This document shows, piece by piece, positions 1 to 64,000 of a stretch of 64,000 nucleotides of DNA. Source of the stretch: Phycisphaerae bacterium (GTDB lineage: Bacteria; Planctomycetota; Phycisphaerae; UBA1845); the NCBI GenBank assembly GCA_963666835.2, contig CAXXGO010000005.1:1-64000 (forward strand), read 5' to 3'. Below the pieces are notes generated by a model. The model did no database searches. It was given only the letters and a program-made list of their open reading frames with translations, and had not been told where the DNA came from. The position numbers and the translations under genes were made by a program. The stretch's first letter is position 1. Each line of letters opens with the position of its first letter.

Positions 1-104
1 TCGCGGCCGGCGCGTGCCGCGGCGGCCAGCATGCGGGTCCGCACGGCAGCGATGTTCTGTTGGATTTGCGTGGACAATGAAGTCCAGGCTACCTGCTGCG
101 CCAT
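1..104 (-). CDS. yggS: YggS/PLP homeostasis protein, 5' part only (runs off the window)
   Basis: Manual translation from ATG at 104: MAQQVAWTSLSTQIQQNIAAVRTRMLAAAARAGR. This matches the YggS N-terminal helix. RBS AAGGGGGTG upstream. The HlyD-like/yggS order is typical of Clostridia. Confidence 0.7.
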   Translation of the reverse strand, partial: MAQQVAWTSLSTQIQQNIAAVRTRMLAAAARAGR

Positions 105-128
105 TTCCGCACCCCCTTCGACGGATCG

Positions 129-1454
129 TCATTTCTGCAGTGTCTGTCCATCCTGGATGCCATCGGGATCTTGCAGGTACAGGTTGTACACGGAAACACG
201 ATCTGTCGCCTGCCCGTTTGGCAGATTTTCGATGATGGCCCAGGAATCCTGTATGCCCAGCACCTTGACCCGGCGCATCGACGCGCGGTTCATGCTGGCC
301 AGCATGATATCGGCCGTGCCATCCACCTCGTTGAGATTGAAAAGTGCCTTCCGAGGCACCTTCATGCCTTTGAGGCTTTGCAAGACCAGCACCCCTGTGA
401 CTTTTCGCATTTCCATGGTCTGTTCCACCAGCCTGGTAAACTTTCCGATCACCAGCGCACGGGTTTCCCCTTCCGGCGGCAGGGTTGCCGACTGAATCTG
501 CAAGGGAATCCGACCGATAACCCCTTCAATCTCGACTTCCATCATGACGGTCCGCTTGGACAGTCTGGCGGACTCCAATCTGCTCGAAATGGTTTTCCCC
601 GTCTGCGTATCCACTTCAAAGACAAGCCAGCTGGCCTCATTCTGTACCAGTTTGCCATACGGATCATCGATTTTGACGGGAATCTCATCAGGGGTCAACC
701 AACCCGTTGCGCTCCGCTCATCCATCGGAATCATGTCTATCGCACCCAACGTGAGGCTTTGCGCCGACTCCGGTTTGAGCACCGTCTCATACCCGTCAAA
801 CCGGTAGCACACAATACCTGGAGCCTCGGCGCGAACGGTGACCACCGACTTGTTCATCCGTGTTTCGAGACGCTGCAATTCCAGCTTTTCATCTTCGAGA
901 TACCCGGCTGTACCGCCACGATGAACCAGAGAACGGAGCGCCTCGTCAAGCCGCTTGTCGATGGACAGCCGCAGTGCGGCAGCCTCCGCGATGTCAGCGG
1001 CATTGACCGCGCGTACCAGCTGCGAGATCTCCTGAGGTGACAACTGGCCGATGGCGCGCGCATCGACGTCACTCGAGGCCACGGTGGCTTCCGCCACGCG
1101 TCGCAGAATTTCGGTTTCCGCGCTACGGTATTGCCGATAGGCGTCTTCGGAGCCATTGCTTAAAAAGGAGGCCACCGTTCCATAGGCCGGCACCCGCTGT
1201 CCATACCTGGCCACAGGCAGTACCGAGCCGTTGTCCGGTGCGCGCAGCAGGCTTTCCTCCCGGATGAAAACCCCGGTCACCGGCACCTTCATCTCCAGCG
1301 TGTCTTCCTGAATGATGCCGGTCTCGATGCCGGGCGTGAAAAACCACTTCCACATCGCCGGGATGTAGAGCGCCATCACCACAATCACGAGGAATCCAGC
1401 CAGCCGGCCGCCATTGCGACGCTTGCGGCGGATGCGTCTTACAGGCTTGGTCAT
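129..1454 (-). CDS. HlyD-family / membrane-fusion-like protein (clostridial type found upstream of yggS)
   Basis: 441 aa. Basic N-terminus plus one TM helix, barrel-sandwich-like segments (APDNGSV..., AEAPGIV..FDGYE), coiled coil, C-terminal GMKVPRKAL. Confidence 0.7.
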   Translation of the reverse strand: MTKPVRRIRRKRRNGGRLAGFLVIVVMALYIPAMWKWFFTPGIETGIIQEDTLEMKVPVTGVFIREESLLRAPDNGSVLPVARYGQRVPAYGTVASFLSNGSEDAYRQYRSAETEILRRVAEATVASSDVDARAIGQLSPQEISQLVRAVNAADIAEAAALRLSIDKRLDEALRSLVHRGGTAGYLEDEKLELQRLETRMNKSVVTVRAEAPGIVCYRFDGYETVLKPESAQSLTLGAIDMIPMDERSATGWLTPDEIPVKIDDPYGKLVQNEASWLVFEVDTQTGKTISSRLESARLSKRTVMMEVEIEGVIGRIPLQIQSATLPPEGETRALVIGKFTRLVEQTMEMRKVTGVLVLQSLKGMKVPRKALFNLNEVDGTADIMLASMNRASMRRVKVLGIQDSWAIIENLPNGQATDRVSVYNLYLQDPDGIQDGQTLQK

Positions 1455-2695
1455 AATTCCCCCCGAAGCAATCCGCCACGGCGCATCTGCTCACACGCGC
1501 GCAGCACACCCAGCTTGGCATGCCCGTAAACCAGCCCGCCCTGCAAATAGGCTGTGTATGGCTCGCGGATGGGCGCATCCGCGCTCAGCTCAATGGAGGA
1601 TCCCTGGACAAAGGCACCGGCTGCCATGATGACCGGGCTGTCATAGCCGGGCATGTCCCAGGGCTCCGGGTTGACGAACGCGTCCACGGCGGAGGCCTTC
1701 TGAACCCCCTGGCAAAACGCAATGATCGCTTCCGGACTGTCGAGCAGGATGGCCTGTGTGAGATCACAGCGCGGCTCGTCCGGTTCCGGCCAAACCTCGT
1801 ACCCAAGCGCCTGCATGTACGCGGCCGCAAACACGGCACCCTTGACACTTTCCATGACCACATGCGGCGCCATGAAAAAGCCCTGGATCATGAGGCGGTT
1901 CTGTCCCAGCGTTGCACCCACCTCCCGGCCGATACCGGGCAGCGTGAGCCGGCAGGCCACCAGTTCCACCAGCTCGTGGCGGCCCGCGACATATCCGCCG
2001 GAATGCGCCAGTCCCCCACCCGGATTCTTGATGAGCGAACCCGCCATGAGGTCCACACCGACATCGGTGGGTTCAAGCGTCTCCGTAAACTCACCATAGC
2101 AGTTGTCCACCATGATGCGGACATCGGGCTTCACTGCACGGACGGTCCGGACCAGCCGGCGGATTTCCTCGACTTGCAGCGGCTTGCGCTTGGCATAACC
2201 GCGTGAGCGTTGCAGAAACACCACCCGGGTTGCCGGCCCGATGGCGGCTGTAATGGCCGGATAGTCCGGCAGCCCGGCTTCATTGAGTTCCACCTGCCGG
2301 TAGGTGATGCCGTATTCGGCCAGCGAACCCGCTCCCGGTGTGCCGCGGATTCCGATGACTTCCTCAAGGGTATCGTAGGGCTTGCCGGTCACGGAAAGCA
2401 ATTCGTCTCCCGGGCGCAGCAAGGCATACAAGCCCAGGGCCAGCGCGTGGGAGCCGCAGGTGATTTGATGGCGCACCAGCGCGTCTTCCGCGCCAAAAGC
2501 CGTGGCATAAACCTGTTCGAGCACCTCGCGACCACGGTCATCATACCCGTAGCCGGTACTGCCGCCGAAATGGCTGTCGCTGACCCTGTGCTCCTGCATC
2601 GCGGCAATCACCTTGAGCTGGTTGACTTCACGAATTTGCTCCAACACCGCAAAACGACCCGAAACAGCCTGTTCCACAAGCTCCGCCCTTGCCAC
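1451..2695 (-). CDS. ynbB: Methionine gamma-lyase family / aluminium-resistance PLP enzyme (YnbB); native N-terminus apparently displaced by a frameshift near 2712
   Basis: Motifs STGYGYDDRGRE, GKPYDTLEEVIG, VDNCYGEF, AGSLIKNPGGG, AGAFVQGSSIELSADAP. Confidence 0.9.
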   Translation of the reverse strand: MARAELVEQAVSGRFAVLEQIREVNQLKVIAAMQEHRVSDSHFGGSTGYGYDDRGREVLEQVYATAFGAEDALVRHQITCGSHALALGLYALLRPGDELLSVTGKPYDTLEEVIGIRGTPGAGSLAEYGITYRQVELNEAGLPDYPAITAAIGPATRVVFLQRSRGYAKRKPLQVEEIRRLVRTVRAVKPDVRIMVDNCYGEFTETLEPTDVGVDLMAGSLIKNPGGGLAHSGGYVAGRHELVELVACRLTLPGIGREVGATLGQNRLMIQGFFMAPHVVMESVKGAVFAAAYMQALGYEVWPEPDEPRCDLTQAILLDSPEAIIAFCQGVQKASAVDAFVNPEPWDMPGYDSPVIMAAGAFVQGSSIELSADAPIREPYTAYLQGGLVYGHAKLGVLRACEQMRRGGLLRGEL

Positions 2696-2855
2696 AAGAC
2701 GCGGATCGATGCAAACCTGGCATAGGCCTGTGCCAATGCGTCTGTCCCGGTTCCCTCCAAGTGCGCATGCGCCATCTGCGATGCCGGTTCATCCAGGTTC
2801 TGCTGCTGCTTCATGCGGTTCGCTCCATCATTTTGCTTCATCTTCTGTCATTGAC

Positions 2856-3040
2856 ACTTCTGCCGTTTCCGATTCCCCTGATTCCGGCAATTCTGCCGTT
2901 TCCGGTTCCCCTCATTCCGGCATTTCTGCCGTTTCCGATGCCACTGTTCCCGGCACTTCTGTCGTTTCCGATTCCCCTGTTTCCGGTTCATTCACTGCTT
3001 CCAAGGCTTCAAGACCCGGCGCCGCCCCTGTTTCCGGCTG
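2856..3040. repeat. Imperfect ~33-bp tandem repeats encoding ETAE(V/M/L)PE(S/T)GE(S/P)
   Basis: Recurrent TTCTGCCGTTTCCG(A/G)TTCCCCT..TTCCGG units. The array continues past the TGA stop at 2912-2914. Confidence 0.75.
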
Positions 3041-3880
3041 TCCGCCAACAGGCAGGCCCATCTTCTCCTCCAGCGCTTCAAGATGCTCTTCCACCTCTTC
3101 GCGGGTGATGGTGCTGGTGTACCAGAATTTACGGCTGGCCGCCGTCTGGTACATGCCGAGTGCCTCCTCGTTTCGGCCCATCGCCTCATACAGGCGGGCC
3201 AGGTTGAAGTAAGCATCCGGGAATGTGGGGTTGAGGGGCATCAGCTCCTCATAGATTTTCATGGCCTCCCCGTATGCGCCGTCCATGATGAGCGCGCTGC
3301 CATAATTGTCAAGGATGACAGGGTTCTTGGCATTGAATTCATAAGCCTCCCTGTTGAAATCGAGCGCTTTTTTCACATTGCCGCGCGCAATCATGAAAAA
3401 GCCCATGGTTGCATAAGTGGTGCTGGTCTTGTAGTTTTCCATCACGGATTCAAGCATCGCAATGGCTTCATCGAGCTTGCCCTTTTTCCACAGCAGCAGG
3501 GACATGATGGTTTGCGCGTTGTACTTCTCGCGCGGGGTCTTCGCGGTGCTGAGCGCAACATTGAGCATCCGCTCGGCATCCACCGGCGCGCCCATCTTCA
3601 GATACATGAATCCGCAGGAGGCGCGCAGGATGGAATCGCCCGATTCCGCATCCACCGCCTTTTTGATATGAACTCTGGCAGCATCCATGTCGCCGGTGTC
3701 AAAACACTTTCTCGCTGCCGAGTAGTGCAGGGCGCCGCGTCTGCGCCAGATGAGCCAGGCAATGGAAATGAGCAGCACCACAATGCCGCCGAGGGGACCC
3801 ATTATCTGGAAAGCCAGAATCAGTCCCAACAGTATCAGGACAAATGGAACAAATTTCGTCAGCGAACTCATATTGGGCAT
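2912..3880 (-). CDS. Membrane-anchored tetratricopeptide repeat protein with acidic repeat tail
   Basis: Two N-terminal TM helices, several TPR-like helical pairs (e.g. PDAYFNLARLYEAMGRNEEALGMY), E/P/T-rich tail. Confidence 0.8.
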   Translation of the reverse strand: MPNMSSLTKFVPFVLILLGLILAFQIMGPLGGIVVLLISIAWLIWRRRGALHYSAARKCFDTGDMDAARVHIKKAVDAESGDSILRASCGFMYLKMGAPVDAERMLNVALSTAKTPREKYNAQTIMSLLLWKKGKLDEAIAMLESVMENYKTSTTYATMGFFMIARGNVKKALDFNREAYEFNAKNPVILDNYGSALIMDGAYGEAMKIYEELMPLNPTFPDAYFNLARLYEAMGRNEEALGMYQTAASRKFWYTSTITREEVEEHLEALEEKMGLPVGGQPETGAAPGLEALEAVNEPETGESETTEVPGTVASETAEMPE

Positions 3881-4168
3881 GAACTACCTCCAAGGCACAG
3901 CATGAATGTGGGTGGATGGGAAAATGTACAAAGGTGAACCAATCGGCCCATCATTTCGTATAATGGATGTATGGCGGAGCCGTTTCAGCGGGCACGGCGG
4001 CGGCAAGTTTCCGCGCACGCTGCCGGGAGCCTGCCGTCCGGCAGAAAAGGGGCGCACGGAACCGTCAATATCTTACCATACCGGCCGCCCCGATGTCCAA
4101 AGCCACGGAACCTCAAAGAGATCCCCCGACAAGCGTCATCTTCGCTGCCAACTGGATAGGAGGCAATC

Positions 4169-6541
4169 ATGACATACAGATCCGAAACACAATCCGAACT
4201 GCCGGGCAATCCGGGAAAAAAGCGCCGGGAAGTGCGCAACCCCCACAGGGCAACGCGCGCTGTGCCATTGTCAATGCTTCTCGCGCCGCTGCTGGCAATC
4301 TCGCTGCTGCTGCAGGCCTGCACGGCAGCCCAACCGGAGAAGACGCCCCCTTCCACACCGTCTTCCAAAGCGGTGTCCGGCGAACCTGCCGAAACCATGC
4401 CACAACCAACTCCAGACAACAAGACAGCGACCGTCGCAGGCTCCGAGGCATCAACGCCATCCGCAAAGCCGACCAATGAACCGGCCAACACAACCACGGC
4501 CGCCCCTTCCGCCCAGACAACCGGAGCACCGCCCAAAGACGCCTCCGGCGAACCCGCCACAGCACCCGCCACCGGTCCGACGGACACTTCATCGGAAGAC
4601 CCATCAGACAACTCGCCCACAGATCCTTCAGACGCATCACCGGAAGACGCCGCTGCCGCAACCCCTCCCACACCTTCACCGGAAGATGCCTCCGGGAACG
4701 GCAGTGCACCGGCGTCTTCGCCCAATGCCCTGTACCTTCAGAAAATCCCCGCGCCCGCCGATCTTGCTCCGGGTGTGCGTGTGGTCGCCTCCAACAGTGC
4801 TGATCTCGATGGCGACGGCATCCGTGAGAACATCCATCTGCTGTGGGACACAAACGGTGATCTGCTGCTGCAGGTACGTGCGGATTCGGCCCCCGTTGTG
4901 AGCCGGCGTGTGCTCGGGCCGGAAGGCCTGGCGGACAATCTCCAGGGACCCACGGTATCCGCGCTGCTGCTTGAACAGTTTTCGGAATACGACACGCGCG
5001 ACATCGCCATCGGCTTCTCCTCCCTGACCTATGGAGACAGTCAGTGGATGCTTTACCGGTATGTGCCCGGAGAACCGCTGCAGCTGATGATTCAGGAACC
5101 CTACGCAGTCGATACCGGGACCATCGCCTATCGCGACGAGGATGGCGACGGCCGGTTCGAACGCCTGCAGTACCCCGGTCATGTGGTGCGGGTGGCGCAC
5201 TATGAGGAGTCGGTCAATGGATTCACCGCACTGCCAATCCGCAGCTTCTCCACTGAAACCTTCAACTGGGAAGACCCGGAAGATGCGGCCCGTGGCTGGC
5301 TCTATCTGCTGTACAACCGCATTGAGCCTGATTACAGCCGTCTGATGAACCGTCCTGCGCCGGATCATTACGCCTTCAGCATGACAGGATACCCTGATAT
5401 TTTCACCCCATATCACTCGTGGGACGGCAATACTGCGGGGAGCGCGTTTACCGACATCGGCGCACCGGCCTGGCAGGGACTTCCCTCGGCGGAAGCTTCG
5501 GTATTGACACAAACGGAATCCGCAGCAACGGTACGCCTCTCCCATGTTTCCGAATTCGACGAAACCCGTCGCGCGTCCGTCACGCTTTCGATGTCGCGTC
5601 AAAACGACGGAACCTGGTCCGTGAACCGGATGATGCCCGAAATCGTTGCAACCCTTTGTGTGGCCAGTGACGAGGAAAACCAAATGGTGCTCTCCTGTGA
5701 ACCGGTATTCCTCTCACAACAACAAGCCGGCGACGGATACAAGCCGCTGCGTGATGCACTGGCGCGGCAAACCGGGATTACCCTCGCCAGCATTCGGCAG
5801 GAGGGAAGCGCCGTTTTTGCCGATTTGTCCGAGGAGATGCGCTTCTTCCTCAACGAAGGGTCAACCGGTGCCACCATGCGGATGAACACCCTCATCCGGA
5901 CGCTGCTCTCGCTTCCCAATGCCAGGACCGCACGGGTGACCATTGCCGGAGAGTCCGATGTGGAGATGGATCATTTCAGTCTGAAAGGCGTCTACACGCT
6001 CAACAAGACACGCGGGCTGACACAAGTGGCACCAGATGCGGCGGTTGCACCCACCACCCCCGAGGGCATTGCCGAATCGCTGTTTTCCGCGCTGGCCGGC
6101 GAAGACTATGAACTGTTCGCAAAATATGCGGATCCGGATCATGGCACCACGCTGGCCATTTACGGTTTTGTCACCGAAGACGCACCTGTTTTTGACAGCC
6201 AGCGCTGGCTGTCCCTGCCCTTCGACGACAGGATTCACCAATTCGGCTACTACGACGGCTCCGGTTTTCCCATTCTCACTTCCAGCGATGAATGGCTGCA
6301 TCTGTTCTTTACACCGCATCGGGAACGCGATGCCTGGGAACGGACAGTGGAAACCGGTGGCGAAGGCGCCGCCATGGCCACGCCGCAAGACACCTGGCCC
6401 AGTGACACGCACATTGTGTTCTTCTGGGCGGGTTCCGACCCCTATGACGGGATGGATTGGCGTTCACTCACCTTTGTGATGACACAAACCGCAGAAGGGT
6501 GGCGGCTGCGTGGCCTGGTGTCAAACCAGTGGACCATCTAG
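4169..6541 (+). CDS. Secreted lipoprotein with P/T/S/A-rich linker, DxDGDG motifs and a GerMN-like domain
   Basis: Lipobox LLLQA-C, a long low-complexity stalk, DLDGDG and DEDGDG motifs, GerMN-like segment (VFADLS...GSTGATMRMNTLIRTLLSLPNARTARVTIAG). Confidence 0.7.
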   Translation: MTYRSETQSELPGNPGKKRREVRNPHRATRAVPLSMLLAPLLAISLLLQACTAAQPEKTPPSTPSSKAVSGEPAETMPQPTPDNKTATVAGSEASTPSAKPTNEPANTTTAAPSAQTTGAPPKDASGEPATAPATGPTDTSSEDPSDNSPTDPSDASPEDAAAATPPTPSPEDASGNGSAPASSPNALYLQKIPAPADLAPGVRVVASNSADLDGDGIRENIHLLWDTNGDLLLQVRADSAPVVSRRVLGPEGLADNLQGPTVSALLLEQFSEYDTRDIAIGFSSLTYGDSQWMLYRYVPGEPLQLMIQEPYAVDTGTIAYRDEDGDGRFERLQYPGHVVRVAHYEESVNGFTALPIRSFSTETFNWEDPEDAARGWLYLLYNRIEPDYSRLMNRPAPDHYAFSMTGYPDIFTPYHSWDGNTAGSAFTDIGAPAWQGLPSAEASVLTQTESAATVRLSHVSEFDETRRASVTLSMSRQNDGTWSVNRMMPEIVATLCVASDEENQMVLSCEPVFLSQQQAGDGYKPLRDALARQTGITLASIRQEGSAVFADLSEEMRFFLNEGSTGATMRMNTLIRTLLSLPNARTARVTIAGESDVEMDHFSLKGVYTLNKTRGLTQVAPDAAVAPTTPEGIAESLFSALAGEDYELFAKYADPDHGTTLAIYGFVTEDAPVFDSQRWLSLPFDDRIHQFGYYDGSGFPILTSSDEWLHLFFTPHRERDAWERTVETGGEGAAMATPQDTWPSDTHIVFFWAGSDPYDGMDWRSLTFVMTQTAEGWRLRGLVSNQWTI

Positions 6542-6612
6542 CGCCTGGACATCTTGTCGTTGTCCGCACAGTGCGTTGAAAACCCCCATGTGCCCCCGCC
6601 TGATGGAAGTCC

Positions 6613-7413
6613 TCATTTCAGCCGCTGCAGCACAATCCCCGTGCGACCCTTGCGGGAAACACCGCCAACGGACGCGAGCACGGCACGTCCCTTTCCTCTC
6701 AGAGACAGGGTACTGCCCGGCTTGACGATCGCGGCCGGGCTGAGCTGGATCTCCCAGTCCAGGGACACTTTCTCGGCGCGTATCCATTCGGCCATTCGGG
6801 AGCGGGAAACCGAAAAAGCCGCGGCCGCCACGGCATCAAGCCGCAGAGACATCACCGTGGTCCGGATTTCGCGGGCGCCCCGCTCCGGCACCTGCACATG
6901 CTCCAAATCGGCTTCCGTCAGCGTCACGCGTTCCGCTCCCACCTGTGTCAGCTGCGAAATCACGATCCGCCCCACATCCGCGAGCATCAGCAAATCAGCG
7001 CCTTCGGGCATCACCAGAATGTCACCGATGGTCTCACGCTTCAGCCCGAGTCCCATCAGCGCACCCAGCCAATCGCGATGGGTCAGGCTTCTTCCGTCAC
7101 CACGCCCGGAGATCCTCGCCTGCAAAAGCATCAACGGGGGATTGTCATCCACATCCCAGTCCACTTCGGGCACAAAACCAACCAGCACACGTTCCGCATC
7201 CTCATGACCCCCATCAAACCGGAAGGAAAGGTCGTCATCCTCCATGGCCGCCGCCAGCGCGGCTTCCGCCATTTCCCGCTGCCGGGGATCCAGAAACATG
7301 GACCAGACAACCCGGGACGCGCGCTGGGCCTGCATCAGCTTGTCGGCCAGTCGCGAAAGCAACATCCGGTCTTCGGGATTTCGCGCGAATCCCAGCAACT
7401 TGTCACGGTTCAT
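6613..7413 (-). CDS. ylmH: YlmH-family S4-domain RNA-binding protein
   Basis: FLDPRQ, FDGGHEDAER, LTHRDWLGALMGLGLKRETIGDI, SLRLDAV...SRS, LSLRGKGR. Confidence 0.9.
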   Translation of the reverse strand: MNRDKLLGFARNPEDRMLLSRLADKLMQAQRASRVVWSMFLDPRQREMAEAALAAAMEDDDLSFRFDGGHEDAERVLVGFVPEVDWDVDDNPPLMLLQARISGRGDGRSLTHRDWLGALMGLGLKRETIGDILVMPEGADLLMLADVGRIVISQLTQVGAERVTLTEADLEHVQVPERGAREIRTTVMSLRLDAVAAAAFSVSRSRMAEWIRAEKVSLDWEIQLSPAAIVKPGSTLSLRGKGRAVLASVGGVSRKGRTGIVLQRLK

Positions 7414-7447
7414 TCAAAATGCTCCCATCTGCAGAACAGGTCATCCT

Positions 7448-9196
7448 TCATGTACAGTTCTCCGGCTTGATTGGCGCAGGTCTCGCCGTTGAGCGCGCCA
7501 AATCCTTGACCCGCAGCGGCAGCTTCACCGTGAACCGGGTGCCCACTCCCACCTTGCTGCCGACCGTGATGCGGCCATTATGCCGCAGAACAATGATTCG
7601 CGCGATGGACAAGCCCAGTCCGTGCCCGCCCGTATTGCGTTCACGCGCGGAATCCACCCGGTAAAACCTGTCAAACACATTGGGCAGGTCCTGTTCGGGA
7701 ATGCCTATCCCCGTATCGCGCACCGTCGCTTCTGCCACCCCGTCCCGCAGCTCCAGCCGCAGCGTGATGGCACCACCCTTCTCGGTATACTTGAGGGCAT
7801 TGTCCACAAACACGCGCAAGGCCTGCTTCAGGCGATTTCTGTCTCCCGTGATGTGGATGCCGTCCTGCACCTGGCAAACGAGCCGGTGGCCGGTTTCGAG
7901 CATGGTGGTTTCCCGGCCAAGCTCCTTCATCATGTCCGAAAGGTTGAAGGGCGCCATCACCAGCACCAGGCTGTCCCGATCGTTGCGGGCAATGAACAGC
8001 AGTTTCTCCACCAAATCCTGCATGTTCTTGCTTTCCTTGCTGATGGCGGTGATGGCTTCGTCCAGAATGGCCGGATCACTTTTTCCCCAGCGCTCCAGCA
8101 TGCGGGCGTATCCCTGGATGACGGAAATGGGTGTGCGCAGTTCGTGTGAAGCATCGGATACAAATTGATTTTGCTTGCCGTAGGCGCGCTCCAGCCGTTC
8201 CATCATCTGGTTGAAGGTGACGGCCAAATCCACCAGCTCGTCCGTGGCATCACTGACCGTCAGCCTCAGATTCAGGTTCTGGGAGGAGATGGCGCTGATT
8301 TTCGCGGTGAGGTCGTCAATGCGCCGAAATGTTTTCCGGGTGGACAACCGCCCCTTGAGGCTGATTACGCCGATACCGAATGTGGCAAGCAAAAATCCTA
8401 TTCCGAAAAGTCCCACGGTTTCCGTGACGCGCAGCGTGATGTCCGCCGCATAGCGGAAGGAGAAAGAATTTGCCTGTCCTTCAGGCACTGCCTGCGTCAG
8501 CACCCCGAGCCACAACCGGTTTTCACGCAGCAAAAACCTGAACGGAAACGGACCGGTTGTCAAATCTCCCGTGACAAGCGGGATTTCCAGTTTTTTGTGT
8601 GCGTCGGTCTTGTGGATAAGCACCCGTCCCTGCTCGTCCACCAACGTATAGGCATCCTCAAGGGCAACCAATGGATTGGTCTGAATCGTCAGGGATCTCT
8701 CCCCCAGGTCCTGACCGGCCAGCAGGGCCTGAACCTCGGGACTCTGTTCAATCTCCTGTCGTGTTCGTGACAGATTGTCATGATAGAACAACCCGTTGAG
8801 CCCCATGCTCAAGGTAAACAACAGTGTCAGGATCCCGTAGGACCAGTTGGTGAACATCCGAACATAGTTGGCGGAGATCTTCTTCGCCATGGACACACGC
8901 GGCAGGCTTTGATTGCGCGGCTTCGATTTCCCATGTGTGTCCGCGCGCCGTCCATTGCGACTTCCATGCGACGCACGGGTTGCCCCGTCTCCACCTGCCG
9001 CGTTTTTGTCCTTGTCCTGCATGTTTTCGGTCATGCCGGAGCCGGCCGCTTGCGCGGTCTTGCCCGCGTTGTCGTTTGCAATGGACTCCGCAGCAAAAAG
9101 CGGGGGCATCTGTGTCTGCACCGCGCTCACCTGCCGGGAAGATTCAGGCTTCCGGCCTTTTTTGCTTTTTCCGGAAAGCAGCCCCCCCATTTTCAT
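7448..9196 (-). CDS. HAMP-domain sensor histidine kinase (ArlS/CusS-like)
   Basis: Two TMs, HAMP, H-box FVSDASHELRTP, N-box DNALKY, G1 DTGIGI, F box FDRFYR, G2 GHGLGLSI. Confidence 0.92.
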   Translation of the reverse strand: MKMGGLLSGKSKKGRKPESSRQVSAVQTQMPPLFAAESIANDNAGKTAQAAGSGMTENMQDKDKNAAGGDGATRASHGSRNGRRADTHGKSKPRNQSLPRVSMAKKISANYVRMFTNWSYGILTLLFTLSMGLNGLFYHDNLSRTRQEIEQSPEVQALLAGQDLGERSLTIQTNPLVALEDAYTLVDEQGRVLIHKTDAHKKLEIPLVTGDLTTGPFPFRFLLRENRLWLGVLTQAVPEGQANSFSFRYAADITLRVTETVGLFGIGFLLATFGIGVISLKGRLSTRKTFRRIDDLTAKISAISSQNLNLRLTVSDATDELVDLAVTFNQMMERLERAYGKQNQFVSDASHELRTPISVIQGYARMLERWGKSDPAILDEAITAISKESKNMQDLVEKLLFIARNDRDSLVLVMAPFNLSDMMKELGRETTMLETGHRLVCQVQDGIHITGDRNRLKQALRVFVDNALKYTEKGGAITLRLELRDGVAEATVRDTGIGIPEQDLPNVFDRFYRVDSARERNTGGHGLGLSIARIIVLRHNGRITVGSKVGVGTRFTVKLPLRVKDLARSTARPAPIKPENCT

Positions 9197-9900
9197 CCAT
9201 GTTCCTTTCCTTCGAACAGATACCCCACTCCGCGTACGGTCCGGATGAAATTCACACCAAAGCGCTGATCAATCTTGCTGCGCAGGTAACGGATGTACAC
9301 GTCCGTGACATTCGTGTCACCCATAAAATCGTACCCCCAGACTTTTTCAATGAGCTTTTCACGATCCAGGACGATATCCTTGTTCTCCATCATGAACAAC
9401 AACAGATCGTACTCCTTCTTCGAAAGCGCGACTTCCTCCTCGCCAAAGGTCACGCGATGCTGTTTTCTTGCAATGGTGAGCCGGCCTACCGTGAGGTTGT
9501 CCTCTGTTGAAGCGCCATTGCCGTTCGAAGCACCCGCCTGCCGTCGTTTGAGCGCGACACGGATTCTCGCGAGCAGTTCTTCGATGGCGAAAGGCTTGGT
9601 CACATAATCATCTGCGCCGGAATCGAGTCCGGTCACCTTGTCGGAGATATCGTCCTTTGCCGTCAGCATGATGATGGGAAGGTCGGAAACCCGCCGCACA
9701 CGCCGACAGACCTCAATGCCGGACATCATCGGCAGCATCAGGTCGAGAATCAGCAAATCAATGCCGCCCTCGAGGGCCCGCTCACAGCCGGAACGCCCAT
9801 CCTTGCAGATCACCACCTCATACCCTTCATGTGTCAGCTCCAGTTCGAGAAACCGGGCAATTTGCGATTCATCTTCCACAATCAGGATTATCTCCGACAT
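9193..9900 (-). CDS. OmpR/PhoB-family response regulator (ArlR-like)
   Basis: ILIVEDE, LILDLMLP, GADDYVTKPF, wHTH ending TVRGVGY. Start placed at ATG 9900 behind AGGAGG. Confidence 0.93.
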   Translation of the reverse strand: MSEIILIVEDESQIARFLELELTHEGYEVVICKDGRSGCERALEGGIDLLILDLMLPMMSGIEVCRRVRRVSDLPIIMLTAKDDISDKVTGLDSGADDYVTKPFAIEELLARIRVALKRRQAGASNGNGASTEDNLTVGRLTIARKQHRVTFGEEEVALSKKEYDLLLFMMENKDIVLDREKLIEKVWGYDFMGDTNVTDVYIRYLRSKIDQRFGVNFIRTVRGVGYLFEGKEHG

Positions 9901-9954
9901 GACATCCTCCTTGACAACAGTGAATGCGGACAAGCCCAAGCCTGTCCGCAACAC

Positions 9955-11373
9955 TCATTCTATCGTGAATTCGGCAAATCCGTCATCATCCTGGGGAAAA
10001 TCCATGACCGGTTGTGTTTCCGGCATCATCAGCCGATCTGGCTTGACACGGTCAATGCCCGGTTGACTCGCATTCGGCTCAACCGCTTCCATCCGGGTTG
10101 ATGTGGACTGCAGTACTTCCCGCCGCACTGTTTCCATCTGGTCCACGTCCCTCCGGACTGTTTCCGTTCGGGCTGATGCCGGCGTTTGCGTTTCCTGCTG
10201 TTCCGTTTCCTCCCGGGGTATCTCCAAATGAATCGCTTCCGGCTGAACCTTGTTTGCCTGAAACACTGCCTGTTGGACCGGTGGCATCTGAATGGTTTCA
10301 TTCCGAGTCTCGTGCGTGCTGCGTGCCATCGGGTTTGCATCCTGTCTGGCCGGTTCCTGCGGCGGCAGGGTCATCACCTGTCCCACCGGCATGTCTTCCC
10401 CGGGCTTTGCGGGCTGAATGAATCCAATAGGTGCCTGGGTATGTGCTGTTGCAGCAGGATGCACCGGAGCCGATGCTGAGGGTGCGGCGTTCGGAACCAT
10501 CGGCTGCTGCATGGATGCTGCCATGGGAGAACGCGCAGGGTTCTGACCAGGTGAATGGAAAGACATTTGCGGAGACGTCCGGCCAAAGGATTGCGTGGTC
10601 ATGGGAGGTTCCTGCCCGACCGGACGGCCTGTCATCGGAGCCGAACCCGGCATCCCGTTGTATCCCCGTCCCGGCTGTGGCGGCATGTTGCCGGCAGGCC
10701 CCGGTTGTCCGTAAGCGCCGGGCATGTTGCCGGCAGGCCCCGGCTGGCCGTGTGCGCCGCGCATGTTGCCGGCAGGTCCCGGCTGGCCGTGTGCGCCGCG
10801 CATGTTGCCGGCAGGTCCCGGCTGGCCGTGTGCGCCGCGCATGTTGGCGGCAGGTCCCGGTTGGCCGTGTGCGCCGCGTATGTTGCCGGCAGGTCCCGGC
10901 TGGCCGTGTGCGCCGCGCATGTCTCGCTGGGAAGCGTGTCCGCTTGCGTCACGAAACTGGCTGCCCACCGTATTGAAGATTTCCTTCACATTGACAGCGG
11001 TGGACTTGATATCCCGAAAACCAAGCTTGAAGCCCAGCAATATCAGAAACAGACAGGAAATCAGCAGCATGGGCCATGCCGGGGTCAGCAGCAGCAGCAG
11101 CAGGATGGGTACGGTGAACAGGAGTTTTCCCGTCTTGTCCTCCACGGTCATCCGCAAATCGAATCCCTTTTGCAAAAGCTCGAGGATCCAACGCCCAAAA
11201 TCTCCTTTTTGCTGTGGCTTTTTCACCGGAGGCCGCCAGGCAGCCTTTGTCTTCTCAAAATCAATGATGGCGTCGAGTACATCACCCTGATGCCGTTCCA
11301 GGAAAACCCGCGCGTCCTCATAACTGCTGTTTGTCCGTTTGCGAAACTCATCAATCTGTTCGATGGTGATCAT
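9955..11373 (-). CDS. DUF4342-like protein (UBA/TS-N-like N-terminus, TM segment) with long Gly/Pro/Gln-rich repeat tail
   Basis: MITIEQIDEFRKRTNSSYEDARVFLE..GDVLDAII. RBS GGAGGG before ATG 11373. Hydrophobic segment followed by repeats. Confidence 0.65.
   Translation of the reverse strand: MITIEQIDEFRKRTNSSYEDARVFLERHQGDVLDAIIDFEKTKAAWRPPVKKPQQKGDFGRWILELLQKGFDLRMTVEDKTGKLLFTVPILLLLLLTPAWPMLLISCLFLILLGFKLGFRDIKSTAVNVKEIFNTVGSQFRDASGHASQRDMRGAHGQPGPAGNIRGAHGQPGPAANMRGAHGQPGPAGNMRGAHGQPGPAGNMRGAHGQPGPAGNMPGAYGQPGPAGNMPPQPGRGYNGMPGSAPMTGRPVGQEPPMTTQSFGRTSPQMSFHSPGQNPARSPMAASMQQPMVPNAAPSASAPVHPAATAHTQAPIGFIQPAKPGEDMPVGQVMTLPPQEPARQDANPMARSTHETRNETIQMPPVQQAVFQANKVQPEAIHLEIPREETEQQETQTPASARTETVRRDVDQMETVRREVLQSTSTRMEAVEPNASQPGIDRVKPDRLMMPETQPVMDFPQDDDGFAEFTIE
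10685..10920. repeat. Six ~39-bp tandem repeats encoding (M/I)(R/P)GA(H/Y)GQPGPA(G/A)N
   Basis: Near-identical units GCATGTTGCCGGCAGGTCCCGGCTGGCCGTGTGCGCCGC. Confidence 0.95.
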
Positions 11374-11686
11374 GTCCGGGTCCCTCCATCCACTGTCCAT
11401 TCATCATATCATGTCAGGTTTCACACGCAATGCCGATTCCCATGCAAAGAGCCGCTTTGCGGGTTTCCACCGCCGGATTCGCCAATTCGCTTCCCGCACG
11501 GCACACATGCGCACCATGCCCCCACAGGCATTCAGGAATTCCTTCTGCCAACCTCATGACCCCATCATATCGGGCAACCATGAGATCAGCATTGTCGATG
11601 GATGAGAGTTTCATGAGAATCCGGCCATGTCCATGAGAATCCTCTGGCATCATGCATTCCCAGCCTGTTTCCCGGATGCCTTCCAT

Positions 11687-11785
11687 ATGCTATCCTGTCA
11701 TTGTGAAACAATGACAGGACCAGCTGAAAACCCGACTGAAGTCATTCAGGATGCTATCCTGGCATTGTGAAGCAATGATTGGAGG
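11687..11785 (+). promoter_or_regulatory. Duplicated 28-nt element, each copy a hairpin; the second overlaps the RBS of the glycosidase gene
   Basis: ATGCTATCCTGTCATTGTGAAACAATGA (11687) and ATGCTATCCTGGCATTGTGAAGCAATGA (11751). The first forms a perfect 12-bp stem TCCTGTCATTGT-GAA-ACAATGACAGGA. Confidence 0.5.
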
Positions 11786-11792
11786 CACAACA

Positions 11793-13736
11793 ATGGAATT
11801 CCACGTGAGAAAGAATGGTACCGATTACGGTCCGGGAACAGCCGACGCCCCATTTCAAACCATCTCAAGGGCCGCGCGCATCGCACTGCCCGGTGATGTC
11901 ATCACTGTGCACGAAGGCATCTACCGTGAATGGGTCAATCCGGCCAATGGCGGCACCGAGCACAGCCGCATCGTTTACCAGGCGGCTGAAGGGGAAACCG
12001 TTGTCATTTCCGGTGCGGAAGTGGTAACGGACTGGTTGCCTGTGGATGGCACCGTCTGGAAGGCCATCATCCCCAACAGCCTGTTTGGCGCATTTCATCC
12101 GTACGTGGAAAAGGTGGCGGGCGACTGGTTTTTTGAGCGCGAGAAAACCTTCCATACGGGCGAAGTCTATCTGAACGGCAAGTCCATGTACGAGGCGCAG
12201 TCTCTGGACGGGGTGACAAATCCGGTTGAAACGGAAAACTCCTTTGACAAACCGGGCTCCCTGTACACCTGGTACAGCGAAGTGAACGAAGCAAACACCA
12301 CAATCTGGGCCAATTTCCACGGCGCGGATCCGCGCGGCGGCAATGTGGAAATCAATGTGCGCCCCCATGTGTTTTTCCCGTCACAGACCGGCAAGGGATA
12401 CATCACGGTCCGGGGATTCATTCTGCGACAGGCGGCCACCACCTGGGCGCCTCCCACCGCTTTTCAGTCCGGCTTGGTCGGCCCTCACTGGAGCCGCGGC
12501 TGGATCATCGAGAACAATGAGATCAGCGATTCCAAATGCACCGGCATCAGCCTGGGCAAGGAAATCAGCACCGGCGAGAATGAATGGACCCGCACCGGCT
12601 TCAAGGGCGGCACCCAGCGCGAGCGCGAAGTGATTTTCCGGGCCCTGCACAGCGCCGGCTGGACAAGGGAAACTGTTGGCGGACACATTGTTCGCAACAA
12701 TATCATCCGGGACTGTGAACAGGCCGGCATCGTGGGCCACCTCGGCCCCGCGTTCTCCACCATCTCGCACAATCACATTTTCCGTGTCCATTACAAGCGC
12801 CAATTCCATGGCGCGGAAGTGGGCGGCATCAAGTTCCATGCCGCGCTCGACACAATCATTGAGGAAAACACCATCCACGACAGCTACCGCGGAGTATGGC
12901 TCGACTGGCAGGCCCAGGGCACACGCGTCTCCCGCAACGTGTTCTATGACAACTGCAGCGAGGACATGATGGTGGAGGTGTGCCACGGCCCCTACACCAT
13001 CGACCACAACCTGTTCCTGTCCAAATGGGCGTTCAAGGACATGTCTTCCGGCGCGGCGTTCGTACACAACCTCATCCTCGGCAAGTTCGCCGTGTGCCAG
13101 GAGTTGAACCGCTACACCCCCTACCACTTTCCGCACCACACCGATGTGTACGGGGTCTCCAACATCCTTGGCGGTGACGACCGGCTGTACAACAATCTCT
13201 TCCTGCGTGATTTGTCGGATGACGACCAACCGGTGACCGCCAGCTTCTGGAGCGGCGCGCCGGTGATGGACGGCATGCCCGGCAATGTCACCTTCACGCT
13301 GTCGGCGGTCGGCTCCTCCCAGTACGATGCATGCCCCGCCCCGAGCGATCCGCCTCCGGAAGGGCCGCAGGCGTTCCTCCCCCACCGGCTGCCGGTGCAC
13401 ATCGCGCACAACCTGTATCTGAACGGCGCGGCGCCCTATGTGAAGGAAGAAGAACCCACCGTCTGCGCGGACAGCGGCATTGAGGTGGACATCGTGGACC
13501 GGGCCGCCGGCAAGGTGGTTGTCCGGGTAAACAACCCGGTGCAGTTGAACACCGGCAAATGCGAAGTGATCACCACCGACACGCTGGGCATGGCGTACCA
13601 CGCGGAAATGAAGTATGAACAACCGGACGGCAGTCCCCTCCGGTTCGACCGTGATTTCTTTGGGAAAGAGCGAAAAACAGTCATTCCGGGCCCGTTTGAG
13701 GTGTTGGAAAAGGGAGAAATCATCATCGCTTACTGA
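11793..13736 (+). CDS. Right-handed beta-helix glycoside hydrolase, GH120-like (putative beta-xylosidase)
   Basis: FHV..NGTD..PGT...PFQTISRAA...PGD.ITVHEGIYREWVNP, WAPPTAFQSG, GIVGHLG, GIKFHAA, WLDWQAQGTRVSRN. RBS GGAGG at 11781. Confidence 0.8.
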   Translation: MEFHVRKNGTDYGPGTADAPFQTISRAARIALPGDVITVHEGIYREWVNPANGGTEHSRIVYQAAEGETVVISGAEVVTDWLPVDGTVWKAIIPNSLFGAFHPYVEKVAGDWFFEREKTFHTGEVYLNGKSMYEAQSLDGVTNPVETENSFDKPGSLYTWYSEVNEANTTIWANFHGADPRGGNVEINVRPHVFFPSQTGKGYITVRGFILRQAATTWAPPTAFQSGLVGPHWSRGWIIENNEISDSKCTGISLGKEISTGENEWTRTGFKGGTQREREVIFRALHSAGWTRETVGGHIVRNNIIRDCEQAGIVGHLGPAFSTISHNHIFRVHYKRQFHGAEVGGIKFHAALDTIIEENTIHDSYRGVWLDWQAQGTRVSRNVFYDNCSEDMMVEVCHGPYTIDHNLFLSKWAFKDMSSGAAFVHNLILGKFAVCQELNRYTPYHFPHHTDVYGVSNILGGDDRLYNNLFLRDLSDDDQPVTASFWSGAPVMDGMPGNVTFTLSAVGSSQYDACPAPSDPPPEGPQAFLPHRLPVHIAHNLYLNGAAPYVKEEEPTVCADSGIEVDIVDRAAGKVVVRVNNPVQLNTGKCEVITTDTLGMAYHAEMKYEQPDGSPLRFDRDFFGKERKTVIPGPFEVLEKGEIIIAY

Positions 13737-13999
13737 GCCCATCTTACTGAGCCCATCTTGACGGGTCCATCCAGAACAAACCAACATACAGGAATGGGGA
13801 AACAGGAGCATCAACACAGGGTAAGCAAAAAGCGCGACGGTCATCCATTCACCGTCGCGCTTCCTTGTGTTGTCCGGATCCCGTTTCCTTCTTCGCATCC
13901 CTGCGGATCACAATCCCCGACTCATTCTTGTCTGCCACCTTGAAGCAGCCGCCTTCTTTTTTAAACCTTCGGATGGATACAGTCCCATCCGAACAGAAC

Positions 14000-15094
14000 C
14001 TATGTCCTCCGCCTGATCATCATCCATGCCGGCAGCGCAATGGTGGTTTTCTTTTCGCGCACCGACAGGATGACGCTTTGCAGCAGAATGAAGAAGCACA
14101 GCATCAACCCGGTGGTGATGCTCTGCCACCATGGATCCCGAAGACCGGACGCACGCACGATGTTGTTGATGGTCATCAGGGAAAGCACGCCAAACAGGGT
14201 GCCGATGACATTGCCCACGCCACCGGTCAGCAGCGTGCCTCCGATGATGGAAGACGCAATGGCCTGCATCTCCGCGGCGGTGGCATTGGCCGCGTCTCCC
14301 GCCCCGGTATGAAGCAGATACACAAAGCCGCCGATGCCGGCCAGCAACCCGGACAACAGATAGGCAAAAAACTTGGTCCGCTTCACATTGATGCCAAGCA
14401 TCATGGCGCTTTGCATATTCCCGCCCACGGCATACAGGTTTCGTCCGAACCGCGTCCAGCCCAGCATGAAGAAGATGGCCAGTACAACCAGAATGGCCAC
14501 AACCACCCCCGGCTCGATGCTGGCGGGGATGAAATTGCCTGTCTTGCCATAGTAGCCAATCCCCGGAATCACGATCCGGAATGCCTTCAGCGCCAGAAAG
14601 GACTCCAGACCGGCTGTCTGCGGATCGTTGCTGATGATGGTGATCATGCCGCGTGCGAAGAACATGCCCGCCAGGCTGACGATGAACGGCTGAATCTCCA
14701 GATAGGATACCAGCAGCCCCTGAATCAGTCCGAACGCGAGCCCAATGCCCAGCGCCATGATCAGGGAACCCAAAACACTGCCGTTGCCGCTGTTAAGATG
14801 GACCACGCATGACATGGTCACGAGTGCGGTGACGCCTCCCACAGAGATGTCGATGCCACCGGTGATCATCACCACGGTCAGCCCGCACGAAATGACGATG
14901 AGGAACGCGTTGTTGTTGAAGATATCCAGAAACTGCTGTGGATTGAGGAAACCGCCGCCCCAGACCAGCATGGCCAGTGCGTACATGCCGAAGAAAGTGC
15001 CAATGGTGATGGCCAGGAGCAGATTTGTGTTGGAAATCGGCTCCCGGATGGTTTTACCGGATGCACCGGACAAGTTTTCCTGTTTGCTCGTCAT
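14000..15094 (-). CDS. Sugar ABC transporter permease (YjfF-like)
   Basis: Multi-TM; TGGIDISVG, TRFGRNLYAVGGN, IIGGTLLTGGVG. Confidence 0.9.
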   Translation of the reverse strand: MTSKQENLSGASGKTIREPISNTNLLLAITIGTFFGMYALAMLVWGGGFLNPQQFLDIFNNNAFLIVISCGLTVVMITGGIDISVGGVTALVTMSCVVHLNSGNGSVLGSLIMALGIGLAFGLIQGLLVSYLEIQPFIVSLAGMFFARGMITIISNDPQTAGLESFLALKAFRIVIPGIGYYGKTGNFIPASIEPGVVVAILVVLAIFFMLGWTRFGRNLYAVGGNMQSAMMLGINVKRTKFFAYLLSGLLAGIGGFVYLLHTGAGDAANATAAEMQAIASSIIGGTLLTGGVGNVIGTLFGVLSLMTINNIVRASGLRDPWWQSITTGLMLCFFILLQSVILSVREKKTTIALPAWMMIRRRT

Positions 15095-15159
15095 CTTCTT
15101 GCTTCTCCCATACTGTCGCGAATCTTCCCGCATTGTTTCTCAAGCCGTTCCATGGCGTG

Positions 15160-16248
15160 TCATGATTCATTCTCCATGGCATTCGCCGGCTTGCGGGTCA
15201 GCCTGTTGATGATCGGCCTGAGTTTAGAATCGCGCAGCCGGGCAAGATATGCCTTGATCACAGGCGACCCGAGCACCACGATCAGGATGATCACAATGGC
15301 CTTGTATGCCTTGACCTGCGTGGATGGCACCTTGATGGCATACAGTGTGGTGGTCAGCGCCTGAATGACATAGGCGCCGATGACAGAACCCTTGAGACTG
15401 AATTTCCCTCCGCCAAGCGCGTTGCCACCAATGGCCACAGCCAGAATCGCATCCATCTCAATGTCCAGGAGGATCTTCTCGTGATTGATGAGGCCGATTT
15501 TACACACGCCGATGGAACCTGCCAGCGCGGCACACACCCCGATGATCATAAACGTGACGAGCTTGATCCCCACCGCGTTGATGCCGTTGAGATGCGCGGA
15601 TTTTTCATTGATGCCCACCGCCTGCGTGTAGAGTCCCAGATTGGTGAACCGAAGCACCAGCGAAACCAGCACCCCGAATGCGATGACAATCAGGATGGGC
15701 GAGGGAATGGGAATGCCGGGAATCAGCTTGCCGATATAGTTGAGCAGCGGACTGTCCACCGTCGGGGTTGCCCCGCCGTTGATCCAGTACGCGATGGATC
15801 GGCCGGCCGAAAACAGAATCAGGGTGGCAATCATGGGCTGAATCTTGAACACGGAAACCAGTGCCCCGTTGAACAGGCCACATATCATCGCGGCGACACA
15901 GGCCGCCAGGAACGCGCCGAGAATGACGGACATTGTGATTTCGTTGCCACGGAGCACACGCACAAAGACGCTGCCCGCAATGGCCGCCACCGCGCCCACA
16001 CTGATGTCCTGCCCTCTCGAGGAGGCCGTGACCAGTGTCATGCCAATCGCAAGAATGGCAAGTTCGGACGCGCCGTCCAGAATGCTGATAAGATTCCCCT
16101 GCAACACCGTGTTGCCATCATTGTTGATGGCCAGTGAGATGGAGAAAAAACCGATGTCTCGGAACAGATTGAATACCACCAGCAGCAGCAACGCGGACAA
16201 TGGCACCAGCAGCTGGGACTTTGAGAGCCTTTCCCACCATTTAGCCAT
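15160..16248 (-). CDS. Sugar ABC transporter permease (YtfT-like)
   Basis: Multi-TM; GQDISVGA, IQPMIATLIL, MDAILAVAIGGNALGGGKF. Confidence 0.9.
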   Translation of the reverse strand: MAKWWERLSKSQLLVPLSALLLLVVFNLFRDIGFFSISLAINNDGNTVLQGNLISILDGASELAILAIGMTLVTASSRGQDISVGAVAAIAGSVFVRVLRGNEITMSVILGAFLAACVAAMICGLFNGALVSVFKIQPMIATLILFSAGRSIAYWINGGATPTVDSPLLNYIGKLIPGIPIPSPILIVIAFGVLVSLVLRFTNLGLYTQAVGINEKSAHLNGINAVGIKLVTFMIIGVCAALAGSIGVCKIGLINHEKILLDIEMDAILAVAIGGNALGGGKFSLKGSVIGAYVIQALTTTLYAIKVPSTQVKAYKAIVIILIVVLGSPVIKAYLARLRDSKLRPIINRLTRKPANAMENES

Positions 16249-17770
16249 CCTGAACCGCCTCCCCCGCAATGGTATGCATAATCTTCGCCTGTGTCATCTC
16301 TTCTCCCCGCAGTTCCCCCACGATGTTGCGATCCCGCATCACAATGAGTCTGGAGCAGGTGCGCAGCATCTCCTCGATTTCGGATGAGATGAACGTCACA
16401 CTCACGCCGTCCTCGGCAAGCTTCAACACCAGCTTCTGAATTTCCACCTTTGTGCCCACATCAATCCCGCGCGTCGGTTCATCCAGAATCAGGTACCGGG
16501 GATTGGTGAGCAGCCAGCGCGCCAGAATGGCCTTTTGCTGGTTGCCGCCGGAGAGCGATTTGATGGGTGTGTCCGAAGAAGCGGTCTTGATGCCCAGCAG
16601 CTTGATATACTTGTCTGCAAACGCTTCGGCCTCCGCTTTGGAGAATGGCCTGAAAAATCCTTTCATGACCTGAAGCGCCAGAATGATATTGTCCCGGACA
16701 GACAGCTCCTCTATCAGTCCATCCTGCTTTCTGTCCTCCGGCAGGTACCCGAGCCCGTAACGCATGGCGTCCCTGGGCTTGGCAATCCGAACAGTGTGTC
16801 CATTGACCTTCACACGACCACCTGTGACGCGATCCGCCCCGAAGATGGCGCGCACGCTTTCACTGCGGCCGGAACCGAGCAGCCCGGTGAACCCGTTCAC
16901 TTCCCCCTTGCGGATCTTGAAATCAAAGGCCTTTGTGCCTGCGGCACTGGACAATCCATGCGCCTCAAACACAGGAATGGTACCATCATCATCATCGGGA
17001 AGCGCCTTCTGTTTTTCCAATCCGGTGATCTCATCGAGTTCCTTGCCCATCATCTTTGAGATCAGCTGCACCCGCGGCAACTCCTTGATTTCGTACGCGC
17101 CAACCAGCTCACCGTTGCGAAGCACGGTGATCCTGTCACACACCTCATACACCTGTTCAAGAAAATGCGTGATGAAGATAATGCCAACGCCCTGATCCTT
17201 CAAGTCGCGCATCAGGGAGAACAGCTTATCCACCTCATTCTCATCAAGGGATGAGGTGGGTTCATCCAGAATCAGCACCTTGCAGTCCATGTCCACGGCC
17301 CGCGCGATGGCAACCATCTGCTGTACGGCCAGCGAACAGGAGGACAGGGGTTGGGTGGCCCTCGCCGGAATATTCAATTTCTCGAGAATGTCCGTTGTCC
17401 GATTTCTGAGCGAACGCCACTGGATGACGCGATCTCCTCCCCGCCCGATGAACATGTTCTCGGCAACGGAGAGGTTCGGGCACAGGGTAATCTCCTGATA
17501 CACCGTGCTGATACCCAGCTGCTGGGCATCCTGTGGCGACTTGATCACGACTTCCTTTTGATGCCCCTCAAGGTGAATCTCACCCGTATCTTTGGGATAC
17601 ACGCCGGTCAGCACCTTAATCAGTGTTGACTTGCCGGCGCCATTCTCTCCCATCAGGGCGTGGATTTCTCCTTTTTTCAGGAAAAAATCCACTTGGTGCA
17701 GCGCACGCACGCCGGGAAATGACTTGGAGATATTCCTCATGGACAATACGATGTCGTTTTCCACAGGCAA
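16241..17770 (-). CDS. Sugar ABC transporter ATP-binding protein (YtfR/RbsA-like, two ABC domains)
   Basis: GENGAGKST, LILDEPTSSL, LSGGNQQK, ILDEPTRGIDVG. Confidence 0.95.
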   Translation of the reverse strand: MPVENDIVLSMRNISKSFPGVRALHQVDFFLKKGEIHALMGENGAGKSTLIKVLTGVYPKDTGEIHLEGHQKEVVIKSPQDAQQLGISTVYQEITLCPNLSVAENMFIGRGGDRVIQWRSLRNRTTDILEKLNIPARATQPLSSCSLAVQQMVAIARAVDMDCKVLILDEPTSSLDENEVDKLFSLMRDLKDQGVGIIFITHFLEQVYEVCDRITVLRNGELVGAYEIKELPRVQLISKMMGKELDEITGLEKQKALPDDDDGTIPVFEAHGLSSAAGTKAFDFKIRKGEVNGFTGLLGSGRSESVRAIFGADRVTGGRVKVNGHTVRIAKPRDAMRYGLGYLPEDRKQDGLIEELSVRDNIILALQVMKGFFRPFSKAEAEAFADKYIKLLGIKTASSDTPIKSLSGGNQQKAILARWLLTNPRYLILDEPTRGIDVGTKVEIQKLVLKLAEDGVSVTFISSEIEEMLRTCSRLIVMRDRNIVGELRGEEMTQAKIMHTIAGEAVQDG

Positions 17771-17788
17771 CCATCCTTCATCAGAAAT

Positions 17789-17826
17789 GTTTCATAAAAG
17801 GTTTCATAAAAAAGTTTCATAAAAAA
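17789..17826. repeat. Three tandem GTTTCATAAAA units upstream of the ABC ATPase
   Basis: GTTTCATAAAAG GTTTCATAAAAAA GTTTCATAAAAAA, AT-rich in a GC-rich context. Confidence 0.8.
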
Positions 17827-17994
17827 CCGCGGTGCGGGCATCCGGCCAAGGCCCCATACCCGGCACCGCACAGGTCTGCATGGTCTCCCGCATGTCCTGA
17901 ATGCGCGAGGCACGCCAAAAAGGAAAGGCAATGCAATGGCAGATGCCAGCACACGTTGTCCCATGAGGCTCCGTGTGCTGGCATCCTTTGGGAA

Positions 17995-19005
17995 TCATTC
18001 ACCCAGACCGTAGGTATCGATGTCTGCCTGCGTGATGGTTTTGGCGTCAAAGCCTTTTTCTTCTGAAATGACCTTCTTTGTCGGCAGTGACTTGCCGGCT
18101 TCCAGATCCTTGATCATTCCTTCGATGACTGCGGCCTGGAAGGGGCTGCACTGGCCGTCATAGTTCCAATTGCCGGCGAGCAGCTCACGAAGCGCCCACT
18201 TGTTGCAGTCAAAACCCATGACGACAACGTCCTTGCCAACGCCGTGCGTGATGCCGGCCGCATCGAGCGCCGCGACAGCGCCCTTGGCCATGCCGTCGTT
18301 CTCCGCGTAGATGACATTGAATTTTTCCTTGGAATTGATGACGGATTCAACGATTTTCTTGGCTTCGGCTTCGTCCCAGGTGGCGGTTTGCTGAACCACC
18401 TTGGTCATGGTGCCGGCGGCAAATTCCTTGTCCAGTGCGCCGGTACGGCCAATCTGCGCGTCAGAGCCCATCGCGCCCTGAATGTGAATGACATTGTATT
18501 CCGGCAGCTTTTGCGCCTTCAGCCAATCCACCGCCGTGATGCCTTCCTGTGCCATGTCGGAAACCACAGCGGCTTCATACAGGCCTTCATCCGTCTTGAT
18601 CATGCGGTCGAACAGGAACACCTTGATGCCGGCTTCCTTGGCCTTGTTCAGCACGGCATCCCAGCCGTCGGTGGCGGCGGCGGAGATGAGCAGGTAGTCC
18701 ACGCCATCGGTGATGAACTGGGAAGCGGCGTTGAGCTGTTCATCGTTCTTCAGGCTGTAGAAGGTGGAAACCTTGTAACCGCTGGCTTCGGTGAAGACTT
18801 TCTCGAAGTCTGCCACATTGGCCGCGCGGTAACCGGATTCGGAGGGGGGATTGTTGACGATGCCCACCTTGAGCACCTTTGCCGCAGGCTGCGCGGCCGC
18901 CTGTGATTCAGACGCCGCAGGTGATGCCGGCGCAGGTGTGGAGGAGCAGGCAACCAGACTCAAAACCATGAGCAAGCTGACCAGAACCAATAATGCCTTT
19001 TTCAT
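17995..19005 (-). CDS. Sugar ABC substrate-binding lipoprotein (YtfQ-like)
   Basis: Lipobox LVA-C; ESGYRAAN, FLFDRMI, IYAENDGMA, GFDCN. RBS AAAGGAG. Confidence 0.88.
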   Translation of the reverse strand: MKKALLVLVSLLMVLSLVACSSTPAPASPAASESQAAAQPAAKVLKVGIVNNPPSESGYRAANVADFEKVFTEASGYKVSTFYSLKNDEQLNAASQFITDGVDYLLISAAATDGWDAVLNKAKEAGIKVFLFDRMIKTDEGLYEAAVVSDMAQEGITAVDWLKAQKLPEYNVIHIQGAMGSDAQIGRTGALDKEFAAGTMTKVVQQTATWDEAEAKKIVESVINSKEKFNVIYAENDGMAKGAVAALDAAGITHGVGKDVVVMGFDCNKWALRELLAGNWNYDGQCSPFQAAVIEGMIKDLEAGKSLPTKKVISEEKGFDAKTITQADIDTYGLGE

Positions 19006-19202
19006 GTTGGGATCTCCTTTCAAATGCTTCAGGTCGGGGATTCGCTCTGTCTGAACCGGTTATATCAGACCGAAAAACCTGCAACAAGCGCTTGGGGGAG
19101 GTTCCATAAGCAATCCAACCATCCCATGAAGAAAGCACACCGCACAGGCGCTTTTCCCTGCAACAGGATTGGATGCATCATATGTTTTCAGACTTCAATC
19201 AT

Positions 19203-19236
19203 AAAAAAACAACCGTCGCTTCTCCAGCGGCGATTG
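19203..19236 (-). terminator. Probable intrinsic terminator after the sensing operon
   Basis: Minus strand CAATCGCCGCT-GGAGA-AGCGACGGTTG followed by T7. Confidence 0.55.
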
Positions 19237-19288
19237 CATCATGTGATCCGGAAAATCCTGTGGGAGAAGCAGACGCGGGCGATGCCGC

Positions 19289-20290
19289 TCAATAGGTTCG
19301 CTGCTCGATCATGCCCTTGGTGATGGAATAGTGATCGAACATGGCCTCGTCGACAAATTTCTTTCGCGCTACCGTTTCTCCAGCCACCAGCTTCCTGATG
19401 ATCTCGTCTATATAGGGCCCCTGCAGCGGGTTGCACTCCACATTCAACGCAATCCTGCCCTCAAAGCAGTATTCGAGACCTTTTTTGGTCGCGTCGAATG
19501 ATATGACGATGACACCGCTGTCCGGATTGCAGGTCAGCCCGGCCTCCTCCATCGCGTCAATGGCTCCAAGCGCCTCGCCGTCATTCTCGCAATAAACCAC
19601 ATCGATGTCCTTCGTCCGTTTCAGAATGGTGCCCATGACCTCATATGCCTTGGCCCGCGTGAAATCTCCGCATTCCTGCTCGACGATTTGCCAGTGCGTG
19701 TTTTCCTTCACCGCCGCCTCCAGCGCCGCGGTGCGGTGCAGCTGCGCAGTGGAACCAAGCGTTCCCTGCAAATGCACAATCCGTATTTCATCGGCTGTCC
19801 GCTCCTGTTTGTCCAACAGTGCCGCCAGCCAGGTGACCGCCTTGTTCCCTTCTTCCCGAAAATCCGATCCCACGTAGGCACGGTACAAGCTCTCATCCTC
19901 GAGGACAATGTCCCGATCGATGACGATAACGGGAATTCCGGCTTCCTTCGCCTCCTGCAGGATGGAATCCCAACCGGTTTCCACCCGGGGCGAAAACACG
20001 ATGAAGTCCACATCCTGCTGAATGAAATTGCGGATGGCCCGAATCTGGTTCTCCTGCATGTTTCTGGCATCATCATAAATCAACTCATAGCCATTTTCCT
20101 CGCTCAGCGCGGCCTTCACGCTTTCTGTATTGGCAACACGCCATTCAGACTCGGCGCCAACCTGTGAAAACCCCACAACAACGGGGACAAAGGGTGTCGG
20201 GGTTACAGATGGGGCCGATCCCTGCGAACATCCGCTGAAACAGAACAGGAACAGCATACAGCACAGGGCCGCCATTGCCCGCAGATTCAT
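19289..20290 (-). CDS. Second YtfQ-like substrate-binding lipoprotein, co-transcribed with the two-component system
   Basis: Lipobox FSG-C; VGFSQVGAESEWRVANTES, VIDRD, NVECNPLQGP. Start overlaps the kinase stop. Confidence 0.88.
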   Translation of the reverse strand: MNLRAMAALCCMLFLFCFSGCSQGSAPSVTPTPFVPVVVGFSQVGAESEWRVANTESVKAALSEENGYELIYDDARNMQENQIRAIRNFIQQDVDFIVFSPRVETGWDSILQEAKEAGIPVIVIDRDIVLEDESLYRAYVGSDFREEGNKAVTWLAALLDKQERTADEIRIVHLQGTLGSTAQLHRTAALEAAVKENTHWQIVEQECGDFTRAKAYEVMGTILKRTKDIDVVYCENDGEALGAIDAMEEAGLTCNPDSGVIVISFDATKKGLEYCFEGRIALNVECNPLQGPYIDEIIRKLVAGETVARKKFVDEAMFDHYSITKGMIEQRTY

Positions 20291-21993
20291 GTCTCCACCT
20301 CCCTTTCCGCTGCCTGCTTCGGCAGTTTCACCACCACACGGGTTCCCTCGTCCGGTTCGCTTTCCAACGCCAGCCCATAGGCCTCGCCAAACAATATCTG
20401 GAGGCGCTGGTGGACGGTTCGCAGGCCAAACCCTTCCCCCTTGCCTTCCGCCAATGCCTCCCGCATCTCCTTGAGGCGCTCGGGTGACATGCCGGCACCA
20501 TCATCGATCACTTCAAGGACAAGGATCCCTTCGGCATCCGCCGCCTCCCTGCAGGTTACATGGATATGCCCCTTGCGACGGCGGTTCTTGATACCGTGAT
20601 ACAACGCGTTTTCCACCAATGGCTGCAACGTGAGCTTGGGCAGCGTGTAGTGCGCCAAATGATCCGGGATGTCGATGTCGTAGTCCATCTTGTCCCTGTA
20701 TCGCATTTGCTGGATTTCAAGATAGCTTCCGATATGCTTGGCCTCCTCGGCAATGGTGATGACGTTCTGCCCGCGGCTGAGTGAAAAGCGGAAGAAATTG
20801 GACAGGCTGCCCACCATCTTCACCGCTTCGCTGATGTTCTGTGATTCGATCAGCCAAATGATGGTGTCCAGTGTGTTGTACAGAAAGTGCGGATTGATCT
20901 GCGCCTGCAGCAGCGCCAGCTCCGTGCGGCGACGCTGCTTTTCCTGTTCGGTATTTGTGTCGATGAGCCGCTTCAGGTGTCCAACCATGTTCTCAATCCC
21001 GTCGGTGAGCAGTTGCACCTCCTCCACGTCGGCCTGAATGGGATCACACACCTGCAGACTGCCCTTGCCGATGGCTTCGAGACGTTCGCAGATCCTGTCG
21101 ATGGGATCCACAATCCGGTTGCTGAGCGTTCTGGACTTGGCCAGCAGAAAATAGAGCATGCCCAGCGACAGGAGCAGGATCAAGCCTATCAGCTTGATGG
21201 TGTTGGATACCATGGAAGACTGCAGCGCATTCAAATGTGCCGCCTCATAATACAGATAGGTGTACATGTAGTCCTGGATCAGTCCGGTGGTGATGTAGAC
21301 ATTCTTGCTCAACTGATCCATGCGGGAATCGTAATCCTGCGTCTGCGCAATCTGCTCCATCTTCTCCTTGAGATTTCGGCACAGGCTCAACACACTGCTG
21401 ATGGCGCGCAGGCTGTCCTTCTGCGTGGTCGTCTCGAGCAGGCTGCTCGCTATGGCCTCCGCAGACTGCACCTCCTCGATCACCTTGGGCAGACCTTCGG
21501 AATACTGGCTGTCGATGACGAAATGATACATCTTGTTGTCGACGACATCCTTGAAGTTCTGGTTGAACGAGGAGGCTGTGGTGACATTGTTCAGGATGGC
21601 CTGATATTTGAACGCGTAACTGATGGCAATCGACGCGATGGCGATGATTGCCATCATCGGCGGCAGGCCCACAAACAGAATGATGCGCCAGAGCTTGCGC
21701 TGCAGGGGCATTTTCTCATATGCCGCATCGCGAATCACCGGTTCATGGCCCATTGTCTCCCGCGCCGTGGCTCCCCGCATTGCTGCCTCCCGCGCCGTTG
21801 CACTCCGCGCCGTAGTCTCACCTGTCATTTTCTGCCGCACTGCCAATGGCCGATCTCCCGCCTGATGAAATCCCATCTGCCGAACTGCCTCATTTCGAAG
21901 GGACGTTTGCCCAACCGCTTTCCTTTTCACTGTCACGCTCACACGAATACCTGGACGGCTCCCGACGGGGTTCCATCCCCTGTCAAACCCCAA
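20287..21993 (-). CDS. YesM/LytS-family sensor histidine kinase (start uncertain)
   Basis: LQAQINPHFLYNTLD, PKLTLQPLVENALYHG, DDGAGM, GFGLRTV; two TMs. TTG at 21993 has an AAGGA RBS; ATGs at 21876 and 21828 are alternatives. Confidence 0.88.
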   Translation of the reverse strand: MGFDRGWNPVGSRPGIRVSVTVKRKAVGQTSLRNEAVRQMGFHQAGDRPLAVRQKMTGETTARSATAREAAMRGATARETMGHEPVIRDAAYEKMPLQRKLWRIILFVGLPPMMAIIAIASIAISYAFKYQAILNNVTTASSFNQNFKDVVDNKMYHFVIDSQYSEGLPKVIEEVQSAEAIASSLLETTTQKDSLRAISSVLSLCRNLKEKMEQIAQTQDYDSRMDQLSKNVYITTGLIQDYMYTYLYYEAAHLNALQSSMVSNTIKLIGLILLLSLGMLYFLLAKSRTLSNRIVDPIDRICERLEAIGKGSLQVCDPIQADVEEVQLLTDGIENMVGHLKRLIDTNTEQEKQRRRTELALLQAQINPHFLYNTLDTIIWLIESQNISEAVKMVGSLSNFFRFSLSRGQNVITIAEEAKHIGSYLEIQQMRYRDKMDYDIDIPDHLAHYTLPKLTLQPLVENALYHGIKNRRRKGHIHVTCREAADAEGILVLEVIDDGAGMSPERLKEMREALAEGKGEGFGLRTVHQRLQILFGEAYGLALESEPDEGTRVVVKLPKQAAEREVET

Positions 21994-23602
21994 GCACGTT
22001 TCCTTTTCGATACTCACTCGGGGTGCAGCCAGCCACCTTCCGGAAAACAAAGCTGAAATAGTGCGCATCCTTGTACCCCACGGCCACAGCGATTTCGCTG
22101 GCGCGCATGTCGGTTTGGCGCAGCATCCGTTTGGCTTCTCCAATCCGCTTGCCGGTGAGGTACTCGATGAAGGTTTGCCCAATTTCCTGGCTGAACATGG
22201 CCGAGAAGTAGTTGGGGCTGATGTTGACCTGGCGGGCCACCCTGTCCAGCGACACCGATTCATCCTGATAGTGCGCGTCGATAAACGCGATCGCCTGCGT
22301 CAGCAAGGCGCTTTGCTGCTTCCTGCTTTCGCTGTCGCGTTGGCTGATGGCCTGCCGGAGCACCTTGTGAACCGCTCTTCGGGAGTCCTCCAGCGTCGGC
22401 GGGCGGTCATCCGGACGGAACTCCCGCAGCAGGGAGCCCTCCTTGCGGCATCCGATGGAGTCCAGGTACTCCGCCGCGGCATAGCTGACCGTCACCGTGA
22501 GGTAGCGGCAGAACAATGGCAGGGAGGCATCCTCGCCCACTCCATGCAGCAGTTGATCGATGAAAGACCCGATGTCCGCAGCAGCACCACTTGTCAGAAA
22601 GCTGTGAATGCGGCCTCTGTCTATCTCGACATTGCCTGTTTGCGCACTCATGCCACCCTGTTCACGGCGTTCACGCATCAGCTCTTCCGTCAGCACATGC
22701 ACTTCCGGGCACAGATAGCGATAGGACAATATCCGATTGGCTTGCGCAAAGCATGCCGGAATTGCGCTGAGCCTGGAAACCGGTGTCCCATGAGCCACAT
22801 GCCAGTCCACATCCCGACCTGCGTGTTCACAACGACTCTGGATGTTCTCAACACACGCCCGTGTCCGTTGCGCGACATCCTCCGTTCCGCCTTTGATCAA
22901 CACCGCATAGGTCGTGATATTCCAACGAAACAGGATGAGCTCGGGATGCTTGATGACAAACTGCGTAACCTGATCCTGCACGCTCGCCAGCAAATCCGTA
23001 TACTGTTCGGGCACCCCGCCATTGAACGCCGGACCGCTCAAGGAGTAGAGCACAATGTTGTAACAGGGCGCATTCAAGTCAATGCCCATCTCCATGGCCG
23101 TCTCTGAAATCTCGGTGACTGAAAGGCCGCCGGTGACGACGTTCTCAAAAAAACGCCTGCGGGAATACATCTCGTACTCCTGGGCTTCCCTGGCGAACCG
23201 GGCCAGATGTTCCTGCTGCTGCAGGTCCGCCTGCATTCTCTGCTGCAGGGTCACCAGGGTCTCCGCCAGCGTGTCCTTGAGGATGGGTTTGAGCAAATAC
23301 TGCTCAACCCCCAGACCAATGGCCTTCTGCGCATAAGAAAAATCGTCATGTCCGCTGATGATGACGATCTTGATGTTCGGCAACTCCTTTCTGACCAGTT
23401 CTATCAACGCAAGGCCGTCCATGAACGGCATTTTGATGTCGGTAATCAGCAGATCGGGCTGTATTCTTCGAATCAGCGGCAGCGCAAGCTCCCCGTCCGG
23501 CGCGTCGCCGGCATAGAGGAAGCCATACTGCTCCCACAGTATCTTGTCACGTATGCCCTCGCGGACAACGACTTCATCCTCAACAAGGAAGACCTTGAAC
23601 AT
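21983..23602 (-). CDS. YesN-family response regulator (REC + AraC HTH)
   Basis: KVFLVEDE, LITDIKMPFMDG, YLLKP; C-terminal AraC (SPNYFSAMF...VGYKDAHYFSFVFRK..GCTPSEYR). Confidence 0.92.
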   Translation of the reverse strand: MFKVFLVEDEVVVREGIRDKILWEQYGFLYAGDAPDGELALPLIRRIQPDLLITDIKMPFMDGLALIELVRKELPNIKIVIISGHDDFSYAQKAIGLGVEQYLLKPILKDTLAETLVTLQQRMQADLQQQEHLARFAREAQEYEMYSRRRFFENVVTGGLSVTEISETAMEMGIDLNAPCYNIVLYSLSGPAFNGGVPEQYTDLLASVQDQVTQFVIKHPELILFRWNITTYAVLIKGGTEDVAQRTRACVENIQSRCEHAGRDVDWHVAHGTPVSRLSAIPACFAQANRILSYRYLCPEVHVLTEELMRERREQGGMSAQTGNVEIDRGRIHSFLTSGAAADIGSFIDQLLHGVGEDASLPLFCRYLTVTVSYAAAEYLDSIGCRKEGSLLREFRPDDRPPTLEDSRRAVHKVLRQAISQRDSESRKQQSALLTQAIAFIDAHYQDESVSLDRVARQVNISPNYFSAMFSQEIGQTFIEYLTGKRIGEAKRMLRQTDMRASEIAVAVGYKDAHYFSFVFRKVAGCTPSEYRKGNVLGV

Positions 23603-23881
23603 ACCGGCATTCCTTTCGATAGTCATCCTGTCTTTCTGACGGGCATGCCCATTCCTGCTCCGGTGATTCCGTATAACCGCCCATCGTAAAAGTTTATATC
23701 ATACCCGAAGGTGAAGTTTCTTATGATCTTCGTACATTATTCTACATAATCAAAAAAGACCAGATTCGGTATTGTTTGAATCTCTTGCGCTTCTACTGTC
23801 CGTCTGCGCTTCTACGGTTCGTCGCCAATGCATTCGAATTTCTTGCGGCGCATCATGCAAACCGATTCTCCGTCAGACTGC

Positions 23882-23922
23882 AAAAACCTGAAAAGCATTG
23901 CAATACAATGCTTTTCAGGTTT
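23882..23922 (-). terminator. Perfect 17-bp inverted repeat, probable terminator
   Basis: AAACCTGAAAAGCATTG-CAATA-CAATGCTTTTCAGGTTT, downstream of the minus-strand gene ending at 24054. Confidence 0.6.
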
Positions 23923-24053
23923 CGCTTGTGATCGAAGCAAGTGTCTGACTTCGAATGGGAGCAGCCAACATACGGTTTTCTCATGGCACATCGGTTATTT
24001 AGGTACCAATGCTTACCTGAAAAAACAATGACGGTCTGCAAAGAATCATGCTC

Positions 24054-24515
24054 TCAAAATCCGTGCTGTGTGAAGCCGTCTTCACCGACGAATTCTATCT
24101 CGGCCTGCAAAAACGCGTCAATTGCCATTTTGTTGTCCGCGTATCCCGCGACATTTTCTTCAAGATATTTCATCACAGAGCCCTCACCCAGTTTGATAAA
24201 ATCCACCTGGCTTGTGGGCAAATCAATCCCAACCTGCTCCGTCCAGTAATCTTTGAACAAATCAACATATATCTCATATTCGCAGGAAACCCAGGAATCG
24301 AAAACCGAAACGCCTCCGTACGCTACCCTTGAGCTGTCTTCCGTGTCAAAAACAAAGTACTTGAAGGTTTTACCCGTGTCATCCAGCCAAACGACAATGT
24401 CAACCCAATAATCATCAACGAGCATCGCTGAGCCGCTTGCACTTTTGTTATAGTATCCGTAATCGTTTCTAAGTTCTCCTGCAAAGCGTTCCTTGTTGTC
24501 AAACTTAATGTCTGG
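24054..24515 (-). CDS. 3' part of a hypothetical protein, cut at the sequence junction
   Basis: Protein-like reading PDIKFDNKERFAGELRNDYGYY...QHGF* in an AT-richer stretch. The upstream part of the listed ORF is antisense to the TOPRIM gene. Confidence 0.55.
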   Translation of the reverse strand, partial: PDIKFDNKERFAGELRNDYGYYNKSASGSAMLVDDYWVDIVVWLDDTGKTFKYFVFDTEDSSRVAYGGVSVFDSWVSCEYEIYVDLFKDYWTEQVGIDLPTSQVDFIKLGEGSVMKYLEENVAGYADNKMAIDAFLQAEIEFVGEDGFTQHGF

Positions 24516-25649
24516 AACCGCCGCGCCGCGCTGACCCGGCGGCGCGGAATGACGATAAAGGACGCAGCCGACCAAGTCATGGCCGAGGCGTATGCTAAGG
24601 CGAGTTCCGGTGGCACTTTGCCGGCTGCGGCTCGACAAATCTACTATGCTGCGCGTCCGGAGATTCTCAGATTGACCGGGGAGGATTCGCTGAACTCCGT
24701 GTACTTCACGCAACGACTGCTTCCGCCGTTTATCGACAGGAACCCGGATCTGACGGCCGATTGGGACATCACGTACGATAGCCGCGGGTGCCTGGTTGAG
24801 CCCCATACACGGTTGCACGTGCCATTGGGTACGCTCGACCGGCGAGCGTACCAGAATGACATCGCGAACCACCACGTGACGGATCCCGTGTTCGACTTGG
24901 CGGAACGTCTCGCGTACCCGACGTGCGGTCCGGCAAACCGGTGGGGCGCCATTCTCTTCGTCGAGAAGCAGGGTTTCCAGCCTTTGCTGGAGCACGTGCG
25001 TCTAGCCGAGAAGTGGGATATTGGAATCATGACGACAAAGGGGATCTCGAATGTCGCAGCGCGCGAGCTGATTGACGGGCTCAACGTGCCGGTACTTGTA
25101 GCGCACGATTTCGACGAGGAGGGGCTGAAGATCTTCGCAACCTTGCGGGATAGTACTGCGCGGTACGAATACACGAATCGCGTTGACATCGTCGACATAG
25201 GTCTACGCCTTGAAGATGTCGAGGAGTATGACCTGCCGTCGGAACGGACCGGCAAGCTGCGACACTCGCCCAAGATTCTGGCCGGATATGGAGCCACTCC
25301 AGCCGAGATCGAGTTCCTCAGGCACAACCGCGTCGAACTGAACGCCTTCTCCAGCGGCGATTTGATCAGTTGGCTGGAACGCAAACTCACCATACACGGA
25401 ATCAAGAAGATCATACCCGACAATGATCTTCTGCGCGAGGCATACCGGCGGACCGTGCAAGTCCTCGAGGTGGGATCGCAACTCAGCGCTATCAGAGATG
25501 ATGCTCGCGAACGCGCGGCTTGCGCGCGGGTACCCAGGGATCTTGGGCCGCAAGTCCGTAAGCGGATCGCAGCCGAACCCACGCTTTCGTGGGATCAAGC
25601 CGTGGCGCAGGTGGTGAGAGAAAGATACAAGCCGCGGAGAACTGGGTGA
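24516..25649 (+). CDS. DNA topoisomerase VI subunit A/Spo11-like TOPRIM protein, probably 5'-truncated at the junction
   Basis: RQIYY (putative catalytic Tyr), ILFVEKQG (TOPRIM Glu), TTKG, HDFDEEG (DxD), RVELNAF. The frame stays open upstream of ATG 24549 (NRRAALTRRRG). Confidence 0.72.
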   Translation, partial: NRRAALTRRRGMTIKDAADQVMAEAYAKASSGGTLPAAARQIYYAARPEILRLTGEDSLNSVYFTQRLLPPFIDRNPDLTADWDITYDSRGCLVEPHTRLHVPLGTLDRRAYQNDIANHHVTDPVFDLAERLAYPTCGPANRWGAILFVEKQGFQPLLEHVRLAEKWDIGIMTTKGISNVAARELIDGLNVPVLVAHDFDEEGLKIFATLRDSTARYEYTNRVDIVDIGLRLEDVEEYDLPSERTGKLRHSPKILAGYGATPAEIEFLRHNRVELNAFSSGDLISWLERKLTIHGIKKIIPDNDLLREAYRRTVQVLEVGSQLSAIRDDARERAACARVPRDLGPQVRKRIAAEPTLSWDQAVAQVVRERYKPRRTG

Positions 25650-26028
25650 GACTGCTTCGGTCTTGCCCATTACTCCGGGTCGGAATGACTGATGTGGCAA
25701 CAGGACTGCAAAACGAAGCGGTGGACGTAACTTGGGTATAGCAAAGGGATTACCCAATACTTCACAGAGCAAATGTGGGGACTTGCTTCTGGCGACGCGT
25801 CGGGATGGACGTAATCTGTCCCGGCGCTGTCGCCGGCGCCAGTCGCAACGCCGACTTGCCGGGTCTTGGGTGACGCGCTTCTGGCGTTACCCCAAACATC
25901 TGACGAACTTTAGTCCGTCGAGGGTGTTGAAAAGCGAGGCGAGGGGCAGTATCGTGACATCTATGGCCGTGGCTAAACAGTGGCGTGCAGCTACGGGCCA
26001 CGATTGAGACAGGATACGGAGATCGAGT

Positions 26029-26313
26029 ATGAATCAAACTCAGAGGACAAACGCAATTGAACGTGATGCCAACGCGGCCGGATCCTGCGTGGAGCTGATT
26101 GACGTAGAGGCGGTAGCTCGGATTCTCGGGTGTTCTGCCCGGACCGTCTATCGTCTGGCGGACTCCGGCAAGATGCCCAGGCCGGTTAAGCTTGGACAGT
26201 TGGTGCGTTGGCCGCGGGCGAAGGTGGAAGGCTGGATTGCGGACGGATGTCCTGCGGTGCGGGGAGCAATCCGGCGAAGCCGGAACGAGATGCACACGAA
26301 GCAGTGCGTGTGA
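26029..26313 (+). CDS. AlpA/excisionase-family helix-turn-helix protein
   Basis: LIDVEAVARILGCSARTVYRLADSGKMPRPVKLGQLVRWPRAKVEGWIADGCP. Confidence 0.88.
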   Translation: MNQTQRTNAIERDANAAGSCVELIDVEAVARILGCSARTVYRLADSGKMPRPVKLGQLVRWPRAKVEGWIADGCPAVRGAIRRSRNEMHTKQCV

Positions 26314-27108
26314 TATGCGTGTGACGCCGAATCGTGGGATGGACGAATGGTGGATTGGCAGAAAACACTGCAAACAATCAGCGCTGTTAGCGCCGGTACA
26401 GCGGTTCAGGCTGGACGCCAGCTAACCGGGCAGCCCCGTCCCCTGGCTTCGTAAGGGGATGAGTCGAATCGGACTGACCACCGGCGGTGACGACGTACGG
26501 CCGGGAGAGCCGCTTCCCAGTGGGCCGCTTGTCCAGCGGGAAGGCGAGTCAGGTCGAACAACGCTCGTGGTGCTGAGGATGGCTTCGGCTGTGGCCAGCA
26601 CGTTAGACACCTTCCGGGGGACAGCAACCCTCACGGTGGCGAGTAGTAGTGATCTGGCGTATGCGGTGTCGATAGTCCGGTCGCAGGCGGGTGAAACTGG
26701 ATTGCCTGCGGAAAAAGAAATATCCAGCGGTTCAGCGATGGGCTCGGCGGCGTGCCGCACGGAGTGACGCGACCGTGTCACCGACCTCAGGCATGGGGTC
26801 GGTGCGCTCCGGGTCTGACGGTTGCCGCTGTGGTCGCCACGGCCGACCGACAGCTATACGATAAGTCGAAACACTCGACGGCGAGACGAACGAATGCGGG
26901 GAATACGGGAGATACAACCGACAGGCGCCCCGGTTGGGAGCGGTATGGCTCCAGCCGCAAGCGGGATGACAATGGACCGCATGAGAAAGCAAACCACCGA
27001 ATCCTCGACACTGACCAGGCTGTTACGCGGACCCCTGGACAACGCCGACATCCTGGCCGCCTGCTCTGGAATAGAGTGCCGCCAGACCAAACGCAAAGGA
27101 CAACCGCT

Positions 27109-28992
27109 ATGGGACACGTTTACCGACCGACATACACGAAGCCGCTACCTGACGGAGCTGAAGTCGCCGTCCGAAAGGGGGAGCTGTTCGCCCGATGGGT
27201 CGATGGACGCGGCCGGAAACGAACCGCGAGAGTGACCACAGGCAAGGACGGCACGGACCGTATCCTTCTTCAAAGCGGGACGTACACCGCGGAGTACCGC
27301 AACGGGGCCGGGCATGTTGTGAATGTTGCGACCCGTTGCCGATCGAAGGATGCGGCCTTGTCCATGCTGACCGAGCTTCAAGACCGCGCCGACAAGGTAC
27401 GGTCCGGCGGATGGACTGTGGCAGAAGATGCCGTCTTGGACCACAAGGACACGCCGATCGCGGATCACATCGACGCGTATCTGGCGTACCTGCGGACGAA
27501 ACGCGGCAAAGGGAGACGGGTACGAACGTCACATCATCATGTCGTGAACACAACGCGGTGTCTAAAGGTGATTGTCGCGGGGTGTGGGTTTCAGCGGCTC
27601 CGCGACTTGAACCGCGAGCCTGCGGAGAAGTGGGGGGGCCGAGCCGAGGCAGACGGGCTGGCCGCTCGGACGGTCAATTCCCATTTTGCGGCTCTGAGCG
27701 CCTTCGGAAACTGGTGTGTCGAGACGAAACGGATTATTGCCAATCCGTTCACGCGGTTACCGATGCGAGACCAGAGGGCCGACCGGCGGAAGATCCGCAG
27801 GGCGCTCACTGGCGATGAACTCCGGCGGTTGCTCAAGGTGGGGCGGCTCCGTCCGGTGGCTGAGTATGGGCGGAAGACTGTTCACACCGCGGAAGGCGTT
27901 TCCCGTACTGACAAGCGGAGCCGACGGACCTGGAAGCGGGAGCCGCTGAGCTATCACGATATCGACGCCGCGGCCGAGCGGGGTCGCGCTGCCCTGGCCA
28001 AGCGGCCGGACCACCTTGCGAAGCTGGAAGAACGGGGGCGCGGCCGGGCGTTGGTCTACAAAGCGTTGGTTCTGACGGGGATGCGGAAGGGCGAGCTTGC
28101 CGCGGTGAAGGTCCGACACCTGGAGCTATCAGGGCCGCAACCGTACATCGTGCTTGATGCGGCCGACGAGAAGGCCGGACGGGGAGCCGAGATACCGATT
28201 CGGGGCGACCTGGCGGAAGACGTGCGGGAGTGGCTGGCGGAACGACTGGAGAAACTCCGAGCCGAAGCACGCGCCGAGGGCAGACCTGTTCCGGCGATGC
28301 TCCCGGCTGATCTTCCGGTGTTCGACGTCCCGGACGGCTTGGTGCGGATCATGGACCGGGACTTGGTGGCGTGCGGAATAGCCAAGCTGGTCACCGATGA
28401 GCGGGGCCGGGTACGCATCGACAAAAGCGACGACCGGGGTAGGACCGTGGACGTTCACGCGTTGCGGCATACGTTCGGAACTCACCTGAGTAAGGGTGGG
28501 GTAGCCCCACGGACCGCACAGGCCGCGATGAGGCATAGTACCGTTGACCTGACGATGAACACCTACACCGATCCGAGGCTTCTGGACGTGGCCGGGGCGT
28601 TGGACGTGCTGCCGTCCCTCCCGCTGGCCGACGAGCCCGAATCCGAGCGGCAGAGGGCGACCGGAACCACGGGCCGGACCGAATCCTCGGGGCGTGTTCG
28701 GGGTCTCGATGCGACCGCTGACGGGCGCCGGACGGAGCGTCAACAGACCACGCCCGGACGGGCCGAACCGGGGGAAAACGGGCCGACTTCGCTTGTACCA
28801 ATGCTTGTACCAAACTCCGGCAAACGGTGCATATCAGGGGCGTCTACTGACAAAAGCATGTCATTGGGGTTGGGAGAGCGGATCGCTGTAAGTGACTTGG
28901 CTGACAAGAGTTACGAACGACAGGCAACCCCTGACAATCTACGCCGCGCGGGATTCGAACCTGCAACCTTCGGTTCCGTAGTGCGACTATAG
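27109..28992 (+). CDS. Tyrosine recombinase / phage-type integrase
   Basis: Catalytic set LTGMRKGEL (R), EKAGR (K), HALRH (HxxR), MRHS (H), MNTY (Y). RBS AAAGGA before ATG 27109. A disordered tail runs through the att site. Confidence 0.93.
   Translation: MGHVYRPTYTKPLPDGAEVAVRKGELFARWVDGRGRKRTARVTTGKDGTDRILLQSGTYTAEYRNGAGHVVNVATRCRSKDAALSMLTELQDRADKVRSGGWTVAEDAVLDHKDTPIADHIDAYLAYLRTKRGKGRRVRTSHHHVVNTTRCLKVIVAGCGFQRLRDLNREPAEKWGGRAEADGLAARTVNSHFAALSAFGNWCVETKRIIANPFTRLPMRDQRADRRKIRRALTGDELRRLLKVGRLRPVAEYGRKTVHTAEGVSRTDKRSRRTWKREPLSYHDIDAAAERGRAALAKRPDHLAKLEERGRGRALVYKALVLTGMRKGELAAVKVRHLELSGPQPYIVLDAADEKAGRGAEIPIRGDLAEDVREWLAERLEKLRAEARAEGRPVPAMLPADLPVFDVPDGLVRIMDRDLVACGIAKLVTDERGRVRIDKSDDRGRTVDVHALRHTFGTHLSKGGVAPRTAQAAMRHSTVDLTMNTYTDPRLLDVAGALDVLPSLPLADEPESERQRATGTTGRTESSGRVRGLDATADGRRTERQQTTPGRAEPGENGPTSLVPMLVPNSGKRCISGASTDKSMSLGLGERIAVSDLADKSYERQATPDNLRRAGFEPATFGSVVRL
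28791..28813 (+). repeat. Direct repeat GCTTGTACCAA x2, candidate integrase arm-type sites
   Basis: GCTTGTACCAA-T-GCTTGTACCAA about 130 bp from the tRNA fragment. A similar TTGTGCCA lies at 29088 on the other side. Confidence 0.55.
28940..28981 (-). other. 3' half of tRNA-Arg(ACG), att-site remnant (not a complete tRNA)
   Basis: Minus strand CT-ACG-GA ACCGA AGGTT GCAGG-TTCGAAT-CCCGC GCGGCGTA gives anticodon loop, T arm and acceptor 3' strand. No D arm or acceptor 5' strand upstream. Confidence 0.8.
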
Positions 28993-29215
28993 GCGTTTAA
29001 GCATGAAAAAACGCCGTTTTTAGGCTCACAAACCCTGTGATTTGGATGATTACCCCTATCAGCGCAACACGTATACAACACGCACGTTTGTGCCAGGATG
29101 ACGGCATAGGGCGATGAAGACGGGACCAGCTCCGGGCAAGGGCACCAGCAGCCCCAGCCCGGGAGGGGGCACGCTCTCTTACTTCTTCTCTTCTCTCTCC
29201 TGAAAAAAAAGAGAG

Positions 29216-29341
29216 GATCGTACAGATCGTACAGCGCCGCTCTGGAGAGGGTGTTTTCGGCGTTCTTGATGCCGTCAGGGCGGTTTGGCGCTGTACGGTC
29301 GTTGGGCCCATAGAGCGTACATGGATCGTTCTCATCGTACA
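29216..29341. repeat. Cluster of (G/C)ATCGTACA-like repeats in both orientations
   Basis: GATCGTACA at 29216 and 29225, inverted TGTACGGTC at 29292, GAGCGTACA at 29313, CATCGTACA at 29333. Confidence 0.65.
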
Positions 29342-29840
29342 CCTTCGCTGGTGTTGCTCACTGTGCTGGGTTACCTGAACCGAGCACTTGAGAGCACGGT
29401 ATCGCCCGTCCGAGACTCCTCGACGTGATCGCTTTCGCCAAGGCACAGAGTCCGTAGTTAATCCGATCAGATGCCCGCTCCGCCGACTTCCCGGTCGACG
29501 CCTCTTCCAGTTACTCCGTGGTTGGCTTTCGATCCACCGAGGCTCTCCTTCGCGAGGACGTCGATCGTGGGGCGGTCGTGCCGGTGTAGTACATTTGACG
29601 GAAGGGGGGCGGGGCTTGTGGATGCGCGGATGGCAGTTGGAGCCGCTGGGGATCGAAGTTGGGTACCTGGAGGGTTCCTGAGTCAGACTCGTGGTTGGGG
29701 GGCTGGGGCTATCTCCTCTCCGCCTCGGCCGCCTTCCTGCCGATGGCCGGACTTGACTTGCCGACGTATTAGTACACAATACTCAATAGTTAACATCTGG
29801 AACTAAAAGCGCCTGTCCGAGATTACGGAGTTTGCCGGTC

Positions 29841-30191
29841 ATGGCCAAGGTCGACATCTGTAGCACACGCAAGGATTTCATCGCGGAAGTCCCTTGGGGC
29901 GATGGCGATCGTCGCTTGGTGATCGTTGAAAACTGCCATCACGGCGGGCGAGAGTACACCCATCTCCATACCTGGAACCGGCATCGGGTACATGACTGCT
30001 GGTATCCGACGAAAAGGTACTTCACGATTCCGCGGCATAACATCCGGCTGCTCGTGGACGCGCTGGTTGCAGCTCTGGGCGGTCACACCGCCGACAAGCC
30101 CGAGTGGCTCGCTTACTTTGAGTCCCAGATGGCCTGGCGGGCCGAGGTCAAGGCGATGGACCTGCTCAACAAGGTCAACGCACCGGCCTGA
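29841..30191 (+). CDS. Small protein, possible PC4/YdbC-like ssDNA-binding fold
   Basis: GREYTHLHTW...WYPTKRYFTIPRHNIRLLVDAL resembles the PC4 pattern G..Y.DIR.W...W.PTKKGITL...L..L..AL. RBS GGAG. Confidence 0.45.
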   Translation: MAKVDICSTRKDFIAEVPWGDGDRRLVIVENCHHGGREYTHLHTWNRHRVHDCWYPTKRYFTIPRHNIRLLVDALVAALGGHTADKPEWLAYFESQMAWRAEVKAMDLLNKVNAPA

Positions 30192-30322
30192 TTCAGTAGT
30201 ACTTTGCAGCTATTGCATGCCCGGAATACCCTCGATACGCTGACCTCTCATCTTCCGCGCGGCCTCGGAGGGGCTTCGTCGCCTCGCTGGGCGTGCGGTG
30301 CTCATGCTCGGAGGTCAAGGTC

Positions 30323-31585
30323 ATGTTGCGTTGCGGTTCTGTTGCTGCGGTGGTTGTGTTGTCGATGGTCTCTGGATCGGCGGGATTAGCGGCTCCGCCG
30401 GGCATGGTGCTCATTCCCAGCGGGGTGTTTGAAATGGGGTGCCACAATCCTCCCAGCCCCGACGACTGCCCCCCCGATGAGCTACCCCTGCATGCTGTCC
30501 TTGTCGACGCGTTCTACATAGACGTTTACGAGGTGACCAACGAGCAGTACACCGTTGCACTGAATTGGTGGTATGGTGAGGGATCGATCGATGATCCATC
30601 GGGCCACGACGGGATGGTACTGGACAGCGTAACCGGCACAGTCTACTGCGGCACTACAGAGAGCGTTCCGTCCTACAATCGGATCACCTGGGCCGCGGGG
30701 ACCTTCGGTGTAACCCCAGGCAACGAGGACCATCCCGTGGTAGTTGTCACTTGGCACGGGGCCGCCGCGTATGCCAATTGGAGAAGCGACCAGGAGCAGA
30801 AAGAGCGGTGCTATCCCGGCATCGACCAGGACCCTCCTGTCTGGGATTGCGATTTCGCCGCTAATGGGTATCGCCTCCCGACGGAGGCGGAATGGGAGTA
30901 TGCCGCCCGCGGTGGCAAGCACGATCCGTACTACATGTACCCATGGGGCGACGGCATCGATGGGACCATAGCAAACTATCAAACCTCAGGTGATCCGTAC
31001 GAAGACGCTGTCGAGATAGAGACAACCCCTGTTGGCTTCTATAACGGGTGTCTTCATCAGAAGGCCGATTTCAACTGGCCGGGGTCGGCGGCGACCTTTC
31101 AGACGTCGGACGGTGCCAACGACTACGGTCTTCATGACATGATCGGCAACGTCTGGGAATGGTGCAACGACTGGCACGATTCAACGTACTACGCGATTAG
31201 CCCTTGGGACAACCCGCGGGGGCCCGGAAGTGGCACGCATCATGCTCGCCGCGGCAGCACGTTTCACGGAGGTGTACCAAGCCAACGTAATGCGCGTCGC
31301 TGGAGGGGACCCGACGACACCCCATACAACAGTGTCGGGTTCCGCTTGGTCTCGACCAGGAGCCGGGGCGCCTGCTGCCTTCCCGATGACACATGCGGTG
31401 CTCATCTAACCGAAGCGGAGTGCAATACCGTCAGCGGCATCTACGAAGGCGACGGCACCCGTTGCGAGTGCGCGCCTGAACCATCTGTTCCGGCGATCTC
31501 CGGTGTCGGTCTCGGCATCATGCTCGTAGGCTTGGCGGCTGTCGGCGGTGTTGTGTTCGGTAGGTCGAAGCGTGCGGTAGCATAG
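30323..31585 (+). CDS. Secreted FGE-sulfatase (SUMF1)-domain protein with GACC repeat and IPTL-CTERM-like anchor
   Basis: Signal peptide; MVLIPSGVFEMG, YEVTNEQY, HPVVVVTW..A.AY..W, RLPTEAEWEYAARGG, GLHDMIGNVWEW, GFRLV; C-terminal VPAISGVGL + TM + basic tail. Confidence 0.85.
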   Translation: MLRCGSVAAVVVLSMVSGSAGLAAPPGMVLIPSGVFEMGCHNPPSPDDCPPDELPLHAVLVDAFYIDVYEVTNEQYTVALNWWYGEGSIDDPSGHDGMVLDSVTGTVYCGTTESVPSYNRITWAAGTFGVTPGNEDHPVVVVTWHGAAAYANWRSDQEQKERCYPGIDQDPPVWDCDFAANGYRLPTEAEWEYAARGGKHDPYYMYPWGDGIDGTIANYQTSGDPYEDAVEIETTPVGFYNGCLHQKADFNWPGSAATFQTSDGANDYGLHDMIGNVWEWCNDWHDSTYYAISPWDNPRGPGSGTHHARRGSTFHGGVPSQRNARRWRGPDDTPYNSVGFRLVSTRSRGACCLPDDTCGAHLTEAECNTVSGIYEGDGTRCECAPEPSVPAISGVGLGIMLVGLAAVGGVVFGRSKRAVA

Positions 31586-31604
31586 AGGAAAGGGGGATGA
31601 AGTA

Positions 31605-32234
31605 ATGACGCGAATCAAGATCGCTGTGGCGTTGATGGTGGTATTTTTGGCAGGCCGAGCGTCGGGACAGTGGGTACAATGGCCGGTTGCCGAAGGAGGT
31701 AACGGGCATTGGTATCGGCTGACCGAGGCGAATTCGACGTGGTACGAGGCCGAGCAGCAGGCCGTTATGGCAGGAGGACACCTCACAACAATAAACAGCG
31801 AGGAGGAAAACGACTGGCTTGTCGCGCAATTCGCAGACGCAGACTCGGTAACGCTCTGGATAGGCTTATACCAGGATCTGGATGATCCAGACTTCTCCGA
31901 ACCAGATCATGGCTGGAAGTGGATTGGAGATCCCGCACTCTGCCGCTGGGTCACAGGCAATCCGACTGAATGCTATACCAATTGGAATGGGGGCGAACCA
32001 AACAACGGCGGCGACGAGCAGGACTGTGTCTACTGGTACACTGATTCGGTACCTTCATCCGTGGGAATGTGGGACGACCAAATGTGCATCAGCACCACCC
32101 TCGCCATCATCGAGCGCGCCCCCTCTGTCCCCACCGTTTCCGAATGGGGCCTACTCGCGATGGTCCTGCTCGTGCTGACGGCCGGAACGATCGCGTTCGC
32201 CGGGAGAAAGCGATGCCACGGACAACGAGGCTGA
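31605..32234 (+). CDS. C-type lectin domain protein with IPTL-CTERM sorting signal
   Basis: GNGHWYRL...TWYEAE...GGHLTTINSEEENDWL, WIGL, YTNWNGGEPNN, WDD; C-terminal VPTVSEWGLLAMVLLVLTAGTI. Confidence 0.88.
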   Translation: MTRIKIAVALMVVFLAGRASGQWVQWPVAEGGNGHWYRLTEANSTWYEAEQQAVMAGGHLTTINSEEENDWLVAQFADADSVTLWIGLYQDLDDPDFSEPDHGWKWIGDPALCRWVTGNPTECYTNWNGGEPNNGGDEQDCVYWYTDSVPSSVGMWDDQMCISTTLAIIERAPSVPTVSEWGLLAMVLLVLTAGTIAFAGRKRCHGQRG

Positions 32235-32249
32235 CTCCGAAGATCAGTG

Positions 32250-32345
32250 ACTGGCAGATGCTGCCGCTCGGCTGTGAGCTGGGCGCGCCGGAGAGGGAGC
32301 GAGAGGTTCTTCACTGTCTGCTCGACGGGGCGAATGAGCGTGTGG
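32250..32345 (+). pseudogene. Possible degenerate fragment of a LuxR-type HTH gene
   Basis: Reads WQMLPLGCELGAPEREREVLHCLLDGANE, similar to LSLQFNLAERETDVFRAILDHADE in the LuxR ORF at 39470-39766. Confidence 0.3.
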
Positions 32346-32715
32346 CGGTGTCCTGGAACCGGACATTGCGATGTAGTGGGGCGCCCGCTGGCCGACCCAG
32401 AGGGTCGCTCGTGCCGGGCGCGGGTTGCGTCCGTACATCTTGTCATGGATATGTTGCAGTGGTTATCCGGCCTGGCGGCCTGGAACGGCCCAGAACCGGG
32501 CATTATGTTGCACTGCACGCGGACCAATATGGCCCTCGCGTCCGTCCGTGCGGTCACTAGCCTCCGCACTGCCACTCACGCTGTCTCCCTGCTTCAATCT
32601 CAGCTTGGTTTGACATCAGGAACTTGGTTTGCTAATCTGACAGCCTGTCCGCATTGGCTGAGGCCAGAGGGGGGCCATCTCGATTGTGAAGGTAGAGGAA
32701 AGGAGCTTGAGAGAG

Positions 32716-33555
32716 ATGTCAAGGGTTCAACTCTTTGTTTTGTTTGCGCCGGTATTGAGCTTTGGGTTTACTGTCTCTGCCGCGACCGTGCAGTTCGCGC
32801 CAGTGGCTTCAAACCCGGCTTTCCTGCTGGAATCTGAGAATCTCTACAATCCAGGCGGCATCGAGCGCAGTTGGTATGGACACGTCTTGACTAACGCCGG
32901 ACAACGCGACTTGGCTGGCTTCCGCCAAGAAATGTCAACGCCGGGGCGATACGGCGGCGGAGTTAACTGGGATGGCTTGCCTGACAGGTTCGAGATAGCC
33001 AACTCGATGGGTGTCCCTCTGGATGTTCTTGGCCTTCCTTCTCCTCTCCGGATCATGGCGACAACGAGCGGTGCACCCTTGACGACTGCGACGCTTACCC
33101 CCCCTGACCCCTTGCCGCATCATCCGGCGCCGACGTCGGGTGACAACATGATTGGCCGAGTCTATGAGGGTTGGTTTAGCAGCTCAGTTTCAAGAGAGTT
33201 GACGCTTGAGTTTCAGCCTGCTGGTGGTTTGAAGCTGCATGGGTTCGGAATGGTCATCGTTGACTCCGGCGCCGACAGCGGTGGGTTAACGGTCAGCTTC
33301 TACAACTCTGACACGCTGCTGGATCAGTTCTCTGCCAATGACGGTATACTTTTTCACAACCAGCCAACGAACGACAACTTTGTGGGATATTGGTCGGACA
33401 CCGAGATCACGCGAATCCACATGGAAACGAGTGGTACCGTCATCCGGGGACGATTCGACGATTTGGGGTTGGTTTTCGTTCCAGAGCCAAGCTCATTGCT
33501 GCTGCTTGGCATCGGCGGGTTGGCGGTCATCCGCCGCCGGCGCTGCCTGACCTAA
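32716..33555 (+). CDS. PEP-CTERM secreted protein
   Basis: Signal peptide ending VSA; C-terminal VPEPSSLLLLGIGGLAVIRRRR. Confidence 0.88.
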   Translation: MSRVQLFVLFAPVLSFGFTVSAATVQFAPVASNPAFLLESENLYNPGGIERSWYGHVLTNAGQRDLAGFRQEMSTPGRYGGGVNWDGLPDRFEIANSMGVPLDVLGLPSPLRIMATTSGAPLTTATLTPPDPLPHHPAPTSGDNMIGRVYEGWFSSSVSRELTLEFQPAGGLKLHGFGMVIVDSGADSGGLTVSFYNSDTLLDQFSANDGILFHNQPTNDNFVGYWSDTEITRIHMETSGTVIRGRFDDLGLVFVPEPSSLLLLGIGGLAVIRRRRCLT

Positions 33556-33765
33556 GTCTACCAGGTCTCGTCTCTCGACATTCATCACGCCGGACTCTCC
33601 GGGCGGTCGCCTATTAAAACGCGAAGCCGGCAGTATACGCTGAGGCGGACGCAGCACAGAGTGCGTCTCCAATTCCCCTGCTTAGTGGTATATAAAGGAT
33701 GTAAGGTTAATCGGAATGGCGCAATCACCGACACCGCGCTTGGCCAGGACGTCTCCCCGAAGGTG

Positions 33766-34473
33766 CTACGGGTCGCGCTTCAGTATCCGCACCACCGCCG
33801 AGTGACTCCACTGCTTCGACCTGCCCGTCTTAGTAGGGATGCCGCGTTCCGTCAGTTTTTCGGCGATGGCCACGAGGGTGTTCCCGCTCACCCGCATAGC
33901 CTGTATGTCCCGGATTACGGTCTGCTCGGGTTCGTTGGGGATGAGCGCTATCCCGTTTTCGGCCAAGTCGAAACCGTAGGGGACCGTCCCGACTCTCTGA
34001 CCGTTGGACTTCTTCACGGCCATGGCGGACTTGGTTCGCTCGCGGGTGAGGTTGCGTTCCATCTCAGCCGCTCCGGCCAGGACTACCAGCATGAACCTCC
34101 CGGCCGCGCTGGTGGTGTCGATCGCGTTCCCGCCAAGATCGACCACGTGCAGGGCGATTCCCTTCTTGTCCCAACGCTCCACGGTGTTCAGGCAGTCGCC
34201 AGCGTTCCTGAACCCTCGATCGAGCTTCAACATGACCACCGCTCCGGCACGACGCTGCCGGAGACACTCCAGAAGCCGATTCCCGCCTTCTCTGCTGGCT
34301 AACGGCTTCCCGCCCGAAACCCCGGCGTCGACGATTATCTCGGCCAGCGACAAGCCCTTGAGCGTTGCATAGGCCCTGATCCTCTCGGCCTGCGCTTCCA
34401 ACCCGAGCCCGCTACTCGCCTGCTCTTGGGTGCTGACGCGGGTGTACGCGATAGCCTTGGTATTCGTGTCCAT
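33766..34473 (-). CDS. Serine recombinase (resolvase catalytic domain + Recombinase DNA-binding domain)
   Basis: AIAYTRVSTQEQ (catalytic Ser), DAGVSG, KLDRGFR, AEMERNL..ERT, VPYGF, IAEKLTERGIPT...WSHSAV..IL. RBS GGAGGG. Confidence 0.92.
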   Translation of the reverse strand: MDTNTKAIAYTRVSTQEQASSGLGLEAQAERIRAYATLKGLSLAEIIVDAGVSGGKPLASREGGNRLLECLRQRRAGAVVMLKLDRGFRNAGDCLNTVERWDKKGIALHVVDLGGNAIDTTSAAGRFMLVVLAGAAEMERNLTRERTKSAMAVKKSNGQRVGTVPYGFDLAENGIALIPNEPEQTVIRDIQAMRVSGNTLVAIAEKLTERGIPTKTGRSKQWSHSAVVRILKRDP

Positions 34474-34491
34474 CTTCTTCCCTCCCCGGAG

Positions 34492-35187
34492 TTAGGCCGC
34501 TACCGGAACGGCAGGCGACTTGACCGGCTTGCCCTTGTATCTACGAAGCGTGTCGGGAAGCTGGTCGATAGCGTCCCGGATGTTGTTGCCCTTTAAGTCG
34601 ACTCCACACTTGCCTTGAACGTAGGAAAGGAACCGGAAACCCGGTGGAATCGGTAGGTTCGCTTCTCGCGCGATTCGCTCCAGGTGCTCAGCAACGGCCG
34701 GAGCGCTGGGTTTGCGGAACCGGAACCGGCGCCACCGACTGGCCAGTCCGTCGACTTCGCTCGCCCACGTTGTGCTTGTCGTGGTCCCGATGACGATGAC
34801 GTGATTCGGCAGATTCTCCAGAAGCCCCAGTAACAGGCGCTGGCAATCTCTATTAAGGTGTTGAATCTCATCGACAATGAAGGCGCGTCGCCCCGATCCG
34901 CCCATAGCGAAGCAATACATCGACGCTTCCAGGGCACGGAAGTCCGCAACGCACACGGACCGGCTATCGATCCGCTCGATACTCATATCGGAGCAACCAA
35001 GAGCGCGAGCGGTGACGTAGGCCGCGCTAGTCTTGCCGCAACCGGCAATCCCGTCCGACTCGAATAACCAGCGCTCGCCGCAACCCTCAAACAGCCAATC
35101 GTCCGAGCAGGCTTCCCGGATGTCGTCGATAATCGGCTGGCCGATGAAGTCTTCCCACGTTTGCGGTCGGTATCGTTCACTTAGCAT
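34492..35187 (-). CDS. Short clamp-loader-clade AAA+ ATPase (DnaX/RFC-like, no collar domain)
   Basis: ERYRPQTWEDFIGQ, Walker A GIAGCGKTS, Walker B FIVDEIQHL, LL..LE, SRW (SRC-like arginine finger), sensor 2 NIRDAI; only 231 aa. Confidence 0.82.
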   Translation of the reverse strand: MLSERYRPQTWEDFIGQPIIDDIREACSDDWLFEGCGERWLFESDGIAGCGKTSAAYVTARALGCSDMSIERIDSRSVCVADFRALEASMYCFAMGGSGRRAFIVDEIQHLNRDCQRLLLGLLENLPNHVIVIGTTTSTTWASEVDGLASRWRRFRFRKPSAPAVAEHLERIAREANLPIPPGFRFLSYVQGKCGVDLKGNNIRDAIDQLPDTLRRYKGKPVKSPAVPVAA

Positions 35188-35375
35188 GGCGTTCCCCCAA
35201 GGTAACAGGCAGTCGGGATTATCCCGGCGTAGTAGGTGTCCAAGCCGACATCGTCGGTCACGAAGTAGGCGTCCGCGTTATCGCAGTCCTCAGTCGGATC
35301 GAAGACCACGTAGACCGGTTCGTCGCTCTGGCGACTCCGGCGGATTGCTCGGCTTGTGGCCTTTGACAGTTTCAT
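35181..35375 (-). CDS. Small hypothetical protein
   Basis: 64 aa, coupled to both neighbours (TAATG overlap upstream, stop overlaps the ATPase start). Confidence 0.65.
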   Translation of the reverse strand: MKLSKATSRAIRRSRQSDEPVYVVFDPTEDCDNADAYFVTDDVGLDTYYAGIIPTACYLGGTPC

Positions 35376-35653
35376 TAGGACACCGCCTTTCTCGGATGTC
35401 CCCCGGCTTTGGCGAATTCGTAAACCTTCCGACTGCCGGTAGCGTCACAACATCGGCAGGGTGTGCCGTTCCAGCTTGCCCCATGTCCACTACAGGCAGG
35501 GCAGACGTCATCCCGCAAACGAGCGGTTTCGCAGTCGACGTGCCTTGCTCCCTGTCCGCGCTGCCAGTAAATCGAATCGCCAACGCGAATCTCACCGCCA
35601 CAATCCCGACACTTTCCGGCATACTTCGCTCTGATTCTTCTCGCGCCGATCAT
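35375..35653 (-). CDS. Small double zinc-finger-like protein
   Basis: AKYAGKCRDC...IYW...HVDC (CxxC...HxxC) followed by CPACSGHG...CRCCDATG (DnaJ-like CxxCxGxG pair). TAATG coupling. Confidence 0.7.
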   Translation of the reverse strand: MIGARRIRAKYAGKCRDCGGEIRVGDSIYWQRGQGARHVDCETARLRDDVCPACSGHGASWNGTPCRCCDATGSRKVYEFAKAGGHPRKAVS

Positions 35654-35913
35654 TACGCCACCGCCTTTCCGGAGAGAACCGTGAAGCGGTGTCGGCCTAC
35701 CGTGGCTATTTCCTGGAGATTCTCAGCGTCGATCGAACCGTCAAAACAGACGCATTGCCAGCGCACTAGCATTGCCAACGCTTCGATAGTGCATGTCACG
35801 GGTTTGAAGTCCGCCAGTCCGAACCCGTCGAAGATCGATAAGTCGTCCATGTTCAACGGCCGATCGGACCGGGCGATAGCCAATGCGGCGTCAAGGTCGA
35901 TAGCCTTCATCAT
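35653..35913 (-). CDS. Small hypothetical protein
   Basis: MMKAIDLDAALAIARS...; start overlaps the ArdC stop (ATGATG). Confidence 0.65.
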   Translation of the reverse strand: MMKAIDLDAALAIARSDRPLNMDDLSIFDGFGLADFKPVTCTIEALAMLVRWQCVCFDGSIDAENLQEIATVGRHRFTVLSGKAVA

Positions 35914-36773
35914 GCCACCGCCTTTCGGGTCTTGAGGGTCTCGACATCGTCGATAATCTCCCGCGCCGTCTTGCTGATTCGTTCGAGACTCTCGCGCAAG
36001 GCTTTCGAGTCTCCGTCCCAAAGGGCGATATAGCGACTTGCCCGGACTTCGACGTCAAGACCGAAGTGCGCACAAACCACGTAGGCGACCGATTCGGCTT
36101 CAAGCTCCGCCATATTGCGGGTTAAGGCGCCCCGATTCGTCTTGTGTAACGCTTCGTGGGCTAGCTCGTGGGCGAGCGTTTTTGCCTGTTGTCCCGTTTC
36201 GTGGGTGTTGTCGACTTCGATTGAACCGCCCTTGCTGACTCCGAAGACTCCGTCGTCAATCCGCTTGAATTCCAGGGCGATTCCGCGATTCGTGGCAACC
36301 GCTTGCAGATTGGAAAGCAGCGTATCGGCTGCAACGTCGATCGTCGGACAGTCGACGCTTGGTAGGTCTTCCCCGTCGGTTTGCGAAACGTCGAAGACAT
36401 GAACGGCACGGAAGGACACGCCGTGAACGGTCTCTTCCTCCCCGGACGCGGTTGTGACCGCTTTCGCGTAGGGACGCGGTGCGAAGATCATAATGCCGCG
36501 CTCGCCCTTGCGGACATTGCGCCGGAACTTCGTCTTCCAGGCCTTGAACCCCGCAACGCGAGACGCTCCAGGGCATTGCGATAGGATCAAGAGGGAATTG
36601 TGCCAGGAATACCGGTGAAACTTGGCTTGAATGGTCAGATAGGCTTGGAACGTCTCCGAAGCTCGAACCGCGTCAACCGCGTTTGCCAGGGTATCCAGGC
36701 TCTTATCGATTGTCTCGCGGAGTCGCTTCGCCTTGTCCTTCGTCGATTCTCTTGCTACAGTTTCCATCGTCAT
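35910..36773 (-). CDS. ardC: ArdC-like antirestriction protein (ssDNA-binding DUF1738 domain + HExxH metallopeptidase-like domain)
   Basis: FHRYSWHNSLLI..Q.P.A..VAGFKAW....R.VRKGE.GI.I.AP, VFDVSQTDG, TLAHELAHEALH, ELEAESVAYVVC. RBS TAAGGAG before ATG 36773. Confidence 0.85.
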   Translation of the reverse strand: MTMETVARESTKDKAKRLRETIDKSLDTLANAVDAVRASETFQAYLTIQAKFHRYSWHNSLLILSQCPGASRVAGFKAWKTKFRRNVRKGERGIMIFAPRPYAKAVTTASGEEETVHGVSFRAVHVFDVSQTDGEDLPSVDCPTIDVAADTLLSNLQAVATNRGIALEFKRIDDGVFGVSKGGSIEVDNTHETGQQAKTLAHELAHEALHKTNRGALTRNMAELEAESVAYVVCAHFGLDVEVRASRYIALWDGDSKALRESLERISKTAREIIDDVETLKTRKAVA

Positions 36774-36848
36774 TAGCTCCTTAGTAGCTAGTGGCCACGG
36801 TCCCGGATGTTGGTAGCATCGCGGGACCACTTGTCATTCCACACCCTC

Positions 36849-36877
36849 ATTATGACACACGTTTGACGCAAAGGCAA
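36849..36877 (-). promoter_or_regulatory. Sigma70-type promoter for the ardC operon
   Basis: TTGCCT - 17 nt - CATAAT with extended -10 TG, about 75 nt upstream of the ardC start. Confidence 0.65.
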
Positions 36878-37450
36878 GAAGAAAATTCGACAACCGTTCC
36901 GTTGTGCAAAAAATGCCAGGATGTGGCACCGTATACAATCTTAATCGGGCAGCCATGTTTCACCCTTGTTTTCAAGGCGTTTCCGGCTGTGTTCCGGTTT
37001 GTTTCCGTATTGTTTGCGGCGAGTCTATGCCGGATGAAGGTGCCTTCAGTCGATGACATAAGCGCGGCACGTTTCAGAGGAAAGGTGGCGACATCGAAGG
37101 CGGAGCACGTCCGGACGGGCGAATCAAGAGACGTTGGGACCCCTATCGGCCTGGAAAAGCTGAACCACACCCCCCGGTCGATCCTGGCGGTACCATCTAG
37201 ACTTAACCCCCCTCCGACGCGCGAGCAGTTTCCGGGCCGGGCAGGCCTGGATAACGCTGGCGGTCCTTTCCGGAGTCGGGTATCGTGTCGGCCATGATCC
37301 GCAAAACCATCCTGTTCGGGTGTGCGTTCGGGGCGATCGTCTACGCCGTTGCCTGGGTTGTTCTGGCCTTTCCGGTCTGCCTTCGCGATAATGGGCCATC
37401 GATTTCGGCTACCGGCTCTTGCTGGCGAGCCCTGCCGCAGCAGAGGTGAT

Positions 37451-37843
37451 GTGAAAGTGAGTAGAATGGAAGAACAAAGATCCAGTGATGAACAAGTCAT
37501 AGACGAGAAGCTATGGCAAGCCTTCTGGCTAGGAGTATGCGTTGCTAATGACCCCTTCGATGTTGAGCCAGAGAAGCTTGGCTCTGATAAGGTCTCTTCC
37601 CTTAGAGCCACGGCCGCTGCCATCCGCGCGAAGGCGCAGAATTTGAGGAGACTAGATGCGTCACTCCGCGAAATAGCGGAGGGCAAGTCTTTGCTGGGGC
37701 CAAACGTCACCGACGGTCTTGACCCGAAGGTCAAACGCCGACTAGACCAACAGGAGCGTGAAAGGCAGAAGCTAGCCCAACGATTAGTTGCGTTTCTGGA
37801 CAGAAAAGACGAGGAGCTGAACCGTTACCGAGAACAGAAGTGA
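37451..37843 (+). CDS. Hypothetical helical/coiled-coil protein
   Basis: GTG start after GAGG; charged, helical C-terminus (RRLDQQERERQKLAQRL). Confidence 0.5.
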   Translation: MKVSRMEEQRSSDEQVIDEKLWQAFWLGVCVANDPFDVEPEKLGSDKVSSLRATAAAIRAKAQNLRRLDASLREIAEGKSLLGPNVTDGLDPKVKRRLDQQERERQKLAQRLVAFLDRKDEELNRYREQK

Positions 37844-37923
37844 GAGCCATTGCTGAACGACCTTGCTTTCTCGCAAGCGCAGTTACGGAATCTCGGAAGC
37901 CCGGCATCCGAGGGACAGTCGGT

Positions 37924-38112
37924 ATGACTCTTCTGCTACTGCTCCAGCCGTTCCTGTTTCTCGTCTCTGTCTACGTCACGCTCGCCTTCATTCGTGACCC
38001 GGCGCGACGCTGGCGCCGGAAAAAGCGAGGCCCGTGCCTGACGTGCGGGTACAGCCTGGAAGGGAACGTGTCGGGAGTGTGTCCGGAATGCGGTTCGGAG
38101 ATCGCGCCATGA
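37924..38112 (+). CDS. Short membrane protein with C-terminal CxxCGY-L-GN-SG-CPECG zinc ribbon (probably 5'-eroded)
   Basis: TM + RRWRRKKRGPCLTCGYSLEGNVSGVCPECG. Confidence 0.65.
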   Translation: MTLLLLLQPFLFLVSVYVTLAFIRDPARRWRRKKRGPCLTCGYSLEGNVSGVCPECGSEIAP

Positions 38113-38678
38113 TTCGCGAGATTCTCAGCATGCTGCGCGCTGCCATTATTGTTGGGTTGACGTTGGGGGCGGTGTCGACGGCATCTGTCGGGGCGTTCCT
38201 GGTTCATGGATCATTATGGCGGTACAAGGGGCCGTCAATCACTGGGGGGGGGCCGACAACCACCCCCTGGTGGTGCGACATCTTCTTCTTGGAAAACGGC
38301 GTGGTATACTTCGATGTTGTTGCATGCCAGCCTTACGAACTGGAATACTGTGTTGGTTTTCCGAGGTCGGCATCTGATGGTCTCAGTAGAGGATCACGCT
38401 TTGAACGATTCATCGGTCTCAACGTCTTCTACCCAAAGGGTCCGTCGTGTGAATGGGGCCTGTCCGCCTACGTATCGCCCAGATTCCTTTGGGTTATCGC
38501 GTGTCTTCTGGCAACCTACCCGGCCGTCACATTCATGCGCGGTCCGCTCCGCCGTCGCCGTCGGCGCAAACGCGGCCTGTGCGTCGGCTGCGGCTACGAC
38601 TTAACCGGCAACATCACGGGTGTCTGTCCCGAGTGCGGCGTCCCGATCGATCCCAAGCAGGATGAGGCTACCGGATGA
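38109..38678 (+). CDS. Membrane protein with C-terminal zinc ribbon
   Basis: N-terminal TM, variable loop, TM, RRRRRKRGLCVGCGYDLTGNITGVCPECG. Confidence 0.8.
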   Translation: MIREILSMLRAAIIVGLTLGAVSTASVGAFLVHGSLWRYKGPSITGGGPTTTPWWCDIFFLENGVVYFDVVACQPYELEYCVGFPRSASDGLSRGSRFERFIGLNVFYPKGPSCEWGLSAYVSPRFLWVIACLLATYPAVTFMRGPLRRRRRRKRGLCVGCGYDLTGNITGVCPECGVPIDPKQDEATG

Positions 38679-39175
38679 CCACCATGCGGACCATCTCTCG
38701 GAAACGACGAATCCTGAAGTGGGCGGGGTCGGTGGCGTACGTTCTTTTGGCGACAACGCTCATCTTATCACGATGGTGGACCGCGGGTTGGCTCGGCGGG
38801 ACCTACATTGTAGTCACCAAAGGTGGCGCGGTAGTGGTCACCGTTCTTGACCAGACCGGACGTGAACTTGGCTGGAAGGTCCGCCGGAACGTCCCCACTT
38901 CACGCATGGACTGGTGGTTTCGCCGCACCCCGGCGAACCTCTCCGGGATGTCGGTCTTCGCCACCCCTCTCTGGGCACCCCTGGTTGGGATCGGCCTCCC
39001 GACATTCTTGGCATGGCGGCGCGATCGCCGGATTCCGCCCGGTCACTGTGCGAGCTGCGGTTACGATCTGACGGGCAACGTCTCGGGCCGGTGTTCGGAG
39101 TGCGGAACGCCCGTGCCCCAGCAAACAACTTGCGACGACGGGATACCCCGGTCTCCGGAGGATGAAAACAAGTGA
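38675..39175 (+). CDS. Membrane protein with C-terminal zinc ribbon
   Basis: RRILKWAG + TM, loop, PLWAP TM, RRIPPGHCASCGYDLTGNVSGRCSECG. Confidence 0.8.
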   Translation: MTTMRTISRKRRILKWAGSVAYVLLATTLILSRWWTAGWLGGTYIVVTKGGAVVVTVLDQTGRELGWKVRRNVPTSRMDWWFRRTPANLSGMSVFATPLWAPLVGIGLPTFLAWRRDRRIPPGHCASCGYDLTGNVSGRCSECGTPVPQQTTCDDGIPRSPEDENK

Positions 39176-39469
39176 CCGCTGGAAGGACTCGGCGCACGGA
39201 GCAAGCGGCGGGGGGATCTGGCATCATGGCCGCAAGGTACCTTGCGATCGAACGCAACGGGTGGGGTGTTGCGCACTGCCGGCGGGAGAGTGAGGAGCTT
39301 GAAGGCAAGATCGTGAAGAACTTCCGCAACTAGCGGGAGCTGCAAGCCAACGCCATTTCGCTGGGGAGAGCACGATCAGACCGCCGCGGCCATTCTGTCC
39401 GTCTCCGCCCGCGACCACGAACACATCTGTTACGAATTCAACTCCCGATGGTCAGTCTCACCCGCCATG

Positions 39470-39766
39470 TCACGCGCCGCGCCCCCCGAAGCTCGGATGT
39501 CCGCGCTTGGCGAGGGCAGCGCACTCCCCGGCCACGCGGCGAAGCATGCCAGTTCGGTCATTCACGCTGAGCAGACGATACAGCCGGTAGGTGTACGTGC
39601 GAGCCGTGCAGTCCCGGACGCCCAGCGACTCTGCGATTGCCGCTTCGTCGGCATGGTCGAGTATCGCCCGAAACACGTCAGTCTCTCGTTCTGCGAGGTT
39701 GAACTGTAAGCTCAGCGTCCGTAACTGTGCGTCTGAGACTTTTGGGGCCTGTTTGGCTCTTGGCAA
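39470..39766 (-). CDS. Stand-alone LuxR-type HTH regulator
   Basis: LAERETDVFRAI....E.AIAESLGV...TARTY..RLYRLL.V.DR. Confidence 0.72.
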   Translation of the reverse strand: MPRAKQAPKVSDAQLRTLSLQFNLAERETDVFRAILDHADEAAIAESLGVRDCTARTYTYRLYRLLSVNDRTGMLRRVAGECAALAKRGHPSFGGRGA

Positions 39767-39780
39767 GGTCCGCCCTCCTA

Positions 39781-40077
39781 TTACGCTCCCGCCGGCGTCG
39801 CGAACTGTGGGTGCTTCCGCCGGGGCATCTTCGCGTATGTGGCGAACACGAGCAAGACCAGTTGACTGCGGCTATGCACTCCCAGCCGTTGGTACATCCG
39901 GCAGAAGTGCGTATGGACCGTAACGGGCGAGATGTACAGTTCGTCCGCGATCTCGATCTGTCGTTTGCCCTGGAGCACGCACCGGACGATGTCCAGCTCT
40001 CGACCGGAGATGCTCATACTCTCGCCCGACGTCCAGAGCTGGGCTATCGTGATCGGCGGGATCTGATTAGTCGGCAT
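39781..40077 (-). CDS. Stand-alone LuxR-type HTH regulator
   Basis: ISGRELDIVRCVLQGKRQIEIADELYISPVTVHTHFCRMYQRLGVHSRSQL. Confidence 0.85.
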   Translation of the reverse strand: MPTNQIPPITIAQLWTSGESMSISGRELDIVRCVLQGKRQIEIADELYISPVTVHTHFCRMYQRLGVHSRSQLVLLVFATYAKMPRRKHPQFATPAGA

Positions 40078-40269
40078 AGCGGCCTTTCGTCAGGGAGAAG
40101 GGGATGTAGCTGATTGTCCGCCAGTCGAGTCCATGCCGACAAAACGCCGGTGCCGTCACGCTGACCGGCCCCGCTCCCGCGGAAGCTCCTCAGCCCAGGA
40201 CCCATCGTAGCCCGCCAGGCCACCGGACGGAAGAAGCGCAGAATCAGTGATGCCCCCTTTCCCTTTTTG

Positions 40270-40473
40270 GTTCCCGAGCAAGTCCATCGACCAAGTGTGA
40301 GCCGTGGGCTTCCCGTCCTCCGGCGTCTCGAACCCGTCGGGCTGCCCGTCCCCATCGAACGTGAACTCCCCCGATTCGGCAAGAATCAGCCGGTTCAGCC
40401 GGTCGTAGCGATAGAGGTAAGATCGATCGTTGTCGTGCCCGGCCTGCGTGATCTCAGCCTAGGGGTGGTTCCC
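40270..40473 (-). pseudogene. Degenerate RHS-core fragment
   Basis: Manual translation GNHP*AEITQAGHDNDRSYLYRYDRLNRLILAESG...(frameshift)...HTWSMDLLGN aligns with GNRTYAKINQAGHANNRSFLYGYDNLNRLVYAERG...AWNLDVLGN of the large RHS (45859-46038). Confidence 0.8.
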
Positions 40474-40669
40474 AACCGTGCTCGCCCGGAAGCGTTGGCC
40501 GTTTCACCCTACCCGCGCTGGGTATAGCCGAACGCCAAGATCCCGACGGCGGTGTCCAGGACTCCGTCCATGCACCCCCGAACGCGGCACCCCGAAAAGC
40601 GACGTGGGCGTAATCAGTATGGTGTCCCCCGAATTGCCACCGAATTGCCAGAAGATCGAGTGGAATTGA

Positions 40670-41194
40670 CTAAATGGACACGTCGTATCCCTTGGCGAGG
40701 ATCTGCCGCACCGCATCCTGGGCGGCCTCAAAAGTGGAGAAGCCCGGGATACGAAACTGGTCTCGAAGGGGCGACGAAAGACGATCAAAGCAGACCAACC
40801 TGCCGTCAACAGCAATGCCGAACATTCCCCCGATGCGATCCTGTGACCATAATGCAAGACGATCTCTGCACTGCTCCCTCAACCACAGCACAACGGCGAA
40901 TGTTCCGTTCGACTGCTCATTCGCGTAGATTCGCGTGTATTCGCAGCAGGAGAGCGTAACACCCGGTTCTCTCTCGCGATACCAAACCGATCCATCCTCC
41001 GCAACAATCTCCACAGTGTGAGCGTCAGTTCGAACGCGGTCTAGGCTCAACAACTGCACATAGTCACGATTGCCGGGCGCTGCTACCCGTACCGGCGAAA
41101 AGTCGACGTGCAGAATGCAGCACTGGTTCGGCGTAGCCAGCACCGATACAACAAGTACGGCCAACGCCAACAGGATCACCATCATCCTAAGCAT
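40670..41194 (-). CDS. Putative exported immunity protein, paralogue 2 (SecD/SecF P1-head-like)
   Basis: N-terminal hydrophobic helix. Shares GN.DYVQ.L.L....TDAHTV.IV.EDGSVWYRE.E.G..L.CC and IP.FST.EAA..A.R.IL with the 41423-41941 ORF. Confidence 0.65.
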   Translation of the reverse strand: MLRMMVILLALAVLVVSVLATPNQCCILHVDFSPVRVAAPGNRDYVQLLSLDRVRTDAHTVEIVAEDGSVWYREREPGVTLSCCEYTRIYANEQSNGTFAVVLWLREQCRDRLALWSQDRIGGMFGIAVDGRLVCFDRLSSPLRDQFRIPGFSTFEAAQDAVRQILAKGYDVSI

Positions 41195-41422
41195 TGCCCT
41201 GTCGCATCACCACGGCCGAATCCTCAACACATATCATGGGAGTTAGTCTTCGACTACCGAACTCCGCGGGGTGTCCGGCTTCTGCCACCTTTGCGTGCCT
41301 ACCTTGCCGAGGACACCCGTTGTGGGGCCGCGGTAACACGGGCGCACGCCCTGCTCGCCTGTCCATGTCCGGGATGGCTGCCGCTGCAAGCTGGCGGGCA
41401 ATCCGCGGTGTGGTCGACAGAA

Positions 41423-41941
41423 TCACCTACGGACTCCGAACCCCTGCAGGAGAATCTCTCTGGCTGCTTCATCAGCTGCCTCAAGTGTCGAGAAGACCGG
41501 AATGCCAAACCGGAGGTCAAAAGGTCCGCGAAGCCGTGCAGTATACACCAGCTTGTCGTCGATAGTAATGCCAATCATCTTGCCGAGACGGCCCTTCGAC
41601 CAATGTCTGAATCGATCCCTGCACAATTCTTGCACCCAAACGATGACGCCGAAGTTCCCATCTGGAAAGTCCATCGTTTCGATCCGGTCACAGTCACAGC
41701 AGGCAAGTGAAATCCCGGCTTCTTCTTCTCGATACCAGACCGATCCGTCTTCGCCAACGATCCTTACGGTGTGGGCATCAGTGGGGATGCCGCTGAGGCC
41801 CAACACCTGCACGTAGTCAGGGTTTCCGGACGGCGCCACCTTGACCGGCGCACTCGTCGTATCCGTGTTACGCTGTTGATTCCCTACAAACAGAATCAAG
41901 ACAATCAGTCCGACCACCGCTATACCCGTGATTACTCGCAT
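41423..41941 (-). CDS. Putative exported immunity protein for the orphan RHS toxin (SecD/SecF P1-head-like)
   Basis: Start overlaps the orphan toxin stop; N-terminal TM/signal; RLGKMIGITIDDKLV..ARL..P....FST.EAA.EAA. Confidence 0.7.
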   Translation of the reverse strand: MRVITGIAVVGLIVLILFVGNQQRNTDTTSAPVKVAPSGNPDYVQVLGLSGIPTDAHTVRIVGEDGSVWYREEEAGISLACCDCDRIETMDFPDGNFGVIVWVQELCRDRFRHWSKGRLGKMIGITIDDKLVYTARLRGPFDLRFGIPVFSTLEAADEAAREILLQGFGVRR

Positions 41942-43215
41942 TTGCCTACATCACCCTCGCCGCACTGAAGAGGCCCTGGATTATTAGTCCCCAGCGGACT
42001 ACCGTGTACATCACAGAGCGTCTCGCCATACCCTATTGTCTCGCAGGACAGAACCGCTCTCATGTTGTCAAAAACGGCCTTCCCATAGATATGCTGGGAT
42101 TTTCCTGTGCCCTCGATCGTCTTCTCTTCTCGGTACTCACCTGCTCCGTCGTCGCAATCCCGCACACACGTGCGGACACATATCTCCTTCTTCCGGCAAG
42201 CCCTGCCACTCCAGTCAATGCGGCTATGATCATAGCTGCTGTAGCCGCGAAGTAACACTTCTGCAGTCGGCAAATAGAACACACTTCTCATACCGAGTGT
42301 CATGTCGGCATCGTCCGCCTCGCCGTTGTCGGCTCTGAAGCCAATGACCTTTACACCAACCTTCACGGTGTTGAGGATCGTGAAATCGACATCGCGGACT
42401 GTGGCCCTCGCCTCTTTCAGCGTCCGTTGCAGGAGCCCCCTGATCAACCATTTCTCGGTTGACTTCGCCTCTCTCAGATACGTCCCGCGCACTGTTACAG
42501 TCTGGAAACCATTGGATACACGCAAACTCGTCCAGGGCCCACACTTCATGCCGAGAACATCCGTGTGCCGGGCGGGATTACTCTGAACATAGTGGTACAG
42601 ACTCATCCCATCACCGTATTGCGCCGCAACACGCGCCGCCGGTTGTACGGCAAACGTGACCGCATTATGCGAGGCGCCGCTCGTGAGCACCAACCCCGTC
42701 CCGTTCGGGTCCGCCTGCAGGAAGCGGCTTAGCAGGGGATCGTAATAGCGGGCGCGGTTATAGTAGAGGCCGGTTTCGCGGTCAAGGATCAGGCCGTTGC
42801 GGCCGAGGGGGATCAGCAGCTCGGTTAGATCGGCAGGGCCGTTGCCTTCTGCGTTGCCGGATCCGTCCTCGATGTGCTGATACGCACCGTATGGGGCGTA
42901 CGAATACTGCTGCTCGAGGTATCCCAGGTGATCGGTCACGCCGACGACGTCGTAGTTGGCGTCCTGCAACACGAAGTGCGGGTCCGGATCGGCGGCACCG
43001 GTGTCGTAATATGCCACGACCTCATCGATATAATCCAACCCGTAAACGTACCGGCGATGCGGCTCGACGGCCGTGTCGCTCGCGCTGGTCTTACGGTGCT
43101 CCAGCACGCGGTGGCCGTCGTAGTAGAAATAGTCGCCGTAGCCGGTCGTGTCGAGCGGGGCTCCGGAGTTCTCCACCCGTTTGCGAATCCGCCGGCCGAG
43201 GGCCTCGTAATCGAA
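41932..43215 (-). CDS. Orphan RHS module (3' RHS core + distinct ~205-aa C-terminal toxin domain)
   Basis: Begins mid-core (FDYEALGRRIRK...). Carries DRETGLYYNRARYYDPLLSRFLQADPNG and YGDGMSLYHYVQSNP..TDVLG, then an unrelated Cys-rich tip. Confidence 0.88.
   Translation of the reverse strand, partial: FDYEALGRRIRKRVENSGAPLDTTGYGDYFYYDGHRVLEHRKTSASDTAVEPHRRYVYGLDYIDEVVAYYDTGAADPDPHFVLQDANYDVVGVTDHLGYLEQQYSYAPYGAYQHIEDGSGNAEGNGPADLTELLIPLGRNGLILDRETGLYYNRARYYDPLLSRFLQADPNGTGLVLTSGASHNAVTFAVQPAARVAAQYGDGMSLYHYVQSNPARHTDVLGMKCGPWTSLRVSNGFQTVTVRGTYLREAKSTEKWLIRGLLQRTLKEARATVRDVDFTILNTVKVGVKVIGFRADNGEADDADMTLGMRSVFYLPTAEVLLRGYSSYDHSRIDWSGRACRKKEICVRTCVRDCDDGAGEYREEKTIEGTGKSQHIYGKAVFDNMRAVLSCETIGYGETLCDVHGSPLGTNNPGPLQCGEGDVGKCE
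42696..43139. repeat. Near-identical copy of the RHS core 3' region at about 45009-45449
   Basis: Long shared stretches such as GGTCCGCCTGCAGGAAGCGGCTTAGCAG and ATAGTAGAGGCCGGTTTCGCGGTCAAGGATCAGGCCGTTGCGGCCGAGGGGGATCAGCAGC. Confidence 0.92.
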
Positions 43216-43256
43216 GCTCAGCGAGATTCGGGCGCTGGTCGGGAAGAGCCGATTGC

Positions 43257-43475
43257 TCAGCGAGTCAAGTACAGGATCATTACACCGGTTCTAACCAAAC
43301 CAATAGCCACCCCCAGCGCCGCGACAATTGTGTACCCGCGCGACGGGCTGATTGCGATTCCCCACGCCCCATAAGCCAGAGAACCCAGCATCAAGGGAGG
43401 GGCGCAAACCACGAATGACAAAATGCCGCACGATACAGAAATCGCCCCGCTTGTCCTTGCCCAATCAATGTCCAC
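43257..43475 (-). CDS. Small two-TM membrane protein (possible orphan immunity gene)
   Basis: 72 aa, two hydrophobic helices, same strand, between the cognate immunity gene and the orphan module. Confidence 0.4.
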   Translation of the reverse strand: MDIDWARTSGAISVSCGILSFVVCAPPLMLGSLAYGAWGIAISPSRGYTIVAALGVAIGLVRTGVMILYLTR

Positions 43476-43579
43476 GCGTATGCAGACTCCTGTGATATGA
43501 GTACGCTCAGCAGCAACCCGATGTCCGGAGGATGCCGTATCTCCGAACTACCGCACTCACCCTGCGCCTCGCCCCCCCG

Positions 43580-44386
43580 TCAGTCCGACCTATCGCGCCC
43601 TTCAGCTCCTGCGACATTCCTTGCTCCCTCCGACGGCGAACCTTCAGCAAACGAACGACAGCCAAAGGCCGTTCCTAGTGGAAGGAAACTGCTCATTCGG
43701 CCAGTGCGATCTTCTATGGCAGCGTAAGCAGATACCTGCTCACCAATAGCATACGGAAGAACCGACACATCTCCGATGTTGACCCGGAGAAGTCCGTCAG
43801 CATCCGCGATGCCGTGTTCTTTGTATAGGTCCCAAGATACCGGCTCCAGTCTCCACATCCTAGATGATAGGATAGAATTGTCTTTCTGCTGCTGTGTATC
43901 CTCAATCAACGTGTGAACGATTGCTGCGTCTGGACCACAAATTATAATGTGATATCGGTAAGTCTCTCGGTTTAAATTGACCCAGTCTAACCCAAGAACA
44001 GGTTCCCCATCCATTGTGTAGTTCGCCGTAGCCATTAGTAGTACCGGTGGTCGTCTTTCCGGCAGCGTGCCCTCATCCAGTAGGCGGAGCGCCGCCAGAG
44101 CCTGCGCAACATGAAGGCTGCTGTCCCTGTACCGGATAGTGCTTCCCTGAATGACCCTGTGCAAAAAACGTCTCGTACTCTCAATCTGCTTGTGGAGCGT
44201 GTTTTTGTAATCGCGCGCGATTGCCGGGACATCTGGAAGCGCAGTATAGCCAGCGTGCGGCGCATCTGTGTCCGAGTTACGGTTGCATGCTCCTGCAAGC
44301 ATGATTAGAGCGACAACCGCACCATATCCACACGTTAGTGTAATTGCAGCTAGCGTTATTCGGGGCATCTTTTTTGCGTTGCGCAT
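43580..44386 (-). CDS. Putative cognate immunity lipoprotein of the large RHS toxin
   Basis: Overlaps the RHS 3' end; hydrophobic N-terminus with lipobox-like LAGA-C; lower GC than the RHS core. Confidence 0.65.
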   Translation of the reverse strand: MRNAKKMPRITLAAITLTCGYGAVVALIMLAGACNRNSDTDAPHAGYTALPDVPAIARDYKNTLHKQIESTRRFLHRVIQGSTIRYRDSSLHVAQALAALRLLDEGTLPERRPPVLLMATANYTMDGEPVLGLDWVNLNRETYRYHIIICGPDAAIVHTLIEDTQQQKDNSILSSRMWRLEPVSWDLYKEHGIADADGLLRVNIGDVSVLPYAIGEQVSAYAAIEDRTGRMSSFLPLGTAFGCRSFAEGSPSEGARNVAGAEGRDRSD

Positions 44387-47300
44387 TTCTGTTCCACCAA
44401 CGCCTGAGTCTTTATCGCGCAGTCGTTGATAAGCTTCTTCTGGAGTTCAGAACTAAACCCAAGGTGCGATTCGCCGGGCTCTACCGACGGGAGCACCCTT
44501 ACAGGACATCGTTTCCACTTCCAGCCGTCGATCGCCTCTGCCCAGAAAGACGACGACCACCAGGGATCGACGCAGGCTTTGCACCGATATCGATACCAGA
44601 TGCTAAAACCGCCCTTGCGTGTGAAGGCGCGGATCAAAGGAACTGCCGCAATCGCCATCGAATTCTCCTCGAAGTACTTTGGCGCGTTCCATTTGTTGCA
44701 TTCAAACACAATGGGACCCTTGAAGGATTGGGCGTATGTCACAGCCATGTAGACGTCGGCAGCAGCCAACGAGAATCCAACGTACTTCGCTTCGTCCGGA
44801 TTAAGTAATCCGGGAACGACCTGCGTTTCCAAGTCGTAACAGACGTCACCTTCGTTGCACAGTCCACGTGGATCGCGGTTGTTGACAGGGCGTCCGCTGA
44901 GGTACTGGTAGAGGTTCATTCCATCGCCATACTGAACTCTGGCGCTGAGCGAAAAACTCGTACCAAAGGTCTGGCCTCCGTAAGCTAAGCTGCAGCTCTG
45001 CCCCATTCCCGTCCCGTTCGGGTCCGCCTGCAGGAAGCGGCTTAGCAGCGGATCGTAATAGCGGGCGCGGTTATAGTAGAGGCCGGTTTCGCGGTCAAGG
45101 ATCAGGCCGTTGCGGCCGAGGGGGATCAGCAGCGCGGTTAGGTCGGCGTCCATGTTGTTATATCGCACGCCGGATCCGTCCTCGATGTGCTGATACGCAC
45201 CGTAGGGGGCGTACGAATACTGCTGCTCGAGGTATCCCTGGTGATCGGTCACGCCCACGACGTCGTAGTTGGCGTCCTGCAGCACGAAATGCGGGTTCGG
45301 ATCGGCGGAGCCGGTGTCGTAATACGCCACCACCTCATCGATATAATCCAACCCGTAAACGTACCGGCGATGCGGCTCGACGGCGGTCCCGGCCGCGTTG
45401 GTCTTGCGGTGCTCCAGCACGCGGTGGCCGTCGTAGTAGAAGTAGTCGCCGTCCCATTCTTGGTCTGAAGGATCGAACACGCCTTTGTAGATCCGCCGGC
45501 CGAGGGCGTCGTATTTGTACCAGGCGACAGCGCCGCCGGAAGTGCCGGTGAAGGCATCGCCGCTCACGGCCAGGGTGCCTCGCTCGTTGACGCGTACTAC
45601 CCGATTCCAGGCGTCGTACTTGTAGAAATGCTTGTTATCGAGGATCACGTTCCCGGCCTTGTCGTAGTGGAAATCGGTGGTGTCGAAAGAGGTCGGGGGC
45701 TGGGGATGTGCGTCATAGTGATGTTGCACGATCTGGTTCGTCGCGTCGGTATCGTGATGGGTATAGGCGGTAACGGTGTCACCGCTGGAGTACCCGGGAT
45801 TCCCGGACGAGAACGTGTAATCGATCACGCTTCGCTGATTCGTCTGGTCCCCGGACCAGTTTCCCAAAACGTCCAAATTCCACGCCCGGCCGGTCCCGCC
45901 GTTGTCTATCACCGGTACTGATGTATCGAGCACGCCCCGTTCGGCGTAGACCAGCCGGTTCAGATTGTCGTAGCCATACAGGAACGACCGATTGTTCGCG
46001 TGCCCGGCCTGGTTGATCTTGGCGTACGTGCGGTTGCCGTTGGCGTCGTAACCGTACTCGTAACGATGAAGGGTAGAGGCACCGTTGCGCTTGAAGCCCA
46101 TGCTGGTGATGCGGCCGAAGCGGTCGAGGGCGCTGGCGGTCGTGTAATCGAGCGCGACCGCGTTACCACCCCAAGCCTTCTTTACATTTCGCCCGCCGCC
46201 GGTAGCGGTATAGGCGATCAGCGGATTGCTCGTACCGTCGACCTCGGACACGCCGGTCATGCGGCCGATGGCGTCGGTCCAACTCTGGCCGTTGTACGAG
46301 AACTCCACCGCGAAATCAGCCGTGGCATCGAGCTCGTGCGGGTACGAGATGCCGGTTACGCGGTTCTGGTTTCCTTCCCACTGCCAGTTGTAATCGACCT
46401 TCCTGGTCATGGACTCTGACGCCGCGGTTCTCGGATTCAGCGTCTCGCTGATCAGGTTGCCGAAGGCGTCGTACTCGAAGAGCACTTGGTTGGACAGGGT
46501 GTCCGCGGAGCAGTACTGCTGGGCCGAGGTTAGCTGGCGTCGGGTGTTGTAGCCGAAGGCGAGGTGGTCGATGGTTTTATAGCAGGCGTCGGAGATGGAG
46601 GGTGGATCACCGGCCGGGTAGCTGACCCGCACCTCCGTCGGTTGATTCCCCGGCGAGGCCGAGCAGGAGGAACAGCCCGCGTTGCCGTCGTAATAGAAAT
46701 CAAGCGAGACGTCCCGCTGGTCCGTCCGCCGGGCGAGCCGGCCGTCGACGGTGTATTTGAACGTCAGGGCGTTGAGCGGATCCGGCTGCCCGGTGTCCCT
46801 GGCCGGGTACTGGATCACCCCGACCAAAGTCGGCGCGTGAGAGACCGCCGTGGACGGACTGTGGTCCGTCCCGTCGACGAGTTCCGCGCTGTAGACGTAG
46901 CGGGTGGCTTGAACCGTTGCGTTGGGGACGGTCACCTCGGTGGCCGCGAAGTCCGCGTCGGCGTCTTCGGTCCAGGTGATGGATGTCGGCGTGATGTCCA
47001 GGTAGGAGGCGGGGTTGCTGGGGATGATAGCAACCATCATGTCGGGCAGGCCGCCGCGGGTGTAGTGATGCGCGGTGTAGCGGACGGGGCCCTCGTAGTT
47101 CGCATCGCCCGGGTTCCAGTTTTCGGCCACCAGCAGGGTGTGCCCGAGCAAGTCGAACCAGGTCTTGGTGACGATGCCCTTGGGATCGCGGACGAAGTCG
47201 CGCCGACCGGCGGCGTCGTAGTCGTAGAGCGTGACGAGGGCGTTGCCAGTTAAGTTTGTGGTGCCGATCACGTACTTGGACCCGTCCCAAGTTGGTGCGT

Positions 47301-50300
47301 CAGGCCAGCCGCTCGGATCGCCTGTGAACCCGGTGGGCGGATTGAAGCTCGTCGTGTAGCCGGTCGCGGCGTTCGTGCCGAAGTTGGCCGTCGCGACAAG
47401 CCGCTTTGTGTACGGATCATACCAATTATAGGCGTATGTGATAAGAGCGCCGGAATAGGGGCCCATGATGCCCGTGGTGGCGTAGTCGTGCATGCGATCG
47501 CGGCGTATCTCGCAAAGCACGTTTCCGAAGGCATCGTACGTACGTTCTGTGCGGGTTAGCTCGTAGCCGCCGCAGGTGCCCGGGGTGTCGGGGTGCTCTT
47601 CACTGCAGAAGCTGGTGCGCACCACCCGGCCGAGCGAGTCGTACTCGTTGACCGTGATGCCGGTGGGAGTAAGGCTGGCCGTGACGCGGTTGAGGTCGTC
47701 GCGGAAGGTGCGGGTGTAGGTGTAGTGGTCGGGCGCGCCCGGCTCGTACGTTCTCTGTTCGTAGGTGCGGCCCCGCTCGTCGTACAGCGTTAGGGAAAGG
47801 GTCTGCGGGGTTTGCAGCCCCTCACGCGTGCAGACCTGGTTGACCGCGATTTCCGGCGCGAGTTTTGTCCAGGCTTCGATCTCGTCAAGCGTGGGGAGGA
47901 TGCCGTCGGGTGGCCAGGTGGCCACGATTACGGGGCGATCCAGATTGTCGAAGACCGTCGCGGTGGCCGAGAGCAGCGCGGGGTCGGCCCGGCCGTGCCC
48001 GGCGCCGTCGACAACAACCTCCTTGGTGATAACGGCTCGGCCGCGCCAGTCGTAGACGTATTGGGTGTCTCGGCTGGGCGTGTCTTCGTTGAAGGCGGTG
48101 TTGCAGGCTTCGGGGCTGTCGGTGAAGCGACGCGTGCGAACGAGCCTGCCGGCGTCGTAGGGGAAGTCTTCATTGCCGGGAACGCTTTGGTCGTTCGATT
48201 CGTAGTCCGGATCGCCGTCGTTGTAGAGGCGCTCTTCGGACAGGACCATATCGTCGTCCTCGGTCGCGAACACGCGCGGGAACCAGTCTGCGCAGCCGTC
48301 GGCCGAGCCGTTGAAGACCTTAGTGGGCCGGCGTTTTGAGTCGAACAGCATTCGTTTGATCGTGCCGTCCGGCTCCTTCTGCCGCGCGATGCGGTCTTCG
48401 AGGTCGTACGTGAATTCGCGGACGACCGTCCGGCGGTCCGGGCCGGAGTCTGGGGGCTGCTTGAAGTCGTTGTAGCTGATGTCGTGGGTCGGCTTGAGCG
48501 TGGAAGCCTGGCGGTATTCCTTGGCGGTCCGGGCGAGGGTGATGATCTGGTCGGCGGCACCCGGTGGCCAATTGATGGTCGTTTCATCTCCTTGGGTCTG
48601 GGTCGGAATGGGTGGCGTCCAATTCTCGGTGTTATTGCCCTGAACGTAACCCAAACAGGGAGTACTCGAGCCGCATGGTATCCAGTTATCGCCGGGGACT
48701 ACGCCGTCTTCGCCCGTCCAACCGGCTATCGCGCCATCGTGATCATAATCGAGAAGAGAGACGGCCCAGCCGAAATCGTCGATCTTGTCCGTCATGTTCT
48801 TGCCGGTCGCGCCCTGCCTGGCTGGGTTCCAGGCGATAACGCGCTGTTCGACGAACCTGCCGCCCTTGTCGACGACCTTCACGGTCGTCGTGCCGTGGAC
48901 CTGAACGTCGCTATTGCCCACGTGGACCCCGGTGTGCTCGATGGAGTATGAATAGGGGTCGCGCCATTGGAGGGAGACCGCTCCGTTAACCTCCTCATAA
49001 CGAATCGTCCGGTTGCTCAGAACCGCATAATCGGTTCTCGTCATGTCGCCTTCAACGAAGTCTGAAGCAGTCCACTCGTTGGATTCGATGGAGTGGTCAA
49101 GCCTGTCCAACACATCTGTCGTGAGCTGCCCCACGATCCGTGATGTCACTCTCTCCGAGGACCCCTCGCGAAGCAGCAGCGTGGTGATGTTCTTCGCATT
49201 GGCGCTGCCTTTCCGACCGTACGATCCGCCGGACGTAGGCCAGTTGAAGCCGGCTATTGCCGGCGTGATTCCGTCTCCTTCCTCGTCCACATGGATCTTA
49301 CCCGTGTCTATATCGCGGACTTCGATGATGTTCCGACCGGATTCGTCGTAGCCGGTGTAATCGTAATAGAACGGCATAGCCGGCTGGGGGGGGTCGTCAT
49401 CAGCACCGGCAACACCGGCACCGCGTCCGTGCAGGCGCAGCCGCCCGCTGCGGTCAAAATACCACAGCTCGAGGGCGATATTTCCGGTTCCGCCCTGATC
49501 TGTGCTGACAGCCTCCTCCCAGCGCCATTTCCATTCGACGGAGTTCTGGTGGTCATTCTTCTGATGGAACTCGTAATGGTAGTTCACCAGACTCACGCCG
49601 TCCTTGGTTGAATCGCCACTGGCGATTGCGGGGGGGATGGCATCATACGTGACCTCGGCGGCGTCTTGATTGTGCAGGTCGACGTAACGCAGGTAGTCGT
49701 TGCAAGTGCCGCCGTCGGGGCAGGAACAGCCGGAGGTGTCATCAGTGCACTCGGCCGCCTCTTCGTCCAGGCACGTTACCTCGGCACCGATTGTCCCGGC
49801 CGGGTCGTGAATACACCCGCTGGTGCTTTCAGTCGAGAAAGTCAAGTTGCTACCGGCCATAGGGGCGTAGTACGTTGCTTCGGTCTCGGGCAGGTCCAGG
49901 ACCGTCGGCTTATTTGGGCCCGAGCCCTCAGGCGTGCGCTCGAAGTGCTTCGTCAGGGTGACGACGTTAAGCTGATCCGGCGTCACCCGCTGGACCGGGA
50001 CATCTTCGACTACGTCGGGCGTCTTGCACTGCTGATTGTAGAGGTTTCCGCCGGCGGAGCCCTTCGCGATACCGGTAAGGACCGTGTGCCAGCCGCCTTC
50101 GCCGCCGAACAACTGCGTAAGCACTCGGCCGGTGGTTTTCACCGCGTGCTGTCCGCCGTCGCGGAGGGCGGCCACCCAACTTTCGTCGAAGACCTGTCCG
50201 GTCTGCCCGCGTTTGTTGACCAGTTCATACTGTTGGTCGTCCACCAGAGAGGTCTGGATGCCGTCGTATCCGGGCGTAAGAATAAGTCGATCGCTCAGGG

Positions 50301-53300
50301 CGATGCCGTAGTAGTTCATGACTACGACCCGGCGAGTCTTGACCTTGGCGGGCATGTAGAGGTAGTGCGAGGTCGTGTCGTATCCGTCAGCTATCGCGTC
50401 CCGGGTCTCCGCAGCGTCCAGGGTCAGGCGGAACTCATCTTCGTAGATGTAGAAGTCATTCCGCTCGTCGACATCACCGGGGATCTCCTCGTCCGTCTGC
50501 TCGACGATTTCGTCGACGATGGTGATGTTGTGCGGATCAGCGTACGAGGTCAGCTCCGCCCCCGCGTATACGCTGGAAGCGGCGCCCAGGTAGTCGAAAC
50601 GGTAGAGGTGCATCCCGCCGTCGCCGCCGCGGACACGGGCGGTCTTGATCAGGTACTTCCGGAACCGCGGCTGGGCGCCCGGAATACCAAGCTGAGTCAG
50701 CATCGTCGCATCGAAAGCGACCCCGTCGTAACAACTGCAAATGGGGTCCGGACAAGTGTGGCTGCGCTCGCCACATGCCAGGCGAGCGAAACACGCCCCG
50801 CAGTCGTTTCGAACCAGATCGCTGCAGTCCGGATCGGTGTGCATCTCGTCACTGTAACCGTCCTGCCAAAGGTACTCGCCGTCGCAGCCGTTCACTGGCA
50901 GATAGGCCATGGGGTTGTCGAGGTCCAACCTGGAACCGAGGTGATCCGCGCAATCGCCCACAAACGGCGGCTCATCGTAACAGTCCGGTATGCCCTCGTC
51001 CCCAAGCATGTAGGGGTTGTAGTACGTGTACCAGGTGGAGGCGTACATGATCAGCGCTTGCTGCGCACCCGCCGGCCCCACCGGAGCAGTGTCCGCCAAG
51101 CGGAGGATGTCGTCCGGCTCGTTGAGGTTCTCGTCCGCGTCGAGGATAGCCTGCACTGAAGGCGGATCAAACACGGCCTTGAGGAAGCCGGCATCGTTGT
51201 AACGATACAACCAGACCCGTTCGACGTAATTGTCGGGATTCGCAATATCGTCACGGACCCGCACGATGCGCTTAATCAGGTTGATTCCGGAGGGTGCTAC
51301 GGGGTCGAATACGGTAAGCTCGACGCCTTCCTCTTCGGTTTCCTCCTCTATTCGACCTTGTGGTCCGCGGAAGTCGGGATGCGGCAGGCAGTCGGGATGG
51401 ACGTTCCCCGCGAACTCATCGAATGCGCCGTTGTTGTTGATGTCCACAAACTCACCGGCATCCGCGATGCCGTCGTTGTTCGCGTCGTTGAACGGCTCCG
51501 TGAATGGCGGATGGTAGTAGTACTTCGGCACTTCCAGAGCAACCTGATTGCCCGCACCGTCACGGGCGGACAGCAGCCAATACGGATTGCTCCGCGCGTA
51601 CACGTACTGCACCTGATAGACCCAGGGGTCGGAAGCGGCTTCCTCCACCGGCAGGCAGTGCGCCGTCCGGTCGTTGCTGTCGGGCATAACGGCCCCGTCA
51701 GCTCCAGCCGTAGCCGGCAGGAACGGATGCTTGCCCGCGGCGCAGATGTCGTCCTTGTGAATCGCCCTGATGTGAACTAGCAACGGGTTATCCGTTCCGT
51801 CCTCGTCTATCATCCCGTCTTCATCATCGTCCCAGTGAGCAAACGGGTCCATGCGGTCCTTTGGATCGTTGCCCGTCGCCCCCGGACGCCAGTACAGTGG
51901 GTTGTCGCAGTGAATCACGCTGTCCCACGTTCCATCACCGTCAAGGTCGACAAATGCCTCGCCGTCGTCGTACTCGTGGTTGTTGTTGGCATCCGTATAT
52001 TCTTCCTCAAAGGAGTGGTCATGCGATTGCAGGATGACGCCCTCATCGTCGTAACACCGGCTGTCTATGGTCGTTCCGTTTTGCAGCAAGTCCTGGCAGA
52101 ATGCGCAATCAGATCTCCCCACCTTGAGATAGGCTTGGTACCCGTTCGTATCTTCGTCAATCAGCCCATCACCGTCATCGTCAACGCCCGCCTCACCGGG
52201 CTGCTCGTCTCCGTTGGTATCGCCGTCACGATCCACCACAGTTGTCGGTGGTGTCGCGTCATCTCCTAAGTGAGCCAGGGGGTCGCGGATTACGGCCACG
52301 TCCGTACCGTGATTATCGTAGAGCCATGCCCAGTATCTCGGGTTCAGGCACGGATCCCCTGAAGGAAGATCATCTTCATTCCCTGTGGCCAGAGGTTCGG
52401 CGTCTTCTGTCCCTGGATTACTCCAACACATTTCGACGGTTGTGTCCCCCGTCGCAACAGCCGCCTGGCAAGTTGCGCAATCCCAGTCGACTTCCGGATC
52501 GTCATTATACAAATAAGGAAGATTGCCACGGCTATCCTCATCTATGAGGCCGTCGCCGTCATCGTCGTGGTTGCGCTCGCCGGGAAAACCATCGTCGTTC
52601 GTGTCGCGTACGTTTATCTTCCTTCGTACGGCCCACGGTTCGACGTTGTCTGTGGTGCTGCCCCACACATGGAGATCGTCCCGAAAAGGCGCTCCGTTAA
52701 TGTCAAATGCGGTTTCGTCGTCCTTGCGACGGTAAGCCTGCACGGTCAGCAACGTCGTCTCGTCGAGAAGCTCGGGAAGCCTGCCAAACTCCCACTCAGA
52801 TTGAGGGAGATGCGAGTAGATGGACTTCCACTCACGCCAGGGCTCGGGCGTTTTCCACGGAGTGTCCAAAGGTGATATCCGATCGCTGTCCGGGTGTTCG
52901 TAGACGAAGGCGATCGTCCACTCCGGCTCATCTCCGTTGGCAATTGCATCCGCTGAGAAGAGCTCTACCGTTCGAAGTCGCTTATGCGGCAAACGCCAAG
53001 CGTTTGGGGTCGGACCATAGGCTTTGGGGATCAGTTTGGCGTACGTATCGTGGCTAAGATCAGCATCCCATGGGGGAATCTTGTAGTCCGTTTCCCAACC
53101 GTACTTGGGCACGCGGTCAAAGATAACCTGGTTTTCGTAGGCGTCGACGGCCCGCCTAGCAACGGATGCACCGGATACTGCTCCGCCGTCCACGGCACGC
53201 CCATTAGCGTCTCGGGTTACGTCCTGACGCGGCCAGGTTGCCGACCTTTCGAAGTCGATGCTGAGACTACCGCCGTCGAGTTCGAGGGTCTCGTACGTGT

Positions 53301-54147
53301 ATATGTTGTGATAATTGGGAAAGTACTTCCCCGCGATATGAACGGAATCACCGGTTTCGTCCGGATTGAAGAAGAGCTTCTTGTTGAATGCCGGTTTCAG
53401 CCCCCGGGCCTGAAACCAAGGCTCTCGAAACTCGAACGGACACTCGCCCTGCAATGCGCCGAGACGACCGGCTACCTTGCTGGCCTGATAGAGACCGCGA
53501 GCCAATTGCAGGTTGAACGACGATTGTATTCCACGAGGGCTCGTCCCCCCGGTAAGGCAAGTGATCGTCGGCGAGTGGGGCGCGGGTGTCAGGCCGGCAT
53601 CGCACATCGCCGGATAGTACTGCGTTTCGTGAGGGCATTGTTCGAAGGCCCAGTAGGGCTGCCCGGCAAGCCAACCAGCGCTGTAGCGATAGCCGTGCCA
53701 CGAGATGTCTTCTCCAGGGTGCCAGCGGGCCTCGGTCCACGGGAGGAAGAAGTCCCACGAGTGCTGCTGCAGGGTGCCGGCCGTGCCCACTTGTGGCGCG
53801 GGTTCGGGACTGCCCAAAGTACTCATCTGGTTGCGGTAGACGAGTGAGCCGGCGCGCAGCGTGAAGTTGAGCCCCAGTTGCGGCGCCGCTCCCGAGAATA
53901 GGATGACGCCGTCCTGTTGCGCCAGTTGAGTGTGCGGAGCCCGATCCGGATGGAGCATGCGGTCTTCCGGGCCGGGGCCCACGCACAAAAACGCCTTGCT
54001 CGGTGGGACGGAGTTCATGAACTTCGACAGCCCATCGCGCGTCGTTGTGTCAATGTCCGCGGTTACGCCGGCCGCATAGCCGAGCATGACTGCGGTAGCC
54101 GCCACCGTTGCCCATCTCCCGGACCCGTTACTCTGACAAATGGTCAT
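44356..54147 (-). CDS. Giant RHS/YD-repeat polymorphic toxin (3263 aa) with Sec-type signal peptide, Ca-binding/Cys-rich N-terminal region and ~168-aa C-terminal toxin tip
   Basis: Many YD repeats (YDERGR, YDSLGR, YDAFGN, YDANGNR, YDALGRR); RHS-associated core GLYYNRARYYDP..SRFLQADP; cleavage motif NLYQYLSGRPVNNRDPRG|L; N-terminal hydrophobic helix ending VTA. Confidence 0.93.
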   Translation of the reverse strand: MTICQSNGSGRWATVAATAVMLGYAAGVTADIDTTTRDGLSKFMNSVPPSKAFLCVGPGPEDRMLHPDRAPHTQLAQQDGVILFSGAAPQLGLNFTLRAGSLVYRNQMSTLGSPEPAPQVGTAGTLQQHSWDFFLPWTEARWHPGEDISWHGYRYSAGWLAGQPYWAFEQCPHETQYYPAMCDAGLTPAPHSPTITCLTGGTSPRGIQSSFNLQLARGLYQASKVAGRLGALQGECPFEFREPWFQARGLKPAFNKKLFFNPDETGDSVHIAGKYFPNYHNIYTYETLELDGGSLSIDFERSATWPRQDVTRDANGRAVDGGAVSGASVARRAVDAYENQVIFDRVPKYGWETDYKIPPWDADLSHDTYAKLIPKAYGPTPNAWRLPHKRLRTVELFSADAIANGDEPEWTIAFVYEHPDSDRISPLDTPWKTPEPWREWKSIYSHLPQSEWEFGRLPELLDETTLLTVQAYRRKDDETAFDINGAPFRDDLHVWGSTTDNVEPWAVRRKINVRDTNDDGFPGERNHDDDGDGLIDEDSRGNLPYLYNDDPEVDWDCATCQAAVATGDTTVEMCWSNPGTEDAEPLATGNEDDLPSGDPCLNPRYWAWLYDNHGTDVAVIRDPLAHLGDDATPPTTVVDRDGDTNGDEQPGEAGVDDDGDGLIDEDTNGYQAYLKVGRSDCAFCQDLLQNGTTIDSRCYDDEGVILQSHDHSFEEEYTDANNNHEYDDGEAFVDLDGDGTWDSVIHCDNPLYWRPGATGNDPKDRMDPFAHWDDDEDGMIDEDGTDNPLLVHIRAIHKDDICAAGKHPFLPATAGADGAVMPDSNDRTAHCLPVEEAASDPWVYQVQYVYARSNPYWLLSARDGAGNQVALEVPKYYYHPPFTEPFNDANNDGIADAGEFVDINNNGAFDEFAGNVHPDCLPHPDFRGPQGRIEEETEEEGVELTVFDPVAPSGINLIKRIVRVRDDIANPDNYVERVWLYRYNDAGFLKAVFDPPSVQAILDADENLNEPDDILRLADTAPVGPAGAQQALIMYASTWYTYYNPYMLGDEGIPDCYDEPPFVGDCADHLGSRLDLDNPMAYLPVNGCDGEYLWQDGYSDEMHTDPDCSDLVRNDCGACFARLACGERSHTCPDPICSCYDGVAFDATMLTQLGIPGAQPRFRKYLIKTARVRGGDGGMHLYRFDYLGAASSVYAGAELTSYADPHNITIVDEIVEQTDEEIPGDVDERNDFYIYEDEFRLTLDAAETRDAIADGYDTTSHYLYMPAKVKTRRVVVMNYYGIALSDRLILTPGYDGIQTSLVDDQQYELVNKRGQTGQVFDESWVAALRDGGQHAVKTTGRVLTQLFGGEGGWHTVLTGIAKGSAGGNLYNQQCKTPDVVEDVPVQRVTPDQLNVVTLTKHFERTPEGSGPNKPTVLDLPETEATYYAPMAGSNLTFSTESTSGCIHDPAGTIGAEVTCLDEEAAECTDDTSGCSCPDGGTCNDYLRYVDLHNQDAAEVTYDAIPPAIASGDSTKDGVSLVNYHYEFHQKNDHQNSVEWKWRWEEAVSTDQGGTGNIALELWYFDRSGRLRLHGRGAGVAGADDDPPQPAMPFYYDYTGYDESGRNIIEVRDIDTGKIHVDEEGDGITPAIAGFNWPTSGGSYGRKGSANAKNITTLLLREGSSERVTSRIVGQLTTDVLDRLDHSIESNEWTASDFVEGDMTRTDYAVLSNRTIRYEEVNGAVSLQWRDPYSYSIEHTGVHVGNSDVQVHGTTTVKVVDKGGRFVEQRVIAWNPARQGATGKNMTDKIDDFGWAVSLLDYDHDGAIAGWTGEDGVVPGDNWIPCGSSTPCLGYVQGNNTENWTPPIPTQTQGDETTINWPPGAADQIITLARTAKEYRQASTLKPTHDISYNDFKQPPDSGPDRRTVVREFTYDLEDRIARQKEPDGTIKRMLFDSKRRPTKVFNGSADGCADWFPRVFATEDDDMVLSEERLYNDGDPDYESNDQSVPGNEDFPYDAGRLVRTRRFTDSPEACNTAFNEDTPSRDTQYVYDWRGRAVITKEVVVDGAGHGRADPALLSATATVFDNLDRPVIVATWPPDGILPTLDEIEAWTKLAPEIAVNQVCTREGLQTPQTLSLTLYDERGRTYEQRTYEPGAPDHYTYTRTFRDDLNRVTASLTPTGITVNEYDSLGRVVRTSFCSEEHPDTPGTCGGYELTRTERTYDAFGNVLCEIRRDRMHDYATTGIMGPYSGALITYAYNWYDPYTKRLVATANFGTNAATGYTTSFNPPTGFTGDPSGWPDAPTWDGSKYVIGTTNLTGNALVTLYDYDAAGRRDFVRDPKGIVTKTWFDLLGHTLLVAENWNPGDANYEGPVRYTAHHYTRGGLPDMMVAIIPSNPASYLDITPTSITWTEDADADFAATEVTVPNATVQATRYVYSAELVDGTDHSPSTAVSHAPTLVGVIQYPARDTGQPDPLNALTFKYTVDGRLARRTDQRDVSLDFYYDGNAGCSSCSASPGNQPTEVRVSYPAGDPPSISDACYKTIDHLAFGYNTRRQLTSAQQYCSADTLSNQVLFEYDAFGNLISETLNPRTAASESMTRKVDYNWQWEGNQNRVTGISYPHELDATADFAVEFSYNGQSWTDAIGRMTGVSEVDGTSNPLIAYTATGGGRNVKKAWGGNAVALDYTTASALDRFGRITSMGFKRNGASTLHRYEYGYDANGNRTYAKINQAGHANNRSFLYGYDNLNRLVYAERGVLDTSVPVIDNGGTGRAWNLDVLGNWSGDQTNQRSVIDYTFSSGNPGYSSGDTVTAYTHHDTDATNQIVQHHYDAHPQPPTSFDTTDFHYDKAGNVILDNKHFYKYDAWNRVVRVNERGTLAVSGDAFTGTSGGAVAWYKYDALGRRIYKGVFDPSDQEWDGDYFYYDGHRVLEHRKTNAAGTAVEPHRRYVYGLDYIDEVVAYYDTGSADPNPHFVLQDANYDVVGVTDHQGYLEQQYSYAPYGAYQHIEDGSGVRYNNMDADLTALLIPLGRNGLILDRETGLYYNRARYYDPLLSRFLQADPNGTGMGQSCSLAYGGQTFGTSFSLSARVQYGDGMNLYQYLSGRPVNNRDPRGLCNEGDVCYDLETQVVPGLLNPDEAKYVGFSLAAADVYMAVTYAQSFKGPIVFECNKWNAPKYFEENSMAIAAVPLIRAFTRKGGFSIWYRYRCKACVDPWWSSSFWAEAIDGWKWKRCPVRVLPSVEPGESHLGFSSELQKKLINDCAIKTQALVEQKCATQKRCPE

Positions 54148-54321
54148 CGAATCACCCTCGCAACCCGGCGCCGAATGCGCCTTCCTCGAACATCCACTGC
54201 GTCTTTCCGCGTGGTCTATCGTTTCGTCCTCTTAATCCGGCGCGTGATCGCGTCGTTAATGCGTCCGCTCGTTCAACCGGCCGGTCGCCGACCCTGTTTC
54301 GCCGATGTCTCGTGCCTCCGG

Positions 54322-57300
54322 CTAGCTCTTGCCCGGCGGGTAGATCGGCACGGGGTCAGGTGGGATCAGCGGACCGGTAGGCTGCGGCGCGCACCACCAA
54401 ATGTAGTTCTCGGTCTCATCGCCCTCGGCACACTGGCACTCCGTCCCTTCGCCGCAAAGCCTGTTTTTCGGCTCGCACGGTTCGCTCGGCCGAACGACGA
54501 TCCGCCCGATCCTCATCTCCGCCTGGGTGCGACACCGCCCGCTTGGGCAGTCCCTTCCGTACAGCGCTCGCTGGGCCGCCCACGTCGCATTCCGAACGTT
54601 AATCGCGTGTTCATTCCCCCCATCCGCCAGCTCTTCCATCTTGTGCATGAAGGGGTAGCCAGGGCTCAAGCACATACATTGGGCTGGGTTCGGGCACGTG
54701 TTGTACATGCAGGGGTTACAGAAGTTCGACTGCTCTTGGTCGATCGTCCCATCCAGATCACAGTCGGTCAGATGCGTATTAGAGTCGCAGGCGTCGCCGA
54801 TACCATCACCATCTGCGTCAGCCTGATCCGGATTCGGTGTCGTGGGGCAGTTGTCGCAATCACTGCACTCTATCGCCTCTGCCTGATAGGCTTTACATTC
54901 GCCGTGCAAGTACTGCACGCAGACGAGTTTCACAGAGCCATCTTCTTCGACCGCTAATTCGTAGTCGGGAGAACCATCACAGTCTGTATCCGGCCGAACG
55001 GCGCCGGGCACTGGAGCCGCGCAACCATCTGGAGGTTCCCAAGCGGAATCGCACCTGTCCGGAGTCCCATTCCGGTCCGCGTCAGCCTGGTCTGGATTCC
55101 AGTTGCCACGCACGCTTGTTCTTCCGTTACGACAGTAATCGCAGGACTCGCCGACGCCGTCCGGGAGGCGGACCTTCCAGTCTTCAGACCACGTAGGAAT
55201 GGTATCCTCATCCACACCTCCGCCATAACAATACGGGCAAAGGTCTGTTATATCGGGGTCCCCGTCCCCGTCGGCATCTAGTTTGTCTACCGTACATGAC
55301 GCCTCAGAGCGGCACGGGTTGAAGACATTGCATGTGTTCTCCGGACAGTTGTTTTCGCTGTCGGGTCGCAGGCATTCGCAGGCCACTGGTTTCGAGAACC
55401 ACCAATCCGGATCGCACCAGTCGCCGATTCCGTCGCAGTCGCTGTCCGGCTGCCACAGATCCCCTTCCTCGAGCCCCCAGTTGGTTTGAGCGCAGTCGTA
55501 GTCATACCCATAGTCGCGCTCACGAGGAGGATCAGAGTCAAAGGGGATACGTGGGTTAAACACATCGGGACAGTTGTCGAAGACGTCAAAGACGCCGTCT
55601 TGGTCAGGATCGAATTCGGAGTAGACTCGGTCACATGCGTCCCCCCAGCCATCCCCGTCCGAGTCGACCTGTCTTCCGTTACTCATATTCGGGCAGTTAT
55701 CCATGCAATCGGCAATGCCGCATGTGCCACTAGCCAAGTCGCCGGGGGGATCGGTCAGCTCGCAATAGGTTTGTTCCCAGGCCTCGCGTGTGACGGTATC
55801 GACGAACCAGCACTTGCCCGGATTGTCAGAGCTATCGGGATCGGCCAACGGATCACAGCAGTAGTCGTCTTGCTGATAGGGATTGCAGGCATGTACGCCG
55901 ACACCGTCACGCTGAAAACAGTCGCCGTAGCCAAGGTGCTCGGGTGACCCATTCCCGGTATTTAGGAATCCCGCATGAAAGTACTCGCTGCAGAGCACGC
56001 TGGGCGAAGTACTCCATGTGTCGGGCGAAGTGCTGTCCGGTCCGTTTGTCTTGCACGTTGGCGCCTGGTTATTACTCGTCAGGCGGAGCATTATTCCACG
56101 TTGAGTGTACGGCTGAAGCTCTCCCAATTCGTGGTAGCGGTAGTCGTTGGGATGGTGTGGGGCGTAGCATTCATTGGTGGCGCAAGTTCCGCTACTGGTG
56201 CGAATGTGCAACGCAACCGCCTCGCCCCCTCCGTTCCAGACGAGTCCGGCGCTTGTGGTTGTGTAGTGGCGTGAGCTATCGATGAATATCGTGAATCGGA
56301 ACCACTCCGCTATTGGGTAGTTGCGGTCGGCATCCTGCATGACCGGATCGACGTCGGCGCCACAACCGCGGCAACGCCCCGTTTGCACCCAGATGCTGCC
56401 CTCACCGGCCACGGCCGGGTCGTCGCGGAATTGGACGTGTACGCGCCGGGCATAATCGGGAGGAACGGGGCTGGTGCTCTCGATACAGGGATCGAGCACA
56501 TAGAGATCGTAAACAGCACCGTCGGTGTTGTCGATGAAGAGATCAACCTCAATCGCGGTAACTCCCCACTCGTCGGGCTCCGCACCGCACAAGCCCTGTT
56601 GTGTGTCTACGAACTCCGCGTCCGGGAGGATGAGCCCGGGGCCTTCGAGAGCCCACGTAGAGTACCCGTCGACGGCTTGAGCGTAGTCGAGAGTCATCGC
56701 CGCGACGTGCGCATAGGTGCCTTCCGACAGGCCGACAACGTCACTCTCGTCATCCACCACGTACACGCAATGCTCGGCAGATTCGGGTCCGAGCGTTCGC
56801 CATGCGGCGGCAGCGTCCTGCGGAAGAAACAGGCCGAGCGTCGTTTCGCTGGGAGACAGCCCGTCGAAATCTTCCTCGTATGTGAGGTCGGACATGCTGC
56901 TGATATTGCATGCTGCGGGCGCGAGGAAGGTGCAGCCGGACGTGCTGCCTGCGCATTCGCGGGCGGCCTGACAGATGTCGTCAGCACCGTCGTGGTCGCA
57001 ATCGCAATCGCATTCACCCTCTTCGGTGCAGCCTCGCAACGCAAGCGTATCAGCAATGTCGCAGTCATCACCGCCTTCGCAGATGTCCAGATCGGTGTGC
57101 ACGCCATCTTGGTCGCGATCCTCAGCCGGTGTGGCGCCGCAGCGATTCGGACCGGGTTGGCATTCGTCACCGAGACCGTCGCGGTTGCAGTCTTGCTGGT
57201 CGGGATTCGGGCAGTGCGGGCAGTTGTCGCAGATGTCGGTAAGCCCATCGGCATCGTAGTCGGTTGCTCGCGAACAGAAGATGTCAGCAATGGCTAAGGC

Positions 57301-58329
57301 TACGTCGAGTGCCGTACCCGGCGTAGTGCTATGGGGCGGATACGGTGCGATCCGGGTGAGATTGCCAACTGCTTGCGGGGAGGCGCAATCTCCGACGTTT
57401 GTGATTTCGTGAAGCAAACCGTCGCGTCCCGGTTCAAAGGGATGCAAACAGTAGTCGGGGACCGTGCCGTACGGTTCGGCGTTCTCCACACAATCATCGC
57501 CGTTATCGTGGTAAACGAGACGCCAGTCAGGACCGAGGCGAAGCGCGCTCACCGTGATACCGGCCTCGCGCGCGGCATCGGCAGCTTGACGAATATGGCA
57601 GGCCCGGTTGCAGTACTCGTTGTTGTAACACGCCGCGGTAGCAGAGGCGCAGTCGTCCGTATCTTCGTCCGCTGGGTCACATTCCGGGTCGAAACCGCCG
57701 TAGCATTTCGGGGGACATGGAAGCGGGAGCCGGTACTCGCCTGTCGTGAGCAGAACGATGTGTTTGTCGACATTCGTGAGATCCGGATCGGCAAGTATGG
57801 CAATGGCTTCGCGGATGCCCGTCTCCATGAGGGCGGCTGAGTAATGGTCGGAGTGTTCGAGATCGAGGACCTTTTCGATAAGATAGATACGCGTGCGTTC
57901 AGTGAGAAGCTGGGTTAACGGCAGCCAATGGCGAGACCATTCATACTCGGGGGCTCCGTGCGGCGTGTACTGGATCACGGCAAACGCGTTGCTTCCGCCG
58001 GTCCACAGACCGGGGAGATTGAGGAACTCAGCGATACCGCCCTTGGCCAGCTCGAAGTAGTCCGGCCCAACACGAGGGAACATGCTGGTGGACCCATCAA
58101 CCACGAATACCGTGGCCGTTTCAATGGCTGGTGGCGGATCCGTGGGAGATCTTGTGTAGCAGCCCGTTGCGTCGCAGTAGATATCCTCGACGATATCGTC
58201 GGGAATAGGGAGCTCGATTTCGGCCTGGCTGGGGGTGGGTTCGGCGGTCCAGTTGAGGACGCCGTAGAACAGCGCTACGCAGAGGCCGACGAGTAGCGAT
58301 ACGAGTACTTTCCTTCTGAGCAAGAACAT
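54322..58329 (-). CDS. Large secreted/membrane-anchored vWA-domain protein with thrombospondin type-3-like Ca-binding repeats
   Basis: N-terminal TM; VFVVDGSTSM (MIDAS DxSxS), HIVLLTTG; many D.D.DG..D.CDNCP...NPDQ.D.D.DG.GD.CD repeats. Confidence 0.85.
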   Translation of the reverse strand: MFLLRRKVLVSLLVGLCVALFYGVLNWTAEPTPSQAEIELPIPDDIVEDIYCDATGCYTRSPTDPPPAIETATVFVVDGSTSMFPRVGPDYFELAKGGIAEFLNLPGLWTGGSNAFAVIQYTPHGAPEYEWSRHWLPLTQLLTERTRIYLIEKVLDLEHSDHYSAALMETGIREAIAILADPDLTNVDKHIVLLTTGEYRLPLPCPPKCYGGFDPECDPADEDTDDCASATAACYNNEYCNRACHIRQAADAAREAGITVSALRLGPDWRLVYHDNGDDCVENAEPYGTVPDYCLHPFEPGRDGLLHEITNVGDCASPQAVGNLTRIAPYPPHSTTPGTALDVALAIADIFCSRATDYDADGLTDICDNCPHCPNPDQQDCNRDGLGDECQPGPNRCGATPAEDRDQDGVHTDLDICEGGDDCDIADTLALRGCTEEGECDCDCDHDGADDICQAARECAGSTSGCTFLAPAACNISSMSDLTYEEDFDGLSPSETTLGLFLPQDAAAAWRTLGPESAEHCVYVVDDESDVVGLSEGTYAHVAAMTLDYAQAVDGYSTWALEGPGLILPDAEFVDTQQGLCGAEPDEWGVTAIEVDLFIDNTDGAVYDLYVLDPCIESTSPVPPDYARRVHVQFRDDPAVAGEGSIWVQTGRCRGCGADVDPVMQDADRNYPIAEWFRFTIFIDSSRHYTTTSAGLVWNGGGEAVALHIRTSSGTCATNECYAPHHPNDYRYHELGELQPYTQRGIMLRLTSNNQAPTCKTNGPDSTSPDTWSTSPSVLCSEYFHAGFLNTGNGSPEHLGYGDCFQRDGVGVHACNPYQQDDYCCDPLADPDSSDNPGKCWFVDTVTREAWEQTYCELTDPPGDLASGTCGIADCMDNCPNMSNGRQVDSDGDGWGDACDRVYSEFDPDQDGVFDVFDNCPDVFNPRIPFDSDPPRERDYGYDYDCAQTNWGLEEGDLWQPDSDCDGIGDWCDPDWWFSKPVACECLRPDSENNCPENTCNVFNPCRSEASCTVDKLDADGDGDPDITDLCPYCYGGGVDEDTIPTWSEDWKVRLPDGVGESCDYCRNGRTSVRGNWNPDQADADRNGTPDRCDSAWEPPDGCAAPVPGAVRPDTDCDGSPDYELAVEEDGSVKLVCVQYLHGECKAYQAEAIECSDCDNCPTTPNPDQADADGDGIGDACDSNTHLTDCDLDGTIDQEQSNFCNPCMYNTCPNPAQCMCLSPGYPFMHKMEELADGGNEHAINVRNATWAAQRALYGRDCPSGRCRTQAEMRIGRIVVRPSEPCEPKNRLCGEGTECQCAEGDETENYIWWCAPQPTGPLIPPDPVPIYPPGKS

Positions 58330-58585
58330 AGTCCGCCCCTTAGCTGGGGAACCCCTCGTGGGTCCGGTGTTGCCGTGTTTCCTAGTGGGGTATGCCCCTG
58401 CCGACGTACAGGGCAGGTGGAGGCCAGCAAGCAGTACCCCGACCGTTGCAGGGTTATCGGCAGAGTGTTGGGGGCACTGAAGAGCGAATCAATTGTCGCT
58501 TGGCGCGGGGGCGCGAGGTGCAGTAGCCGCTGAGCGGTACAATCTGGGGATACCGACGGGCCTCCCATCGTTGATGGCAGAGATC

Positions 58586-59025
58586 CGCAAGGACAAGCGC
58601 TACTACGTTCTGGCGTAGGTCCCCAAGGACTTTGCCGTCAAGGAGCAGTGGCCGAGCATCAAGGCCGTTGGCATGGCGGTCCGGGTGACCGAAGCGGCTG
58701 ATGGCACCGCCGCGGGCGATGTGCGGTACTTCATCGCAGGCCGATACCTGTCGGCGGCCCGCTTCGCCGGGGCCGTACGCGGCCACTGGGGCATCGAAAA
58801 CACGCTGCACTTGGTGCTTGATGTGACCTTGGACGAGGACCAGACGCGTACGCGCGAGCGCCACATGGCCAACAATCTCTCCTGGCTCCGCCGCTTCGCA
58901 ATCAGCCTTCTGAAACGGCACCCGTCGAAACACAGCACCAACGGCAAGAGCCAGATGCCGGCTGGAACAATGACTTTCTAATGGAAGCCCTTATGGCGCA
59001 AGCGGTTTAATGTGCGCTGGCCCTG
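58586..59025 (+). mobile_element. ISAs1-family transposase 3' remnant with right terminal repeat
   Basis: RYFI...L.A.RFA.AVRGHWGIENTLHLVLDVTLDEDQ.R. In-frame TAG near 58616 and a frameshift near the end. Terminal GTGCGCTGGCCCTG at 59012-59025. Confidence 0.85.
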
Positions 59026-59233
59026 CGGCAAGCCCCCAAACGGTGCTCGCAATCAGTCGAGCAGAGGCCTCGATGATGGGCATTGGCTGTGATGTAGGCG
59101 AATCGGGGCAGGTGATGACGCTAGCGCTTGATTCCGGCTTCCCGATCCGGATAGAATGGCGCCTGCGACGGGGGATGGAGGCACGCGCCTACCGAAATCT
59201 CCCAGGAGCGCAATTCGGCTTGCGGAGGATGCG

Positions 59234-60394
59234 ATGATGCGAAGACTCATGACGACGGTGGTGTTCTTGTTCTGGCCAGCTTCCTCGATTCTCGCGCAGG
59301 CGAGCTTCCAGGCGCTGGGGTATCTGCCGGGCGAGGGCCGTGAGTGCTACGCCTACGGCGTGTCGGCCGATGGTTCGGTTGCGGTTGGCATGAGCAGTTC
59401 TGCGGGCTCTCCTCCGGGAGGAATGGAGGCCTATCGCTGGACGCAGAGCGCTGGTATGACCGGGCTCGGCTACTTGCCCGGGAGCGATCCATACAGCTTG
59501 TCGCTCGCCGTCTCTGCTGACGGGTCGACCGTTGTTGGGCGGGATGACTCCGCCGTTTACTCTGCGGGCATTCGGCAGGCTTTCCGTTGGACGCAGGGGA
59601 CGGGCATGGTGGGGCTCGGCGACTTGCCAGGGGGAGAGCATATCAGTATGGCTCGCGGGGTCTCTGCTGATGGGTCCGTCGTCGTTGGTGCGGGTAATTA
59701 CAATGGCGCTGCTCCCGAGGCTTTTCGTTGGGAGAACGACGCCATGGTCGGACTGGGCGATCTGGCCGGTGGGGAGTTCTTCAGTGATGCGCACGGGGTG
59801 TCGGCGGATGGCAGCGTTGTAGTTGGGGCGAGTCACTCTGACTCCGGCTTTGAGGCTTTCCGCTGGGAGAACGGAACGATGGTGGGTCTCGGGAGCCTGG
59901 GAGGTCAGAGCCTCGCCAATGCAGTATCGGCAGATGGAGCAGTTGTTGTTGGTTGCTACAGTAGTCCACATTACGCTTTCCGGTGGACTGAGGAGACCGG
60001 AATGCAGGGCTTAGGGCCGCTGCCCGGCGAGTCACTTGCCGTGTCAGCGGACGGTTCGGTAATAGTCGGCAAGTACACGATTTCTGGGCATCCTACGGAC
60101 GAAGCTTTCGTGTGGGAATCATCTGCCGGAGTACGGAACCTCAAGGGGATGCTGGAAGATGATTACGGCCTTGATCTCAGCGAGTGGACGCTCAAAGAGG
60201 CGACTGGCGTCTCTTGGGATGGTCTGACGTTCGTTGGGACGGGTTTCAATGCTGACGGGCACAACGCCGCCTGGATTGCACATATTCCCGAACCCGGCAC
60301 CCTGTCTCTGCTTGTCTTCGGTGTCCCGGCGGTCCTCCGACGAAGGCTTTTCTGCGCCAGACAACAGACGCGGGAGCTGCAAGCCGTAATCTAG
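59234..60394 (+). CDS. PEP-CTERM protein with HAF-type extracellular beta-propeller repeats
   Basis: Repeats EAFRW....GM.GLGDL.GG...S.A.GVSADGSVVVG; C-terminal IPEPGTLSLLVFGVPAVLRRR. RBS GGAGG. Confidence 0.9.
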   Translation: MMRRLMTTVVFLFWPASSILAQASFQALGYLPGEGRECYAYGVSADGSVAVGMSSSAGSPPGGMEAYRWTQSAGMTGLGYLPGSDPYSLSLAVSADGSTVVGRDDSAVYSAGIRQAFRWTQGTGMVGLGDLPGGEHISMARGVSADGSVVVGAGNYNGAAPEAFRWENDAMVGLGDLAGGEFFSDAHGVSADGSVVVGASHSDSGFEAFRWENGTMVGLGSLGGQSLANAVSADGAVVVGCYSSPHYAFRWTEETGMQGLGPLPGESLAVSADGSVIVGKYTISGHPTDEAFVWESSAGVRNLKGMLEDDYGLDLSEWTLKEATGVSWDGLTFVGTGFNADGHNAAWIAHIPEPGTLSLLVFGVPAVLRRRLFCARQQTRELQAVI

Positions 60395-60565
60395 CGCGTC
60401 CGGTTTCGTGGGGAGCCCCGTGCAGCCCGGAGTCCTGCCGCCACCGATTATGGTTGATTCGGCTTATCTCGCTCTGTAAAGTGGGAAGTTAGATGGAGTT
60501 CATATGCTAAACGGGATGGGTGGGCCACAGTCCGCTGGTGATCTGCAGTTTCGGAGGGACCGAAC

Positions 60566-61804
60566 ATGGCGACTTCTTACGAGATCGGCTTGATGCCTAG
60601 TCTCTTGGCTTGGCTTGTGGCCGCGCTTGTTCTCGGAGTTGGCTACGCGTCAGGCGCGGGCGACGGTCATTGGTTTGACGTTGATGGTGGCGCGTGTTGC
60701 GTCGGGACCGGGTGCCTCTCTGAGCTGACGGAGGAGTTCTGCACGGATCTCGTCGGCGGCTGGTTTGCGGGGCCGGGTACGCTGTGCCCCGAGCCCTGCA
60801 GGCAGGGCGCGTGTTGCATGCCGGACGGTCCGTGCGAGGACGGAACCTACGAAGGCCACTGCCTCGATGTTGGCGGTGTCTGGCAAGGGCCTGACACGGA
60901 TTGCGAAACGGCACCGTGCCCTGGGGCATGTTGCCACTCGGACGGAACGTGCTCAGTCCTCTCGGAAGATGCATGCCTGGCGTCTGGCGGAGCCGCGTGG
61001 GTTGGTGGAGACGCCCATTGCGAAGCGATCTCCTGCCTTGGGGCTTGCTGTCTCAACAGCCTGTGTGTTCCAACGCAGAGCCTGGACAACTGCATGAGTG
61101 TCGATGGGGAGTGGGGTGGCCCTGGCATGCCGTGCGAGGCGGACTCCTGCAGTACAGGGGCCTGTTGTTTCGATGATGCGACGTGCGTGCCGAGGGAGAC
61201 CGAAGATGCTTGCGAAAGCGCGGATGGTGTCTGGATGGGGTTGTTCTCCGGCTGCGATCCGAGCCCATGTACGTGCATACTTGGCGCGGTCACATTCGTG
61301 AGCCCGCCTGATGGCACGCTGGACGCCCGGCAACCGCATCCGATTGACGACGCAACGATCCTCCAAGGTTGGGATACGTTTGTGGTCGACGCCCCGAGTA
61401 TGGACTTGGGCTGCTGGTCGGTTTCCGAGACTGGCGGGGGCACGAACAGTGTGGCGAGCGCCGATGGGACGGCCGGTTCGTTCACTATTATGCTGAGCCA
61501 TCCGATCGCGCCCGGGGAACTCACGGAGCTTACCTATACCACTCTGCGCGGGTATTCCCAGACTGGGACCTTCTTCTTTCTGCCAGGCGACGTTGATGGC
61601 AGCATGGAGGTTGAGCGCCTTGATCTTACCGGGTTGATCGGATGCCTGAATGCCGGACACTGTGACGAATGGCGGACGGACATCAATCGTAGCGGAGCAA
61701 CGAGCGCCGAGGATCTTCTGCGGCTGATCGATCTATTCAACGGTGCTCAATCGTTCGCGCCATGGGAGCATGAGACTGTGCCGAGCACGTGTCCGCTGGA
61801 ATGA
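60566..61804 (+). CDS. Secreted Cys-rich GACC-repeat protein with dockerin-like C-terminus
   Basis: Signal peptide; five GACC...C...GG.W.G..C repeats; PGDVDGS....LDL and TDINRSG.....DLLRLIDL. Confidence 0.82.
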   Translation: MATSYEIGLMPSLLAWLVAALVLGVGYASGAGDGHWFDVDGGACCVGTGCLSELTEEFCTDLVGGWFAGPGTLCPEPCRQGACCMPDGPCEDGTYEGHCLDVGGVWQGPDTDCETAPCPGACCHSDGTCSVLSEDACLASGGAAWVGGDAHCEAISCLGACCLNSLCVPTQSLDNCMSVDGEWGGPGMPCEADSCSTGACCFDDATCVPRETEDACESADGVWMGLFSGCDPSPCTCILGAVTFVSPPDGTLDARQPHPIDDATILQGWDTFVVDAPSMDLGCWSVSETGGGTNSVASADGTAGSFTIMLSHPIAPGELTELTYTTLRGYSQTGTFFFLPGDVDGSMEVERLDLTGLIGCLNAGHCDEWRTDINRSGATSAEDLLRLIDLFNGAQSFAPWEHETVPSTCPLE

Positions 61805-61905
61805 CGACGACTTCAGTCTGGCTCTGACTCTCATGCATCCCCCGTCGACACCGTAAGAGCCCAAGGATCAGGTGGTCGAGGGAGTGGGGTAGCGAGTCTC
61901 TATCC

Positions 61906-63111
61906 TTACCTGGTCCACTCGCCGTTCTCGTCGTAGTTCTGGCTGCACGGATACCCGCAGGCATTCCAGACTGCGTCGAAGATCGGCTTCATCTCCTTCG
62001 GCACGTCGACATCTAGGCTGTCGATTACGACATCGGGCAGGAGGACCGTGTCTCGATCGATGGGGTGTTGCTCCTCCGGCCAGACGAAACCGCGGACGGA
62101 CATGATGGCCCCTTTGCACCCCAAGAGGGCAAGCGATATCATCATGGGCGGAGCTAGATCGAGCTGCCGATACCCCTCCAGATAGGACGATATGCCCCTC
62201 ATCAGGTACGCCTCGTACTCGGCGCTGGGAATGTTGCGACGGCCACCTGCCTCGCCGCGGAGCAGCACGTTTGAGTAAACGGATTCGATTGAGCCGTCGG
62301 AGAACAACTGGCAGTAGCCGTGTTGCCCTGCGATACCGTCCCGTTCGCCAGAGCACGTCAGAAGACCGTCTACGTTGTATCGCCTATTCCCCCCATAACT
62401 TCCGATCGGCTTGAATGACGTCGAGAGGCCGTCGCGGTTCGACAGATCCAGCCGCTCGCGGTTCAGGAAGGAGCCCAAAGGGATCATGTGCAGGACCAGC
62501 CGGTGGGGAGAAGATAGCGGCACGGGGGTTTCGTCGGCTACGATCCTGCTGAGACGGTCCTGCTGGAAACGTCTGATCCGCTCGCCTTGAGAGTCGGTAG
62601 CTAAGAACGCGGAGCGTAGTTCCTGTACGTCGAGACGGTACTTGCCAGCGGAGTTACGCGAGTAGAATCGCGACGCCCCCTTGTAGATCATCATGTGCGG
62701 GGAGGCGAAACTCCTGTGAACACGGATCAGGATGATGAACCCCCTGGTGTCGTTATCCCATCCCATGATCTCCTTGATCTGGACAGGGAGACGTGGGGCA
62801 AGCCCATGCTCAAGCCTCTTCTCTAGGTCGAGCTTCACTTCGTCCGCTGTCTTACCGGTGATGGGAGCTGCGCGCTCCGGAGCCCCAGTCTTCTTGCCGT
62901 TCTCGTCGACCGCGGCCTTCACTCCGTAGAGGATGTCTCCGCCGGATGCGTTCCCGAAGGATGAGACGTCGGCCAGGAACTCCTTCCTCTCTCTGTCGGA
63001 ACCGCCCGGCAACTCCTGTTTGTACTCCAGCGTCTTGGACTCAAGGACGCCGTTCTCGATCAGGGCCTCGATGTCTTCCTTAGCGATACTGTCGAAGCTC
63101 TTCTGGATCAC
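61906..63111 (-). CDS. Schlafen/AlbA_2-domain protein
   Basis: LESKTLEYKQEL...EFLADVSSFGNASGGDILYGV, PHM....RFYSRNSAG; uncharacterised ~230-aa C-terminal domain. Confidence 0.85.
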   Translation of the reverse strand: MIQKSFDSIAKEDIEALIENGVLESKTLEYKQELPGGSDRERKEFLADVSSFGNASGGDILYGVKAAVDENGKKTGAPERAAPITGKTADEVKLDLEKRLEHGLAPRLPVQIKEIMGWDNDTRGFIILIRVHRSFASPHMMIYKGASRFYSRNSAGKYRLDVQELRSAFLATDSQGERIRRFQQDRLSRIVADETPVPLSSPHRLVLHMIPLGSFLNRERLDLSNRDGLSTSFKPIGSYGGNRRYNVDGLLTCSGERDGIAGQHGYCQLFSDGSIESVYSNVLLRGEAGGRRNIPSAEYEAYLMRGISSYLEGYRQLDLAPPMMISLALLGCKGAIMSVRGFVWPEEQHPIDRDTVLLPDVVIDSLDVDVPKEMKPIFDAVWNACGYPCSQNYDENGEWTR

Positions 63112-63187
63112 GATAGTGCCCCTCTGTTGTGCATCCCGGCGGCCGCGTTTCTTCCCTCTTCAATCCCGGCGCGGGCTTCCGTCTCCC

Positions 63188-64000
63188 TTACGGCCCCGTG
63201 ATTGCTGTCTTGAAGAACCGGAAGTCGGCCAAGCCGATCGCTCCGCACCCATCCACGTTCCCCTGTTCGCACTCTGCGGCGACGGCGCCACCGTTGCCGC
63301 CGGTGAAGCACTGATAGAAGGCCGCCACGTCGAGCAGGTCTACGTCACCATCGCTGTCGAGATCGCCGAACGAACAGCCATCCGCGCAGATCGAGCCATC
63401 CCCCTGATACAGACCCCCGATAGCCAGGCAATCCTCGCCGTTCAGGTCATCCCAGCAGGCGCCGACCGGAAAGCAGCATGCGCCTTCCGCCAGACAACCG
63501 CACCGATTGACCGGGGTGCCGAATGACGTCTCCGCACAGTGATCCTCGCAATCCATCACGCCGTCGTTGTCGGAATCCGCATCCGCGACGCCGCACCCGC
63601 AGACTCCGGGGTCAGTCTTGTTAGAATCGTCCGGGCAGCCATCAACACAGTCCGGCACATCGTCTTCGTCAGTATCGGTGTCGGCAACTCCGCACCCGCA
63701 GATTCCCGGCTCCGTCTTGTCGGAATCTCCCGGGCAGTTGTCGCAGTCATCGATGGTGCCATCTTCGTCCGCGTCGCTCTCGCACTCGTCGGGAATCGAG
63801 TCAATATCGCAATCGCCACTCGTACCTTCCGCAATGTCACAAACGTCGCCTATCCCGTTGGGTTGGCAATCCTGCTGGTCACTGTTAGCCAGCGCACAGT
63901 TGTCCACGCAATCCAGAACGCCGTCGTCATCCAGGTCGACGTCAGGTGTTCCGCACCCGCAATCACCGGGCTGTGTCTTGTTCGGATCCAACGGACAGCA
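63188..64000 (-). CDS. 3' part of a secreted TSP3-like repeat protein with GACC repeat and dockerin/EF-hand-like C-terminus (runs off the window)
   Basis: Repeats CP.D.NKT.PG.CGCG..D.D.D.DG..DC.D; GACC; GDLDSDGDVDLLDVAAFYQCFTG. Confidence 0.85.
   Translation of the reverse strand, partial: CCPLDPNKTQPGDCGCGTPDVDLDDDGVLDCVDNCALANSDQQDCQPNGIGDVCDIAEGTSGDCDIDSIPDECESDADEDGTIDDCDNCPGDSDKTEPGICGCGVADTDTDEDDVPDCVDGCPDDSNKTDPGVCGCGVADADSDNDGVMDCEDHCAETSFGTPVNRCGCLAEGACCFPVGACWDDLNGEDCLAIGGLYQGDGSICADGCSFGDLDSDGDVDLLDVAAFYQCFTGGNGGAVAAECEQGNVDGCGAIGLADFRFFKTAITGP

Follow-up and report, generated by a model that had tools for sequence, protein, structure and literature searches.

The six-gene operon at 33766-36773 of the window, the 64,000-nucleotide stretch of Phycisphaerae DNA analysed here, is an internal module of larger islands (12-45 kb) and not a 3-kb self-integrating unit. 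We read it, with a probability of about 0.7, as a conserved establishment-and-maintenance module of tRNA-integrating, primase-bearing cargo islands of Phycisphaerae. The observed basis is the island ends, a tyrosine integrase, a primase and the recurrent order leader, ArdC, exchangeable small genes, ATPase and recombinase. The islands are a previously undescribed, tycheposon- and pipolin-like family in Phycisphaerae. Two features of the module are new: its leader is conserved and forms a covarying RNA hairpin, and a 28-bp inverted repeat tracks the recombinase. The features of the island enclosing the operon are:

28939-28981, minus strand: att duplicate of the tRNA-Arg(acg) 3′ 43 bp, distal end of the island (97.7% identity over 43 bp to contig C5 72021-72062)
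29465-30298, plus strand: conserved end block, including a 116-119 aa ORF (29832/29841-30191)
30293-33555, plus strand: variable cargo (FGE-sulfatase-like, C-type lectin IPTL-CTERM and PEP-CTERM proteins)
34473-33766, minus strand: serine recombinase, 235 aa (PF00239 plus residues 3-51 of 102 of PF07508)
35187-34492, minus strand: collar-less DnaX/RFC-like AAA+ ATPase, 231 aa (phrog_5846 clamp loader, E 6e-24)
35375-35181, minus strand: 64-aa ORF, exchangeable slot, found only in the two copies of the source genome
35653-35375, minus strand: 92-aa Cys/His (Zn-finger-like) ORF, exchangeable slot (phrog_1581, E 1.4e-6)
35913-35653, minus strand: 85-86 aa ORF in an exchangeable slot (its family occurs at 9 loci)
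36773-35910, minus strand: ArdC, 287 aa, ssDNA-binding N-domain and zincin metalloprotease domain (PF08401, E 1.9e-8, above cut-off)
36799-36828, minus strand: 5′ leader hairpin (7-bp stem, bulged C, 4-bp stem)
36849-36877, minus strand: sigma-70-type promoter (-35 at 36877-36872, -10 at 36854-36849)
36884-36911, no strand: 28-bp inverted repeat with a 2-bp asymmetric centre, abutting the -35 box
36950-37060, minus strand: six AAAC tracts repeating every 11 bp exactly, with a short inverted repeat ahead of them
37134-37262, minus strand: conserved G-rich block, end of the shared module
37294-64000, no strand: island cargo (membrane/zinc-ribbon ORF array, LuxR HTHs, RHS/YD proteins, Schlafen AlbA_2, secreted repeat proteins)
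68098-70306 of contig C5, beyond the window end, plus strand: Toprim primase and 519-aa ORF
70804-71907 of contig C5, beyond the window end, minus strand: tyrosine integrase of the island
72022-72094 of contig C5, beyond the window end, minus strand: intact tRNA-Arg(acg)

The enclosing island measures 43 kb between tRNA-Arg(acg) and the duplicate of its 3′ 43 bp, and its cargo extends beyond the window to ~67.6 kb. The tyrosine integrase at 27109-28992 was rejected as the integrase of this island because it lies outside the att duplicate and is part of a tandem element. A second copy in the same genome occupies a 45-kb tRNA-Pro island (contig C3) with an unrelated integrase arm and a frameshifted integrase. 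The left arms of the C5 and C3 islands have zero nucleotide similarity, whereas the operon module is 91% and the end block 93% identical. Other genes stand in place of the cargo at 30293-33555 in the C3 island and in a run X5 contig. Att-bounded islands of this layout are present at five different tRNAs, two in the source genome and three among ten extended loci; these three measure 12, 19 and 21 kb, and no att pair was found in the other seven extended loci. The islands sit at tRNA genes adjoining tyrosine integrases, have att duplications of 22-51 bp and, in those examined, carry cargo and a replication module (Toprim/AAA_25/DUF3987/D5/Prim-Pol). The integrase points inward in the 43-kb island and toward the tRNA in L009, L015 and G203. 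Five loci have the tRNA downstream on the opposite strand (L030, L036, L087, L091 and L020), with the integrase there too in the first four. Excisionase-like HTH genes are present in L009, L053 and G203, and none was recognised in the 43-kb island; one 65-aa island excisionase matches phrog_57 at E 2e-4. The 116-119 aa ORF of the end block belongs to a family present in 12 loci. It has no Pfam, PHROG or NCBIfam match and an atlas score of 0.89 with 190 shared features; a PC4/YdbC-like ssDNA-binding protein is a lead to its identity.

The first-pass annotation had proposed a 3-kb mini element that integrates itself with its serine recombinase. The tRNA att ends of the islands contradict the first part of this proposal, and the second fails on a recombinase that lacks the directionality domain and a probable site that is intact and internal. 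The six genes are flanked by neither fixed ends nor an empty site. The reported lack of a replicase and the implied 3-kb boundaries are not borne out: the integrase and primase of the island lie at 68-72 kb of the contig, beyond the window. The scanned island genes gave no match to a capsid gene or small terminase, and no head, portal or terminase gene was among the scanned genes of the att-bounded islands; one repeat-rich cargo protein matches tail-fibre profiles. Relaxase PF03432 and coupling protein PF02534, the two families searched, were not found in the 92%-complete source genome, and PolB families had no match among the island genes scanned with Pfam and PHROGs. The six genes are borne out as minus-strand ORFs at the positions given. 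The neighbourhood of ArdC, clamp-loader-like ATPase and short serine recombinase is a real, recurrent and apparently undescribed early anti-defence-type unit; the earlier concern that the combination might not recur is answered by its presence in other loci. The core recurs across Phycisphaerae/Planctomycetota: a recombinase match was found in 47/64 loci with room downstream of the ATPase, window-type ArdC in 21/37 with room upstream, and both in 11/24. By clustering, 67 of 114 sequences contain the ArdC family.

All six minus-strand genes are under purifying selection. Synonymous/non-synonymous codon counts between the C5 and C3 copies are 50/14 for ArdC, 12/1 for the 85-86 aa ORF, 17/8 for the 92-aa ORF, 3/2 for the 64-aa ORF, 8/3 for the ATPase and 30/9 for the recombinase. 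Stop/start overlaps at the first four junctions agree with the translational coupling claimed for the first five genes, and the recombinase gene has its own SD and follows the ATPase gene after an 18-nt gap. A motif repeated at the gene junctions is less likely a recombination cassette site; 10/11 of its bases are complementary to the host 16S end, and a strong SD is the simpler reading. ArdC is defined by an ssDNA-binding N-domain and HExxH and ExxA/S metalloprotease motifs (PMC7213743). The first gene product fits this definition, with the motifs HELAH and EAES, and is predicted to have an anti-restriction role; the H-E-L-x-H and E residues are invariant across 21 sequences. ArdA takes the place of ArdC at L011. 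ArdC relatives in viral contigs are distant (23-42% identity), and four of them (L132-L135) were gene-called. The small middle ORFs are exchangeable: the slot holds 33 gene families across 67 loci and is empty in 23. The 85-86 aa ORF has no family or atlas match, and the 92-aa ORF contains two Zn-knuckle-like clusters identified by eye and has weak matches in L033 and L064. No HTH/RHH repressor family was found conserved in the operon.

The ATPase is predicted from sequence and structure models to be an intact collar-less DnaX/RFC-like module. Its GCGKTS, DE and SR motifs are invariant across 37 sequences, and its relatives span 214-241 aa among the 120 listed. The model corresponds to AAA+ domains I-II of DnaX gamma, the RFC small subunit and RarA (TM up to 0.74), with aligned Walker A/B and arginine-finger positions. 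It stops at the lid helices; unlike DnaX, the protein lacks the C-terminal collar domain and scores far under every DnaX cut-off. The family forms one tight 50% cluster drawn from these elements and related phages. A single-protein scan of viral contigs gave zero matches and an alignment-based scan gave three. Three IMG/VR phage contigs (L040-L042) encode the ATPase together with terminase, portal or major head genes, and the phage-borne ATPases nest among the island ones in the ATPase tree. At L058, leader, ArdC and ATPase directly adjoin a terminase gene. Cultured phages and plasmids returned only DnaX-like matches of 26-32%.

The recombinase consists of a catalytic domain starting at residue 7 and the first ~50 residues of DBD1. 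Its model (pLDDT 88) has the SPbeta and Bxb1 integrases as best fold matches. These large serine integrases share the catalytic and part of the DBD1 fold but continue beyond the point where the recombinase ends; their zinc ribbon (DBD2) with coiled coil and their unlike attP/attB sites have no counterpart here, and all 26 aligned recombinases stop at 224-238 aa. The protein is a catalytic-plus-DBD1 fragment of a large serine integrase lacking the directionality domain; directionality is seated in the zinc ribbon/coiled coil (PMC11722253). The recombinase tails and downstream DNA vary among most of 45 loci. In six loci the ATPase is followed instead by a tyrosine recombinase and in three by a classic HTH resolvase, and these nine loci are scattered over the ATPase tree. 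Because the directionality domain is lacking and tyrosine recombinases or classic resolvases substitute for the protein, its most likely role would be to resolve the excised, replicating circle. The res site of Tn3-type elements is one internal site beside a promoter, and the operon likewise has a single internal site beside its promoter, although the recombinase lacks the HTH of Tn3-type resolvases. IS607 transposase carries an N-terminal HTH ahead of its catalytic domain, an arrangement precluded here by the start at residue 7, and the recombinase reaches 37.4 bits under NF033518 against a cut-off of 110.

The promoter of the window copy was described as near-consensus. It matches 9/12 consensus positions with an extended -10, which is not above chance alone (2 found versus 1.4 expected), but its position is conserved in 33 aligned upstream regions, mostly with TTGACA. 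The leader hairpin has 99.6% of cells paired, and two-sided changes occur in 8/11 pairs; its paired fraction was reached by 0/500 shuffles, and it has no match in Rfam. A viral leader-pattern scan gave four matches, and L128 was rejected as a viral leader because it is a chance match inside a gene. The AAAC tracts farther upstream are possibly an accessory or bending region. The G-rich block, which we take to resemble a packaging signal, is a possible candidate for a packaging or transfer signal. The packaging assignment was not retained: two viral pattern scans gave 0 matches. The block profile matches L058 only at E 3.1, and the terminases of the source genome sit in prophage-like regions without the block.

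The 28-bp repeat is, from sequence comparison, the probable crossover site of the recombinase. The palindrome is present in 35/43 leader loci, its centre is never self-complementary, and one copy per element is the rule. A score of at least 15 bits is reached in 22/26 loci with the recombinase and 0/4 without, and at 13 bits the counts are 24/26 and 1/4, an association that weakens with the threshold and comes from loci that are not independent. L013, a locus with a tyrosine recombinase, reaches 14.8, and L011 and L053 score below zero with the recombinase present. Upstream blocks that reach the palindrome centre continue into promoter and leader in 29/31 cases. In the other two, L112 and the first copy of L026, the central dinucleotide is precisely the point where foreign DNA takes over, each junction coming from a single assembled contig, and intact relatives of L112 have the same dinucleotide in the target.

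It is improbable that the 3-3.5 kb unit is itself mobile through the serine recombinase, its place in tRNA islands being only a tendency of where it inserts. The C5 and C3 copies do share exactly 33778-37262, with their divergence starting within the final codons of the recombinase, neighbours vary widely, recombinase tails and downstream DNA differ in most loci, and in L011 and L020 the DNA to the left of the palindrome centre seems to have been replaced. However, similarity in the third copy, from run X5, extends beyond the stop codon (33755) and resumes at 32158-32514, which makes 33778 no fixed crossover. In those 29/31 cases the probable site is unbroken and internal, and downstream of the recombinase there is no split half; no terminal repeats were found, the end block and att follow downstream, and the recombinase, besides lacking the directionality domain, is replaceable by unrelated recombinases. 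A self-mobile 3.5-kb unit with an att in the recombinase 3′ end was rejected on the run X5 copy and the intact site. Somewhat less remote, though still unlikely, is a repeat that serves as a repressor operator only, with a recombinase that is an invertase or acts elsewhere. The repeat abuts the -35 box as operators of anti-defence operons do (PMC13551039, PMC8708921), and the single copy per element and the islands with the module opposite to tRNA and integrase also fit this reading. The two breaks at the central dinucleotide, shared with the target of L112's intact relatives, the missing canonical repeat in the four loci without recombinase and the lack of a conserved HTH/RHH repressor family argue for the crossover site instead.

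We likewise give little credence to the islands being decayed prophages with the operon as an early region. The terminase neighbour at L058, the ATPases of the three phage contigs, their nesting among island ATPases and the phage size of two islands (43 and 45 kb) are consistent with that origin, but head, portal and terminase genes were not found in the scanned att-bounded island genes, 0 phage-type loci have the recombinase, and five islands with different integrases keep the module and att ends. An origin of transfer in the conserved upstream DNA, with the islands hitching on conjugative elements (iOriT type), is doubtful: ArdC and the PC4-like protein would bind ssDNA, and counter-defence genes cluster near the oriTs of such islands (10.64898/2026.01.13.699239), yet the search for PF03432 and PF02534 in the source genome was negative, the promoter is of the ordinary dsDNA type and the module is shared with tailed phages.

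As an establishment-and-maintenance module, the operon would act in stages. The tyrosine integrase would excise the island and the primase replicate the circle. Once the DNA enters a new cell, ArdC (or ArdA) and the small proteins would be made in a burst, driven by the strong promoter and coupled translation, and would protect it against restriction. The serine recombinase, made last, would bind the 28-bp repeat by the -35 box. It probably resolves circle multimers there, and tentatively its occupancy of the repeat might also turn the operon down. The leader hairpin has an even chance of being a second control, protein-bound or ribosome-gating. The ATPase might form a homo-oligomer that sits at primed single-/double-strand junctions of the incoming or replicating DNA and engages host replication factors there, a role we hold with some doubt; that it inhibits the host loader or a defence sensor, or serves as a decoy for either, is about as likely. 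A satellite-like life of the islands is possible, and helper-phage particles are the likeliest vehicle of spread, if short of an even bet. A joint reading is unlikely as a whole: Phycisphaerae-wide, phage-packaged cargo islands would keep the packaging signal of a helper phage and a first-expressed anti-defence operon; a minimal 230-aa recombinase cut from a large serine integrase would resolve circles at the symmetric 28-bp site, shut off the operon and capture or delete cargo at look-alike sites in secreted-protein repeats; the collar-less ATPase would be a new host-replisome or defence modulator; and the undescribed leader RNA would be shared with unrelated phages.

Comparison with published descriptions places the islands nearest to tycheposons (10.1101/2020.12.28.424599), which share a tRNA-targeting tyrosine integrase, a ~40-nt att duplication, a small replication module and cargo. 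Transfer genes are absent in most tycheposons, and a small serine recombinase is among the gene labels of the element figure. The Phycisphaerae islands are in a different phylum, reach 45 kb and vary in integrase orientation, and the likeness drawn here is one of layout; the available text does not contain the word ArdC or an ArdC-ATPase operon with a structured leader. Pipolins (PMC11551731) are also tRNA islands of modular build in which integrases and cargo are exchanged, and a short serine recombinase next to their integrase is interpreted as the resolvase of the circular form; in the islands no primer-independent PolB was seen, and replication falls to the modules named above. PICI and type-C satellites (PMC10085698) share the integrase and primase-helicase adjoining the att site, and their alpA/merR/stl regulator has a possible counterpart in the excisionase-like HTH genes of L009, L053 and G203, but the islands are larger and cargo-rich, with no capsid-morphogenesis gene or small terminase found. 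They differ from ICE/IME in that a search of the source genome for PF03432 relaxase and PF02534 coupling protein found neither. The pLS20-family establishment operons (PMC8708921) and acr-aca operons (PMC13551039) are likewise ardC-led or anti-defence operons with variable small genes, conserved upstream DNA, a promoter-proximal inverted repeat and a 5′ leader hairpin, whereas the island operon has no dedicated HTH/RHH repressor or conjugation system and ends in a recombinase gene.

The majority of genomic islands have not been categorised, and the small serine recombinases they carry are called resolvases or invertases with no site assigned (PMC12424338, PMC11551731). The present case combines the enzyme with a candidate 28-bp site and two natural crossover products; its role is therefore directly testable, and the enzyme is a candidate compact tool. 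The leader is an unannotated structured RNA, the slot offers 33 candidate anti-defence gene families, and the ATPase is a conserved stand-alone clamp-loader-like protein. The operon module is a marker of a mobile-element family in a little-studied phylum.

The minus strand from 36773 to 33766 carries six ORFs, as the first-pass annotation claimed for its operon, with stop/start overlaps at four gene junctions. ArdC has an N-domain and a metalloprotease domain (PF08401, phrog_7245), the ATPase is clamp-loader-like (phrog_5846), and the serine recombinase matches PF00239 and half of PF07508. Family searches gave no firm assignment for the three small ORFs. Three junctions share the motif GAAAGGCGGTG, in which 10 of 11 bases can pair with the 3' end of host 16S rRNA; across 789 kb of related loci it has 50 occurrences on the operon strand and 0 on the opposite strand. 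Synonymous codon changes outnumber nonsynonymous changes in all six genes when compared with the second genome copy. The window is made up of the first 64 kb of contig C5. Features of the window and of this contig include:

28939-28981, 43-bp att duplicate of the tRNA-Arg(acg) 3' end
33766-34473, minus strand, serine recombinase
34492-35187, minus strand, clamp-loader-like ATPase
36884-36911, 28-bp inverted repeat, candidate recombinase site
37134-37262, G-rich block
72022-72094, intact tRNA-Arg(acg)

The second copy, on contig C3 of the same genome, is 91% identical to 33778-37262; the other block common to the two contigs is 29465-30298 (93% identical). Inward of tRNA-Arg(acg) on C5 come genes for a tyrosine integrase, a 519-aa protein and a Toprim primase. 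The C3 module has tRNA-Pro(ggg) on one side and, 44.8 kb from this tRNA, a perfect 51-bp duplicate on the other; the integrase of that island is frameshifted, and its ERCC4 nuclease arm has no nucleotide similarity to the C5 arm. Both copies sit in att-bounded islands with different arms, so the six genes form a module inside two distinct islands of 43-45 kb. The first-pass observation is largely right; its reading as a 3-kb self-integrating mini mobile element is wrong.

The integrase at 27109-28992 was rejected as part of the module's island, since it lies outside the 28939-28981 att. It is part of a second element, in tandem at this tRNA-Arg site (24549-28992; Toprim (TOP6A/Spo11-like), AlpA-like HTH and tyrosine integrase). 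The final codons of this integrase overlap the tRNA fragment antisense, and an 82% paralogue at C6 185254-187116 overlaps tRNA-Gly. At 41932-54147 the island cargo includes a 3263-aa RHS/YD-repeat protein, together with small genes that may confer immunity and an orphan RHS tip; C5 127-135 kb and C6 367-395 kb hold more copies of the RHS/YD cargo. Arrays of small membrane proteins with terminal CxxC-GY-L-G-CxxC zinc ribbons adjoin the module upstream in both islands (37294-39175; C3 433-438 kb) and occur elsewhere in the genome. The window probably contains a chimeric join at 24512/24513: by eye, clostridial-looking genes (YlmH, methionine gamma-lyase, sugar ABC) lie to the left and Phycisphaerae genes to the right, and in run X1 separate contigs match up to 24512 and from 24513, each continuing with different sequence.

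The ATPase has 263 relatives at E ≤ 0.001, essentially one 50% cluster, and the best 120 of the 263 are 71-94% identical; the few taxon-named ones among the matches listed are Planctomycetota/Phycisphaerae. Alignment yielded 114 loci (31 genome, 3 viral and 80 of 93 metagenome), most shorter than 5 kb and including two exact duplicates and several near-identical samples. All 31 genome loci are titled Planctomycetota, Phycisphaerae or subgroups thereof. In this set the recombinase is present in 47/64 loci that extend 900 bp downstream, and window-type ArdC in 21/37 that extend 2.5 kb upstream; both occur together in 11/24. Clustering of 114 sequences on in-house gene calls, with duplicates removed and two own-genome copies added, places the ArdC family in 67, counting a 26%-identical second subtype and some fragments. 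The ArdC-ATPase interval holds 33 gene families over 67 loci, with no insert in 23, and ArdA replaces ArdC in L011. The distribution is patchy: counting the source genome, the ATPase was found in 3/201 class genomes (E 1e-30), one a distant 38% form, and the leader in 2/151 phylum genomes, one weakly.

Thirteen fetched loci have tRNA 3' fragments downstream, and in others a complete tRNA is accompanied by genes of integrase and primase type. The downstream tRNA is on the opposite strand in L020, L030, L036, L087 and L091, accompanied by an integrase in the last four. Among the cargo are kinases, secreted repeat proteins, and defence-type genes such as restriction-modification systems. Directly after the recombinase, L054 (11516-20677) carries a SRAP - DnaE2-type mutagenesis cassette and an N6 DNA methylase. 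Extension of ten loci by 10-40 kb gave both island ends in three, and no att pair was found in the other seven.

12-kb island, tRNA-Leu, 22-bp degenerate duplicate
19-kb island, tRNA-Gln, 37-bp identical duplicate
21-kb island, tRNA-Arg(cct), 49-bp identical duplicate

Upstream regions were aligned in sets of 33 and 32. The order towards ardC is G-rich block, short inverted repeat, AAAC tracts (11-bp period; six in the window), 28-bp inverted repeat (symmetrised consensus TTTTCTACAACGG-NN-CCGTTGTAGAAAA), promoter and leader hairpin. This layout resembles the acr-aca operon leaders described in PMC13551039. The G-rich block (~100 bp) is in tandem duplicate in L039, L045, L050, L057, L116 and L016. 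Across 21 sequences, 99.6% of hairpin cells are paired versus 32-47% in slid controls, and 8 of 11 pairs show two-sided change; the alignment supports a real structure well. The leader model, built from 21 of its 48 matches in 73 sources, hits the operon strand in 47, mostly immediately before ArdC or another first gene. It matches the source genome twice, and Rfam has no match for the leader. The hairpin is distributed more widely than this island family, because a pattern search places it before genes in three unrelated viral contigs (L129 3884-3923, L130 8001-8040, L131 2782-2821).

The catalytic Y-R-S and later arginines are invariant in all 26 aligned recombinases, which all end at 224-238 aa. 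The predicted structure (pLDDT 88) best matches the SPbeta and Bxb1 integrase folds and consists of a catalytic domain, a long helix and a three-helix piece of DBD1, with neither zinc ribbon nor coiled coil. These two elements set directionality in large serine integrases, according to PMC11722253. Since both are missing, the enzyme would be expected to recombine like sites rather than to integrate by attP x attB.

The inverted repeat is present in 35/43 leader loci. Its arms are complementary at eleven positions in 54-94% of sites per position, and its centre is self-complementary in none (AC 22, GA 4, AA 4, GT 2, TC 2, GG 1). Leave-one-out scores of at least 15 bits occur in 22/26 loci with the recombinase versus 0/4 without it (24/26 versus 1/4 at 13 bits). 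The repeat appears to track the recombinase, an association that is suggestive only, since the loci are related to one another. Of 31 upstream blocks reaching the repeat centre, 29 run into promoter and leader and two do not. One is L112, identical to L104 at 42/45 positions left of the centre and 12/45 right; it continues within the ATPase gene, where two intact relatives have the same dinucleotide, so that promoter and ardC are deleted. The other is the first of the copies in L026 (39/45 left), which is joined to a truncated gene for a secreted protein; there the codons for CDDGLFCNG resemble the right arm. Seven further loci match the left block only partially.

The serine enzyme is absent and its slot holds a tyrosine recombinase in L013, L061, L069, L097, L100 and L109, and a classic HTH resolvase in L038, L095 and L096; these loci are scattered over the tree of 82 ATPases. 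A slot open to site-specific recombinases of any kind, in islands already equipped with integrase and primase, points to multimer resolution as the probable task of the short serine recombinase. Pipolin short serine recombinases are read in this way in PMC11551731.

The closest solved relatives of the ATPase are DnaX gamma and RFC (E 3e-11; TM up to 0.74). It lacks the collar domain and scores far below DnaX cut-offs; its P-loop, DE and SR positions are invariant in 37 sequences. It is retained where ArdC or the recombinase is swapped and also occurs in phage contigs carrying terminase, portal or head genes. We therefore infer that it more likely works with DNA or a host factor than with the product of a neighbouring gene. 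A 207-aa collar-less ATPase in L006 (1489-2112; 38% identical) has another gene context, and shows that short clamp-loader-like ATPases form a broader group.

Phage packaging is the leading guess for island spread, and vesicles and conjugative hitching remain as alternatives. Relaxase PF03432 and coupling protein PF02534 were not found in the source genome, and the island genes scanned include no capsid or small terminase. In L058 a terminase gene stands back to back with the leader, ArdC and ATPase, and the stretch between them holds a short version of the G-rich motif, at a block-profile E of only 3.1. Viral scans for the G-rich block gave no matches. The source genome (G000) has two prophage-like regions with large terminases (C5 285-308 kb, C6 197-206 kb), whose gene order looks Mu-like.

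The islands work like tycheposons and pipolins, but the island genes scanned include no primer-independent PolB, which defines pipolins, and a place among the tycheposons is at most tentative. The literature searched, with subscription journals thinly covered, gave no account of the operon or of such Phycisphaerae islands, and the TIGER/Islander table (PMC12424338) may hold them unclassified. New and testable are a minimal, apparently integrase-derived recombinase with a mapped candidate site, a leader RNA without earlier description, and a collar-less clamp-loader ATPase.
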